Sequence record: SRR22947725_3987
Reading direction: 5' to 3' (one strand)
DNA length: 51,443 nt
Part shown: piece after piece, positions 1 to 51,443 of the stretch
How the letters are laid out: every line of letters begins with the position of its first letter
How positions within the stretch are numbered: the first letter of the stretch is position 1
Notes under the pieces: model-generated
The model's database searches: none
What the model saw: only the letters and a program-made list of their open reading frames with translations
What the model was told of the DNA's origin: nothing
Program-made: the position numbers and the translations under genes

Positions 1-562
1 CAACAATTGCCAGACCGCAGCCGAGCACCTCCGAATAAGCATGAGCCATCTTGATGCCGCCTGCGTCAGGACTCACCACCACTAAATCCTTTATGTTCTT
101 CTTGCGAAGATATTCATACATCACGGGCGCCGCATACAGGTGATCCACGGGAATATCAAAGAAACCTTGGATTTGTTGTGCATGCAGATCCATGGTCAAA
201 GCTCGATGTGCTCCGGCACCAACGATGAGATTGGCTACCAGTTTGGCCGTGATGGGAACACGGGGCTGATCCTTGCGGTCCTGCCGCGCATACCCATAAA
301 AAGGAAGTACCGCCGTGATCCTGGAAGCACTGGCTCGTCTCAGCGCATCAATCATGATGAACATCTCCATGAGATGATGATTTGTAGGCGGTGAGGTAGA
401 TTGAAGCACAAAAACATCCTGGCCCCTTACGTTCTCTTCAATTTTAACAAAGGTCTCGCCATCTGGAAATGCACTGACTTTGCAGCGTCCGAGTGGAATC
501 CCCATGTAATCGGTAATCTTGTTCGCCAAAGGGAGATTGGACGTACCGCTAAAAACTTTCAC
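1..562 (-). CDS. prs: Ribose-phosphate pyrophosphokinase (5' part; runs off the window start)
   Basis: Not in the ORF track. Manual minus-strand translation from GTG at 562 gives VKVFSGTSNLPLANKI...LTMDLHAQQIQGFFDIPVDHL...VVVSPDAGG, the hallmark PRPP synthetase motifs. Confidence 0.95.
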   Translation of the reverse strand, partial: MKVFSGTSNLPLANKITDYMGIPLGRCKVSAFPDGETFVKIEENVRGQDVFVLQSTSPPTNHHLMEMFIMIDALRRASASRITAVLPFYGYARQDRKDQPRVPITAKLVANLIVGAGAHRALTMDLHAQQIQGFFDIPVDHLYAAPVMYEYLRKKNIKDLVVVSPDAGGIKMAHAYSEVLGCGLAIV

Positions 563-687
563 AATATATTTAGTATAAGGATGTTCTTTACTCCCAATCA
601 AACCGGAAAAAACGCCAGACTGGATGGGCGGAGATTATTGTCAATTTGTGATCGATCAATCAAGTTAGATTTTACCAAACAACCGAT

Positions 688-1590
688 TCACTCCTTGAGG
701 CGATTACTCTGCTGCCGAAAATAAAAGTTGAGAGAATCATGTTTGGCGAAGTAAAGACTGAAAACCAAGACGCTCATGATAGCCAGGCCAAGGCTGGCAA
801 CGGTGTGATTAAAGGTATTGAAGAGAGCATGAAGCACGGATGGAATACCCAGCCCTACCAAGACGAAATAATATTTCTTTTGACCATGTAAAAAAACAAA
901 TCCCAGAAAAAACCCGGCTATGCCAGTCCACACGGCATGAAGCACAGGTAGTGTTGTCAGGCGCAATAAATTCAAGAACAAATACTCCTCCATACCATCC
1001 GCTAAATCAAAATTAACAGTCATCTGGTAATCCATCCCCTCGTAAATCCCAAAACCGAGACCACAAATCATCCCGTAATAGGCAAAGGTGCTTGGAAACT
1101 TTATATCATGTCGTCTGGAGAGCACGTATAACATGAACACTTTCACTAACTCTTCGGGAAGCGCTACCCAAAGCCAGAAGCCCATAAATCGCTCCAGATG
1201 ACTGGGCGATTGAATAAAATCCAGCGGCAAATTTACGAAGGGCAATTTAAAAAACAGGGAAAGGATGCTCACCGATACCAGCGCAGTACCAACAAAACAA
1301 AATAGAGAAGTGCTGACCCGAATCGCAGGAGCGGGAAACAGATTGTAGAAAAGAATGGACCACAGAACCGAAAAGTATAAACCGGTTAAAAGATAGGCAA
1401 TCTGCGCCTGTATCAGCATCGAAAAAAGCGTCAAAATGACCATCGGCACCACACCGATTGTCGTAATGACCAGAAGATTGCGATTATCGGACTCGCTCAG
1501 CTTCCGTAATTCATCAAAAGGCCAGAGAAGGGAGATGAGAGACCTTGGCTTGACCTTTTCCGTTTCTTCTTTGGAGGCCTGTTCCATCAA
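688..1590 (-). CDS. prsW: PrsW-family intramembrane glutamic/metallo-protease
   Basis: Multi-TM protein with PEELVK, GFGIYEG, HAVWTG and HALFN motifs of the PrsW family. Confidence 0.85.
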   Translation of the reverse strand: MMEQASKEETEKVKPRSLISLLWPFDELRKLSESDNRNLLVITTIGVVPMVILTLFSMLIQAQIAYLLTGLYFSVLWSILFYNLFPAPAIRVSTSLFCFVGTALVSVSILSLFFKLPFVNLPLDFIQSPSHLERFMGFWLWVALPEELVKVFMLYVLSRRHDIKFPSTFAYYGMICGLGFGIYEGMDYQMTVNFDLADGMEEYLFLNLLRLTTLPVLHAVWTGIAGFFLGFVFLHGQKKYYFVLVGLGIPSVLHALFNTFNHTVASLGLAIMSVLVFSLYFAKHDSLNFYFRQQSNRLKE

Positions 1591-1600
1591 ATTTTAAAAT

Positions 1601-1927
1601 TCAATGCTTATCCCGCGGACTAAGCTTGGCCATCCAGTCGAAAAATTGCCCGAGGAAACCCCAATGATTGGGTGATACGGCTCTATCGTTTGAATGCTTT
1701 GATTTTGCCCGAAGCCATCTGGAAAGCAAAAATGCTCCAAACGGTGCCAGCCAGTGCCCCCATCGACGAACGCTTTCTTTTGGAGAGTGATCACTGTTGG
1801 GACCGAATCCGATCTCTCTACTGACGTCCCGCCATCTCTCAGTCAATTCAAGCCGGTGAGTGTCACATTCCAATGCAAGCATTCGCTTGCGCAGCTCATT
1901 CACATTTATTTTTGATCCGAAAAACAT
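1601..1927 (-). CDS. Small YqjK-like protein (true start may be GTG at 1903)
   Basis: Third gene after YqjD- and YqjE-like genes; ELRKRMLALECDTHRLEL coiled segment followed by a hydrophobic stretch. Confidence 0.55.
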   Translation of the reverse strand: MFFGSKINVNELRKRMLALECDTHRLELTERWRDVSREIGFGPNSDHSPKESVRRWGHWLAPFGAFLLSRWLRAKSKHSNDRAVSPNHWGFLGQFFDWMAKLSPRDKH

Positions 1928-2304
1928 GCCTGATCTTTTTTTAATTGAGCGATGGATTCCTCAAACAACGGAGACTCCTTTGATACGATAGATCGAATTC
2001 TCCATACTGAGAGACAAGTAATGATGCCGTAAATCGTTGCTAGAACGAGGGCCCCCTTTCCTCGCCAGTCGTCTGGCAGCAGAAAAACAACGGCTGCAGA
2101 TGCGACTCCAAGGAAGATCAGCCCGAAAATGATCAGGCAAACCAACCAGAACAGCAACTCGACAAGACGAGCCTTTTGCTCTTCCAATTCAAAAAGAAAA
2201 AGCTCCAACCGCGATCTTAAGACGCCAAAAAAAGCATGTATCCATTTGGAACCTGTGTCTCCCAGAACGGATGATTGAGATTGTTTTTCCGGTTCAGCAG
2301 CCAT
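1906..2304 (-). CDS. YqjE / phage-holin-like family membrane protein
   Basis: RLELFLFELEEQK, two TM helices and C-terminal FEESIAQLKKD; adjacent to the DUF883 gene. Confidence 0.8.
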   Translation of the reverse strand: MAAEPEKQSQSSVLGDTGSKWIHAFFGVLRSRLELFLFELEEQKARLVELLFWLVCLIIFGLIFLGVASAAVVFLLPDDWRGKGALVLATIYGIITCLSVWRIRSIVSKESPLFEESIAQLKKDQACFSDQK

Positions 2305-2308
2305 GTTC

Positions 2309-2611
2309 TCAGCGGCGATTGATAAGAAGCCCTATAAATAAGCCTGCCGCCACGGCAATGCCTAGAGTTTCGTAAGGATGCCTGCGGATGACTTGATCCG
2401 TTGCTCGTGCATGTGCAAGTGCTTTCCCTTCAATTGCATCGTAACTGGTTTTGGCCTTTTCAAGAGCATCTTTGACCTTCGCTCGAGCGTTACTGGCTTT
2501 TTCACCTGTTTCCGATGCCGTCGCGCTGATGAGTGCTTCGACGTCTTCGATGATTGACTGCAGCTCAGCCGACAACTGCTCCCGTGGGGCTCTGTGGGTT
2601 ACTTCTTGCAT
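2309..2611 (-). CDS. ElaB/YqjD/DUF883 family membrane-anchored ribosome-binding protein
   Basis: Helical N-terminus and C-terminal TDQVIRRHPYETLGIAVAAGLFIGLLINRR tail anchor. Confidence 0.9.
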   Translation of the reverse strand: MQEVTHRAPREQLSAELQSIIEDVEALISATASETGEKASNARAKVKDALEKAKTSYDAIEGKALAHARATDQVIRRHPYETLGIAVAAGLFIGLLINRR

Positions 2612-2843
2612 GGCTTTCTATCAATTCAGGGATTCAGATATCAAGAGAACCGCCTCTCGTTTAAATCGGGGCTATTATCGGGCTTGTCTTATTCGCTGTC
2701 AACGCAAGTCATGGAACCCTTTTTGTTGCTGAAAGTGACCTCGCTGCTGTTTTATGCCTCAGGGACGAGAAGTTTCAGGATCCTGATGGCTGAAATTGCC
2801 GATTGTTCGACTTCATTGTTCACTGTTTGTAGATAAATCTAAC

Positions 2844-2872
2844 TTGACGGTGTACTCCCATCCATTTAGTTT
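2844..2872 (+). promoter_or_regulatory. Putative sigma70 promoter of the nusA operon
   Basis: TTGACG (2844-2849), 17 nt spacer, TAGTTT (2867-2872). Confidence 0.55.
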
Positions 2873-2910
2873 TCGAGCAACAATTTAAAGTCGCATTGAG
2901 CGGCACGCCT

Positions 2911-2938
2911 GAGTCGGCGATATATGCCGGCTCTTTTT
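2911..2938 (+). terminator. Leader terminator/attenuator upstream of nusA
   Basis: GAGTCGGC-gatatat-GCCGGCTC stem (one G-U pair) followed by TTTTT, between the promoter and the nusA start. Confidence 0.6.
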
Positions 2939-2966
2939 ATTCTCTAAAAAGGGAAAGGAATCGCGC

Positions 2967-4259
2967 ATGAATGCGGATTTATTAGCAATATTGGAATACT
3001 GGGAGCGAGAGAAAGGTATCAGCAAAGATACCTTGCTTGAGGCTGTCGAAGAAGCGTTGATTTCAGCCGCTAAGAAAGCAGTGGGCCCCGCAAGGAATCT
3101 AAGAGTTCAAATAGACCGCAAGAACGGGGATATCAGGGCTTATGCGACTTTGGTCGTCATGGAAAAACCTGAATCAAAGCACGACCATATCTCGCTTGCA
3201 GAAGCCAAGCGATTCCACCCTGAGGCACAGCTCGGTGCCGAGGTTGAAATGGAAGTTACGCCCGAGAATTTTGGTCGTATAGCATCTCAGAACGCCAAAC
3301 AAGCCTTGCTCCAGCATTTACGCAAGGCAGAGAAACAACTGATTTATAGTGAATTCAAAGATCGGACGGGGGATATCGTCAGTGGAACAGTGCGGAGGTT
3401 CGAGCGATCGGATGTTTATCTGGATCTCGGGAAATTCGAAGCACTACTGCCAAACCGCGAACGCGTTCCAACCGAAGAATATCAGGTTGGAGAGCGTGTT
3501 CGCTGTTACGTGAAAGCAGTAGACACTGGGTCACACGGACCTGAGATCATCCTGAGTAGGGCAGACCCCGATTTTGTAGTGAAACTCTTCAAACTTGAGG
3601 TGTCAGAGATAAACGATGGCACCATAGAGGTGAAAGCAATCGCAAGAGAGCCTGGCTACAGAACCAAGCTGGCAGTCTATTCCCGTGACGAAAAAGTGGA
3701 CCCAGTGGGCGCTTGCGTCGGATTGAGAGGCCAACGAGTCAAAAATATTGTTCGAGAGCTGAACAATGAGAAAGTGGACATCATTCCCTGGGATCCTGAG
3801 ATTGAGAATTTCGTAGCTAACGCCCTGAATCCGGCAAAGTTAGAATCGATCAACATCGATGAGGACCGTCGAAGGCTCAATGTGGTTGTCGATGAGGAAC
3901 AGCTGTCTCTGGCCATCGGAAAACGTGGACAGAATGCAAGACTCACCTCCAAATTGTGCGGTTGGCATGTAGATATTCAAGCGAGGGAAGTCAAAACCCT
4001 GGGCTTTGAGGAAAAAGTCGCCGAAGCCATCCATTCATTTGCTGCGATTGATGGAATCTCAGAAGAACAGGCAACCGCCCTTGTCAACAGCGGGTTCCAT
4101 ACATTGGAGGATCTCCTTCAGGTAGAATTGGACGACCTCAGTGAAATACCTGAGATAGCCCAAGATGCCGCAACCATACTGGAGTCGGTTAGAACCGAAA
4201 CGCAAAGTCGGGTATCCGCTGCGGAGAATGAGGAATCATCCTCTGAAGGTGATTCTTAG
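2967..4259 (+). CDS. nusA: Transcription termination/antitermination factor NusA
   Basis: FGRIASQNAKQ, S1 and KH domains, AREPGYRTKLAV, DPVGACVG, LSLAIGKRGQNARL. Confidence 0.98.
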   Translation: MNADLLAILEYWEREKGISKDTLLEAVEEALISAAKKAVGPARNLRVQIDRKNGDIRAYATLVVMEKPESKHDHISLAEAKRFHPEAQLGAEVEMEVTPENFGRIASQNAKQALLQHLRKAEKQLIYSEFKDRTGDIVSGTVRRFERSDVYLDLGKFEALLPNRERVPTEEYQVGERVRCYVKAVDTGSHGPEIILSRADPDFVVKLFKLEVSEINDGTIEVKAIAREPGYRTKLAVYSRDEKVDPVGACVGLRGQRVKNIVRELNNEKVDIIPWDPEIENFVANALNPAKLESINIDEDRRRLNVVVDEEQLSLAIGKRGQNARLTSKLCGWHVDIQAREVKTLGFEEKVAEAIHSFAAIDGISEEQATALVNSGFHTLEDLLQVELDDLSEIPEIAQDAATILESVRTETQSRVSAAENEESSSEGDS

Positions 4260-4342
4260 AGGTCATTTGTAAAATAATCCGAAAATAAGAAAAAGTTTGT
4301 CATAAGCCTCTTCTTCGAGGAGAGGCTTTGATCATAAAATTT

Positions 4343-7003
4343 ATGCCCGTTCGTATATACGACATCGCCAGAAGACTTGGTTTACCAAATAAAGAAGTCA
4401 TTGCCCACGCCAAGAAACTGGGGATTGCCAACGCCAAGGTCCCCTCTAGTTCCATTGACAAAATCACCGCCGAGTACCTGATTAAGGAACTGGGCGGAGG
4501 TAGCAATGGGGCTGAGTCACCGACACCAGACCTTTCTGATGCAAAGCCTGAGGCCGATAATGAGCAGGCAAAAGAGGACAAGGAAAAAGTTGGAAAAGCA
4601 GAACCAGATATAAGAGAGACTGCGGTCCCTGCGGTAGAGAAACAAGCCCCCAGTGAGGAACCGGCAATCAAGGTCATCCATGCTCCGGAGGAGGAAAAAG
4701 AAGAGGTCATAGAGGAACCCTTGAGCGAGGAGCAAAAAGAATCCGGCGACGAGGGCATTGAGCCTGAACCCGAGCAACCCGCTCTGGAAGACTCAACCGA
4801 AACTGCAACAGAAATTAGTGAATCAAGTGAGGAAGATGACACCACAGAAACCTCCTCTCCTGAAAGCGAGCCTGAAAAAGCAATTGAAGTAACTGAACAA
4901 CAGAATACTGAGGCAGAAGCCACCCCAGAGACCAAGGATGAGACGAAACCGGGCTTGGGTGCGAAGGTTGGTTTCATCAAGCTCCCTACGAGATCCGGTC
5001 CATCCAAACAGACTCGACAGGCAGATCGCAAAAAAGAACGGGAACAGAAACGCAAGGCAAAACAGAAAGAGCGTGAAACAACAGGCTCTCAGCAGCAGGG
5101 CAATGCACGCGGCCATGGCGCTGGAAGCTCTCAGGCAGGCGGTAACATCCCATCTCAATCAACCGCAAATAAACCCAAACCTAAGTTCGTACAGAAATAC
5201 AAGGTTCCGGACGAAGGCGAAGTGGTCACTCTCAAGCCACCAATCATCATTCGAGACTTGGCCATTCAAATTAAACGCAAGCCTTTTCAATTGATTGCGG
5301 ATTTGATGGAATTAAATGTTTTTGCAACAGTGAATCAAGCAATTGATGAGCCAGTTGCCAAACAGGTTTGCGCCAAACATGGATTCCGTTTCGAAGTTGA
5401 AAAACGGGAAAAAGGAGCAGGTGTCACAAAGGTCGAAGAAAAAGTCAAACTAGACCACAGTGACAAGGACGAGGATCTCATTAACAGGCCACCAGTGGTG
5501 ACCATCATGGGACATGTTGACCATGGCAAAACGACTCTGCTGGACGTGATTCGCAAGTCTGATGTCACTTCAGGAGAAGCCGGAGGTATCACCCAGCACA
5601 TAGGAGCCTACACGATCCATTTCCCCCACCCTGAACGTCCTGAGGAAATCCAGCAAATCACCTTTCTTGATACCCCTGGTCATGCCGCTTTCAGTGCAAT
5701 GCGTGCACGCGGGGCGAATGTCACCGACATTGTGATCCTGGTGGTTGCCGCAGATGACGGCGTCATGCCTCAAACTCTTGAAGCATTGAATCATGCTAAG
5801 GCTGCTAAGGTCCCCATCATCGTTGCTGTTAATAAGTGCGACCACCCTTCAGCCAATCCTATGAAAGCACGTCAGCAACTTCAGGATCGAGGATTAATGT
5901 GTGAGGAATGGGGAGGTGAAACTATTTTTGCGGACGTTTCTGCTATTACCAAACAAGGTGTTGATTCGCTCCTCGAAATGGTCCTACTGCAGGCAGAAGT
6001 CCTTGAACTCAAGGCAAACCCTAATCGAACGGCAACTGGAAATATCATTGAATCGGGTATGGATCAAGGTGGTCCAACTGCAACAGTGCTGGTGCGCAAA
6101 GGCACGCTCAATGTAGGCGACTCAATGATTTGCGGTCCATTCTGGGGGCGCGTCAAGGCCCTTATCAATGAGGAAGGCAACCGTTTGAAAGTTGCCGATC
6201 CATCCGTGGCAGTCAAGGTCCTGGGATTGAATGGTGTGCCAGAGGCGGGCCTCGAATTCAATGTGGTCAAATCCGAGAAACAGGCACGTAAACTAGCCGA
6301 AGAACGAGCTGAGAACGCAAGAGTCAAATCAGCAGACCGACGCAAAGCAGTCACTTTGGAGAATCTTTTCAACACCCTCAAGGAGGGTTCCAGCAAAACA
6401 CTCAAAGTCGTTATTAAAGCTGATACCCAAGGTTCCTGCGAGGCCATTGTGGATGCTCTTAATGAGATTAATTCTGATAAAGTAGATCTGGATGTCATAC
6501 ACAATGGTGTGGGATCTGTCACAGATTCAGACATCATGCTGGCGTCTGCTTCACAAGCTGTTGTAATTGGTTTTCATACAAAACTGGACACTGGCGTTAC
6601 CGATACGGCCAAGCGCGAAGGAGTCCAGATCAAACTGTATAGCATCATTTACGAGTTGATTGATGAAATGCGGGAGGCCATGGCTGGACTGCTTGATCCA
6701 ATCACGAAGGAAGAAATCACAGGCAAAGCCGAAGTCCGGAAAGTTTTCGATCTCTCCAAAGGGGGTGCGGTGGCAGGTTGCTACGTGGTCGATGGAAAAC
6801 TGGTTCGTGGAAGAACACGAGTTTACCGCCAGGACAAATTATTGTTTGAGGGCCTCATGCAGTCTCTTAGAAGGTTTCAGGATGAGGTCTCTGAGTTGAG
6901 AACGGGCATGGAATGTGGTCTTCGTATTGACGGCTTCACCGGATACAAGGAAGGCGATATCATTGAGACGCATATCCTCGAAAAAGTGGCGCAAAAGCTC
7001 TAG
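4343..7003 (+). CDS. infB: Translation initiation factor IF-2
   Basis: [42 protein letters not shown]; long acidic N-terminal linker. ATG at 4343 preferred over TTG at 4328. Confidence 0.98.
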
Positions 7004-7028
7004 GGCATCGGCAAAAGTTGATTGATAC

Positions 7029-7388
7029 ATGCAGTCTCTGAGACATCAGCGCATTCGGAAGTTATTGAAGAGGGAGGCAGGAGGTCTGCTAAGACAGCAT
7101 CTCTCTATAGAGACCTATGGATTGGTCTCCGTACATGAAGTGTTTGTTTCGGGTGATTTGAAACACGCGAAAATTCTTCTGGGACATGTCGGCTCCGTCA
7201 CCCAGCAAAAAGCAGCCTCGATCTACCTCTCAACCCACCGAGGTGAAATACAGAAGGAAATGTCTTGCCGAGTGGTCATGAAGTATTCACCTCAGGTCAA
7301 ATTTTCCTTCGATGATTCCATTGAAAAAGGGAACAACGTGCTGAGTATTATTGATGAATTGGAAGATTCCGACGATTCGCCATCATGA
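7029..7388 (+). CDS. rbfA: Ribosome-binding factor A
   Basis: Directly after infB; VSGDLKHAKI and KYSPQVKFSFDDSIEKG motifs. Confidence 0.92.
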   Translation: MQSLRHQRIRKLLKREAGGLLRQHLSIETYGLVSVHEVFVSGDLKHAKILLGHVGSVTQQKAASIYLSTHRGEIQKEMSCRVVMKYSPQVKFSFDDSIEKGNNVLSIIDELEDSDDSPS

Positions 7389-8377
7389 AGTCAGCGCCAA
7401 AATCTGCCATCAGAATCCTGGAAGAGATAAAGAGTCACCAAACGTTCTGCGTCGTGGGACATATTCGCCCGGATGGTGACTGCATTGGATCTCAATTAGC
7501 TTTGACGTTGGCCCTGAAATCCTTGGGTGCAGATGTTGTTTGCTGGAATCAGGATCCATTACCGCCAAAACTTCTTTTCATGGATCCACAAGGGTTATTG
7601 CAACAGCCACAAAAAGGCTACAAGTTTGATTGTGTCATCGCCGTAGACGCGGCCTCGTATGAGAGAATTGGCAGCGTGGTTGATTCTATTACTGAACGAA
7701 AGCTACTGATCAATATTGATCATCACCCAAGCAACACAAGATACGGTGATTTGAATTGGATTGCGTCCAATGCTTCGTCCAGCGGCGAGATGATCTTTCA
7801 ATTGATGAAGGCCGCAAGATGGCCTGTTACCCCGGAAATTGCGGATGGTCTTTTCACTGCAATTTCTACCGACACAGGATCATTTCAATATCCCTCGACC
7901 AGCCCAGATACCTTTCAGACTGCAGGAGAACTCGTCAAACGAGGAGCAAGTATTGCCCGAATTTGTGATGAGGTTTATCAGTCCTACTCGCTGTCTCGAG
8001 TCCGTCTCCTGAGAAGAGTTTACAACCAGTTCAAGTTAACGGCCGAGAACCAGATTGCATATCTCTGGCTCAAGAAATCTGATTACTCCAAGACAGGAGC
8101 AACCAGAGAAGATACGGAGGGATTGATCGATCACATTCGAGCCATAGAACCTGTAGTGGTAGCGTGCCTCTTTGAAGAGGTAGAACCCGGTGAAACGCGA
8201 ATAAGCCTTAGGTCGAAACATCCTGATGTCAATGTGAACGAAATTGCTAAGCTATTTGGCGGTGGAGGCCACAAAGCGGCGTCAGGAGCGCGTATTGAAG
8301 GCAGTCAACTTTCTGTTCAGCGAAAGGTCATCTCGGCCATTCGAAAAGCTCTGAAGACCCTCTCTCCAGAAGAATAA
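7385..8377 (+). CDS. nrnA: DHH/DHHA1 phosphoesterase (NrnA-like oligoribonuclease / pAp phosphatase)
   Basis: HIRPDGDCIGS, IDHH, TDTGSF, SLRS, GGGGHKAASG. Confidence 0.9.
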   Translation: MKSAPKSAIRILEEIKSHQTFCVVGHIRPDGDCIGSQLALTLALKSLGADVVCWNQDPLPPKLLFMDPQGLLQQPQKGYKFDCVIAVDAASYERIGSVVDSITERKLLINIDHHPSNTRYGDLNWIASNASSSGEMIFQLMKAARWPVTPEIADGLFTAISTDTGSFQYPSTSPDTFQTAGELVKRGASIARICDEVYQSYSLSRVRLLRRVYNQFKLTAENQIAYLWLKKSDYSKTGATREDTEGLIDHIRAIEPVVVACLFEEVEPGETRISLRSKHPDVNVNEIAKLFGGGGHKAASGARIEGSQLSVQRKVISAIRKALKTLSPEE

Positions 8378-8409
8378 TCACCCCTAATTTAAAAACGGTA
8401 AATTTTCAG

Positions 8410-9129
8410 ATGGTTAAAAATGCCACTCCGGATGGAATTCTATTGGTAGACAAACCTTCGGGCATGACTTCACATGATGTTGTCGATGCGGTAAGAAAAA
8501 GGTTTAGAATCAAAAAGGTTGGACACTGCGGAACACTGGATCCAAATGCGACAGGTCTTTTGATTCTAGTGTTGGGAAAAGCCACCAAGCTCTCCGAAAA
8601 ACTCATGGGAGAAGATAAAGTTTATACGGGAATCATTGAGCTTGGGCGAGAAACAAACAGTTATGATATCGACGGAGAAACCGTCGCAGAAAAAGACATA
8701 CCTGATCTATCAACAGAGCGACTCAACGAATTCACCCAGGCTTTCAAGGGGGATCAAATGCAAATCCCCCCCATGGTTTCTGCCATTAAAAGAAACGGTG
8801 TCCCTCTCTACAAATTAGCACGCAAGGGAATTGAAGTGGAAAGACCTCCTCGGCTCATCCACATTTATTACTTCCGAATCAAAACCTATCAACGACCAGA
8901 ATGCGAATTTGAGGTTGCATGCACAAAAGGCACCTACGTTCGAAGTCTGGCGCAGGATCTTGGACAAAACATCGGCTGTGGCGCCCACTTGAAAACGCTC
9001 CGTCGCACTGTTTCCGGTAATTTTAAGATCGAGGCAGCGATACGTCTGGATGACATTCTTGCGTGCGATATGGGATCATTGATGGCATCTTTGCTGCACC
9101 CCTCCCTCGCCGACTCAGCAAGGCCATGA
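8410..9129 (+). CDS. truB: tRNA pseudouridine(55) synthase
   Basis: DKPSGMTSHDVV, KVGHCGTLDPNATG, CTKGTYVRSL. Confidence 0.97.
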   Translation: MVKNATPDGILLVDKPSGMTSHDVVDAVRKRFRIKKVGHCGTLDPNATGLLILVLGKATKLSEKLMGEDKVYTGIIELGRETNSYDIDGETVAEKDIPDLSTERLNEFTQAFKGDQMQIPPMVSAIKRNGVPLYKLARKGIEVERPPRLIHIYYFRIKTYQRPECEFEVACTKGTYVRSLAQDLGQNIGCGAHLKTLRRTVSGNFKIEAAIRLDDILACDMGSLMASLLHPSLADSARP

Positions 9130-10088
9130 TGGCAGAAAGTGTAGCGATGCGCATGAAAACTATTCAACACTTCGAGGCATTACCTACAGGGGAGCAACCT
9201 GTATTTTGTGCTATCGGAATGTTTGACGGTTTACATCTCGGTCATCAGTCGGTCCTGAAACACCTCATCGACCAGGCCAGATCTACAAAAGGGCTCTCCG
9301 TCGTCCTTACGTTTCAGACCCACCCCGCAGAGCTACTGACTCCCGACCGATCGCCTAAACTTATTTATCCGACTGATTACAAACAAGCACTCCTCGAATC
9401 AATCGGTGTGGATATTGCGTGGATGATTCCTTTTGACAAGCGCTTGAGTCAAATGTCCGCAGAAGATTTTGTGGAGAAGATCAGGCATTATACGCATAAT
9501 TTATCAGGGATAAGTGTTGGGTCCAATTTCTCCTTCGGCAGTCGGCGAAAGGGCAATGTAGATCTTCTCAAAGACTGCGGAAAGCATCACGGATTTCAGG
9601 TAGAAGGGAAAGTTCCTCTTCATTATGGAGAAGACTTGGTCAGCAGCACGCGCATCAGGCATTTAATTCAATCTGGAAACATCGAAATGACCTCGAGATT
9701 ACTCGGAAGGCCTTACTCCCTCATGGGGCAGGTCATTTCGGGAGATGGACTTGGCCGGAAACTAGGTTTCCCAACCGCAAACCTGGACTGCCAGCGACTC
9801 GCACTTCCGCCCCTGGGCGTATACGCCATCACTTGCAATATCGAAGGTCAGGAACGCGGTGGAGTTTTGAATATAGGGAAACGACCAACTCTCAACCATA
9901 CTGATCCCAAGCTTCAGGTGGAGGCTCATTTCTGGGATTTTGAGATGAACCTTTATGACAAACGCATTGGACTGGAAATCAAGGGAAGATTGAGGGGCGA
10001 ACGTCGTTTTCCTGACGTTGATTCACTGAAATCACAAATAAAGAAGGATATCAAAAACGCTCAATGTATGCTTGAAGGAATCCGTTGA
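9126..10088 (+). CDS. ribF: Bifunctional riboflavin kinase / FAD synthetase
   Basis: IGMFDGLHLGHQ, VSSTRIR, GRKLGFPTAN, VEAH. ATG at 9126 overlaps the truB stop (ATGA). Confidence 0.96.
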   Translation: MMAESVAMRMKTIQHFEALPTGEQPVFCAIGMFDGLHLGHQSVLKHLIDQARSTKGLSVVLTFQTHPAELLTPDRSPKLIYPTDYKQALLESIGVDIAWMIPFDKRLSQMSAEDFVEKIRHYTHNLSGISVGSNFSFGSRRKGNVDLLKDCGKHHGFQVEGKVPLHYGEDLVSSTRIRHLIQSGNIEMTSRLLGRPYSLMGQVISGDGLGRKLGFPTANLDCQRLALPPLGVYAITCNIEGQERGGVLNIGKRPTLNHTDPKLQVEAHFWDFEMNLYDKRIGLEIKGRLRGERRFPDVDSLKSQIKKDIKNAQCMLEGIR

Positions 10089-10135
10089 TGCTCAAAGAAA
10101 AAAGCCCTGCTCGTCTGGCAAACGTAAACTGACTT

Positions 10136-11659
10136 CTATCTGGTGTCATTCAATCTCAGGTGGTTCAAGGTATACCATCCAAGAGGATTAGTCAGATCAC
10201 CACCTGATTTGGATTTCATACCCAGAGCCTTGAATTCATATACTCTACCGGTCAGCAAAGGCACATCAAAGCGCACCCTCATCCCATCGTGAGATACCTT
10301 CACATTAGCAGGTGTAACCTTCGTTTTATCTGCCTTGGGGGAACCGTATTCCGGACGATAGAGATACTTCCAATGTTGAATCGAAAATTGATTTACATCT
10401 CTCAGCAACGTTTCATCCATGGGTTGTGTAAACCGTATCTCAAACCCTGTTGTTGTTAAACGGATCGAATGCATTTCAACAGGTGTGGTTCTTCTGTCCC
10501 AACGCACAGTTTGCAAGCCGAATATTTCACTGCCGACCGACCGCCATCCGCGCCCTGTCTGACCAACATAAAGCACTCCATTTTTATCAAATTGATTTCG
10601 AACAATTCCAGTTTGCATGGGATCAATGAAATTGAAAATAGCACCTTGGTATTCACCCTGAACTTTTTCCAGATAGATACGCATTAGATTGGAGCGTGAT
10701 TGATCACCTACGAAGACCTGATCCTCAAAAGGGCCAAACTGTCCACCCGTTTCATTGAAGACAGGCTCTCCAGGTGAATTTGCAAGATCTCCATGAATGA
10801 AGAATACGGCGGGAGGGGTTCTCAACTCATCGTAAGTTTCAACTGGAATGGCATTCAGATCCTTGCCTTGAAAACCGGGATGGTCCATCAATGAGGAAGG
10901 GTGACCATGGAAGCGTCCTTTAACCACATGCTGCAATGTGGAAGAACCGTTCCAGTCTCCTTGATTATCCGTATAAAAAATTTCTTCATGCCTGTTCATG
11001 CCGATACCTGCAGGGGACCGCATCCCGGAGGACCACGGGACAAAGCGGCCGTCAGGTGTAATTTGGAAGGACCAGCCGCGGTATTTAGTAGCTCTCCCCA
11101 TCTTACCATCATGAACGCGTCCAACATCCCATTTAGAACTACCTGCCCAGCCTTTCCAGCTCAAGCTGGTGTTGAGTGTTCCGTAAAAATTCCCGCCGGA
11201 ATCACGCACAATACCAAATGCATATTCATGATAATTGTCCGTCAATCCCCAGTCGGCATTGACTGTCCTGAATACATCAGCGCTTCCGTCGCCATCCTCA
11301 TCGATTAACTTGGTTAACTCAGGGCGCTGCATGACCCAGACCTCAGCTGTGACAGGGTCAATGTAGATACCAAGCACTTCATGCAGTCCATCTGCAAAAA
11401 GACTCCATTGATCGTCTTTTAATCGCCAGACCTGACCTTCCCGTGAGGTCACGAAAAGTGCATCGTCTGGGGCAAACGCCAAACCACCGACTCCCAAAGT
11501 GACCCCTTCTGGAATTTCCAATGTTTCGACGATGTAGCCCGCTGGCGCATGAGCTGCTGCATTGGAAGTTTCAAGGAGGGAGTTGGAGCATACAATTGCC
11601 AGAACCGTACTCAATCGGGAAAAAGTTAATTTGAGATTCATGGAAATCTTGGGAAGCAT
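10136..11659 (-). CDS. Secreted beta-propeller protein, glucose/sorbosone-dehydrogenase-like (PVC/Bacteroidota type)
   Basis: Signal peptide; DEDGDGSAD, NYHEYAFG, GMRSPAGIG, YTDNQGDW, GPFEDQVFVGD, YGSP motifs. Confidence 0.7.
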   Translation of the reverse strand: MLPKISMNLKLTFSRLSTVLAIVCSNSLLETSNAAAHAPAGYIVETLEIPEGVTLGVGGLAFAPDDALFVTSREGQVWRLKDDQWSLFADGLHEVLGIYIDPVTAEVWVMQRPELTKLIDEDGDGSADVFRTVNADWGLTDNYHEYAFGIVRDSGGNFYGTLNTSLSWKGWAGSSKWDVGRVHDGKMGRATKYRGWSFQITPDGRFVPWSSGMRSPAGIGMNRHEEIFYTDNQGDWNGSSTLQHVVKGRFHGHPSSLMDHPGFQGKDLNAIPVETYDELRTPPAVFFIHGDLANSPGEPVFNETGGQFGPFEDQVFVGDQSRSNLMRIYLEKVQGEYQGAIFNFIDPMQTGIVRNQFDKNGVLYVGQTGRGWRSVGSEIFGLQTVRWDRRTTPVEMHSIRLTTTGFEIRFTQPMDETLLRDVNQFSIQHWKYLYRPEYGSPKADKTKVTPANVKVSHDGMRVRFDVPLLTGRVYEFKALGMKSKSGGDLTNPLGWYTLNHLRLNDTR

Positions 11660-11672
11660 AGTCAGTTAAGGT

Positions 11673-12755
11673 TTAGGGTTGTCGATAATGGGAAATTGAA
11701 AAAGAAGCAATGTTTTCAGGCTCAATCTTTAACCAGTTCCCGTCCCACTTGCCGTGTGATGCCTCAACTTCAGCATTGGATCGATCAAGGTAAACAAAGA
11801 TAGGCGTTACGAGACCTGGGTCCATTTCAAACGCATAGGTCAGGCCAATTCCTTTTTCAGAAGCCGAAACAGTTTCTTTCACCCAGGCTCCGTTGACCGT
11901 AAATTCAAAGACAGGAGTTTCCTTACCACGCAATTGATATCCCTTGAAACTCACTTGTGGTGTTATGTGTTTACCCCCTACACGTATTGGAAACATGATC
12001 TGTCCAGACTGGAAGCGCTCTCCCAGAACATTTACTGAACCACCACCACGCTGTCCAGCGTTTCGCCCCCAATCAGGCCCAATGTCAAGGAAAGGGCCAA
12101 ACCAACCAAAGGCAACCATGCAGGATTCAGCATCAAAACAAAAATTGATCCCTCCAGGGATACCAACACTGATAGCGCGCGGCGGACCATCTCGAACAAA
12201 CGCTCGCTTCACGAGTGGCTTGTGATGCGGTTTAAGGACAAATGCATCGTTGGAAAGCTTTTTTTCTTCTTCTTGAACATCCGTCACGGAGGAAGGATCA
12301 GAAGTCACTACCATTATCCCTTTCATGGAGAAAGCATGGCCAGGAAGGGTGCAGACATATGGATATTTACCTTCGCTTTCAGGAGCTTGAAAACTCAATG
12401 TCTGTTTCTCACCTGGATTGAGCACTCGGGTGTGAGCAAGCACCGTTTCATCCATATCAGGCACAAATTCCTTCTCAACAGCTCCAGGACCAAGCGCCCA
12501 TGCCATCTGCGCGACCTTTAGTGTGATTCCCTCCTTGCCTTGAAGTATGAGAAGATTGTGCTGCATTTCGTCGTTGTTCACGAAAGTCAAACGCACCTGC
12601 TCGCCTGGACGAACACCGAATACTTCTACGTCATATTTCAGTTTCCCTGGCTGAGTAGCCATCTCAATAGACAAAGCTTGCGCAGGTCTGGGTGAAAGGA
12701 GAAGAAGCAGGAGAAGATGCCAAATTGAAGGTTTGTTGCAAATATTCAAAATCAT
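11673..12755 (-). CDS. Secreted azurin/auracyanin-type blue copper domain protein with C-terminal extension
   Basis: Signal peptide; type-1 Cu ligands in MQHN and YPYVCTLPGHAFSMKG. Confidence 0.85.
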   Translation of the reverse strand: MILNICNKPSIWHLLLLLLLSPRPAQALSIEMATQPGKLKYDVEVFGVRPGEQVRLTFVNNDEMQHNLLILQGKEGITLKVAQMAWALGPGAVEKEFVPDMDETVLAHTRVLNPGEKQTLSFQAPESEGKYPYVCTLPGHAFSMKGIMVVTSDPSSVTDVQEEEKKLSNDAFVLKPHHKPLVKRAFVRDGPPRAISVGIPGGINFCFDAESCMVAFGWFGPFLDIGPDWGRNAGQRGGGSVNVLGERFQSGQIMFPIRVGGKHITPQVSFKGYQLRGKETPVFEFTVNGAWVKETVSASEKGIGLTYAFEMDPGLVTPIFVYLDRSNAEVEASHGKWDGNWLKIEPENIASFSISHYRQP

Positions 12756-12976
12756 AATTTCCCAATCAAAATCAAACTTTAAGACCTCCCAAAAAACATG
12801 AGAAATACAGTGCTGGATGACTTAAGGAAAATGAACCACATTTCAGGACCAAATGCCAAGGATATAATCTCATCCAGAGGTTGCTTGGGTTTTTCTTGAA
12901 TTGAAATTAGGGAAATCTGCTCGGAGGAAAAAGTTCCAGAAGGCATTGGGTTCGAAAAAACAGAGATCGAGAGTGA

Positions 12977-13498
12977 TTACTTCTCTTTCTTGTGCTCTTT
13001 ACCAAGATCTGGATGAGTGATGACTAGGAACCATGCATCGCCATAACTGTCTTTGTCATCACCTCCAACAACGAAGAGATCCCCGTCGTTGAGGATGGGC
13101 TTCAAGGGGTGCTTGACGGTGCGCTGTAGTTGATCTTCACCAATGACCTGAACTTGCAACGTATCTTTGTCCAGAAGTTTCATGATGATCTCGCACTTTT
13201 TGCTCATGCGCACCTGCTTGCCCTCGTGTTTGGGGAATTGGAAGGTTTTTTTGGATATTTCGTAATATTCCTTCCACTTGAAAATATTGACAAACTTTGA
13301 CTTGAGCTTCGGCGTCATGGCCTTGAGTTCATCGTCAGCAGATTTATCACGGTTCGTACCCCAAACAAGTCTTGCGGATAATTTGAGCGTTTCAGCTGCC
13401 TGTAATACCGGAGTAGCGAACCAAAAAACCATGAGCGCCAGCCCCAGTATTTGAAGGGCTGAACTAAATTTAGGTTTTGATGAGTTGGTCGCTTTCAT
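12977..13498 (-). CDS. Exported hypothetical protein, last gene of the ECF sigma cluster
   Basis: N-terminal signal/TM segment; co-oriented after the anti-sigma gene. Confidence 0.65.
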   Translation of the reverse strand: MKATNSSKPKFSSALQILGLALMVFWFATPVLQAAETLKLSARLVWGTNRDKSADDELKAMTPKLKSKFVNIFKWKEYYEISKKTFQFPKHEGKQVRMSKKCEIIMKLLDKDTLQVQVIGEDQLQRTVKHPLKPILNDGDLFVVGGDDKDSYGDAWFLVITHPDLGKEHKKEK

Positions 13499-13557
13499 AG
13501 TCTTGGTGTTGGGAATATGTACTAATCTTTCTAATACGATTGAGCAAATGGAAAAGC

Positions 13558-14070
13558 CTAATAATTACTAATCCAGACTACAGATACGCCCTCGGACTCG
13601 GAGCGGAAGGAGATAAATCCTGCATTCTGCTGCTGGCTGTCAATTTCATGGAAACTGGGCGCTACCCGTGCGGCTTTCTTGCCGGTGGACTTGATGCCAT
13701 CCAGGACATCGTCAAGAACACCTTTCTGAAACACCACCAATGCGATGCATGCAATAACACCACCGGGGACAAGCCATGCCGACCATCGCTGGAAAGCAAC
13801 GGCAGCCTCTTTATGCCTTGTCTCATTACGGGGAGATGGATGAGGCTGTATTTCATCGGAAATGGCTTTCCAGAAATATGAATGAGCCACAGGCAATTCA
13901 TGGCTGTTCTCCCCAACATCTTTCAAGAAACCTTGCTCAGCTTTTAGAGAATCACACAGTTCGCGAGCTTCCGAATCTTTTTCCAATCTTGCCAGCAATT
14001 GCAGCCTGGCTTCTGCGGATAGTTCTCCGTCCAGATACGCTTGAATTTGAATTACCAGCTTTTCGTTCAT
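13558..14070 (-). CDS. Membrane-anchored anti-sigma factor
   Basis: N-terminal IQAYLDGELS anti-sigma motif, one TM segment; 4-nt overlap with the sigma factor stop. Confidence 0.8.
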   Translation of the reverse strand: MNEKLVIQIQAYLDGELSAEARLQLLARLEKDSEARELCDSLKAEQGFLKDVGENSHELPVAHSYFWKAISDEIQPHPSPRNETRHKEAAVAFQRWSAWLVPGGVIACIALVVFQKGVLDDVLDGIKSTGKKAARVAPSFHEIDSQQQNAGFISFRSESEGVSVVWISNY

Positions 14071-14675
14071 GATTGACTATCCTCCTCTAGCATCCGTTTA
14101 AGTATGGAAGCTAGGTTTCTTCTCGCATAAAAAATTCGCGACATCACGGTTCCAATGGAACAGTCCATCGATTCAGCAATTTCCTTGTATGCCATTTCTT
14201 CAAAAGTGTGCATCACTATGACTGCTCGATGCCCTTCGCTCAATTGAGCAAGCGCTCTATCAATTGTCTTCTTTAATTCTTCCCGCTCGAGCCCTTCCGT
14301 TGGGTTTGTTTCCACAACGGGTAACTTTCGCTCAACTCCCCCCGAATTTTCATCCATTTCTTCGATGGATTCGGCAAATTTCCATCGCTTGGCTTTTCGA
14401 ATGTGATCCAGGCAAACATTGATAGTCACTCGAGTCATCCAGGTTGCAAAGCTGCTGTCTCCATGAAACTGCGACAATCGATTCCATGCTTTGATCCAGG
14501 CAAGCTGAGCCATATCCAGGGCCGTATTCTCATCGCGCATCATGCTCAGAGCTCGACGAAATATTTTGTCACCGTGCCTGCGAACCAATTCTTCGAAGGC
14601 GACCGCGTCGCCTGTTTTGGCAGCGGAGACGACTTCCGTTTCTTCACGGTCTTCGAATGAAAAATCTGCAGACAT
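14067..14675 (-). CDS. ECF-family RNA polymerase sigma factor (RpoE-like)
   Basis: GDAVAFEELVRRH, FHGDSSFATWMTRVTINVCLD, YKEIAESMDCSIGTVMSRIFYAR. Confidence 0.95.
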   Translation of the reverse strand: MSADFSFEDREETEVVSAAKTGDAVAFEELVRRHGDKIFRRALSMMRDENTALDMAQLAWIKAWNRLSQFHGDSSFATWMTRVTINVCLDHIRKAKRWKFAESIEEMDENSGGVERKLPVVETNPTEGLEREELKKTIDRALAQLSEGHRAVIVMHTFEEMAYKEIAESMDCSIGTVMSRIFYARRNLASILKRMLEEDSQS

Positions 14676-14714
14676 TGAAGTGACGTTCGAGACTGAACCA
14701 ATATTCAGTAAAAA

Positions 14715-15377
14715 TTAAAGCTTACCTTTGGTGCTTGGGATTTGATCACTGATGCGCGGGTCGTGCGAACAAGCAAAGTCGACGCCTTTTGCGAAGGCTT
14801 TGAAGAGACCCTCAACAACATGGTGGGGCTCTTCTCCATAAAGAAGCTCCAAATGGAGATTACATTTCGCAGCGTTCGTAAAACCCTGAAAAAACTCTCT
14901 AGCCAGGCCAAACCTGAAGCGAGATGACATGTCTTGGTTTTTCTCTTCTTGTGAGATGCACTTCATCCCCATGCCATCCATCCCTTTCCACACCATGTAA
15001 GGCCGCCCGCTGAAGTCAATCACACAGCGTGCCAAACACTCATCCATGGGAACGTAAGATTCACCGGTGAAAGGGTTTTTAGGATCAAATCCAAAACCAT
15101 AGCGACGGATGCCTTTTTTATCTCCAAGGGCATTTAAAAAGGCTTCTCCAAGTGCAATACCGCAATCCTCGACGGTGTGATGCCCATCGACATCAATATC
15201 CCCATCGCATTCCAGCTCAAGATCCAGCACAGCATGCCGTGCAAATAAATCCAGCATGTGACTAAAAAAAGGAATACCGGTTTGAATGCGGTAATCACCT
15301 TTTCCATCGATATTCAATTTCAAACGGATATGCGTCTCACCCGTCTTCCGGTCAATTTTGGCCTGTCGCCCACTCAT
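14715..15377 (-). CDS. hisB: Imidazoleglycerol-phosphate dehydratase
   Basis: RKTGETHI, TGIPFFSHML, DGHHTVEDCGI, HHVVEGLFKAF, PSTKG. Confidence 0.96.
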   Translation of the reverse strand: MSGRQAKIDRKTGETHIRLKLNIDGKGDYRIQTGIPFFSHMLDLFARHAVLDLELECDGDIDVDGHHTVEDCGIALGEAFLNALGDKKGIRRYGFGFDPKNPFTGESYVPMDECLARCVIDFSGRPYMVWKGMDGMGMKCISQEEKNQDMSSRFRFGLAREFFQGFTNAAKCNLHLELLYGEEPHHVVEGLFKAFAKGVDFACSHDPRISDQIPSTKGKL

Positions 15378-15425
15378 CGTGTCTTCGTTATCCCATGGAG
15401 TTGAATCTTACAAAAGAAAAATGTA

Positions 15426-17261
15426 TCAAGCAGCATTGCGCAAACCCGTTGAGGACTTCAATTGTTCTTCAGATGTCACGTCCATTCCACCGATTTTCCA
15501 TTGGCCACCTTCCGCAACGATTTGAATCAAAGCATCGTAAGCATGCTCCCGGGTATGAATGTGCCCCCAGTGCTCGACTGTGCCTGTGACCTCCCATCGA
15601 ATATTAAGTTCAAAAACAGCTTCCGATGAAGCTGAGGGCACAGATGCAGCAGAACCCCATCGCACCTCCCGCACATGAGAACGCGCACCGCCCTGCTCTT
15701 GAACAATCAGACCTTTTTTGATTTGAAGATACAAGTTTTCTAAAAAAGTTCCGCTGGCACTGCGAGCCAACGCGTCATATACCTGCTCGTCCTGTTGATA
15801 ATCAAAAGCTCGATACACATTTTTCAGCATGGCTTCTGTTATCATCTTCTGCTGATCAATCGAGGGAGGGTTTATTTTTTCCCACGGATGACTGATCTCA
15901 ACAACCGTCATTGGCCAGACTATTCCAGCAACAACCAAGGCAGTCGCCCCGCTCCATAGTGCGGCTCGATTCCGCCCCGCTGATCCGATCAGTAAAAAAA
16001 GCCCAGCAACCCCAGCCAGAGTCATTGAAATAGGAGAAACGGAAAGCACAGCCTGCTGCGGAGCTGCAGGCAGGGTGAGCCATGCGGTTTCGCTGAGACC
16101 TTCTTCATTAGTTTGCCAATTCCACCGAGGTTCATTTTCCGTAAAAAAATGGCGCTCCCCCTTTCCATCCATCATGTAAACCATGGTATTGAGCATGGGA
16201 GTATAATCATTGAAACCACTCCACTCTATGGAAGCGGATTTGGGCTTTCCTTTTGTACTGAAGGTCATGATGATCCCTGCACGGCCATTCTGCATACCTA
16301 TGGAACGGGGCTCAGATCGGCTCGCAAAATCTCGAATGTCCAAACTGAAAAAATCCAGATGAGAGAGAACGGGGACAACTTCGATACCATCTACCAGGCC
16401 CTCACAATGGCTTCTGATGTATTTCTCCAGCGGCTTCCTTAAACCTTCCTGTTCTTCAACGCTGAGAAAATCTTTTTCATTTCTTTCTATCGGCATCCAC
16501 GTCTCCAAAGTCAACAGAGGCACAAGAATTTCAAAGCGGATTTCAAAAGGTTCCACATAAATATAGGCGTAGGTAGAACTGTAGCTCGTGATTCCAAGAA
16601 GCTCTTCGCGGCGTTTTTTCATCAAGTCACGACGTTCTCTCCAATACATGCGGTCATTTCTGGGTGGATTTTCCCAATCGATAGCTACTGAGTGTGGAGA
16701 TCTAGGACCTATTTGAACAGGAAAGTCCAGACGAGCTCCATTCTGAAGCATGATCAAATCCATCACAGCCGGCACAGGAGAATCATCGCCCCCGAAATTC
16801 TGAGTGAAGGTCAGGTATTGAGGGATTTCCTCCAAAGGAATATGCAATTCGTAAAACACACCAACTTCCATGACTTGATCCAGGCGGACACCCTCCTCGG
16901 GTATTTCCTGAGTATCGACCCGTGTGAAATTTCCTTCAATAGTCTGACCACTCTTGTCGAGTATCCGAAAATACTTCGTCAAAAAGGTGCGGTGTTCTTC
17001 AGCTGCTTCAAGCAGATCTTTTCTCGAAAGCATCTGATCCACGCCCGCTTGAATGGAGTGATAAAACATCAAATCTTCGGTGAGAATTCGTAATTCAACT
17101 TGCACGCGATCTTGATAAATATCAGCCACTGCCGTGCTCATGGAAATAGGATGCGCCACGACTCTGGAAGAAGGGCAGAGCAAAAAGGCCGTAACACAAA
17201 GCAATGCCAGTCCAAAAGACCGGAATTGCTGTTGCATGGGAGATTTGTGACAGCGAATCAT
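15426..17261 (-). CDS. Exported/membrane hypothetical protein with His motifs
   Basis: 611 aa; signal peptide ending VVA-HP, two TM helices near the C-terminus, VEHWGHIH motif; downstream of a TonB receptor. Confidence 0.7.
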   Translation of the reverse strand: MIRCHKSPMQQQFRSFGLALLCVTAFLLCPSSRVVAHPISMSTAVADIYQDRVQVELRILTEDLMFYHSIQAGVDQMLSRKDLLEAAEEHRTFLTKYFRILDKSGQTIEGNFTRVDTQEIPEEGVRLDQVMEVGVFYELHIPLEEIPQYLTFTQNFGGDDSPVPAVMDLIMLQNGARLDFPVQIGPRSPHSVAIDWENPPRNDRMYWRERRDLMKKRREELLGITSYSSTYAYIYVEPFEIRFEILVPLLTLETWMPIERNEKDFLSVEEQEGLRKPLEKYIRSHCEGLVDGIEVVPVLSHLDFFSLDIRDFASRSEPRSIGMQNGRAGIIMTFSTKGKPKSASIEWSGFNDYTPMLNTMVYMMDGKGERHFFTENEPRWNWQTNEEGLSETAWLTLPAAPQQAVLSVSPISMTLAGVAGLFLLIGSAGRNRAALWSGATALVVAGIVWPMTVVEISHPWEKINPPSIDQQKMITEAMLKNVYRAFDYQQDEQVYDALARSASGTFLENLYLQIKKGLIVQEQGGARSHVREVRWGSAASVPSASSEAVFELNIRWEVTGTVEHWGHIHTREHAYDALIQIVAEGGQWKIGGMDVTSEEQLKSSTGLRNAA

Positions 17262-17371
17262 TTAAGTAAACAATGCAGGCATTTTATGAAAAATGCAAAA
17301 CTATCAAAAAAATAGCTCCTGCTGGTTCGATGATCTGGAGACTGCTCTGACAGATAAAGGTTGGCTGTCTT

Positions 17372-19453
17372 TTAGAACCGTGACTCAAGCGCTGCGATGA
17401 AATTGCGCCCGGGTGAATTGGTTCCAGAACCATGGACTCGATAATTTTGATTGGTAATGTTGTCGATGGCTCCTGTGAGTGTGAGGTTTGTATGAATGTT
17501 CCAACCAAATTTAAGATCGATCCGTTCATACCCTGGCGTACCCCCGGGAGGAATGCGCTCGGTGTCACGTCGATCACGCGAGGAAAGGTGATCCGCGGTC
17601 GCTGATAAAACCCCTCTGATTTGAGCATGGAAGCGTCTTTGCTCACTCATCCAGCGCAGACCAACCTGACCAGATAATGGCATGCCTCGACTTAGATACT
17701 CGGCGCTTGCAGCAGGTCCAGGTCCAGTCATCACATCAATTTCGCCATCCATGTAGGTAGCGTTTCCAAACAAAGTCCATTCGGGATGAATCTCGTAGGC
17801 CATACCGTATTCAATCCCTGTGACAAAACCGTCTCCGACGTTGGCTTTACCCACTTCGGTTTTACCGTCCGCGGTGACAACACCCGTTGGAAAGCGATTG
17901 ATCATGTCATTGACGTCTGTGTAGAAACCTGCAAGTTCAGCAGAAAATCTTTGATAATTTACACGAGTCCCAATTTCGTAGGTCAGGTATTTCTCGGGTT
18001 CCAGTGAGATGGCGGGAATTTCCTGTTCATTCGCTCCGGTGTCGATTTGAGAAGTCAAATCCATCAGGTTGGGAGCGCGAAAACCTTGAGCAATGCCACC
18101 AAATATATTCCACCTGTCAGGTTTAATCTTGTAAACCAACCTTGCGTTACCCACCGCGTTGCTCCAATCACGATCCACTGAAACCTGATTACCCGATACA
18201 GGATCTTCCACTTTGTCGGCATTTGCACCTGCATAAGTAAAACGCCCTCCGAGACTGAAGTTCCATCGCTCGCTCAGGTCGATCGTGTCCTGAACGAAGA
18301 TTCCGGCAAGGTCATAAGACGCATCATCACCTACCGCGCCCTGAATAGGATTTCTGGATGAAAAACTATCCACTTCATCATGATAATAATCTACCCCATA
18401 GGAGAGATCACCGACGGGGGTCTCACTTTGGAGTTGGCTGAAGAAGCCAAACGTGTCGACATCAAAACCCTGATAATCCTGCCGCCCCCTGGAACGCAAG
18501 CGATCACGCAGCTCTTCCTGAACATGCCAGGATAAACTCGTTTGCATGCTGTCGACAAAGCCATCGAGGTCATGCACGTGCCATTGAATATAAGTTAATC
18601 GACGAAGCTGGTCACTATCACGGTGAATTTCGCTTCCAATAGCAGATCCCTTGTAGCTGATACCATTGATGGTCTTGTGGGTTCTGGGCACATTGTTTTG
18701 CTCCACATTCTGATAAGCCAGAACAAACGAATGATGGGGATTAATGTGATGTTCGAATTTAAGATCGAAATCCCATTCTTCATATCCAGTTCCATCTTGT
18801 GTGCCCGTGCCACCACCTGCAACCACACTACCAAATTGTTTGTAAGATACCCCGGCAATCACCCCCGTCCTGTGGTCGAGTGCCACTTGTGATTCGGCCC
18901 GAACCATATGGGAATTCTCAGCACTGCTCACACGGTAATAAGCACGCCCCCCGTATTCAAAATCGTCACCGTATGCGGAGGGTGAAAGCGTATTCACACT
19001 GACGACACCTCCCACACCATCTGACCCATATTGCACGGAACCTGGACCTTTGAGAACTTCAACGGATTCCATGGACAGCGGGTCTACTGAATTCCAATAC
19101 TGATTGGGTCCATCACGAAATACGGAATTATTCAAACGCACCCCATCAATCAAGAAGATATTCCTGAAAGCAGTAAAACCACGAATAAAAGGTGAGCCCT
19201 GTCCCGGGGAGGTTTCCTGAACCATAATACCGGGCGTATCCCGTAAGATTTGAGGCGTGGTGCGATACATATTGCGTTCAAGCTCATCATTGGAAATGAG
19301 GGCCACTGAATTAGGAGCATCAAACAATGGACGGGCACTACGCGAAGGTGTCACGACTACAGGCGGCAACTCCAAAAAATCATCAACCACCTGGGCCAAG
19401 ACGGTCGAGCCAAGGGTGATTATTGTTGCAAGCATAAGTAGTAGAATCTTCAT
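17372..19453 (-). CDS. TonB-dependent outer membrane receptor
   Basis: Signal peptide, VVVTPSR, plug motifs IRGF, LIDGVRLN and VEVLKGPGSVQYGSDGVGGVV, GFRAPN, NITNQNY, C-terminal Phe. Confidence 0.95.
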   Translation of the reverse strand: MKILLLMLATIITLGSTVLAQVVDDFLELPPVVVTPSRSARPLFDAPNSVALISNDELERNMYRTTPQILRDTPGIMVQETSPGQGSPFIRGFTAFRNIFLIDGVRLNNSVFRDGPNQYWNSVDPLSMESVEVLKGPGSVQYGSDGVGGVVSVNTLSPSAYGDDFEYGGRAYYRVSSAENSHMVRAESQVALDHRTGVIAGVSYKQFGSVVAGGGTGTQDGTGYEEWDFDLKFEHHINPHHSFVLAYQNVEQNNVPRTHKTINGISYKGSAIGSEIHRDSDQLRRLTYIQWHVHDLDGFVDSMQTSLSWHVQEELRDRLRSRGRQDYQGFDVDTFGFFSQLQSETPVGDLSYGVDYYHDEVDSFSSRNPIQGAVGDDASYDLAGIFVQDTIDLSERWNFSLGGRFTYAGANADKVEDPVSGNQVSVDRDWSNAVGNARLVYKIKPDRWNIFGGIAQGFRAPNLMDLTSQIDTGANEQEIPAISLEPEKYLTYEIGTRVNYQRFSAELAGFYTDVNDMINRFPTGVVTADGKTEVGKANVGDGFVTGIEYGMAYEIHPEWTLFGNATYMDGEIDVMTGPGPAASAEYLSRGMPLSGQVGLRWMSEQRRFHAQIRGVLSATADHLSSRDRRDTERIPPGGTPGYERIDLKFGWNIHTNLTLTGAIDNITNQNYRVHGSGTNSPGRNFIAALESRF

Positions 19454-20217
19454 TGTTTTCTATCTTTGGGTGAACATTGATGAAGCTGTGATCAAATACC
19501 AGCTGCGGGTCTTCACCCTTTATCCACGTCTACTCGAAAAATTGGATAAGCGTTGTTGATCAATTTCTGATCAGCTCGACTCCTGTGACAGCCAATCCTG
19601 CCTCTTGCACGGTGATAAAACAAAACCAACTTAACAACTCAACCCCCACCGCGCCTTGAGTTGCAGAGCGGAATTCACGAACAGAAACCTCAATATCGAA
19701 TTCACCCTCCACTTTTCTCTGGACCGAAAAGTGACCCGCACTTGACCGCTCCAGGTTGATTGTAGTCATACCGATTACGATTTCCGACGGTTAAATCGCA
19801 GTCCCCTGAATTCGGAATCGGGACTTCCCTCCATGCAGGATGGGACGCAACGCATTCCGTTTTGCCGAGAAGGAAGAAAAAAAGAACGTTTCTCTTTGCT
19901 TTCGAAACGTCTCTACGAAAATCACCCAAGAGCCGACGGAAACATTTGACAAACGTTCGGCATACATTTTGCCTAACATCCCTCTCCTGAATGTGGCCCC
20001 TTCGATATCCCACTCAAGTTCGATTCGCAGGAGAATCTGCACCAACACCCATCTACCATGATCAACATCAGGCTCCAGGCCCGCTGTCATTTAAAAGAAT
20101 GAAAGCAAGGCCAAGTATGGGAAATATAGACATTCACTCTGTGAGAAAATAACTGTATTCCGGATACTTCATGTGTCAGGAAACAAACGTGTCAAAATAA
20201 TTCCAGAGGGGGCATTG

Positions 20218-21873
20218 TCATTGATTGCCCTGAGACTGTTTGTATGCCTTGTAATAATTAATGGGTTCAGGAAAGCTCACTCCAACGCTTTTCGCCCATG
20301 ACTCCCAGCGCCCGATCATTTTGCGTAAGCGCTCAGGCTCCTTTGATGAGAGGTCATGCATCTCCGTACGATCAGTATCCATATCATACAACTCCCAAGG
20401 ACCTTTAACCGACCAAACGAGTTTCCATTTCCCATCGCGCATGGCCCGATTGCCCTCATGTTCCCAGTAGACTGGTTCCTGATGCACTGGGGTTTGCTCT
20501 CCTTGAAGCAAAGGGAGCAGCGATTTACCTGCCAAAGGATGCACTCTCACACCAGCTCGTTCAACTGGGTATTGGGTTTGAGCTAACTCAATAAGCGTAG
20601 GCATGAAATCTGGTAAAAACCCCATCTGCCGAACAAAGGATCCACGCAGATGCCATGGAATACCAGCAGGCCAATGGGCAATCAGTGGGGTAGACATCCC
20701 TCCTTCATGCACAAAATGTTTATAATACCTGAAAGGGGTATTGGATGCGTTGGCCCAGGCCTGACCACAACGTGGCCCCGCGGTTCCATGACTCAAAAGT
20801 GGATCTCGCACTTCCAATTCAGATCCACTTCCCAGTATTCCACCTTCCTGACAAGCACCGTTGTCGGATAAGAAGAACAGTAATGTATTTTCATACAACT
20901 GCTGATGCTTCAAGAACGCAACCAGACGACCGATATTCTGATCCACGGAATCAATGCAAGCAGCATAAGCCGCCATACGCAAATCCAACAGGTGTCGCGT
21001 TTTTTCATCCAATGCCCCCCACTCCGGACCTTCGTGCGGTGCGGCTTGCCAGGATGGATCAATCAATCCCATCGCACGCTGTTTCTCTAGCCGCTTCTCC
21101 ATCAAAGCATGCCATCCCCCACGGTATTTGCCCTCGTATTTGGCAAGATCGTCTGATTTCGCGTGAAGGGGCCAATGAGGTGCATTATAAGCTAGATACA
21201 GAAAAAAAGGTTGCTCATTGTCTTCTGTCGTCGATTCACGAATGAACTGCATTGCATGTTCCGTGAATGCATCCGTTGTGTAAAATCCGGGACCAGGTAA
21301 AACCGGTTCATTCATGTAGGTTAAGCCTCGTGGTGGTTGCGGATTCATAAAATGGGAAGCCCCTGAAATAATCCCGAAATACTTTTCAAACCCTCGCTGT
21401 AATGGCCAATTATTCTTGTCGTGATAACCCAAGTGCCACTTACCGGTCATCAAGGTGGAGTAACCAGCTTTTTTCAAAACCTCCGCCAGAGTAACACATT
21501 GTTCATTGAGATAACCCTGGTATGGATGATCACTCATGGGGCTGGGGCCTGCCGGGGTCTCAGTCATGTGACCAATACCCGTTTGGTGCGGATGCAATCC
21601 CGTCAGTAAACTCGCACGAGTAGGACAACAGCGCCCGGTATTGTAAAATTGCGTGAACTGCAATCCACCGCGAGCAAGAGCGTCTATGTGAGGTGTTTGA
21701 ATTTCTCCACCGTAGCAACCAATATCGGAGAAACCCATATCATCGACCATCATGACAATAATGTTCGGGCGCCCGAGCCCGGAAACATGCTTTGCAGCTA
21801 TCGCTGAATGGGATAGGACGCCTGCCATACAAAAGTAGCAGGCCATTTTTAAGACTGACGTGAATCTGTTCAT
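20218..21873 (-). CDS. Arylsulfatase (S1 family, Cys-type)
   Basis: PNIIVMMVDDMG, CCPTRASLLTG (CxPxR), GKWHLG, APHWP, SDNG. Confidence 0.95.
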   Translation of the reverse strand: MNRFTSVLKMACYFCMAGVLSHSAIAAKHVSGLGRPNIIVMMVDDMGFSDIGCYGGEIQTPHIDALARGGLQFTQFYNTGRCCPTRASLLTGLHPHQTGIGHMTETPAGPSPMSDHPYQGYLNEQCVTLAEVLKKAGYSTLMTGKWHLGYHDKNNWPLQRGFEKYFGIISGASHFMNPQPPRGLTYMNEPVLPGPGFYTTDAFTEHAMQFIRESTTEDNEQPFFLYLAYNAPHWPLHAKSDDLAKYEGKYRGGWHALMEKRLEKQRAMGLIDPSWQAAPHEGPEWGALDEKTRHLLDLRMAAYAACIDSVDQNIGRLVAFLKHQQLYENTLLFFLSDNGACQEGGILGSGSELEVRDPLLSHGTAGPRCGQAWANASNTPFRYYKHFVHEGGMSTPLIAHWPAGIPWHLRGSFVRQMGFLPDFMPTLIELAQTQYPVERAGVRVHPLAGKSLLPLLQGEQTPVHQEPVYWEHEGNRAMRDGKWKLVWSVKGPWELYDMDTDRTEMHDLSSKEPERLRKMIGRWESWAKSVGVSFPEPINYYKAYKQSQGNQ

Positions 21874-21931
21874 GAGATAAGAAAAACCCTGAAAGAAACT
21901 CGATCAGCCGTCAATAGTTGGTCTATTTCTT

Positions 21932-22813
21932 TTAATCATCGTGATGCGCTGAGGCAAATCGCGACAGGTTTTCAAAACGACTCACCTCTGGATAAATCTC
22001 CGGGAAATCTTTTACAATTTGCAATCTACTTGGAACCTCCCCCCACGCAGTGACAAGGAACGCCTCTGCTGCTCGGTCGCCATTCAAACCCAATTCCTTG
22101 TTTTGTCTGGCCAACCGTTTTTTTAATAACACTTTCCAAGCCTCAAATGATTCAGGAACCTCCAATTTATGCCGCCCTACCCATGGCAACCATTCCATGA
22201 TTTGACTTTGATGACACCAGGTCATCTTACAAATGGACTCAAATGCCTCCTCAACATCAACGACGAAGTCAGGATGGTTGGCTCCCGCCATGTATGCGTC
22301 GTAGGTATTCAAGATAACTGGCACTTTACAAGATTTGGGCTCGGTTTCACTCGATGGATATTCCTCAAGAAAAGCATGGGGTACATTGATCATGTAGGCT
22401 ACTTTCCTCACCGCATCGGCAACGGAAACGTGATCAACATGCACGCCTGCGAGAGCATCAGCAGGCAAAGGAGGACAGAAAAGATAATCCGGTTCAAAAT
22501 CACGAATCGCCTTCCAAAGCGCAGCAAGTAGATCGCGTGTAACCAGCAGGCAAGCTTCGCGTGGAATACTTCCGTTTGGAAGACGCAGGCATTCGAAAGC
22601 ATACTTTCCCACCTGGGCTGAGGCTTCCTGCTCGGCAATGCGTGTTCGCGTTGTTGCTTCCGTGGAAAGAAGGTGATGCCCTGCACGACCATCCGTACAC
22701 ACAATAACTTTGGCTGAAAAGTCACTACCAAGCCGCCTTCGCCACACTTCAAAGAGACCCGCTGCCGTAAACTCATAATCATCAAAATGGGCATGAATGA
22801 AGAGTACTTTCAT
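21932..22813 (-). CDS. PIG-L/LmbE-family deacetylase
   Basis: HAHFDD, TDGRAG, HVDH, HQSQ; GGAGGA Shine-Dalgarno before ATG 22813. Confidence 0.85.
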   Translation of the reverse strand: MKVLFIHAHFDDYEFTAAGLFEVWRRRLGSDFSAKVIVCTDGRAGHHLLSTEATTRTRIAEQEASAQVGKYAFECLRLPNGSIPREACLLVTRDLLAALWKAIRDFEPDYLFCPPLPADALAGVHVDHVSVADAVRKVAYMINVPHAFLEEYPSSETEPKSCKVPVILNTYDAYMAGANHPDFVVDVEEAFESICKMTWCHQSQIMEWLPWVGRHKLEVPESFEAWKVLLKKRLARQNKELGLNGDRAAEAFLVTAWGEVPSRLQIVKDFPEIYPEVSRFENLSRFASAHHDD

Positions 22814-22971
22814 TCCTCCAATCAAATCGAAATCCTAAATCATGTCCATATTTGATGAAGGGAAATACTTGTTTTCATTTTTCGAGCCAAGGGGGTTTGA
22901 TTTTTTGAAGATTGACTCCCGCGCAAGAAAAAATACGATTTATAGCAAATATCAGCTACTATAGGATAATT

Positions 22972-23955
22972 ATGTCAAAAGTTTACGACAATATCGTTCA
23001 AACCATTGGAAAGACCCCTTTGGTACGACTCAATCGCGTGACCGAGGGAGTGGATGCAACCATCCTCCTCAAATGCGAGTTCTTCAATCCATTGGGAAGT
23101 GTGAAGGACCGCATTGGAATGGCCATGATCGAAGATGCAGAACGTCAGGGAGTGTTGACAAAAGACACAATCATCATTGAACCGACGAGTGGAAACACTG
23201 GCATTGCATTAGCCTTCGTGGCAGCCTCCAAAGGATACCAACTCATCCTGACCATGCCGGAAACGATGTCTGTTGAGCGACGCACTCTTTTGGCATTACT
23301 TGGCGCCAAGTTGGTATTGACACCAGGGCCGAAAGGCATGAAGGGAGCGATTGAAAAAGCGAAGGAACTTGCCGAAGAAACTCCCAATGCCTGGATTCCT
23401 CAGCAATTTGAAAATGCGGCAAATCCTGAAATCCACCGTAAAACGACAGCCGAAGAGCTATGGGAGGACACCGATGGAGGCATTGACATATTCGTAGCAG
23501 GCGTGGGAACTGGCGGAACCATCACAGGCTGTCTCGAGGTCATCAAGCCCAGAAAACCTGAATTTCAGGCAATCGCCGTGGAACCCGGTGATTCACCAGT
23601 CATCAGCCAAACTCTGGCAGGACAAGATCTGACACCTGGCCCACACAAGATCCAGGGTACGGGTGCTGGATTTATTCCCGGCAATCTACATTTGAAGGAC
23701 GAAAATGGGAACCAACAAATTGCCGAGTGTATCAAAGTCAGCAATGACGATGCCTTTGCCATGGCTCGCCGAATCGCAAAAGAAGAAGGTATCCTGGGGG
23801 GGATCAGCACAGGAGCAAATGTCGTGGCTGCGTTGGAAGTCGCAAGGCGTCCTGAAAACAAGGGCAAGACAATCGTCACCGTTGCGTGTTCCACTGGAGA
23901 ACGCTATCTGAGCACACCTCTCGCTGCTGAAGCTCGCGCTGAGGTTGGGGGTTGA
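22972..23955 (+). CDS. cysK: Cysteine synthase A
   Basis: [20 protein letters not shown] (PLP lysine), [27 protein letters not shown]. Confidence 0.97.
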
Positions 23956-23980
23956 GTTTTTTTTTTAATTCTATCAAGAG

Positions 23981-24009
23981 AGAGCCCGGGATCATTCCGG
24001 GCTCTTTTT
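23981..24009. terminator. Rho-independent terminator between convergent cysK and the phosphatase gene
   Basis: AGAGCCCGG-gatcatt-CCGGGCTCT stem followed by a T run. Confidence 0.8.
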
Positions 24010-24106
24010 ATTTCCAGTAAGGCAGTATTTTTTAGATGGGACAAAAAGAGCTAGGCTTTGATTTGCTGACCATACCATCAAGCTCAAGAGCTGCAGAGGG
24101 TCAACT

Positions 24107-25621
24107 TCAACTAACTTTTACCAGAATACCGGTCAAGTCATCGGCTTGAGGTTGAGCTCCAGTGAACTCATCAACGGATTGGTAGAGTTCCTGAAGAATG
24201 TCCCGGGAAGGTAATGCTCGGAATTGATGGAGGATCTGCACGATTTTGTCTGTACCGAAAAATGATTCATCTTCGGCCATGGCTTCATCGAATCCATCGG
24301 TATAAAGGAATATCAAGTCTCCAGAATCAAGGGATAGGGAATCAGACGTTGAGTAGGTTGTTTTACTACGGATTCCAAGAGGAACCCCGTTGCGCTTCAA
24401 ATGAGCTTTTACCTGCCCCTGGTCATTGATCACTAGAGCAGCCGGATGTCCTGCATTACTGAAGGTGAGCTGACGGTTCTCTGGCTCGAGACAAATAAGC
24501 ACCACCGTAATATAACGTTCAAAACTCAAATCATCGGATAACACGGTATTTGCTCGCGTAAGGATTTCTCCAGTCTCCTCACGGTTCAGAGCAAGTATTC
24601 TTAGATACGCGCGCGCCTCAGACATGAGCAATGCCGGACCAATTCCATGGCCTGCGACATCAGCCACTACCAACCCTAATCGCCCCCGTGTCATGGGAAG
24701 ATAATCAAAGTGATCGCCACCAGCTGCTTCTGCAGGGAAGGAGACTCCGGCAATGTCATAACCTTCGATATTGGGTGGCACCTTGGGAAACATCCATTGT
24801 TGAATTTCCCTTGCCGTTTGCAACCTTTCTTCATGGACTTCCAACTCAAGCTGTGCCTGCTTGCGCTCGGTAATATCACGCAGAAAAGCCGCTATCATCA
24901 AGCGGCCGTGCATTTCCAGGCTGCTGCAACTGATTTCCAAAGGAAAACAGGAACCATCCTGTCGGTTACCTACCACTTCCAACAATTGACCGTAAGCAGA
25001 ATTTGAAAGGTGGTCATTACCGCCGAACCCCAAGTCTTTACCGTCAGATAATAACATCGATAAATCGTTACCCAACAGAGCCTCGGCAGAATGCCCAAAC
25101 AATTGAGAGACAGCAGGGTTGGCGAAAAGAATACTGCCTTCTTCGTTCATCAGAACAACACCATCCGTTGAATTTTCCCAAAGCAGACGATAACGAAGCT
25201 CGTTTTCCCTGAGATCACTCTCCGCTTTCTGGCGGGCTTTGCGTGTCGCAGCGTCACCCAGCTCCCTTTCAACGGCTACCACCAAACGAGCAAGCTGACC
25301 TTTCATGAGATAATCATGCGCGCCAGACTTCATGGCAGCTACTGCCACATCTTCACCAATCCCTCCGGATATGATAATGAAGGGTAGATCCAATCCCGTA
25401 GATTTGACTATTTCAAGAGCAGCAGGAGCGCTGAAGTCTGGAAGATTATAATCGGAAAGGATGAGATCCCATTCGCGATGAGAGAGAGCTTCTTGAAGTT
25501 CATCCGCCGTTTCGACGCGTTCATAATCTAACTCATACCCACCCTGCTCAAGAACCTCAGCCATGATGATAGCATCAAATTCAGAGTCCTCGATAATGAT
25601 AACACTCAGTTTACTATTCAT
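24107..25621 (-). CDS. REC-PAS-PP2C (SpoIIE/RsbU-family) serine phosphatase
   Basis: Receiver domain (IIEDSEFD, ILSDYNLP), PAS, then GGDHFD, VADVAGHG, NAGH, LYTDG, DDLT. Confidence 0.92.
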   Translation of the reverse strand: MNSKLSVIIIEDSEFDAIIMAEVLEQGGYELDYERVETADELQEALSHREWDLILSDYNLPDFSAPAALEIVKSTGLDLPFIIISGGIGEDVAVAAMKSGAHDYLMKGQLARLVVAVERELGDAATRKARQKAESDLRENELRYRLLWENSTDGVVLMNEEGSILFANPAVSQLFGHSAEALLGNDLSMLLSDGKDLGFGGNDHLSNSAYGQLLEVVGNRQDGSCFPLEISCSSLEMHGRLMIAAFLRDITERKQAQLELEVHEERLQTAREIQQWMFPKVPPNIEGYDIAGVSFPAEAAGGDHFDYLPMTRGRLGLVVADVAGHGIGPALLMSEARAYLRILALNREETGEILTRANTVLSDDLSFERYITVVLICLEPENRQLTFSNAGHPAALVINDQGQVKAHLKRNGVPLGIRSKTTYSTSDSLSLDSGDLIFLYTDGFDEAMAEDESFFGTDKIVQILHQFRALPSRDILQELYQSVDEFTGAQPQADDLTGILVKVS

Positions 25622-26945
25622 TGGGATTCACCTGATCATTGGACAAGGCAACCCTGATCTGCCAAGTTCCTGTCTTCCACACAAGCATGATTAAAACCAA
25701 GAGAAGAATAATATTGAAGAGGAAAATGAGTTGAACGAGTTCTTTTCCATCAGAGGGAATCAATATCAAGCTACCCAGATACGCCAACACCACCATGAAC
25801 GGAACAAAGAGCGCTCGATACCTTTTAAGTGCCAGCAAATTGGAAAGAAGCACATTACTGCACGAAAGAAAAAGCATAGCTGCAGAGAACCATGGTAATA
25901 AATCCAACACCATCGACAACCCCACCTCATTGCTGATGACACGTTGAGCAAAGCCATTGAGCATGCCTGAACCCTTCATCCCTCGCATGTAATCTATCAA
26001 ATAAGGCCATCCCCATGAAAGACTGAGAAAGAAACAGAACACAACACCGCCTAGAAGCAGGGTTCCGACCATGGTTGAAATCAATATGGAACTTGATTGC
26101 CCCTCGCGATGAGATTTCACAAGTTTTGGAAACATTACGCCTGCCAATGGGCCCAGCAACATGAACAAACCCCGTCCCAGTGTGCCTGCCATGGCATAAT
26201 AGGAGGACTCTGTTTTGGACATCAGTGCTCTGAAGAATATGGTATCCGCACTCATCATCATTTGGAAAACAATTGGAGCCAAAGCAAGCGGCAGAATACC
26301 GCGCAACCACCTGCCCCACTTGCAAGTGATGCTCTTGTGTTTGACAAGATGGGGGCGAGCCGCCGAGTAAACCATCAATAAAGCAATAAAGACACCTGCC
26401 AACACGCCCAACATGACAGATTGTGCAGAGGCTCCCAGAAGAATACTCAACAGAAATACGAATACCAACCTACCTGCCCCATTTGCCAGCAGTGACCAAC
26501 CCAGCCATGAAAACCGCTGAGCCCCCTGCAACACCCCCATGAACACAGGTAGCCAAAGAAGAAGCAAGCCTGCCAGCAAGGTAATGATCAGCGGCAAGGC
26601 TTGATCCATTTTATAAAAGGAAAAAATAGGTTTGTGAAAAAGAGCAACCACACTGACGAATATTAACCATATGACAAAGGTAAGCTTAATGATACCGTAG
26701 GCGTGGTAGGTCATCCTGTGGCGTTCGGAATCAGAGGTCGCCGAGGCAGTCTCATGAGTAAAGACTGTTTGAATGCCGGGCGTGGCACTCATCATCAAGG
26801 TCAAAACCCCCAGTAAAGCAGCAAACAATCCATACTCCCCATCTTTTGGGAGCATATCGAATGCTATGAAATGAACCCCAAACATGAGCACACCTGCAAG
26901 CGTGTTACAAAAAATCATCCATGAACTTTGACGGAAAAAACTCAT
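25614..26945 (-). CDS. Oligosaccharide flippase-like (Wzx/MOP superfamily) membrane protein
   Basis: Many TM helices; EYGLFAALL and GVLQGAQRF patterns; next to a GT2 gene. Confidence 0.75.
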   Translation of the reverse strand: MSFFRQSSWMIFCNTLAGVLMFGVHFIAFDMLPKDGEYGLFAALLGVLTLMMSATPGIQTVFTHETASATSDSERHRMTYHAYGIIKLTFVIWLIFVSVVALFHKPIFSFYKMDQALPLIITLLAGLLLLWLPVFMGVLQGAQRFSWLGWSLLANGAGRLVFVFLLSILLGASAQSVMLGVLAGVFIALLMVYSAARPHLVKHKSITCKWGRWLRGILPLALAPIVFQMMMSADTIFFRALMSKTESSYYAMAGTLGRGLFMLLGPLAGVMFPKLVKSHREGQSSSILISTMVGTLLLGGVVFCFFLSLSWGWPYLIDYMRGMKGSGMLNGFAQRVISNEVGLSMVLDLLPWFSAAMLFLSCSNVLLSNLLALKRYRALFVPFMVVLAYLGSLILIPSDGKELVQLIFLFNIILLLVLIMLVWKTGTWQIRVALSNDQVNPNE

Positions 26946-26963
26946 TTTAATCAGGTCTCAGGT

Positions 26964-27965
26964 TTACTGATTCGTCATGTGATGTTTTTCAATGACTACT
27001 TCCGAAGCATTGAATGTAGAATCGGAATGATCGCCATTTTTCACACATCCTACCCAAAAACCAGTTCCATAAGATAGATGACACAACAACATCAATGGCA
27101 TGGCCAGCAGACTACTTCGAAATCCAAACGATTTGATATTGACCATCATTTGCCCCAGCAATGCCAATCCATACAAAAGAAAAGGCAAGAGCATGAACAT
27201 CGCTAAGGAAGATCCAATTTGCACTGTTCCCGGAACAAACAAACCAATGTTTATAAGGGTATAAACGAGAAATAAAGCGGGAGCCATGTTCAACAGTGAA
27301 CTCGAGCTGGGGTGGCGTCTAAATTGCTGCGCTCGCCCGCATCCGTAACGGTACAACATGTAAAGAAAACTTCCAACGGTACTTCTGGGGTAACGTTTAA
27401 CACTGAGTGTTGGGTCATAAAACAGACGCCCCCCTTCATGTGCAATGGATTCCATCAATGCATTTTCCTCGTTCGGATAAAGAGCCTCGTCAAATCCACC
27501 CGCTTTCTCAAATGCACTTTTTCGTATCAATAGATTACAGAGGATCAATTCCTTTTCAGAGCTGGCCCTTTGTTTTCCAATGGGCATATACCTGGATCGA
27601 CTGGGCCCAAAGGTTAATGCACTCCCTAGTAAAACTTCAAAAATTGTTTGAACAAAACTGGCATCCTCTGGGCATAGATTGGGCCCCCCCACAACTTCTG
27701 CATCTGACTTTCCCAGCCAGTCCATGACTCTTTCCCATGACTGAGGTGTGAGGATTGAATCGTCATCCAAGAAGTAAAGCCATTGCCCGGAGGCATGCTT
27801 TACGGCGACATTTCTCTGAATCGAAGGCATTCGACCTCGAGTAATGATCATCTCTGCAAAATCTTCTGGAACATCCAACACCCTGAGAGATTCAATCGAT
27901 GGAAGGGTTTCCTGGTCAGGAGGTGCCGCGACTATAATTGAAAGTATCGGGCAGTTTGAAGTCAT
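26964..27965 (-). CDS. Family 2 glycosyltransferase
   Basis: QRNVAV, YFLDDD, VVGGP, GGFDEALYPNEE; C-terminal TM helices. Confidence 0.9.
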   Translation of the reverse strand: MTSNCPILSIIVAAPPDQETLPSIESLRVLDVPEDFAEMIITRGRMPSIQRNVAVKHASGQWLYFLDDDSILTPQSWERVMDWLGKSDAEVVGGPNLCPEDASFVQTIFEVLLGSALTFGPSRSRYMPIGKQRASSEKELILCNLLIRKSAFEKAGGFDEALYPNEENALMESIAHEGGRLFYDPTLSVKRYPRSTVGSFLYMLYRYGCGRAQQFRRHPSSSSLLNMAPALFLVYTLINIGLFVPGTVQIGSSLAMFMLLPFLLYGLALLGQMMVNIKSFGFRSSLLAMPLMLLCHLSYGTGFWVGCVKNGDHSDSTFNASEVVIEKHHMTNQ

Positions 27966-29104
27966 GGCAATGATCTGAAAAACCGCAGGTATTTTTCAAC
28001 ACAATTTTCGAGCGAGCGAATGGAGATCCATTCGTCGGCGGTGTGCGCTTGATCAATGCTTCCTGGTCCGAAAACGATACAAGGCGTGCCGTTTTGAGCA
28101 ATGAAAGCAGCATCACAAAAGTAATCAACACCCAGGGGTTTTTTCTGCCGTGACAGGGCCATTAATTTTTGAATCCAGGGCAGATCAGATTGTGTTTCCA
28201 TCGCTGGACATTCTGCATCCCGCCTGTAATCCAGGGATGCTTTGATACCTCTTTTTCTAAGGGCGGTTAGTATTTCCTTTGCAATGGCAGCGTTACTTTC
28301 GCCAGGAAGCGTCCTGCGATCTGCAGAGATGGAGCAAGTATCAGGCACAATGTTGGGTTGTTTGCCACCACGTATGGTTCCCACATTAATGGTTGCGGGT
28401 CCCAGTAGAGGATGCCTGCGCCGGTTTAATTGTTCTCGATAATCCTGTTCCAGAAACTGAACAGCACTCGCCATCGAATGAATGGCATTGTTACCAAGTG
28501 ACGGCCGGGCCCCATGAGCAGCCAATCCACGCGTTTGCAAATGAAACCACATGGCTCCTTTGTGAGCGGTCACGATCTTGTTGGAAGTTGGCTCTCCAAC
28601 AATGGCCAGATCGTAAGGCTTATTCCGTTTTGAAAACGAACGTGAGCCCAGCTGACCGTATTCTTCATCCACCATACATGCTAAGTGGATTTCCGTGTTT
28701 CTGGGGCGGTCAGGACTGGCTGAGACCTTGGCAAGGGCATTCATCATTGCCGCGATACTTCCTTTTGTATCACAGGCGCCTCGCCCATAAATCCTGCCTT
28801 GCTTGATGTGCGGGTTTAATTGTCTCCCATCCGCAACGACCGTATCCATGTGAGGTGCCAGCAGCAAGCGGTGACAGGGTCGTGAACAAGGTTTGTATTT
28901 CAACACAAGGTTACTGCGCTTACCTTTCACCAACTGATATTTAAAATCCAAACCCAGTTTGGCACCACGCTGAGCAAGCATGTCAGCAACACGCTCTTCC
29001 CCGTTTAACGCATCGTCCGAGCAAAAAGCAGGGTTCACACTTGGGATGGATATCAAGTCCATCAACAAGGAGCTCACAGCTGACTTGGTATCTGCTTTTT
29101 TCAA
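27962..29104 (-). CDS. M20 family metallo-hydrolase (ArgE/DapE-like)
   Basis: HMDTV, GRGACDTKG, DEE, VGEPT, GPGSIDQAHTADE. Confidence 0.92.
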   Translation of the reverse strand: MKKADTKSAVSSLLMDLISIPSVNPAFCSDDALNGEERVADMLAQRGAKLGLDFKYQLVKGKRSNLVLKYKPCSRPCHRLLLAPHMDTVVADGRQLNPHIKQGRIYGRGACDTKGSIAAMMNALAKVSASPDRPRNTEIHLACMVDEEYGQLGSRSFSKRNKPYDLAIVGEPTSNKIVTAHKGAMWFHLQTRGLAAHGARPSLGNNAIHSMASAVQFLEQDYREQLNRRRHPLLGPATINVGTIRGGKQPNIVPDTCSISADRRTLPGESNAAIAKEILTALRKRGIKASLDYRRDAECPAMETQSDLPWIQKLMALSRQKKPLGVDYFCDAAFIAQNGTPCIVFGPGSIDQAHTADEWISIRSLENCVEKYLRFFRSLP

Positions 29105-29223
29105 GCTTTTATACTAATAATCCTCAACTTAATGTCGAGCGACGAATCTCTGATACGGCAAAACCGAAAATCATCCCTGTCTTTTGAACCATGTTCGAGG
29201 TGAGGGTGATTGCGATTCCCGGA

Positions 29224-30666
29224 TCAAGGTAAACCAAGGCCCGATTTCAATGTTGCCAGCAGGTCCTGAATCGTGACGCGCGACTGATTGGTGGTATCAC
29301 GTTCACGCAGCGTCACGGAATCCAACAGGTCCGGGTTCTCTCCGAGAGTATCGAAATCAATGGTCACACAATAGGGCGTCCCTATTTCGTCCTGACGTGC
29401 ATATCTTTTACCGATGGCCCCAGCCTCATCGTAGAAACAATTGAAATGAGGTTTAAGCAGGTCGTATACAGCCTTCGCTTTTTCAACAAGTTCTGGTTTA
29501 TTTTTAAGTAAAGGGAACACGCCTACTTTGATGGGCGCAACGCTGGGATGGAATCGCATGACGATGCGCTTCTCCAGCACCCCTTTTGCATTGGGAATCA
29601 TGGCCTCATGGTATGCGTTACAAATCAGCGCCAGAACCATTCGATCCACACCAGCACTGGGCTCAATGACGTGCGGTATGTAGCGGGTTTTGGCTTCTTC
29701 ATCAAAATATTCCATCGACTTACCACTGTGTTCCTGATGTTGAGTCAAGTCGTAGTTGGAGCGTGCAGCAACACCTTCCAATTCCTGCACTCCGAAAGGA
29801 AATTTAAACATGATGTCCACCGTCGCACGGGCGTAGTGGGCCAATTCATCGTCCGTCTGCCAGTGTAACTCAAGGGAGTCAGAAGGGAGTCCAATACTCT
29901 CATACCAATTCAAACGCTGGTTTACCCAGTAGCCATGCCACTGTTTCCATCCCCAGTTGGATTCGGGTGAATCCGTGGGGGCTTCTTCTGCTGGAGCCCC
30001 TCCCTGACCATGCGCAATCTCGTCGGGTTTAATGAAAAATTCGAGTTCCATTTGCTCGAATTCGCGCGATCGAAAGGTATAGTTTCGAGGGTTGATTTCA
30101 TTCCGAAATGCTTTACCTATTTGACAGATCCCAAAAGGGATTTTTTGCCGCGAGACATCAGAAACGTTCTTGAATTGAGCAAAAATTGCTTGGGCAGTCT
30201 CAGGGCGAAGGTAGGCGACGTTATCCTCTGTTTCAACGGGGCCAACGTACGTTTTGAACATCAAGTTGAATGCCCGTGGCTCCGTCTTGTCGGATCCACA
30301 CTCTGTCACCATTTTACTTGGTTTCTTGAGGCAAGGGGTATTATCCAGCTGATCTGCCCTGAATCGCCCTTTGCAATCTTTACAATCGACCATGGGATCA
30401 CTGAAGGTAGATGTATGTCCACTGGCTTCCCATACCTTCGGGTGCATGATGATGGTTGCATCCAATCCTACGACATCCTCCCGATCGCGGGTCATGGATT
30501 GCCACCACAGATCCTTGACATTACGCTTCAATTCAGCGCCCAGCGGGCCGTAGTCCCAGAACCCGTTGATGCCTCCGTAGATTTCTGAAGATTGAAAGAT
30601 GAAACCACGTCGTTTGGATAACGACACGATTTTTTCCATGAGTTCATTTACCTTGGGCTCTGCCAT
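29224..30666 (-). CDS. glyQS: Glycine--tRNA ligase, homodimeric (alpha2) type
   Basis: [57 protein letters not shown] at 30666 preferred. Confidence 0.97.
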
Positions 30667-30967
30667 AATTCTTATTGGGTCAAAACCACAAGTGTCTCCT
30701 TGACCACAAGACGTTGTCAAGCAGCCAAAACGTCAGGAGCGTATGATTTATGCAATATCTTACTCTTTTAAGTGCAAAAAGCCTCCAGCAGCCTCTTCAG
30801 GAATAGCAAATGATCTTCATGGACCTAAATCAAGCGTTTGGCCCAACTGGTTCAGCAGCAAAAAAATATAGCATGTCCTGGGAAACAAACCAAAAAAACA
30901 CAATTCCATAATTCAATACAAAAGTGATGTGCTTGATGTTGGCAGGGAATGTGAGGACAATAGAACG

Positions 30968-31492
30968 GTGAAGCCCTATCAGACGTTTAAATTTTGCCCG
31001 TCGTGTGGAAAAGCGCAGCCTCCAATCGAACGACCTTGCTTTGTTTGCAGCGCTTGCGCACACACCTACTTTTTCAATCCTACGATTGCCGCTGTTGGTA
31101 TGATCTTGAATGATGAGGGAAAACTATTGTTTATCGAACGCGCTCAAGAACCAGCCAGGGGCAAATTAGCTTTTGTGGGAGGATTCATTGATGCAGGTGA
31201 AATCGCCGAGTTGGCGCTTGAGCGTGAAATCAAGGAGGAGGTGGGCCTGAAGGTAGAAAACATTAGATACCTGGCCAGTTTCCCGAACACTTATCTATAC
31301 AGGAACATTAACTATCCTGTGCTTGATTTTTTCTTTTCGGCAACCTGCAGACGCCCAAACGTCTTATTGGATCCAAACGAAGTGGCAGGACTTCATTGGC
31401 TGAACCCAAAAGATGTCAGGACAGATGAATTGGCTTTTGAATCCATGAAAAAAGCATTCGAGCGCTGGACCCAATTGAACCCAACTGATTGA
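30968..31492 (+). CDS. NUDIX hydrolase with N-terminal zinc ribbon
   Basis: FCPSCG...CSAC and Nudix box GGFIDAGEIAELALEREIKEEVGL. Confidence 0.92.
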   Translation: MKPYQTFKFCPSCGKAQPPIERPCFVCSACAHTYFFNPTIAAVGMILNDEGKLLFIERAQEPARGKLAFVGGFIDAGEIAELALEREIKEEVGLKVENIRYLASFPNTYLYRNINYPVLDFFFSATCRRPNVLLDPNEVAGLHWLNPKDVRTDELAFESMKKAFERWTQLNPTD

Positions 31493-31511
31493 GGATGGCG
31501 GTTCGAAAATG

Positions 31512-32999
31512 TTATGCCAATAAAGGTTGGATCACGTCTCCATGGACATCGGTGAGGCGTCTGTCGATACCATTATGTCGAAATGTCATTTTTTCATGAT
31601 CGATCCCCAGCAAACGAAGTATGGTGGCGTGTAGGTCATAAACGGTTGTAGGATGATTTCGATCTGCAGGACGAAAGCCCCATTCGTCACTCTCTCCATG
31701 GGTAATTCCCCCATTAATGCCTCCGCCACATAACCAGTTTGTAAAGCAAAACGGATTGTGATCCCGACCCTTACCACCCTGTGCACAAGGCATGCGACCG
31801 AATTCGGTGGTCCAAAGGATCAATGTATCCTCAAGCATCCCCCGCTGCTTCAAATCCTCAATAAGTGCCGCTGTTCCACGGGCCATTCCCGTGGCTAAAG
31901 GCCCATGATCCCGGTGAATGTCTTCATGAGAATCCCAATTGCGGCGAGGAAAACCATTATCATTTCCAGACCAGATTTGAACAAAGCGGACACCACGCTC
32001 CAGAAGCCTTCGCGCAACCAGACACTTTCGCCCCCAGTAATCAGTCTCCTCAACATCATTGATCTCTTTGGGAAACGAGCTCTGCCCATGTTCCAAGCCA
32101 TACTTGCGGCGTATGTATTCGGGTTCTTTCGAAATATCCATCGATTCAGGAGCACTCAATTGCATGCGAGCAGCCAGTTCATAGGCGCGTATCCTTGCTT
32201 CCAATCGCTCATCCCCTTCTCGCTCTGATTGGTGCTGCAGGTTGGATGCTCTCAATAAATCGAGGCCCTCTTCTTCGCTCTCTGGAGTGATATAATCATT
32301 CTCGGCAGCAAAAAGGTCATTGATAGGGTTCGTTCGGTTTGGGAAGATAACCGTGCCTTGATGATGCGTGGGTAAGAAGGCCGCATCCCAGTTCTTCGGC
32401 CCGTTGGATGCATATCCCCGATGATCAGGCAAGACAACGAATGTGGGTAAATTTTCGTTTAAACTTCCCAGTCCATATGAAATCCATGCTCCCATCCCGG
32501 GAAATCCAGGTCTTTGGAATCCAGTGGATTGCAGATAGGTCGCCTGACTGTGTACCCCTGTCTTCCCTATCAGGTTATGGACAAAAGCCATGTCATCCAC
32601 ACATTTACCAAGCGGTGCCACGATCTCGCTGAGCCGTTTTCCCGATTGACCATGCGCGCGCCAGTCCCATGGTGAGGCAAAGGTATTTCCTGGTTGACTT
32701 TGAAATAACTCAACAGATTCTCCAGGATCCCAAGTTTGCCCGTTCTTTTTGATGAGCATCGGTTTATAGTCAAAAGTATCGACATGACTCGCTGCTCCTG
32801 CCATGAAAAGCTGGATCACGCGTTTCGCCTTGGGAAAATGCCGCATGAACGTTTCTTTGCCAGGGTTCACGGAGGGCGCTCCCAGCAGTCCTTGGCTTTT
32901 AAGCAAGCTGGCAAGAGCAATGCCCCCCAAACCACCTCCGGATTGCCAGAGAAATTCCCTCCTTGATGTTTGAAGACCTGTTTTCATAGGATGATACAA
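31512..32999 (-). CDS. DUF1501 domain protein with Tat signal
   Basis: SRREFL, AKRVIQLFMAG, SHVDTFDYKP, ARRLLERGVRFVQ, WDSH, EFGRMP, GRDH, DLHATIL. Confidence 0.92.
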   Translation of the reverse strand: MYHPMKTGLQTSRREFLWQSGGGLGGIALASLLKSQGLLGAPSVNPGKETFMRHFPKAKRVIQLFMAGAASHVDTFDYKPMLIKKNGQTWDPGESVELFQSQPGNTFASPWDWRAHGQSGKRLSEIVAPLGKCVDDMAFVHNLIGKTGVHSQATYLQSTGFQRPGFPGMGAWISYGLGSLNENLPTFVVLPDHRGYASNGPKNWDAAFLPTHHQGTVIFPNRTNPINDLFAAENDYITPESEEEGLDLLRASNLQHQSEREGDERLEARIRAYELAARMQLSAPESMDISKEPEYIRRKYGLEHGQSSFPKEINDVEETDYWGRKCLVARRLLERGVRFVQIWSGNDNGFPRRNWDSHEDIHRDHGPLATGMARGTAALIEDLKQRGMLEDTLILWTTEFGRMPCAQGGKGRDHNPFCFTNWLCGGGINGGITHGESDEWGFRPADRNHPTTVYDLHATILRLLGIDHEKMTFRHNGIDRRLTDVHGDVIQPLLA

Positions 33000-33071
33000 A
33001 CATACACAAAAACTCTATCTCTAACAATCCTAAGAAAATCAGAACATTTTCCTTTGGTTGCGTTTCAATGA

Positions 33072-34634
33072 ATGGTGATGTATTGGTTCACCATGAGCAG
33101 GAAGCCCCTATTAACTCACACACTTACCATAATATGCACATTGGCAGTGCACTTTCATGTTCTTGGAGATAATCATTCATCTCAGCCGGAAGACGCATCG
33201 GATATTCTCAATTGGGCACAACGTTTGAATACAGCCTTCATACAAGTAGCCGACAAAGTATCACCATCCGTCGTGGTCATCGAAGTGGCGCATCCGGTCG
33301 ACGAGCGAAATGCTCTGATGGATCTACAACACGAACCCTTTTTGGATCAGCTTCCAGAAGAGGAACGCCGAAAATTTGAGAAGTATTTCAATGATCAAAA
33401 AAAGCAACAGGAGAAGCAGGTTCCGGAAAAAAACGGTGAATCCGAGCAGGCTCCGAAGGATCGTTACGACGGAAAAGGCTCCGGAATGATCCTGAGCAAG
33501 AAAGGATTTGTACTGACAAACTATCATGTCATCGAAGGAGCAAGCCGAATCCGTGTTCGCCTTCAGAGCGGAAGGGTCTTCAGGGCCCTGGTCAAGGGGT
33601 ATGATTCTCAGTCTGATGTCGCGGTGATTGAACTTGTGGATGCCCCTGAGGCAATATTGCAGCCCATTGAGCTAGGCGATTCAGACAGCGTGAAAGTAGG
33701 GGAGTTTGCCATAGCGATTGGAGCTCCGTTCGAACTCGAATACAGTGTCACTTATGGGCACGTCAGCGCAAAAGGCAGATCTTCCGTGACACGACAATAC
33801 AATCTTGATCACGATTTCATCCAGACAGACGCCGACATTAACCCAGGTAATTCTGGAGGCCCACTCGTCAATATCCAGGGTGAGGCCGTAGGGGTCAACA
33901 CCATGATCCGCGGGCTGAACACAGGTATAGGCTTCGCCATCCCAATCAACATGGCAATGGAGATTGCTGAGCAGGTAATAGAAACAGGCACATTCAGACG
34001 CGCCTTGCTCGGCATCGGTATCGAGACGCTGACGGATAATTACGAACTGAATAATATTTTATCCGCAGTGTCCAAAGGTGTCATCGTATCTTCCATCAAT
34101 GCAGACAGTGCCGCAGGTGAATCAAATCTTAAGCCAGCAGACATCATTATTGCCGTAGGTGGAAAACCAGTGGCCTCTGCACAGCAGTTGAAAAATCAAG
34201 TACGCAGTAAGTCGATTGGCAAAGCCCTCATTCTGGATGTGGTGCGCAACAAAGAGCGCTTGCAGATCGAAGTCAAACCACGCGAGTGGAAGCGACCGCC
34301 GGTAACTGCCATCACAGCCAACGAGCCCAGAGAAACCCCAACGCGACCTGTTGGATTAAAATTGCGAAAAGCAGATGAAACAGGAGCCAAACAATTTGGA
34401 GTTCCTCTCAAGGAGGGATTGATGATCTGGGAGATCGAGAAGGGAAGCCTCGCTGATAATTGGCTCAGTCCGGGTGAAATCATCACTGATGTGAATTTTC
34501 AAGCCGTGAGGTCACCTTTCGATTTTGCAAAAATTTACCGAAATACGGACCTAAAGCAGAAGGGATTGGTCATTGTAGTTCACGATGCGAGAGGTAACAG
34601 GAGGTTGGTCATTCTCAAAGAGCGCGACCTGTAG
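33072..34634 (+). CDS. HtrA/DegP-family serine protease with PDZ domains
   Basis: GSG, LTNYHVI, DVAVI, IQTDADINPGNSGGPL; two PDZ-like domains. Confidence 0.95.
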   Translation: MVMYWFTMSRKPLLTHTLTIICTLAVHFHVLGDNHSSQPEDASDILNWAQRLNTAFIQVADKVSPSVVVIEVAHPVDERNALMDLQHEPFLDQLPEEERRKFEKYFNDQKKQQEKQVPEKNGESEQAPKDRYDGKGSGMILSKKGFVLTNYHVIEGASRIRVRLQSGRVFRALVKGYDSQSDVAVIELVDAPEAILQPIELGDSDSVKVGEFAIAIGAPFELEYSVTYGHVSAKGRSSVTRQYNLDHDFIQTDADINPGNSGGPLVNIQGEAVGVNTMIRGLNTGIGFAIPINMAMEIAEQVIETGTFRRALLGIGIETLTDNYELNNILSAVSKGVIVSSINADSAAGESNLKPADIIIAVGGKPVASAQQLKNQVRSKSIGKALILDVVRNKERLQIEVKPREWKRPPVTAITANEPRETPTRPVGLKLRKADETGAKQFGVPLKEGLMIWEIEKGSLADNWLSPGEIITDVNFQAVRSPFDFAKIYRNTDLKQKGLVIVVHDARGNRRLVILKERDL

Positions 34635-34819
34635 GTTAACCAAGTCGCAGATTCCTTGATCTGGGTCGCTCACTGCTCTTCAGGCGCCCTTCATCCATGG
34701 TAGAAAACCTCTCAGCATGGATCCAAAATCATTTCCATGATGAAACCCAGTAAGAATGATGAGTGAAAGTTTTCTTTTTTGTCGCCTAGGTGCTTTGATT
34801 GATAGTAGAATTTAGCCCC

Positions 34820-36205
34820 ATGAACCTCTTCACATTTGATGAGACACCGTTATTGAGTCATGCAAATGGCGTTTTCCCTAAAAAAGTGCAATCTCCGATT
34901 TATCGATGGTTGACATGGCTTTTACTGGCGGCTCCGCTAGGAATGATAGCTCAGGGTGACTCCACCATCGACACTGGAGATACCGCTTGGATTCTGGTGG
35001 CTACCGCACTGGTTTTGTTTATGAACATTCCTGGCCTTGCCTTGTTCTACGCAGGTTTGGTGAGAGGTAAAAATGTGCTTTCTGTTCTGATGCATTGTTT
35101 TGTGTTGACAGCTACGATGACGATCCTGTGGCTTGTATGCGGATATTCCCTTTCGTTTTCGACGAATGGCATGGCAGAGGGAACTACTAATTTTAATTCC
35201 TTCATAGGCTCTTTGGATCTGGCAATGCTCAAGGGAGTCGATGCTTCCACTACAGAGGGCAGCATTCCCAAGCTGCTTCATTTTGCTTTCCAGATGACAT
35301 TTTTCATCATTACTCCTGCCCTGATGGTGGGAGCATTTGTGGAACGTATGAAATTTTCGGCAGTCCTGTTGTTCACAACAATGTGGAACCTGATTGTTTA
35401 CACACCCATTTGTCACATGGTGTGGGGCGGCGCTGGAGGATGGTTCGCCGATATGGGCGTGCAGGATTTCGCCGGAGGTATTGTGGTGCATATCACCGCA
35501 GGGGTAGGCGCTCTGGTCGCCTGTATCATGCTGGGCCCCCGCACGGGTTTCCCCAAAAAACCCATGATGCCTCACAATCTGCCTATGACGGTCACCGGTG
35601 CTGCGATGCTGTGGGTTGGATGGTTCGGATTCAATGGTGGCAGCGCTCTGGGTGCAAATGGTGATGCTGCTTCCGCTTTGGTGGTGACTCAAATTTCTGC
35701 AGCAACGGCGACATTGGTCTGGATGTTTGTGGAATGGGCCAAGCACGGAAAACCCAGTATGCTGGGTGCGGCAACGGGTGCCATCGCAGGATTGGCTGCC
35801 ATCACACCCGCTTCAGGTTCGGTTGGTCCAATCGGAGCACTCGTCATAGGGGCTTTGTCAGGATTCATCTGCTGGTGGGCTTCAACCGTGTTGAAATTGA
35901 AACTGGGTTATGACGATTCACTGGATGTGTTCGGAGTGCATGGTGTGGGTGGTTTCATAGGGACGATCATGTTGGGAGTTTTTATGGCTCCCGCTTTCGG
36001 GGGTGTCGGAGGGGAAGGGTTTTCGATTGGTAAACAACTGGGAGTTCAATTATTCGCAGCCGCTCTAACCGCTGTCTACACAGCCGTCGCAACGTTCGTT
36101 ATTTTGAAATTGGTGAAAGCAGTTGTTGGTTTAAGGGTGGATGAGCAGGAGGAAAATACCGGGCTTGATACCACCTACCACGGGGAGGAAGCTTACAACG
36201 AATGA
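34820..36205 (+). CDS. amtB: Ammonium transporter
   Basis: GDTAWIL, PGLALFYAG, FQMTF, DFAGGIVVH, LWVGWFGFNGGS, YDDSLDVFGVHG. Confidence 0.96.
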   Translation: MNLFTFDETPLLSHANGVFPKKVQSPIYRWLTWLLLAAPLGMIAQGDSTIDTGDTAWILVATALVLFMNIPGLALFYAGLVRGKNVLSVLMHCFVLTATMTILWLVCGYSLSFSTNGMAEGTTNFNSFIGSLDLAMLKGVDASTTEGSIPKLLHFAFQMTFFIITPALMVGAFVERMKFSAVLLFTTMWNLIVYTPICHMVWGGAGGWFADMGVQDFAGGIVVHITAGVGALVACIMLGPRTGFPKKPMMPHNLPMTVTGAAMLWVGWFGFNGGSALGANGDAASALVVTQISAATATLVWMFVEWAKHGKPSMLGAATGAIAGLAAITPASGSVGPIGALVIGALSGFICWWASTVLKLKLGYDDSLDVFGVHGVGGFIGTIMLGVFMAPAFGGVGGEGFSIGKQLGVQLFAAALTAVYTAVATFVILKLVKAVVGLRVDEQEENTGLDTTYHGEEAYNE

Positions 36206-36234
36206 TTGACTTCAACTAGAACCACATAATCACT

Positions 36235-36573
36235 ATGAAAAAAGTAGAAGCCATCATCAAGCCCTTCAAGATCGAAGAGGTCCGAGAAGCTCTCTCTGAG
36301 GTAGGTGTCGTGGGTATGTCCGCTTCCGAAGTCAAGGGTCACGGCAAGCAAAAAGGTCACAAGGAAATTTATCGTGGTAGTGAATACAATGTAGACTTCC
36401 TGCCCAAAATCAAAATCGAAATGGTTTTGCCCGATGAAAAAGTCCACGACGTGATTGATGCAATCCGCAGATCTGCGAATACAGGTAAGATTGGCGATGG
36501 TAAAATATTTGTACAATCAATTGAGCAGGCTGTTCGGATTCGCACTGAGGAAACAGGCGACGATGCCCTTTAA
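36235..36573 (+). CDS. glnK: P-II nitrogen regulatory protein (GlnK/GlnB)
   Basis: [20 protein letters not shown] (T-loop Tyr51), [11 protein letters not shown]; adjacent to amt. Confidence 0.93.
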
Positions 36574-36636
36574 CTTGCTTTCCTGACAAGAGCCTTTGGC
36601 GCGATCTCGGCCAAAAGCCCTCAAACTGAGGAACGT

Positions 36637-38742
36637 TTACTCGATTCCAATGGATTTAAGGAATGGGGCAAGTGAACGTTCTCGTCCGAGGAATTCGAGA
36701 ATTAAATCATTGGCGTTTCTCGAACCTCCAGAAGCATAAATGCTTTCTCTTAGTCGTTTCGCCGCTTCTTTGTCGTCGTATTTCAGTTTGGATCCCTCAA
36801 AAACGGTTGCCATGTCAGCGGCGATTGCATCGGCCCAGGCGTAGCCATAGTAGCCTGCGTCGTAACCGGTCAAATGACCAAAATAGGTTGCGAAGGTAGT
36901 GTCTTCGGGCACAGGCAGAAAAACATCACTCAAGATTTGATTCGATGTTTGAATGACATCCAGGGAGCCGTCCACCTTGGATTGGGAATGCAATTCAAGA
37001 TCCAGGATTCCAAAGCTTAATTGGCGACGGTAGAAAGTGCCGATGGTGGCCAATCTGGCTGCTTTGAGTTGATCGAGAATTGCGGATGGAATTTTCTTGG
37101 AAGAATCTCTGTAATCGGCTGCGAAACCATCAAGCTGCTTCTTGTCCCACACCCAATTTTCGAGCATCTGAGAGGGGGCTTCAACGAAATCGCGAGGCAC
37201 GCTCGTTCCAGAAAAGCGGGAATGCTTGGCTCGCGTCAGGATGGAATGTAAGGCGTGTCCGAATTCGTGGAAGAGTGTTTCCACTTCATTATGGGATAAT
37301 AATGAGGGCGCATCCTCAGTCGGTGAAGGAAAGTTACAGATCAGCGCCACGCAGGGTCGCTGGTAAAGCCCGTCTCCAAACTCCTTGCCCGCAATCAATC
37401 CGAATTGAGCAAAGTGATTGAATTTTCCATCTCGCGGGAACATATCCAGATAGAACATGCCCATGGGTTCACCTGTCTCAGCATCCACCACTCCATAAAG
37501 TTCAAGGTCGTCAACCCACTTGTAGGGTGGCTCCATCTTGTCAAATTGCAGACCAAACATATTTTCGTAAATACGAAACATGCCCTGCAAGGATTGTTCA
37601 TAAGGAAAATAGACACGGAGTTGCTCTGCATCGACATTGTATTCCTTTTTCTTGAGCTGATTGCTGAAATACCGCCAGTCCCAGAGATGTATCCTGGCAT
37701 TCGAGTCACCGGTTTCCTGAACTTTCAATGCCCGGTAAGTTTCCAGTTCCGCATCGAATTTTGACTGGAGTCCCTCTTTGAGTTCTTTCAAAAAGTTCAA
37801 TGCAGTGTCACCGTCACCTGCCATTTTGACTTCGGTCTGATAATCAGCCCAGGTAGCGTAACCCAGTAAGTGTGCGATACGTGTTCGTAAATCCAAAATG
37901 GATTGAAGCAATGCCGCGTTCTTCTCACCGGCCAGCGAATAGCGGGCCTCTTTCATCCGGCGTCGTGTTGCTTCTGACTGCGCATTTTCCATCACATTGA
38001 TAAAATGCCAGGTCACGTTTGCTTTCACCGAGTAGGTATCATTCCCAGTCTTTACTCCATCTCCTTCCAGAAAGGAATTGGGAACCCCTTTCAAATCATC
38101 ACCCGTAAATTCAAGCGTTGCCTGAGCTTGAGTGATGTTGGAATCAAAATCAGTGCTCAATGCTGATAGTTCCTTGCGGAGCTTTTCCACCTCGGTGCGC
38201 TCTTTTTCATCAAGCGAAAGCCCTGCGCGCTTGTAGTCACGCAATGTTTCCTCAAAAAGCTTCTTGTCCTCACCCGTCAGGTCAGCCTGTAGATCTGCGT
38301 AAGCCTTGACGGATCGATAAACATCCTCACGATAATCCAATCCCACTGCCCAGTCTTGATAACGCTTGATTAGTTGAGTTGCTTTTTCCCGAATCGCCGG
38401 GTCCTGACTGGTCTCTTTCATTAGATAGACCCGGCTGGCTGTCAGGTCTGCCTCATAGCTTAAATCATCAAGAGCTCGAATAGTATTTTGAAAATTAACA
38501 TCAGAGGCGCTTAATGACGCCACCTTGTCCAAAGCTGTATTGGCATGTGCAATGGTCATTTCCATGTTCTGCTCCATGACCTCCGGATCGGTTTCAAAGT
38601 CGGGCAGTGCCAGCATGGAGTTGAACGGCTTCGCTGCCTGATTCAGAGTTTGAACTGTTGTCAATGAGTTGGGTGTGTTTTCAGGAGTCGTCTGGCAAGC
38701 AGTCATGATTGATAGTGTAAGGATGTAAATACCGTTTCGCAT
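36637..38742 (-). CDS. M3A family metallopeptidase (thimet oligopeptidase-like), probable lipoprotein
   Basis: TLFHEFGHALH zinc motif, DFVEAPSQMLENW, GYDAGYYGY; N-terminal MTAC lipobox-like sequence. Confidence 0.93.
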   Translation of the reverse strand: MRNGIYILTLSIMTACQTTPENTPNSLTTVQTLNQAAKPFNSMLALPDFETDPEVMEQNMEMTIAHANTALDKVASLSASDVNFQNTIRALDDLSYEADLTASRVYLMKETSQDPAIREKATQLIKRYQDWAVGLDYREDVYRSVKAYADLQADLTGEDKKLFEETLRDYKRAGLSLDEKERTEVEKLRKELSALSTDFDSNITQAQATLEFTGDDLKGVPNSFLEGDGVKTGNDTYSVKANVTWHFINVMENAQSEATRRRMKEARYSLAGEKNAALLQSILDLRTRIAHLLGYATWADYQTEVKMAGDGDTALNFLKELKEGLQSKFDAELETYRALKVQETGDSNARIHLWDWRYFSNQLKKKEYNVDAEQLRVYFPYEQSLQGMFRIYENMFGLQFDKMEPPYKWVDDLELYGVVDAETGEPMGMFYLDMFPRDGKFNHFAQFGLIAGKEFGDGLYQRPCVALICNFPSPTEDAPSLLSHNEVETLFHEFGHALHSILTRAKHSRFSGTSVPRDFVEAPSQMLENWVWDKKQLDGFAADYRDSSKKIPSAILDQLKAARLATIGTFYRRQLSFGILDLELHSQSKVDGSLDVIQTSNQILSDVFLPVPEDTTFATYFGHLTGYDAGYYGYAWADAIAADMATVFEGSKLKYDDKEAAKRLRESIYASGGSRNANDLILEFLGRERSLAPFLKSIGIE

Positions 38743-38818
38743 CGCGTTAAAGAACGTACCCTCCCTGGGCTGGTGGAATCAAGCTGGGATTTGCTGCAAT
38801 GGAGTCATCGAGGCCGAT

Positions 38819-39862
38819 TCAGGGGCAATCGCCGAAGGAATCAGTCTGCCATTGATGCAAATGTTCATTGTCGTCGATCCAAAGCATGCGCACTTGAATC
38901 AATGGATCATGTTGATCAATCCAGCCGGGGGATCTCTCGGGCCCCAGAACAGAAAGAGTGGTGGCAAGAGAATCCGCCTCCATTCCAGTTGGTGCGATGA
39001 CGCTTACCAATACTCGTTGGGTAAGGCCAAGCCCCGTTTTCGGATGAAGAATATGTGAGTATCGCTTGCCCTCAATGTCCACAAACTGAAATAGATCGCC
39101 AGATGTCGCAATCGCTCGATTGTTAAGCTCAATAATCCCTGCCTCATGGATCTCACTTTTAAAATCTGCTAACCGAACCTGCCATCCAGAGGCATTCGGA
39201 GGAGCATCCAGGACCGCCATGTCTCCGCCCCCAGAAATCAAGGCGCTCGATATTCCCATGGGCCCTAAAACCTTTAGACCTTCATCGAGCGCAAATCCTT
39301 TGGCAATTCCACCCGGGTCCAAACGCATACCCGGAACAGTCAAACAAACACTCAGGTCCTCAGGAGATAAAATCAAATGATGCCACCCCGTGCGACGCAT
39401 CATGGAATTGAGCACTTGCGTGGAGGGTAATTGCTTTTGACGACGAACTTTCCGCCAGAGTGCCGTAGCTGGCCCCAGAGTAAAGTCAAAGGCTCCTTGA
39501 GATGAAACAGAAAGGCGCTGTGCATGCGTGATAACCGTCCAGAGTTCATCACTGACATGAGTCCAAATCCCCTGCCCCGCCTCGTAACCCAGGCGGCTCA
39601 GTTCACTGTCGGTCTCGTAGTTGCTTAGAATGTTGTTAAGGAAGGAAATCCGGCCCCAGACTTTACCCGCTGCATCAGAAGCATGAGGAGCACCCCGATC
39701 CGTGTAGATTACGAGGCGGAACGGGACGCCCATTTGGGGGCTTTCGAATTGATACCTTTTTTGAGCAGAAACAGGTTTTTCTGAATGGATCAGTGAATCG
39801 AACCCAAAGAAGAGCAAGAGGGCTAATGCGAAATGGATTTGCAACCGTTCATGTTTCTTCAC
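38819..39862 (-). CDS. apbE: FAD:protein FMN transferase
   Basis: MG...SELSRL, GAFDFTLGP, LDPGGIAKGFALD, IATSGD, RYSHILHP, ADSLAT. Confidence 0.93.
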   Translation of the reverse strand: MKKHERLQIHFALALLLFFGFDSLIHSEKPVSAQKRYQFESPQMGVPFRLVIYTDRGAPHASDAAGKVWGRISFLNNILSNYETDSELSRLGYEAGQGIWTHVSDELWTVITHAQRLSVSSQGAFDFTLGPATALWRKVRRQKQLPSTQVLNSMMRRTGWHHLILSPEDLSVCLTVPGMRLDPGGIAKGFALDEGLKVLGPMGISSALISGGGDMAVLDAPPNASGWQVRLADFKSEIHEAGIIELNNRAIATSGDLFQFVDIEGKRYSHILHPKTGLGLTQRVLVSVIAPTGMEADSLATTLSVLGPERSPGWIDQHDPLIQVRMLWIDDNEHLHQWQTDSFGDCP

Positions 39863-39926
39863 TGGTTCAATCTAACTCGAAGACTAAAGACAATCTAGTC
39901 CATAAAATACCATTCACTCATTCGAA

Positions 39927-40316
39927 TCAGCCTAACTGTTTCAAAAGAACTTGAGAACGTTTCCCATTGCAGCGCTCCAAATCTTTGGGTTTTTTACTGA
40001 AAAAATGTGCTACTTCCGCCGCGAAATGACTGTAGGATTTGAATCCGGTGATGGAGGCCACTTCACGCTTATGCATTCCACGATCGAAAAGCTCCCTGGC
40101 ATACACCATGCGCTGTTCACGTAACCAGGATTTGGGGGGCATGTTAAGAATGTTATGGAAGGAGCGCTCCATCTGACGTTCACTGACATCGAGCAAGCTG
40201 GCCAGATCGCTTGATTTGAACTCACACAAGCGGGCAAGTTTCGAAACATCCAACTGAGCATCTGTTTCTGCAACACAGAAAAGTTTACTGCCTTTCTTGA
40301 CGAGTTTTCCTAGCAT
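39927..40316 (-). CDS. Stand-alone AraC-family HTH regulator
   Basis: LASLLDVSERQMERSF, PKSWL..QRM..A, VASITGFKSYSHF; no sensor domain. Confidence 0.85.
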   Translation of the reverse strand: MLGKLVKKGSKLFCVAETDAQLDVSKLARLCEFKSSDLASLLDVSERQMERSFHNILNMPPKSWLREQRMVYARELFDRGMHKREVASITGFKSYSHFAAEVAHFFSKKPKDLERCNGKRSQVLLKQLG

Positions 40317-40695
40317 GATTTTCCTTTGTTCTTAAAAAGCGACAAGCCTTTCATCGCGGTATTCCCGATAACAAAATGTGGGTCAAATTAGACCTCACCA
40401 TATTTGTCGCGAATTAGCAACAGTATATCCGTCCCTCAACCGAATTTTAACCAGCAACCCCGTGCAGACAATTGGAGGTTAGCTTGATAATGGGATCTCG
40501 ACTTCATAAGACCAAAATCAGAATAAACCGGAAGACAAGAATGCAGAATAAATGCCTGCGTGCATTGCATTCCATATTGTCCGCAATGCGCATAACTCAG
40601 GTGACTTGCATAATGTAGCTTTGGTCTGCCCCAATTGTTGTCGAAAAAGATTCACCTTTTCCTTCATCTGCCTGTAAGGTGGGTTCATATCCTTT

Positions 40696-41664
40696 ATGAA
40701 AAAAATTTCAGAACAACCTCTAAAGTTCAGTCGCAGGAAAATGCTTGCATCAGCTAGTGTGGCTGCCGGAAGCGTTGCTGTTGGATACCAATCAACAAAA
40801 GCAGACTCACCGCAAAGCGCGCAAGGCAGAGCATTCAGATACTGCCTCAATACCAGCACAATCCGAGGACAGAAGCTTGGGATTGTTGAAGAAGTGGATA
40901 CTGCAGGCCAGGCAGGGTATGACGCAATGGAGCCATGGTTCGATGGACTGAACAGCTACGCGGATGCTGGCGGCTCACTTAAGGATCTGGGAAAGAAAAT
41001 TGCAGATTATGGCATGACCATTGAAAGCGCCATCGGCTTCGCTCCTTGGATTGTCAATGACGATCAAAAGCGCAATGCGGGTCTAGAGCAGGCCAAACGG
41101 GAAATGGACCGCCTCGCTCAAATCGGAGGCATCCGAATGGCAGCCCCTCCAGCAGGCACCGCTCGTGAAGAAAAAATTGAACTCGCGGCCATGGCTGAGC
41201 GATATGCCAAACTACTTGAAATTGGTGAATCCATTGGCGTCATCCCCCAGATAGAAATGTGGGGGGGGCATCCGGTTATTGGACGTATCAGTACAGCCGT
41301 TTCCATAGCCATCGAATGCGGACACCCGAAAGCCTGTTTCCTGGGGGATGTCTACCACACTTACAAGGGTGGATGTGCTTTTGAGGGGCTGAATCTGCTT
41401 GGCCCACAAGCATTGCAGGTTTTCCACTTCAACGATTACCCAGCTGATCCACCCCTCGAAACCATTAATGATTCTCACAGGGTTTACCCTGGAGATGGTA
41501 TCGCACCCATTGCTGAAATCATGCAAGGTTGGCTAAAAATTGGTGCGACTCCTGTGCTGTCATTAGAAGTCTTCAACAGGGACTACTGGAAACAGGACGC
41601 CAAGCAGGTAGCCAGAACAGGTCTCGAAAAAATGAAAAGTGCGGTAAAAAAAGCACTGGGTTAA
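40696..41664 (+). CDS. Tat-exported sugar-phosphate isomerase/epimerase-like TIM barrel (AP endonuclease 2 family)
   Basis: SRRKML Tat motif; LNTSTI, IEMWG, DVYH, HFND, PGDG, LSLEVFN metal-binding pattern. Confidence 0.88.
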   Translation: MKKISEQPLKFSRRKMLASASVAAGSVAVGYQSTKADSPQSAQGRAFRYCLNTSTIRGQKLGIVEEVDTAGQAGYDAMEPWFDGLNSYADAGGSLKDLGKKIADYGMTIESAIGFAPWIVNDDQKRNAGLEQAKREMDRLAQIGGIRMAAPPAGTAREEKIELAAMAERYAKLLEIGESIGVIPQIEMWGGHPVIGRISTAVSIAIECGHPKACFLGDVYHTYKGGCAFEGLNLLGPQALQVFHFNDYPADPPLETINDSHRVYPGDGIAPIAEIMQGWLKIGATPVLSLEVFNRDYWKQDAKQVARTGLEKMKSAVKKALG

Positions 41665-41699
41665 TCGTGATCAATACCTCCCGCTTCGGCCCAGGAAAC

Positions 41700-43697
41700 A
41701 TGAGACAATCGAGAAGGAAAGACTGGATTGAAAGGTTGCTACTCATCCTTCTCTCACCCCTCACTCAAGCGGCAACCTTTGATTGCACGATCGAGCCGGG
41801 ATCTGATGATGCAATAGGAAAGGCGCATTACCGTATCTGGATACCAGAGGAAACGCCTGAACTGCGTGGTATTATTTTTCGCCAGCATGGTTGTGGTCAG
41901 GGCGCGAGGAAACTGGGACTGGAGCATGCCGACGATATCCAGTGGCAGACATTGGCTCAAAAACATGGTTTCGCACTCATGGGCTCGCAAATCTGGGCGC
42001 CCGAAGAAGATTGTTCGACCTGGACCATGCCAGAGGATGGATCTGCAAATGCCTTCCTGAGTGCGATCAAATTACTCGCAAGAGCCTCGGGGCATGCAGA
42101 ATTGGATCAGGTTCCCTGGTGCTTGTGGGGTCACTCCGGGGGAGCGATCTGGACAGTGAACATGGCTTACCTGTTTCCTGAGCGTATCATCGCAGCCTTT
42201 CCTCGCTCTGGAGGTCTTTCGCCTGCCGGAACCACCTACACGCGCAGCACCCCACAAAAGCCCGGTTCAAACAAGGCAACACTGAAAGTCCCCATCCTTT
42301 TTTGCTATGGCAAAGAGGAGTATCAATCCGGCAACCGTTTCTATGATTTAATCGCCGGGGTACACGAAGTATTCGAGTTTGGCCGCAAGCACCATGCACC
42401 TTGGGCTCTCGCAGTGCACCCCGACTCTGAACATGAGAACAGTCAGAGCCGGCAACTGGCCATTCGCTACTTCGATAAGATCATCCCTGCGCGACTACCT
42501 GACCCAGCCCATCCCAAGAACAAGATTCAGGTCCTGAAAACATTGCCCACCGGAAAACATTGGATCGGATTACATGAATCCCTGGAAACTTTCGAAGCAT
42601 CCAATCTGCAATCCAATCTGCATAAATCCAGCTATCTACTGAACAAAACCCTTGCCACCGATTGGGAATCTTTTTGTCAAAATGGACACATCCCCGATAC
42701 CTCTCCTCCTACGCCTCCACACAACTTGAGAGTCGAACAGGAGCAATATCGAACCAAGTTGCAATGGAATGCTTATGCAGACATGGAGTCAGGCATCCAA
42801 TCTTTCAGAATCTACCGCAAGGGAAAACTCATCGGCGAAATAGCTGGGGTATTGAATCGACAATGGAACCCAACAGGGGCCTATCAGGCTTGGAATTACA
42901 GTGACCAGCCACTCCATGGCCGAGAACTTCTACCTATGGTTTTCACGGATGGCAACGCAGCCAATGCACAACCCGAGGATTACCATGTATCAACGGTCAA
43001 CAAAGAGGGATTGGAATCCAAGCGCACTCAGGGCATCAGCATGAAGACATGGAGCGTAAGAAATAAATCCGTGTGGACAAATCTCTCGGATACCGATTTT
43101 TTAACTCACTGGGAAGGACCTGATGGTCATAAGCCGAGAGGCTGGAAATGGGAAAACGAAATCCTGAGCATGTCTCCACACAAAGACAAAGAGTCACAAA
43201 CCAGCCTGTATTCCAAAGAAATCTATGGAGATTTTGAGTTTCAGTTTCAGTTCAGAATCGGAAATGGAGGAAACAGTGGTGTCAAATATCGTATGCAGGA
43301 TTTCGATGAACAATTCCTTGGTCCCGAATACCAGATACTCGACGACCAGCAACACTACCCTGGCTACAACCCTGCCGAATCGACAGAAGCCCGTTACATT
43401 ACAGGCACACTTTACGTATTGGACATGGGAGATTGGAACCTGGATCCTCGTCATCCACCAGGGACATGGAATGCCGGAAGAATCATTTCAAATGGCAACC
43501 GGATTGAGCATTGGATCAACGGGGTAAAGATCGTAGATACACGCACCCATACCGAGGAATTCAAACGGGCTATTCAACAAAGCAAGTTCAAGAAATGGGA
43601 TCATTACGCCCAAAACACCAAAGGCCGCATCATGCTGCAGGACCACGGAACCAAAGTCGAATTCAGAGGATTAAAAATCAAACGCCTACAAAAATAG
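41700..43697 (+). CDS. Secreted alpha/beta-hydrolase + FN3-like + DUF1080 (3-keto-disaccharide hydrolase-like) fusion protein
   Basis: WGHSGG nucleophile elbow; PPTPPHNL..LQW..FRIYR FN3-like segment; YGDFEFQFQF, GNSGVKY, EYQILDD, IEHWING, IMLQDHG..VEFRGLKI of DUF1080. ATG at 41700 avoids overlap with the upstream gene. Confidence 0.8.
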   Translation: MRQSRRKDWIERLLLILLSPLTQAATFDCTIEPGSDDAIGKAHYRIWIPEETPELRGIIFRQHGCGQGARKLGLEHADDIQWQTLAQKHGFALMGSQIWAPEEDCSTWTMPEDGSANAFLSAIKLLARASGHAELDQVPWCLWGHSGGAIWTVNMAYLFPERIIAAFPRSGGLSPAGTTYTRSTPQKPGSNKATLKVPILFCYGKEEYQSGNRFYDLIAGVHEVFEFGRKHHAPWALAVHPDSEHENSQSRQLAIRYFDKIIPARLPDPAHPKNKIQVLKTLPTGKHWIGLHESLETFEASNLQSNLHKSSYLLNKTLATDWESFCQNGHIPDTSPPTPPHNLRVEQEQYRTKLQWNAYADMESGIQSFRIYRKGKLIGEIAGVLNRQWNPTGAYQAWNYSDQPLHGRELLPMVFTDGNAANAQPEDYHVSTVNKEGLESKRTQGISMKTWSVRNKSVWTNLSDTDFLTHWEGPDGHKPRGWKWENEILSMSPHKDKESQTSLYSKEIYGDFEFQFQFRIGNGGNSGVKYRMQDFDEQFLGPEYQILDDQQHYPGYNPAESTEARYITGTLYVLDMGDWNLDPRHPPGTWNAGRIISNGNRIEHWINGVKIVDTRTHTEEFKRAIQQSKFKKWDHYAQNTKGRIMLQDHGTKVEFRGLKIKRLQK

Positions 43698-43705
43698 AAA
43701 AGGAC

Positions 43706-43733
43706 TTGATTCAAGTAAAGTATCCCATACAAT
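43706..43733 (+). promoter_or_regulatory. Putative sigma70 promoter of tRNA-Thr
   Basis: TTGATT (43706-43711), 16 nt spacer, TACAAT (43728-43733). Confidence 0.5.
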
Positions 43734-43790
43734 CCGCTCTGTTGTCCATCGTGGCAAGGCACGTTTAGCCCTACGAAAGACCAACAAAAG

Positions 43791-43865
43791 GCCAGCTTAG
43801 CTCAGCGGTAGAGCAACGGTTTTGTAAACCGTCGGTCGTCGGTTCGATTCCGACAGCTGGCTCCA
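43791..43865 (+). tRNA. tRNA-Thr (anticodon TGT)
   Basis: GCCAGCT/AGCTGGC acceptor stem, D-arm GCTCAGCGGTAGAGC, anticodon arm ACGGT-TTTGTAA-ACCGT, T-arm GTCGGTTCGATTCCGAC, encoded CCA. Confidence 0.98.
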
Positions 43866-44077
43866 TAAAAACTCCACTATCAGCCGGCAAAGCGGCAATC
43901 CTTTGATGTGTCGTTCAGTAAATAGCAGAAGATAATAGAAGGCAAACGACACAAAACGTGTCAATTTTATGTCAATTGGAATGTAGAGGGATGTGGGGCT
44001 TACCTCTAGTTAATGGAGGGTCGATCTGTGATAGCATCATAAAATTGATGTCTCAATCCTCCATCACCACAAGGCGT

Positions 44078-44509
44078 CTAGCTGGCGTTATTCAAATATC
44101 GAGTAACTGACTCGACCCGCACGAGGGAGGCGTTGGCGCCGAGCTTCTGCTCGATAGGGGCCATGACTCGTTCACCTCGCCTGGAGAGAAGCTCAAGGCA
44201 TCGCTCCCTCTTAAGAATCTCATCGATCTTGCGGGGGACAGGCATCCGTGCAAAACGATCGAGCGTCCTCATTACATCCTCACTCATTATTCGCCTGTAC
44301 TCGGCGATAAGAGCAGGGTCATCGATCTCGTCAAACTCAGCTATAGTCTCTTCTTCTTTATGAGTCCCCCACTCATAGCGCCTTTTCCACTCGCGGACGG
44401 TCCCTGGACGCACTTCCAGAGCTCTCCCCACATCTTCAGCATTCATTCCTGAGGCAAGGAGGGCTTTGGCGCGCTTACGAAGCTCAATGTCTAGTGCAGC
44501 TATTGGCAT
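44078..44509 (-). CDS. HTH protein resembling a terminase small subunit / terminase N-terminal HTH
   Basis: AKALLASGMNAEDVGRALEVRPGTVREWKRRYEW HTH followed by helical segments; lies downstream of the replication module. Confidence 0.55.
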   Translation of the reverse strand: MPIAALDIELRKRAKALLASGMNAEDVGRALEVRPGTVREWKRRYEWGTHKEEETIAEFDEIDDPALIAEYRRIMSEDVMRTLDRFARMPVPRKIDEILKRERCLELLSRRGERVMAPIEQKLGANASLVRVESVTRYLNNAS

Positions 44510-44599
44510 AATTTTATATTAGCTTATTTATAGGTAATTGTGAAGAAGGGAAAACGGGGCCAAACACTAATTCGAGGGGACATACCATGGCGCTCTAAT

Positions 44600-44850
44600 C
44601 TATGCCCACCCTAACAATGGCCTCTAATAGAGCGCCGATACGCGGCAAGGGTGGACATAGCAGTAAAAAACCAATATTCCCCTTCTCCTCCCCAAAAGGT
44701 TTTTATTCTCTGAACACATACATACATAAATAAAATAGATTAAAAATATTGTATTATATCCCTATGTCCACCCTTGGAGGAGGAAAGCCGCTCCAGCCGC
44801 GGCTCCCGTCGGGGTGGACATAGAAGTGGGCATAGATTATGTCCACCCTT
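44600..44850. repeat. Iteron-like repeat array flanking an AT-rich core (putative replication origin)
   Basis: CTATGYCCACCC copies: forward 44600-44611, reverse 44647-44660, forward 44762-44775, reverse 44812-44823, reverse partial 44826-44835, forward 44838-44850; AT-rich stretch about 44716-44760. Confidence 0.85.
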
Positions 44851-44873
44851 TTCCAACTTTTAGCAGAGTGTTG

Positions 44874-47198
44874 TCAAACATCTTGAGCACCTTCCCGGAT
44901 TGCGAATACCCATTTACTGTAGCCGTTGACCGTTTTCTTCTCTACGGCGAATCCTCTTTCGGGGTGTTTGTCCGCTGACGTTTTGACGTGCCTTAAAATA
45001 TGCCCGAGGCTGGAGGGGGTCTTAGCCAATTTAGGCATCGATTGGTCCTCTGCCCCGTGCAACAACTCCCAGACTTTGTCTAAATCATGAGCATGTTCCC
45101 CTCCAAATAGTGCTTTAGCTATCTCGCCGCCCTCTTGAAGGATCTTGCTTATCCGTTCACTTACTCGTTCGCTAGGTGAGCCCATCTCTGCGGCTTCTAT
45201 GCAAATCGGGTGTTGCCATGTCGCTACACCATATCGCTCCCCTGAACACTCCTCGGGCAATACGTAGTTGTCTATGCAGTGGCAGAAAGCTTGAACTTCG
45301 TTCCGTATTTGCTCCTGAATTTCGGCTCCCACGGGGTCGTTCATCCCCTTCCACATATTCACATGGAAGCACCTGAGGTATATCACTTTGTCCTCGATAC
45401 CTGCTACTGGCGGTATGGCCGCCAGGTCTTCTTGCGTGTCATCATTCGCTGAGGCTACTATTAAACGCTTAGAAGGAAGTGTAGTCTTTTCTTTCCCTTT
45501 GCCCTCACAGCGCGTGTCAGGATTTGCCGCAATCTTTTTATAGTATCCCGCCAAATCTTTTCTCGCCTTATACCTCCCATCGCCTTCCGAATCACTTAGG
45601 ATCGTGATCACGTTTCCGATCTGCTCTGCGTTGAACCGGCTTAAAAGATCTTGGGTTTCGCATAGGCTGTATTTTCTGTCTATGCAGTATGGAAGGATTT
45701 CTGTCTGGAAATGTGTCTTACCACAGCCCTTTGCGCCTATGAGCATGAGCGGCGGGACCGTTCTTTTTTCCTGGTAATTTTTGACCATCTTCCGAGTCGC
45801 CTTTAATAGCCCCATCAGAATATGGAATTGATGCTCCCAGTGGGGTTCGTTTGCGTTTTTCCCTAATAGCCTCTGGATGTATTCAATCGTCTGCGGACAC
45901 TCTCCCTGCTGCCCTTCCTCAAAATATCGCTCTTGTGGGACGAAAAAGTATTTCCCCTGATATTCGTGAAGACCCGCGGGGTAGCCGGCGACCTCTCCGA
46001 TGTAGCTTAGTTTTGGTTTCTTCCCGATCTTTGCGAGAACGTAATCGACTTCTGAGCTGTTCGGGCCATTGACCAGTTCCTTAGAGACATCTAGATCCCA
46101 CACTAGAAATCTTTCAAAGTCGTCTCGAGCCATTTGCATGTATCCTCCAGACTTCGGGTCGCCCTGTAGTAGAATCCCGTTGTCTGGGTCTTCGGGGCTT
46201 CTCGGATAAAGCATCTCCGAACCGATTCGGTGAGTCTTCTTAACAATTTCGTCGAGCTTTCCCTTGTCGAAATCCTTCCTGTGGCTGTTTTCTTCTGCCG
46301 CTTTCTTGATCACCCTCTTGAGTTCCATCATCCCCAGTCCTTGAATCCCCAGTCCTACGATCCTTTCGCTAAATACTTTTTGAAGCCTGGGATCCTCATG
46401 CATTGCCGCCATTGATTGGTAGAGTCTTTTCTCGGGTTTCCCCCCACCTTCTATCACGCTTTTGAGGCTGGCCTCATTGAGCTTATCCAGCAACTTGAAT
46501 TGAAGATTACCTTTGGATTCTTCGGGATCGAGGGGGATGCGCTCGAGTGCGTTCCACTTCTCATTTCCTTCTGCGTCCCAAACTTCAAAGCAATCGTCCG
46601 CCCCCTTCTCTCCATCATAAGGGAGCCTCGGCAGGGTTAATTCTAACGATGAAAATTCTGTTTTAACCATTGCCTTTGCCAGTAGCACAGCTGCATTGGC
46701 GAAGTCCTTGTTGATGGCTGTGTCCGTGTCTCCCAAAAACTCGATTGTCTTTAGTTTCTCAGCATTTTTGAGGACCACAATCAATTCGGGGTGGAGTTTA
46801 TTCGTGTTCTTGGGGGTCAGTGCCCCATAAAACCCCTTTATTCCGACGGCGGGGATCCCCCGTTCCCAGAGGGAGAGGGCTTTGAACTCACCCTCGACGA
46901 TCACCAATGAATCGGCGCTTTCGACTTTCAGTTCGGGCGGGATATATATGTGCGTGGTTGAGCCTTTCCTTTGCGAATACTTCTTATCTCCAGTAGGGGC
47001 ATTCAAACGCAATACTGAGAAAGGTTCTTCAGCGTCCACCACATCCCTTCCTTGGTAGGTTTTATATGGGATCAATATGCCCGTTTCCCTGATTCCCACT
47101 TGGCTCGATGCTTCCGCTGAATCGACTTGTTTGATTCCTGCCGATTTCAAGAAGTCTTCGGAAATCCCGGGCCGTTTTAGTTTGGTTTCTGTGTTCAT
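44874..47198 (-). CDS. Toprim-type (DUF3854-like) primase fused to SF3/D5-like helicase
   Basis: LVIVEGEFKA, FLGDTD and KGADD Toprim acidic motifs; Walker A GAKGCGKT, SRFN, TILSDSE, ASAN in the C-terminal half. Confidence 0.82.
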   Translation of the reverse strand: MNTETKLKRPGISEDFLKSAGIKQVDSAEASSQVGIRETGILIPYKTYQGRDVVDAEEPFSVLRLNAPTGDKKYSQRKGSTTHIYIPPELKVESADSLVIVEGEFKALSLWERGIPAVGIKGFYGALTPKNTNKLHPELIVVLKNAEKLKTIEFLGDTDTAINKDFANAAVLLAKAMVKTEFSSLELTLPRLPYDGEKGADDCFEVWDAEGNEKWNALERIPLDPEESKGNLQFKLLDKLNEASLKSVIEGGGKPEKRLYQSMAAMHEDPRLQKVFSERIVGLGIQGLGMMELKRVIKKAAEENSHRKDFDKGKLDEIVKKTHRIGSEMLYPRSPEDPDNGILLQGDPKSGGYMQMARDDFERFLVWDLDVSKELVNGPNSSEVDYVLAKIGKKPKLSYIGEVAGYPAGLHEYQGKYFFVPQERYFEEGQQGECPQTIEYIQRLLGKNANEPHWEHQFHILMGLLKATRKMVKNYQEKRTVPPLMLIGAKGCGKTHFQTEILPYCIDRKYSLCETQDLLSRFNAEQIGNVITILSDSEGDGRYKARKDLAGYYKKIAANPDTRCEGKGKEKTTLPSKRLIVASANDDTQEDLAAIPPVAGIEDKVIYLRCFHVNMWKGMNDPVGAEIQEQIRNEVQAFCHCIDNYVLPEECSGERYGVATWQHPICIEAAEMGSPSERVSERISKILQEGGEIAKALFGGEHAHDLDKVWELLHGAEDQSMPKLAKTPSSLGHILRHVKTSADKHPERGFAVEKKTVNGYSKWVFAIREGAQDV

Positions 47199-47227
47199 TA
47201 TTTTAGTGATCTACAATTCCTGATTGT

Positions 47228-49069
47228 TTAAATTTTTGTGTATTCCAAGCACAGCTGCCCCTCCGCTCCAAGCGGCAGGTCTTCCGCCCACAAGGGTGGC
47301 GTGGTCATGAGTTTGATTATTTGCTGGAGGGTCGCCTCAGCGTCTTCGCTGGGGGCCTCAGCAACTAATTCATCGTGAACAGTGAAGAGAACCCGGATTC
47401 CTGCCCGCTGCACGGCAAGGAGCCCATGGCAGAAAATATCCCTCGCAAGGGCTTGGCATTCGTTTTCGTAGAGCCTTCCGCCATAGTAGGCCTCTCTCCT
47501 GCCATCTCCGCCTTTGGTCGGCGATGCTGTGCATTGGGGTTTGGCCTTTATTTGTTCTCTCTTGACGTTGTGGTATCGAAGTTCTCTCCCGCTTGGCAAT
47601 GTGTTGACGTAGTCGCGCGTTCCAGGGGCGTGATTGTGTTTGAGCCCGACTTCGAGGTCTCTCCAGCGGGCCGTAATCTTTGGGTTGGTTCTTCTGAACT
47701 CGCGCACAATTTGCTCTGCGCGTTTCAATCCTAATCCCTTGCCCTCAGCCAGCCGTTTGGAGCCCTGCTGAAAACCCAAAGCGAGAACCCTGACTTTGGC
47801 CAGATCCCTTGTGTCCGGGTCTTCTGCCTTCAGATCCCCCCCGTTCCAACCCATAGAAGCTCGAGCGTGAGCTTCGTAAACATCAACGCCTTCCTGAATT
47901 GATTTGAGCATTTTTGTATCACCAACAAGCATAGCGCCCGTCCTGACCTCGATATTGGAAAGGTCGATCACGGCGAGTTTGTGTCCGGCTCTTGGGATTA
48001 TGAGCCCCCTAATATCCACCCCCTCTACCGACTCCTTAGGTAGATTTAACATGTTTAGTCTTCCGGCCCCTGAGAAGCGGCCGGTGATCTCGGAACCGTA
48101 GTACTTAACTTCGAACGGCAGTATGTTTTCAGTCGTCAATCTTTCCTCGATCTTTCGGAGCAGCTTGAGCGTCCTGTCTATCTTTCGATAGTGCTGAAGG
48201 CTTTTTATGAGATCCACACCGCTTGGGTAATTTTCCATCCAAATCTTTAATTCGGGGGCATCCTTCTTCGTTGACGAAGGCGCAGGGATTCCGAGGTCTT
48301 CGCAAGCTCGCTCCAAACCTTTTTTTGAACCCGGCGACATATCGGGGGACCATGGGAGTTGTTCGATAAGATCCCTGCGGGCCTCAACTAAGCTGTCTAT
48401 TCCTAATTCCAAGGCTTGGCGATCGATCCTTACACCGTATTCCCCTTGGTTCATTGCCAGTGTCATTAAATCCATTTCGTGCTGGGGCGTTTTCGGTAAG
48501 AGCTTCTTGTAGATACGGAGGGCGTATTTGGCGTCATCTTTTGCATACTGGACGAATTCTGCCCGTTCGTTCTGAGAAAGGTCCTCTAAGGTCCGACCCT
48601 TCATACGATCCCGCACATCTTTCGACACTTTGCAGTCAAAGAGGGCTGCACAAGCCCCTTTTAGAGAACGTGGCAACTGGTTGTAGGCGCACATACCGGA
48701 CGTATCGATCCAGGCATCTTCGGGAATCTTGGGGCATCCCGGCGTAGCTCTTAGGACGGCTCTATCAAACCCCGCGTTATGCGCTACAATCTTCCTCCCT
48801 TTCAAGATCTCCCATGGGAAAGTCTCCGGAGGTTCGCATATTACGCTTCCATCGGGAGTAGCTGCGGATATGAGAAGCGTTTGAAAATTTGGGTGCTTCG
48901 TATATGCGTGGCTTCCAAGCTCGAAGACGGAGCATTCATCGTCGTAATACGTTTCAGTATCGACCGCAACGACTTGTTTTTCGGTCGGGTCTGTTTTGCG
49001 ATTCTGTTGGTGGTTTTGCATGCGTTGATAAATCAGAGATTTGGCCTTTAGTTTTTCGTTGAAGACCAT
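47228..49069 (-). CDS. Phage-type family A DNA polymerase with 3'-5' exonuclease, no 5'-3' nuclease
   Basis: ExoI VDTETY, ExoII HNAGFDR, ExoIII YAKDD; TGRFS; motif A DLSNIEVR; motif B RDLAKVRVLALGF; YGGRLYENECQALARD; motif C VHDE. Confidence 0.93.
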   Translation of the reverse strand: MVFNEKLKAKSLIYQRMQNHQQNRKTDPTEKQVVAVDTETYYDDECSVFELGSHAYTKHPNFQTLLISAATPDGSVICEPPETFPWEILKGRKIVAHNAGFDRAVLRATPGCPKIPEDAWIDTSGMCAYNQLPRSLKGACAALFDCKVSKDVRDRMKGRTLEDLSQNERAEFVQYAKDDAKYALRIYKKLLPKTPQHEMDLMTLAMNQGEYGVRIDRQALELGIDSLVEARRDLIEQLPWSPDMSPGSKKGLERACEDLGIPAPSSTKKDAPELKIWMENYPSGVDLIKSLQHYRKIDRTLKLLRKIEERLTTENILPFEVKYYGSEITGRFSGAGRLNMLNLPKESVEGVDIRGLIIPRAGHKLAVIDLSNIEVRTGAMLVGDTKMLKSIQEGVDVYEAHARASMGWNGGDLKAEDPDTRDLAKVRVLALGFQQGSKRLAEGKGLGLKRAEQIVREFRRTNPKITARWRDLEVGLKHNHAPGTRDYVNTLPSGRELRYHNVKREQIKAKPQCTASPTKGGDGRREAYYGGRLYENECQALARDIFCHGLLAVQRAGIRVLFTVHDELVAEAPSEDAEATLQQIIKLMTTPPLWAEDLPLGAEGQLCLEYTKI

Positions 49070-49076
49070 TTATTAT

Positions 49077-49823
49077 TTAAAAGTAGTTGTATGTGAACTT
49101 TTTGCGTTTCATCCAGCGATTCAAGCGCGTATCCGTCTGGTGTTTTCGTAGTCTCTCTTCGGCCTGGGAAAGAGTTTCGAAGTGTTGTGCGGCAAGCCTG
49201 ATATAATCCGCATATACCCGCGGAGGGATGTCATCATTGGTTGCTAGAATCTCGATGTCCGATTCGGGGGCTTGGAACAGGCTACTATGCGGATCGGGGG
49301 TGTCCTCGACTCGATACTTCGATAGAACCGTTGTAGCTTGGAATGCCTGCTGGAAAGCGACTCCCCAACGCTCGGCTAGGCTTAGATGTTCCTGATTGTA
49401 CCAATAGGCTATTGTATCCACCGCGGCATAAGCCTCGGTGGAGAGGCTATCCATGCCCGGGTAGCAGTCTCGATATTCTTTTGCTCGGCGTACCGCAGCA
49501 GAAAGAGCGGGTCGCCCCACCGCCTTAACAGGAGCTAGGAGGAAACGAACATGATATGGTGGGACTGCTTCCACTGGCGGCGGGTCCTTTAAGTCTTTCT
49601 CGACTGCTCGAAGCCATTTGGCAGCTCGGCAACTGCGGTATATGGTCGTCGCCATTCGGCAAGCTTCCTTTTGAGCGCCCGAACCCTCTTTTACGTCACA
49701 GAGCTCTAAGTTCTCATCGAGAGCGTTCTCGCATTCCGCCGCACGAAGAAGAATCTTGACTACTTTGGCTGGTAGGAGTTCCGGTGGAAAATCCGCGGGC
49801 GTCGCATGTTTGATGATGTCCAT
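49077..49823 (-). CDS. Hypothetical protein of the island operon
   Basis: 248-aa ORF packed between the excisionase (4 nt gap) and polA (7 nt gap); no recognised motif. Confidence 0.7.
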   Translation of the reverse strand: MDIIKHATPADFPPELLPAKVVKILLRAAECENALDENLELCDVKEGSGAQKEACRMATTIYRSCRAAKWLRAVEKDLKDPPPVEAVPPYHVRFLLAPVKAVGRPALSAAVRRAKEYRDCYPGMDSLSTEAYAAVDTIAYWYNQEHLSLAERWGVAFQQAFQATTVLSKYRVEDTPDPHSSLFQAPESDIEILATNDDIPPRVYADYIRLAAQHFETLSQAEERLRKHQTDTRLNRWMKRKKFTYNYF

Positions 49824-49827
49824 ACTA

Positions 49828-50046
49828 TTATTGACCTGCGACGTGGATTTTGTGTTTGTTTAGCAGCTCTTTGATTTGTTCAAGATCAAATCTCACACAT
49901 CCTGGTGATAGCCTTATCACCGGAATCTTGTGGGCATTGACCCAAAGGTCTAAAGACCGAATAGATATTCGCAGTTTTTGGGCGACCTCTCGTTTTGTGA
50001 GTAAAGGCTCGCCCAACAGATTAATTTCCTTACCGTTTCTTACCAT
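49828..50046 (-). CDS. Excisionase/AlpA-like HTH DNA-binding protein
   Basis: LLTKREVAQKLRISIRSLDLWVNAHKIPVIRL..GCVRFD, the HTH_17-type pattern; 72 aa. Confidence 0.88.
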   Translation of the reverse strand: MVRNGKEINLLGEPLLTKREVAQKLRISIRSLDLWVNAHKIPVIRLSPGCVRFDLEQIKELLNKHKIHVAGQ

Positions 50047-50086
50047 AGACCATAAGAGAACCGGAAAATCCGCGTATCATCAAAGA

Positions 50087-50136
50087 CCAAGAATAGCCCC
50101 TATTCTTGGCGGGTGTAACTCGTTTACTGAGAGTTA
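50087..50136. promoter_or_regulatory. Two inverted repeats upstream of the island operon (operator candidates)
   Basis: CCAAGAATAG-ccc-CTATTCTTGG (50087-50109) and TAACTC-N9-GAGTTA (50116-50136). Confidence 0.5.
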
Positions 50137-50416
50137 TAGGGGTTTAAAAGTGGTCGAAAAATGCGGCGTCAGGCCTAGAAAGGAGCATGCAAGCCGAAAT
50201 GGAACAATTCGACCCCCTGATGCGGTGAAAACCTAGGTGTAAATAGTTCAATTTTTTACCTTTTTTTAAGATCTGTTGGGCCGAACAGTGGGGATCAGCC
50301 TAGCTAATCTTGAGAAGCCGCGTTTTGGCAGCAGCTAACGCGATTAGGGACAGCGCCATTAGCCCGAATCCGGGTTCTAGGGTAACCTGGGGAAGGAAAT
50401 AGCTATTGAAACCTGT

Positions 50417-51277
50417 TCAATAGTATTCTCGTATGTAGCCGTAAGCACGCTCAAACAAGTCTTGGTCCTTGTGGAGCTTGTATTTTAATAGAGATTTTCT
50501 CAGCGCCTTCTGCACTTCCTTCTGACCTGAACTGGAATCCTGCCAGCCATCAAAGCGAACGAATTTCACGATCTCATCAATATCATTGACGATTCGTGCG
50601 ACGACGGCCGGGGTCTGGTCTGTTTTCAGGTCGAGAAACAATTCAGTATGGGCAGCTTTTGCCCCTTTTTGCTCCTGCTCGGTAAGGGCATCCTTCTCAG
50701 CCTCGACGGTTTCGCGGGCGATCTTGCAGAGTTCTTTGACGAACTCGATGCTCTGGATCAGTCCTTGCTCTGCTTTGTCACGGAGCTTTTCGAGACGTTC
50801 GCTGAGGTCTTTGAACCTTGGGTCGTCGCCACCTTTCTTGAGGCGCTTGGCGAGTTCCTTTTCGAGGCCTTTGACCCTCTTCGGATCACCACTTCCGGCG
50901 ATCTCTTCGATGACTTCGGCGTCGAGAACGTATTCTTTCACCTCATCGACGATGCCTCCGACGTGGATGTTCTTATGGATGAGTTCGGAGGTCTTGGCTC
51001 CGGTGGTATGCCAGAGGAGTTTGCCGATGTTGTCGTTGCTAGGTTTGACGGACTGGTAGACGCCAGTGAGCCAGCGGTGGTCGGCTTGGTAGGCATTGAG
51101 GATGTCAGCGGGACTGAGAGATTCCCAGACCTTGGCGAAGGCGTCGCGCTTCTCGTCGTCGTTGATGCAGTTCTGGGCAGCTTCCAGGCCCTCGAAGCCA
51201 TCGATGGTGCGATCCACTCCGGGGAAGTGGGCGAGGCAGTCGGCCATGGCTTCGGGGAGCTTGGCTTCGAGTTCCTG
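50417..51277 (-). pseudogene. hsdR: C-terminal fragment of a type I restriction enzyme R subunit (HsdR), lacking nuclease and helicase domains
   Basis: GFEGLEAAQ, WESLSP, RWLTGVYQSV, LSERLEKLR, IVNDIDEIV..VRFDGWQ, DLFERAYGYIREYY resemble HsdR C-termini; the sequence upstream is unrelated. Confidence 0.72.
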
Positions 51278-51443
51278 TGTGACAGGCTTATCTTCGATGG
51301 TTGAGGGGATATGCAAGGTCCCTGAAGCCTCCCCGCTGCATCCCGTGATGTGGACCTCTTGATCTTCTCTACCCCTGGACATCCGAAGACAAGCCAAATC
51401 ACTGGTCGAAGCTGGCAAGACCTCAGCTGAGGTCGGTGTGTTG
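51278..51443 (-). pseudogene. N-terminal remnant of a BspA-type leucine-rich-repeat surface protein, in frame with the HsdR fragment
   Basis: ASTSDL...VHITGCSGEASGTLHIPSTIEDKPVT resembles the N-cap that precedes LRR_5 repeats; the frame is open to the window edge. Confidence 0.5.

What the first reader, a model, noticed from the sequence alone, without database searches (positions are those of the whole stretch)
43866..50136. Satellite-like island with its own minimal replisome: PolA + primase-helicase + origin + terminase-like gene
Seen: in about 6 kb, one minus-strand string: excisionase HTH, orphan ORF, proofreading family-A polymerase with all catalytic motifs, Toprim-SF3 helicase, iteron origin, terminase-small-like HTH, ending at tRNA-Thr. 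No capsid, tail, lysis or conjugation genes are in view. Known: PICIs/SaPIs have the order xis/alpA - pri/rep - ori - terS but normally use the host polymerase; pipolins carry PolB; this PolA type normally sits in full phages with SSB, nuclease and SNF2 helicase genes that are absent here. Some marine tycheposons are reported to have polymerase-containing replication modules, so novelty needs checking. Inference: a self-synthesising phage satellite able to replicate after a helper phage shuts down host replication, in a phylum where few satellites are described.
Basis: partly seen in the sequence, partly recalled or inferred. Interest (0 to 1): 0.88.

Follow-up and report, generated by a model that had tools for sequence, protein, structure and literature searches.

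The report
Small island with own DNA polymerase
A roughly 7-kb mobile island beside a tRNA gene of a marine Verrucomicrobium carries its own proofreading DNA polymerase, primase-helicase and replication origin but no virus-particle genes, which is an unusual make-up for so small an element.

Summary
From the 3' end of tRNA-Thr (43865) runs one minus-strand string: an HTH protein, a repeat-rich intergenic region, a Toprim plus SF3 primase-helicase, a family-A polymerase with complete exonuclease and polymerase motifs, an orphan ORF and an Xis/AlpA-like HTH. The nearest held genome stops matching exactly at the tRNA end.

Relatives show what kind of thing it is. A 7.4-kb element, int-orf-xis-PolA-primase/helicase-iterons, sits at tRNA-Tyr in a Verrucomicrobia genome. 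It recurs 97% identical in a marine contig with different flanks. A same-genus complete genome has a 9.1-kb version without PolA, bounded by 55-bp repeats. No structural gene was recognised in either. The 12-nt repeat GGGTGGAC(A/G)TAG is conserved after the helicase gene. More distant copies of the PolA and primase-helicase pair lie in a complete 47-kb phage genome. The small-element PolAs form one clade next to those.

"Terminase-like" rests only on an HTH match. No integrase or second att site is in the window, and the right end is a mosaic of gene fragments. Satellite behaviour is untested. Published marine elements (VEIMEs, tycheposons) are already said to carry polymerase genes. I rate it a new variant of a known kind.

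The parts
43791..43865 (+). tRNA-Thr (anticodon UGU). Its 3' end is the left junction of the island.
   Evidence: ARAGORN and Rfam tRNA at 72.7 bits. G001:C25 matches the window at 89% up to base 43866 and not beyond. Contigs of three DNA runs from three studies leave the window sequence at 43865 (table 7).
44078..44509 (-). 143-aa HTH protein (HTH14x family). It is the terminal gene of the island and its role is open: regulator or terS-like.
   Evidence: Pfam Terminase_5 E 4.9e-5, with HTH_23, HTH_Tnp_1 and HTH_28 similar. PHROG 'DNA binding protein' and 'terminase small subunit' families score E 6e-5 to 8e-4. Paralogues of 43-46% identity in alignment A4. The AF2 model is poor (pLDDT 58.6): an HTH plus two long helices.
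44596..44850 (.). Putative replication origin: five copies of GG(G)TGGACATAG in both orientations, a GTGGGCATAGATTA inverted pair, and an AT-rich core at about 44690-44760.
   Evidence: 5 matches against 0.47 expected; 0 of 100 shuffles reach 5. The same motif, GGGTGGACGTAG, occurs 6 times in L003:7362-7635 downstream of the homologous helicase gene.
44874..47198 (-). 774-aa primase-helicase: N-terminal DnaG-type Toprim domain (DUF3854), D5-like SF3 helicase (DUF5906) and a C-terminal alpha/beta domain.
   Evidence: Pfam. Invariant E102-G-E104, D157xD159, G488...G493-K494, D536 and N585 across 13 sequences. AF2 pLDDT 83.9. Foldseek hits to NrS-1 CTR (E 2.6e-11), Aquifex DnaG (E 1.6e-8), vaccinia D5 and PriRep1.
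47228..49069 (-). Family-A DNA polymerase with a 3'-5' exonuclease domain. The likely true start is M22 at 49006.
   Evidence: Pfam and PHROG. Alignment to Taq. Across 7 sequences: invariant N98/D102, Y175/D179, D369/E374, R421/K425/L429 and D566/E567. The Exo I pair D37/E39 is read from the alignment: kept in 6 of the 7 rows and displaced in the distant L011 row.
49077..49823 (-). 248-aa orphan ORF between xis and PolA. Function unknown.
   Evidence: No family in Pfam, PHROGs, NCBIfam or PADLOC. One homologue in 5.8 billion proteins (P0025, 86%). 0 of 401 genomes of the class. No Atlas hit.
49828..50046 (-). 72-aa Xis/AlpA-like HTH protein.
   Evidence: Pfam HTH_17 at 28.2 bits against a cut-off of 27. 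phrog_66 'excisionase and transcriptional regulator' E 7e-8. 47% identical to the gene in the same position in L003, L052 and L060.
50047..50416 (.). 370-nt intergenic region upstream of xis, with a perfect 10-bp inverted repeat CCAAGAATAG-CCC-CTATTCTTGG at 50087-50109.
   Evidence: Read directly. Function not tested.
50417..51382 (-). ORF of about 321 aa with a T1RH-like_C-type body (C-terminal domain of type I restriction R subunits). Its first 35 codons resemble the N-terminus of a BspA-type LRR gene, so it is a chimeric or cargo gene.
   Evidence: Pfam PF11867 E 0.008, below cut-off. Atlas lead at 0.82 to stand-alone T1RH-like_C clusters of 318-337 aa. 57% identity over 35 aa to the ORF at L150:10035-10595.
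51363..51443 (+). First 27 codons of a second HTH14x gene, with the ATG replaced by TGA. It marks a recombination joint at the right end of what can be seen.
   Evidence: 88-89% DNA matches in G002, G005 and G006 and 4 copies in G004. Alignment A3. Full-length 147-aa homologues. Contigs of three DNA runs diverge just before 51363-51388 (table 7).

Best explanation
The segment from 43866 to at least about 50400 is a small integrative mobile element of a marine Verrucomicrobium, lodged at the 3' end of tRNA-Thr. It belongs to a family of 7-9 kb tRNA-targeting islands seen in the same genus. That family's backbone is tyrosine integrase, an unknown ORF, an Xis/AlpA-like HTH, a Toprim-SF3 primase-helicase and an iteron array.

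This branch of the family also carries a complete proofreading family-A polymerase directly upstream of the primase-helicase. The PolA and primase-helicase pair descends from the replication module of a lineage of temperate tailed phages. It has been stripped of the SNF2 helicase, the exonuclease and all structural genes.

Proposed working, all of it inferred:
1. After excision the circle is replicated from the iteron region.
2. The primase-helicase binds the GGGTGGAC(A/G)TAG repeats, opens the AT-rich core, loads as an SF3 hexamer and primes with its Toprim domain.
3. The element's own PolA extends the primers, so elongation need not depend on host Pol III.

How the DNA reaches new cells is open: helper-phage capsids, vesicles or another route. 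The copy in the window shows no integrase. It lies beyond the window, or was lost in the rearranged right end.
For: 1. Gene content and motifs.

2. Island boundary. The G001 match stops at the tRNA end. Alternative sequences follow 43865 in contigs of 3 DNA runs from 3 studies.

3. A bounded relative with PolA.
- L003 reads tRNA-Tyr | int | orf286 | xis | PolA (53% identical) | primase-helicase (49%) | orf108 | iterons.
- It is 97.05% identical over 7,389 alignment columns to L052, starting inside the last 19 nt of the tRNA.
- The flanks differ on both sides.
- None of the accessory ORFs hits a PHROG.

4. A bounded relative without PolA. In G004 (complete genome, same genus) a 9.1-kb element reads int-orf267-xis-primase/helicase-small ORFs-lectin-like gene. 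It lies between perfect 55-bp repeats of the tRNA-Thr(CGU) 3' part.

5. Linkage. PolA lies in the same locus in 12 of the 20 loci whose primase-helicase match reaches residue 600 or beyond (131 loci examined). Six of the other 8 hold under 1.2 kb upstream of the gene.

6. The iteron motif is conserved between the window and L003 although the proteins are only about 50% identical.

7. Phage descent.
- G421, the record of L033, is 47,383 bp with direct terminal repeats and CheckV 100%. It has TerL (phrog_2, E 1.7e-23) and a virion protein.
- L067 has int, an SNF2-type helicase (phrog_62) and an exonuclease (phrog_69) beside PolA and the primase-helicase.
- In a FastTree of 57 PolAs the 12 small-element-type sequences form one clade (support 0.999). 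Its sister is L053 (a 48-kb contig), followed by the L033/L067 group.

8. Function of the domain. DUF3854-helicase proteins are experimentally shown Rep proteins of cyanobacterial plasmids (PMC10079941, passages read).
Against: - No integrase homologue, no att repeat and no circular or deletion joint were found for the window copy (table 5 lists none).
- The module lies in the opposite orientation to the tRNA compared with L003 and G004.
- Upstream of xis, where relatives have int and one ORF, the window has a T1RH-like_C ORF. That ORF is fused to fragments of an LRR gene and of a second HTH gene. The copy may therefore be rearranged and immobile.
- The window ends 7.6 kb into the region, so more genes may belong to the element.
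- No experiment or read evidence shows replication, and none shows that PolA acts on the element rather than in repair.
- Only Pfam and PHROG profiles were used to call 'no structural genes'. Several ORFs are unknown.
Confidence: 0.7

Rival explanations
1. Phage satellite in the strict sense. The element is induced by a helper phage, replicates with its own two enzymes and is packaged into the helper's capsids, with the HTH protein acting as a small terminase.
For: - The size, the tRNA site and the order xis - replication - ori - HTH gene resemble PICI-type satellites. That order is recalled, not tested.
- Weak Terminase_5 and terS PHROG matches.
- The replication genes descend from a temperate phage lineage that could serve as helper.
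- Marine virions are reported to hold satellites found integrated in Verrucomicrobia, and some satellites are reported with terS and DNA polymerase genes (PMC9618062, passages read).
Against: - The terS-like signal lies only in the HTH.
- The family's paralogues lie among efflux and surface-protein genes in G004.
- The profile search of solved structures gave no terminase.
- The scan of IMG/VR with the PolA alone found no close relative.
- No capsid-remodelling or interference gene was recognised.
- No virome reads were examined.
Confidence: 0.3
2. Phage-independent integrative replicon of the tycheposon or integrative-plasmid type. It excises and amplifies itself under stress, then spreads by vesicles, transformation or another route. 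The polymerase simply makes it independent of the host replisome.
For: - Organisation: tRNA site, a replication module at the end opposite to where the integrase would be, and a cargo-like gene (T1RH-like_C here; a lectin-like gene in G004).
- The tycheposon definition, and the statement that many carry polymerases, primases and helicases (bioRxiv 10.1101/2020.12.28.424599, passages read).
- DUF3854 Rep proteins drive plasmid replication.
Against: - The integrase lineage could not be compared with that of tycheposons.
- No extrachromosomal form was seen (one search lists no joints).
- The primase-helicase has no match in 72,556 plasmid records at E 1e-5.
Confidence: 0.3
3. The window copy is an immobilised remnant. 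It is a replication module stranded in a tRNA-linked island graveyard after loss of its integrase end, with genes still intact but no longer moving.
For: - No integrase or attR in view.
- The right end is a mosaic: a T1RH-like_C ORF fused to 35 codons of an LRR gene, abutting a start-less HTH gene.
- The nearest genome has different DNA after the same tRNA.
Against: - All five ORFs of the module are open, with catalytic residues intact.
- Near-identical copies exist on other contigs: 99% and 89% for the primase-helicase, and 95%, 88% and 87% for PolA.
- Parts of the stretch are held by 19 of the 23 runs listed, from 9 studies.
- The integrase may simply lie beyond the window.
Confidence: 0.25
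4. The string is the early-gene edge of an ordinary full-length prophage, whose structural genes lie beyond the window end.
For: - More distant relatives of both enzymes sit in 47-60 kb phage-type contigs.
- The window stops 7.6 kb into the island.
Against: - The closest relatives with known limits are 7.4-9.1 kb with no recognised structural gene.
- The SNF2 helicase and exonuclease genes of the phage modules are missing here.
- Beyond xis the window shows a restriction-type fragment and a chromosomal-type HTH gene pointing outwards, not phage genes.
Confidence: 0.05

Closest known systems
Satellite phage P4 and its alpha protein (recalled from the literature, not tested here)
   Same: A small integrative element at a tRNA gene. 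One multidomain protein joins a primase, an SF3 helicase and origin binding to short repeats near its gene.
   Different: P4 relies on the host polymerase for elongation and carries capsid-size and helper-control genes. Here a complete PolA is present, and no helper-control gene was recognised.
PICIs / PICI-like satellites
   Same: Size class, tRNA-linked site, an Xis/AlpA-type HTH, a primase/replication gene followed by an iteron origin, and a small HTH gene at the far end.
   Different: There is no recognised packaging or capsid-morphogenesis gene, no integrase in view, and an own family-A polymerase. The element family's hosts are Verrucomicrobia.
Tycheposons (bioRxiv 10.1101/2020.12.28.424599; passages read)
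   Same: Marine, tRNA-targeting, 7-10+ kb, with a site-specific tyrosine integrase at one end (in the relatives L003 and G004), a small replication module and optional cargo. The text says many carry polymerases, primases and helicases.
   Different: They are defined by a lineage-specific integrase and a shared gene pool that could not be compared here. The figure legend glosses 'pri' as primase, primase/polymerase or primase/helicase, so a full PolA is not clearly described. Supplements were closed.
VEIMEs, marine virion-encapsidated integrative mobile elements (PMC9618062; passages read)
   Same: Small marine integrative elements without capsid genes. Some are found integrated in Verrucomicrobia, and some (module 6) are reported with terS and DNA polymerase genes.
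   Different: Module 6 is linked to Pelagibacter and Alphaproteobacteria, and the Verrucomicrobia-linked module 3 mostly uses serine recombinases. VEIMEs are defined by encapsidation, which was not tested here. The polymerase type is not stated in the main text.
Pipolins and casposons (self-synthesising elements; listing and abstracts seen)
   Same: Integrative elements of prokaryotes that encode their own DNA polymerase.
   Different: Those carry family-B polymerases, which in pipolins are primer-independent. This element has a family-A enzyme plus a separate Toprim primase-SF3 helicase.
SCCmec CCPol-MP primase with Cch helicase (bioRxiv 10.1101/2022.12.02.518924; abstract read)
   Same: A chromosomal mobile element that carries an A-family polymerase fold next to replication genes.
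   Different: There the A-family catalytic domain is truncated and acts as a primase with an SSB-like partner. Here the exonuclease and full polymerase domains are kept, and priming is assigned to a Toprim domain.
Replication module of a lineage of temperate tailed phages (G421/L033, L053, L067)
   Same: Homologous PolA (35-42% identity) and primase-helicase (27-32%) in the same order and strand, downstream of an integrase.
   Different: The phages add an SNF2-type helicase, an exonuclease, about 2 kb of small ORFs between the two genes, and a full set of structural genes. Their genomes are 47-60 kb.
Cyanobacterial plasmid Rep proteins CyRepA1/A2 (PMC10079941; passages read)
   Same: An N-terminal DUF3854 (Toprim-like) domain plus a C-terminal helicase domain. 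They are shown to support autonomous replication.
   Different: Those are plasmid-borne in Cyanobacteria and no polymerase gene is mentioned beside them. There was no detectable tblastn match of our protein in the plasmid collection.

Membership tests
PICI-type phage satellite (defining features recalled, not from a call) | Integrase at one end and att repeats. | tested here: not met
   No integrase homologue and no tRNA 3' repeat in the window. Both are present in the relatives L003 and G004. The window ends inside the region, so absence from the element is not shown.
PICI-type phage satellite (defining features recalled, not from a call) | Xis/AlpA-type regulator, a primase/replication initiator and an adjacent iteron origin. 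| tested here: met
   HTH_17 / phrog_66. Toprim-SF3 protein. Five iterons, conserved in L003.
PICI-type phage satellite (defining features recalled, not from a call) | Packaging or capsid-redirection genes (terS, cpm, ppi, capsid homologues). | tested here: inconclusive
   Only an HTH-level match to Terminase_5 and terS PHROGs. The model is poor. No terminase among solved structures.
PICI-type phage satellite (defining features recalled, not from a call) | Induction and packaging by a helper phage. | not testable with these tools
   Needs virome reads or experiments.
Tycheposon (definition passage read) | Site-specific integrase of the tycheposon lineage, facing inwards at one end. | not tested
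   No integrase in the window, and no reference tycheposon integrases were at hand to compare with those of L003 and G004.
Tycheposon (definition passage read) | [quoted passage not shown] | tested here: met
   for the site. for the module.
VEIME (PMC9618062) | Found as concatemers inside virus particles. | not testable with these tools
   The runs laid are contigs of bulk metagenomes. The paper's data sets are in supplements, which are closed.
Pipolin / casposon (self-synthesising, PolB) | Family-B DNA polymerase. | tested here: not met
   The polymerase is family A (Pfam DNA_pol_A E 4e-23; aligned to Taq).
SCCmec-type CCPol primase system | A-family catalytic domain without exonuclease, paired with a small SSB-like protein. 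| tested here: not met
   The exonuclease domain is present with the DEDDy residues. No SSB-like neighbour was recognised.
Complete prophage | Capsid, portal, terminase-large, tail and lysis genes inside the element. | tested here: not met
   None in 43866-51443. None recognised in the bounded relatives. DNA beyond 51443 could not be seen.

The most novel reading that the evidence does not exclude
These are a distinct class of bacterial 'self-synthesising' integrative elements built on a family-A polymerase, where pipolins and casposons use family B. They would be a 7-8 kb reduction of a temperate phage, keeping only integrase, Xis, a two-protein replisome (proofreading PolA plus a Toprim-SF3 primase-helicase) and its iteron origin. 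Such an element could copy itself without the host replisome, for example while a helper phage has shut the host down. If so, it would be among the smallest natural replicons to carry their own proofreading polymerase, primase and helicase.
Probability: 0.3. Interest if true: 0.8.

Novelty: new variant of a known kind. Interest (0 to 1): 0.62.

Why it matters
Small integrative islands and phage satellites normally borrow the host polymerase. In prokaryotes, integrative elements with their own polymerase are known for family B (pipolins, casposons).

This family would show that a phage replication module of PolA, primase-helicase and origin can survive as a 7-8 kb stand-alone integrative replicon. 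Its hosts, marine Verrucomicrobia, have few described mobile elements.

It also offers a compact, testable replication system: two enzymes and a roughly 250-bp origin with a defined 12-nt repeat. That system could be reconstituted in vitro, or used as a vector backbone for Verrucomicrobia. The same backbone exists with and without PolA (the window and L003 against G004), which gives a natural comparison of what the polymerase adds.

Tried and rejected
Searches that returned nothing:
- The window's own genome is not held, so the continuation beyond 51443 could not be read.
- Earlier findings of this scan: nothing by place or by sequence.
- Single-protein scans for close relatives found none: primase-helicase in genome contigs, PolA in IMG/VR.
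- Search for the tRNA-Thr 3' end as a second att copy: the window's version gave 0 extra matches at up to 3 mismatches, G001's version gave 0, and a 16-nt version at up to 3 mismatches gave none.
- L003: no repeat of its tRNA-Tyr end of 12 nt or more, nor at up to 6 mismatches. L052 shows no terminal overlap.
- Rfam: only the tRNA in 43000-51443, and nothing at the conserved 81-nt end piece.
- PADLOC: only weak DRT-associated PolA and DnaG-like rows for the two enzymes.
- NCBIfam added nothing for the unknown ORFs.
- orf248: no Atlas hit, one homologue, 0 of 401 genomes.
- Pairwise comparisons of orf248 and orf341 with the ORFs in the same position in L003 and G004: no similarity.
- tblastn of the primase-helicase against 50,697 phage and 72,556 plasmid records: no match at E 1e-5.

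Weak or uninformative results:
- HTH143 structure: pLDDT 58.6, too poor to search. The profile against solved structures gave no terminase.
- Promoter and terminator scan: counts were no higher than in shuffles.
- Complex prediction of PolA (22-613) with the helicase half (385-774) gave no verdict.

Read-laying results not used as evidence:
- Word depth is lower over the island than over the host flank, and no contig at 90% likeness or more covers 49468-49799 in X2 or 49136-51127 in X6. Contig depth and a likeness cut-off cannot show copy number or absence.
- Contigs of the RNA run X17 cover parts of the helicase gene and 50109-50430. This does not show transcription.

Idea dropped:
- I considered that the differing 3' half of the tRNA in G001 marks the crossover site. 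The window's tRNA is the well-paired one and G001's is not, so the difference says more about G001.
Full report
WHAT IS THERE

The window holds one tRNA, tRNA-Thr(UGU), at 43791-43865 on the plus strand (Rfam). Directly after it comes an uninterrupted minus-strand string.

- A 143-aa HTH protein lies at 44078-44509.
- A 364-nt intergenic region follows.
- A 774-aa protein lies at 44874-47198, with DUF3854 (Toprim-like, E 4e-7) and DUF5906 (E 7e-7).
- A 613-aa family-A polymerase lies at 47228-49069. It hits DNA_pol_A (E 4e-23), the 3'-5' exonuclease domain (E 6e-8) and phrog_17 (E 1e-87).
- A 248-aa ORF without any family lies at 49077-49823.
- A 72-aa HTH_17 / phrog_66 'excisionase and transcriptional regulator' protein lies at 49828-50046.

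Nothing in Pfam, PHROGs, NCBIfam or PADLOC points to capsid, tail, lysis or conjugation functions.

THE TWO ENZYMES

The polymerase aligns to Taq through motifs A, B and C. An alignment with six relatives keeps the following:

- Exo I: D37-x-E39, kept in 6 of the 7 rows; the distant L011 row is displaced.
- Exo II: N98...D102.
- Exo III: Y175...D179.
- Motif A: D369...E374.
- Motif B: R421, K425 and L429. The leucine sits where Klenow has Phe762; that numbering is recalled.
- Motif C: D566-E567.

A 95%-identical database protein has 592 aa (P0026), so the real start is probably M22 at 49006.

The 774-aa protein keeps E-G-E and DxD Toprim residues and a Walker A, Walker B and sensor set across 13 relatives. 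Its AlphaFold model is good (pLDDT 83.9). Foldseek matches the N-terminal half to DnaG RNA-polymerase domains (Aquifex 2au3, E 1.6e-8). It matches the C-terminal half to the SF3 helicases of phage NrS-1 (E 2.6e-11), vaccinia D5, MPXV E5 and PriRep1. BFVD gives Toprim-primase/helicase proteins of uncultured tailed phages.

THE ORIGIN

All five matches to GGTGGACATAG (up to 1 mismatch) in the 51-kb window lie within 44600-44847, in both orientations. The expected number is 0.47 and 0 of 100 shuffles reach 5. They flank an AT-rich core, and a second inverted pair, GTGGGCATAGATTA, lies among them.

The relative L003 carries six copies of GGGTGGACGTAG within 7362-7635, again just downstream of its primase-helicase gene. 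The two proteins are only 49% identical. A conserved 12-nt repeat in the same place is good comparative support for a protein-binding iteron array. That it is the origin is an inference.

THE LEFT BOUNDARY

The nearest held genome, G001 (33% shared words), matches 43000-43866 at 89% and stops at the last base of the tRNA. Different DNA follows in G001. In Logan contigs of three DNA runs from three studies, other sequences follow position 43865 (table 7). The tRNA 3' end is therefore a polymorphic junction, as expected of an integration site.

RELATIVES THAT SHOW THE KIND OF ELEMENT

The primase-helicase is rare: 23 proteins at E 0.001 or better among the 8000 candidates scored out of 5.8 billion. 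A profile scan of species genomes gave 30 loci, mostly Verrucomicrobiota by record title.

The best is L003, a Verrucomicrobia single-cell scaffold. The match G002:C125 has the same coordinates, and I count the two as one locus. G002 is in the genus of G001.

- L003 reads: tRNA-Tyr, tyrosine integrase, orf286, xis (47% identical), PolA (53%), primase-helicase (49%), orf108, iterons.
- A 9.9-kb marine contig, L052, is 97.05% identical to L003 over 7,389 alignment columns. The match starts inside the last 19 nt of the tRNA.
- L052's left flank is a different integrase gene and its right flank holds ankyrin genes. L003's right flank holds LRR and sulfatase-maturase-like genes.
- The same 7.4-kb unit in two contexts, cut at a tRNA-end core, is what a discrete integrative element looks like.
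- A further 115 nt (L003:10138-10252) follows directly in L052. L003 therefore also carries a 2.4-kb insert, and the exact right end is not settled.
- None of its accessory ORFs hits a PHROG or a structural Pfam family.

G004 is a one-contig genome of the same genus. It has a PolA-less version: tRNA-Thr(CGU), integrase, orf267, xis-like orf97, a 777-aa primase-helicase (31% identical), small ORFs and a lectin-like 680-aa gene. The whole lies between perfect 55-bp direct repeats at 4327-4381 and 13418-13472 of L140, a 9.1-kb element. L014 (Akkermansia sp.) shows tRNA-Leu, integrase-like, xis-like and primase-helicase matches without PolA.

LINKAGE OF THE TWO ENZYMES, AND THEIR DESCENT

One search examined 131 loci. 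In 20 of them the primase-helicase match reaches residue 600 or beyond, and 12 of those 20 also hold a PolA relative. Six of the other eight have under 1.2 kb of upstream sequence. L060 and L095 add PolA followed by a truncated primase-helicase.

In the window, L003, L052 and L060 the two genes are 2-29 nt apart. In the more distant group about 1.3-1.9 kb of small ORFs separates them. That group is L053/L061, L033, L057/58 and L067, with PolA 35-42% and primase-helicase 27-32% identical. There the module also has an integrase, an SNF2-type helicase (phrog_62, E 1e-46) and an exonuclease (phrog_69, E 1e-21).

L033 belongs to a 47,383-bp IMG/VR record with direct terminal repeats and CheckV completeness 100%. 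It encodes a large terminase (phrog_2, E 1.7e-23) and a virion structural protein.

I built a FastTree of 57 PolAs, rooted on the distant L011. The 12 sequences of the window/L003 type form one clade (support 0.999). Its sister is L053, followed by the L033/L067 group. This fits one reduction of a temperate-phage replication module to a small element. The rooting is a choice, and contexts are known for only a few tips.

Among 50,697 GenBank phage records the PolA finds 1,721 records, all listed under 60% identity, and the best rows are about 27-28%. The primase-helicase finds none, nor any in 72,556 plasmids.

THE 'TERMINASE-LIKE' GENE

The Terminase_5 match (23.6 bits against a cut-off of 20.3) covers residues 10-55, the HTH. 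Transposase-type and generic HTH families score alike, and PHROGs give 'DNA binding protein' and 'terminase small subunit' at E 6e-5 to 8e-4.

The protein has full-length paralogues of 43-46% identity and 147 aa (A4). They occur in G002, in G006 and four times in G004. Two sit next to the 3' end of a tRNA-Glu, in the same arrangement as in the window. One is followed by an integrase fragment. Others lie beside efflux and surface-protein genes.

The model is poor (pLDDT 58.6): an HTH plus two long helices. The profile finds no terminase among solved structures. I call it an island-end HTH protein of unknown role. A terS function is possible but not supported.

THE RIGHT END

Relatives have an integrase and one ORF upstream of xis. 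The window instead has the following.

- A 370-nt spacer with a perfect 10-bp palindrome at 50087-50109.
- An ORF open to the window end. Its body weakly resembles the C-terminal domain of type I restriction R subunits (PF11867, E 0.008; an Atlas lead at 0.82 to stand-alone clusters of 318-337 aa).
- Residues 21-55 of that ORF are 57% identical to the N-terminus of an LRR-type ORF that lies divergent from an HTH14x gene in G002:C25.
- The last 81 nt of the window are the first 27 codons of such an HTH14x gene on the plus strand, with TGA where the relatives have ATG.
- Contigs of three DNA runs carry another upstream sequence just before 51363-51388; in X1 and X2 it ends in ATG.

The visible right end is therefore a recombination joint among gene fragments, not an att site. 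No integrase homologue and no repeat of the tRNA end exist in the window. Either the integrase end lies further on, or this copy has lost it.

HOW IT MOST LIKELY WORKS (all steps inferred)

1. Integrase and Xis excise a circle.
2. The primase-helicase recognises the iterons, possibly through its C-terminal alpha/beta domain at residues 700-767 of the model.
3. It opens the AT-rich core, assembles as an SF3 hexamer and lays primers with its Toprim domain.
4. The element's PolA, which has proofreading, extends them.

The functional analogues are the P4 alpha protein and the phage T7 polymerase-helicase pair (both recalled). DUF3854-helicase Rep proteins that support plasmid replication in cyanobacteria are a third (PMC10079941, passages read). 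What the polymerase adds can be asked directly, since the same backbone exists without it in G004. The transfer route is unknown.

COMPARISON WITH PRINT

The following texts were read.

- Passages of Eppley et al. (PMC9618062). Marine virion-packaged satellites lack capsid genes. About 20% were also found integrated in bacterioplankton genomes, Verrucomicrobia among them. [quoted passage not shown]
- Passages of the tycheposon preprint (10.1101/2020.12.28.424599). [quoted passage not shown]
- The abstract of Rice 2022. SCCmec-type elements use a truncated A-family polymerase as a primase.
- The listing and abstracts of pipolin and casposon papers, which describe family-B self-synthesising elements.

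Five full-text searches did not turn up a small integrative element with a complete PolA plus a DUF3854-SF3 protein, or any such element in Verrucomicrobia. The supplements that list VEIME and tycheposon gene contents were closed, so prior description cannot be excluded.

VERDICT

It is an integrative island of a family with its own PolA, primase-helicase and iteron module, derived from a phage replication module. The satellite life style, the terS role and the mobility of this particular copy remain open. I rate it a new variant of a known kind, with interest 0.62.

Noticed in passing
L140 (G004:C1) 4327-13472: A complete 9.1-kb integrative element bounded by perfect 55-bp repeats of the tRNA-Thr(CGU) 3' part. 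It reads int, orf267, xis-like, Toprim-SF3 primase-helicase, small ORFs and a 680-aa Laminin_G_3 protein. An IS66 transposase gene lies just outside attR.
   Followed up: partly
window 51363-51443; L150-L155: A family of 147-aa HTH proteins, paralogues of the island's terminal HTH gene, is found in genomes of this genus. G004 has four non-identical copies. Several lie with their 3' end facing the 3' end of a tRNA (tRNA-Glu in L151 and L154), and one is followed by an integrase fragment (L153). They may mark the ends of old islands.
   Followed up: partly
L001 (G001:C25) 163-237: The tRNA-Thr(UGU) of the nearest genome matches the window's up to the variable loop and then differs in the T arm and the acceptor 3' strand. 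As I read it, three acceptor pairs are mismatched. The contig ends 160 nt later. This would fit another element integrated at the same tRNA in that genome.
   Followed up: no
L052 1-1075: Left of the 7.4-kb element the metagenome contig carries a second, unrelated tyrosine integrase gene. It reads away from the 19-nt tRNA-end core, which suggests tandem islands at one att site.
   Followed up: no
L003 7756-10137: A 2.4-kb insert, with a 204-aa and a 255-aa ORF of no family, splits an ORF that is continuous in L052 (8371-8595).
   Followed up: no
window 50087-50109: A perfect 10-bp inverted repeat, CCAAGAATAG-CCC-CTATTCTTGG, lies 41 nt upstream of the xis start. It could be an operator or a terminator.
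   Followed up: no
window 47228-49069, residue 429: In motif B the polymerase and all six aligned relatives have Leu at the position of Klenow Phe762 (numbering recalled). In the window and L003, Phe replaces the following conserved Tyr. A Leu at this site is a known variant among virioplankton PolAs (recalled).
   Followed up: no
L011 740-5392: In a Victivallis contig the order is reversed: the primase-helicase, apparently in two ORFs, comes first, followed by a 734-aa PolA (24% identical). The pairing therefore also exists outside Verrucomicrobia.
   Followed up: no
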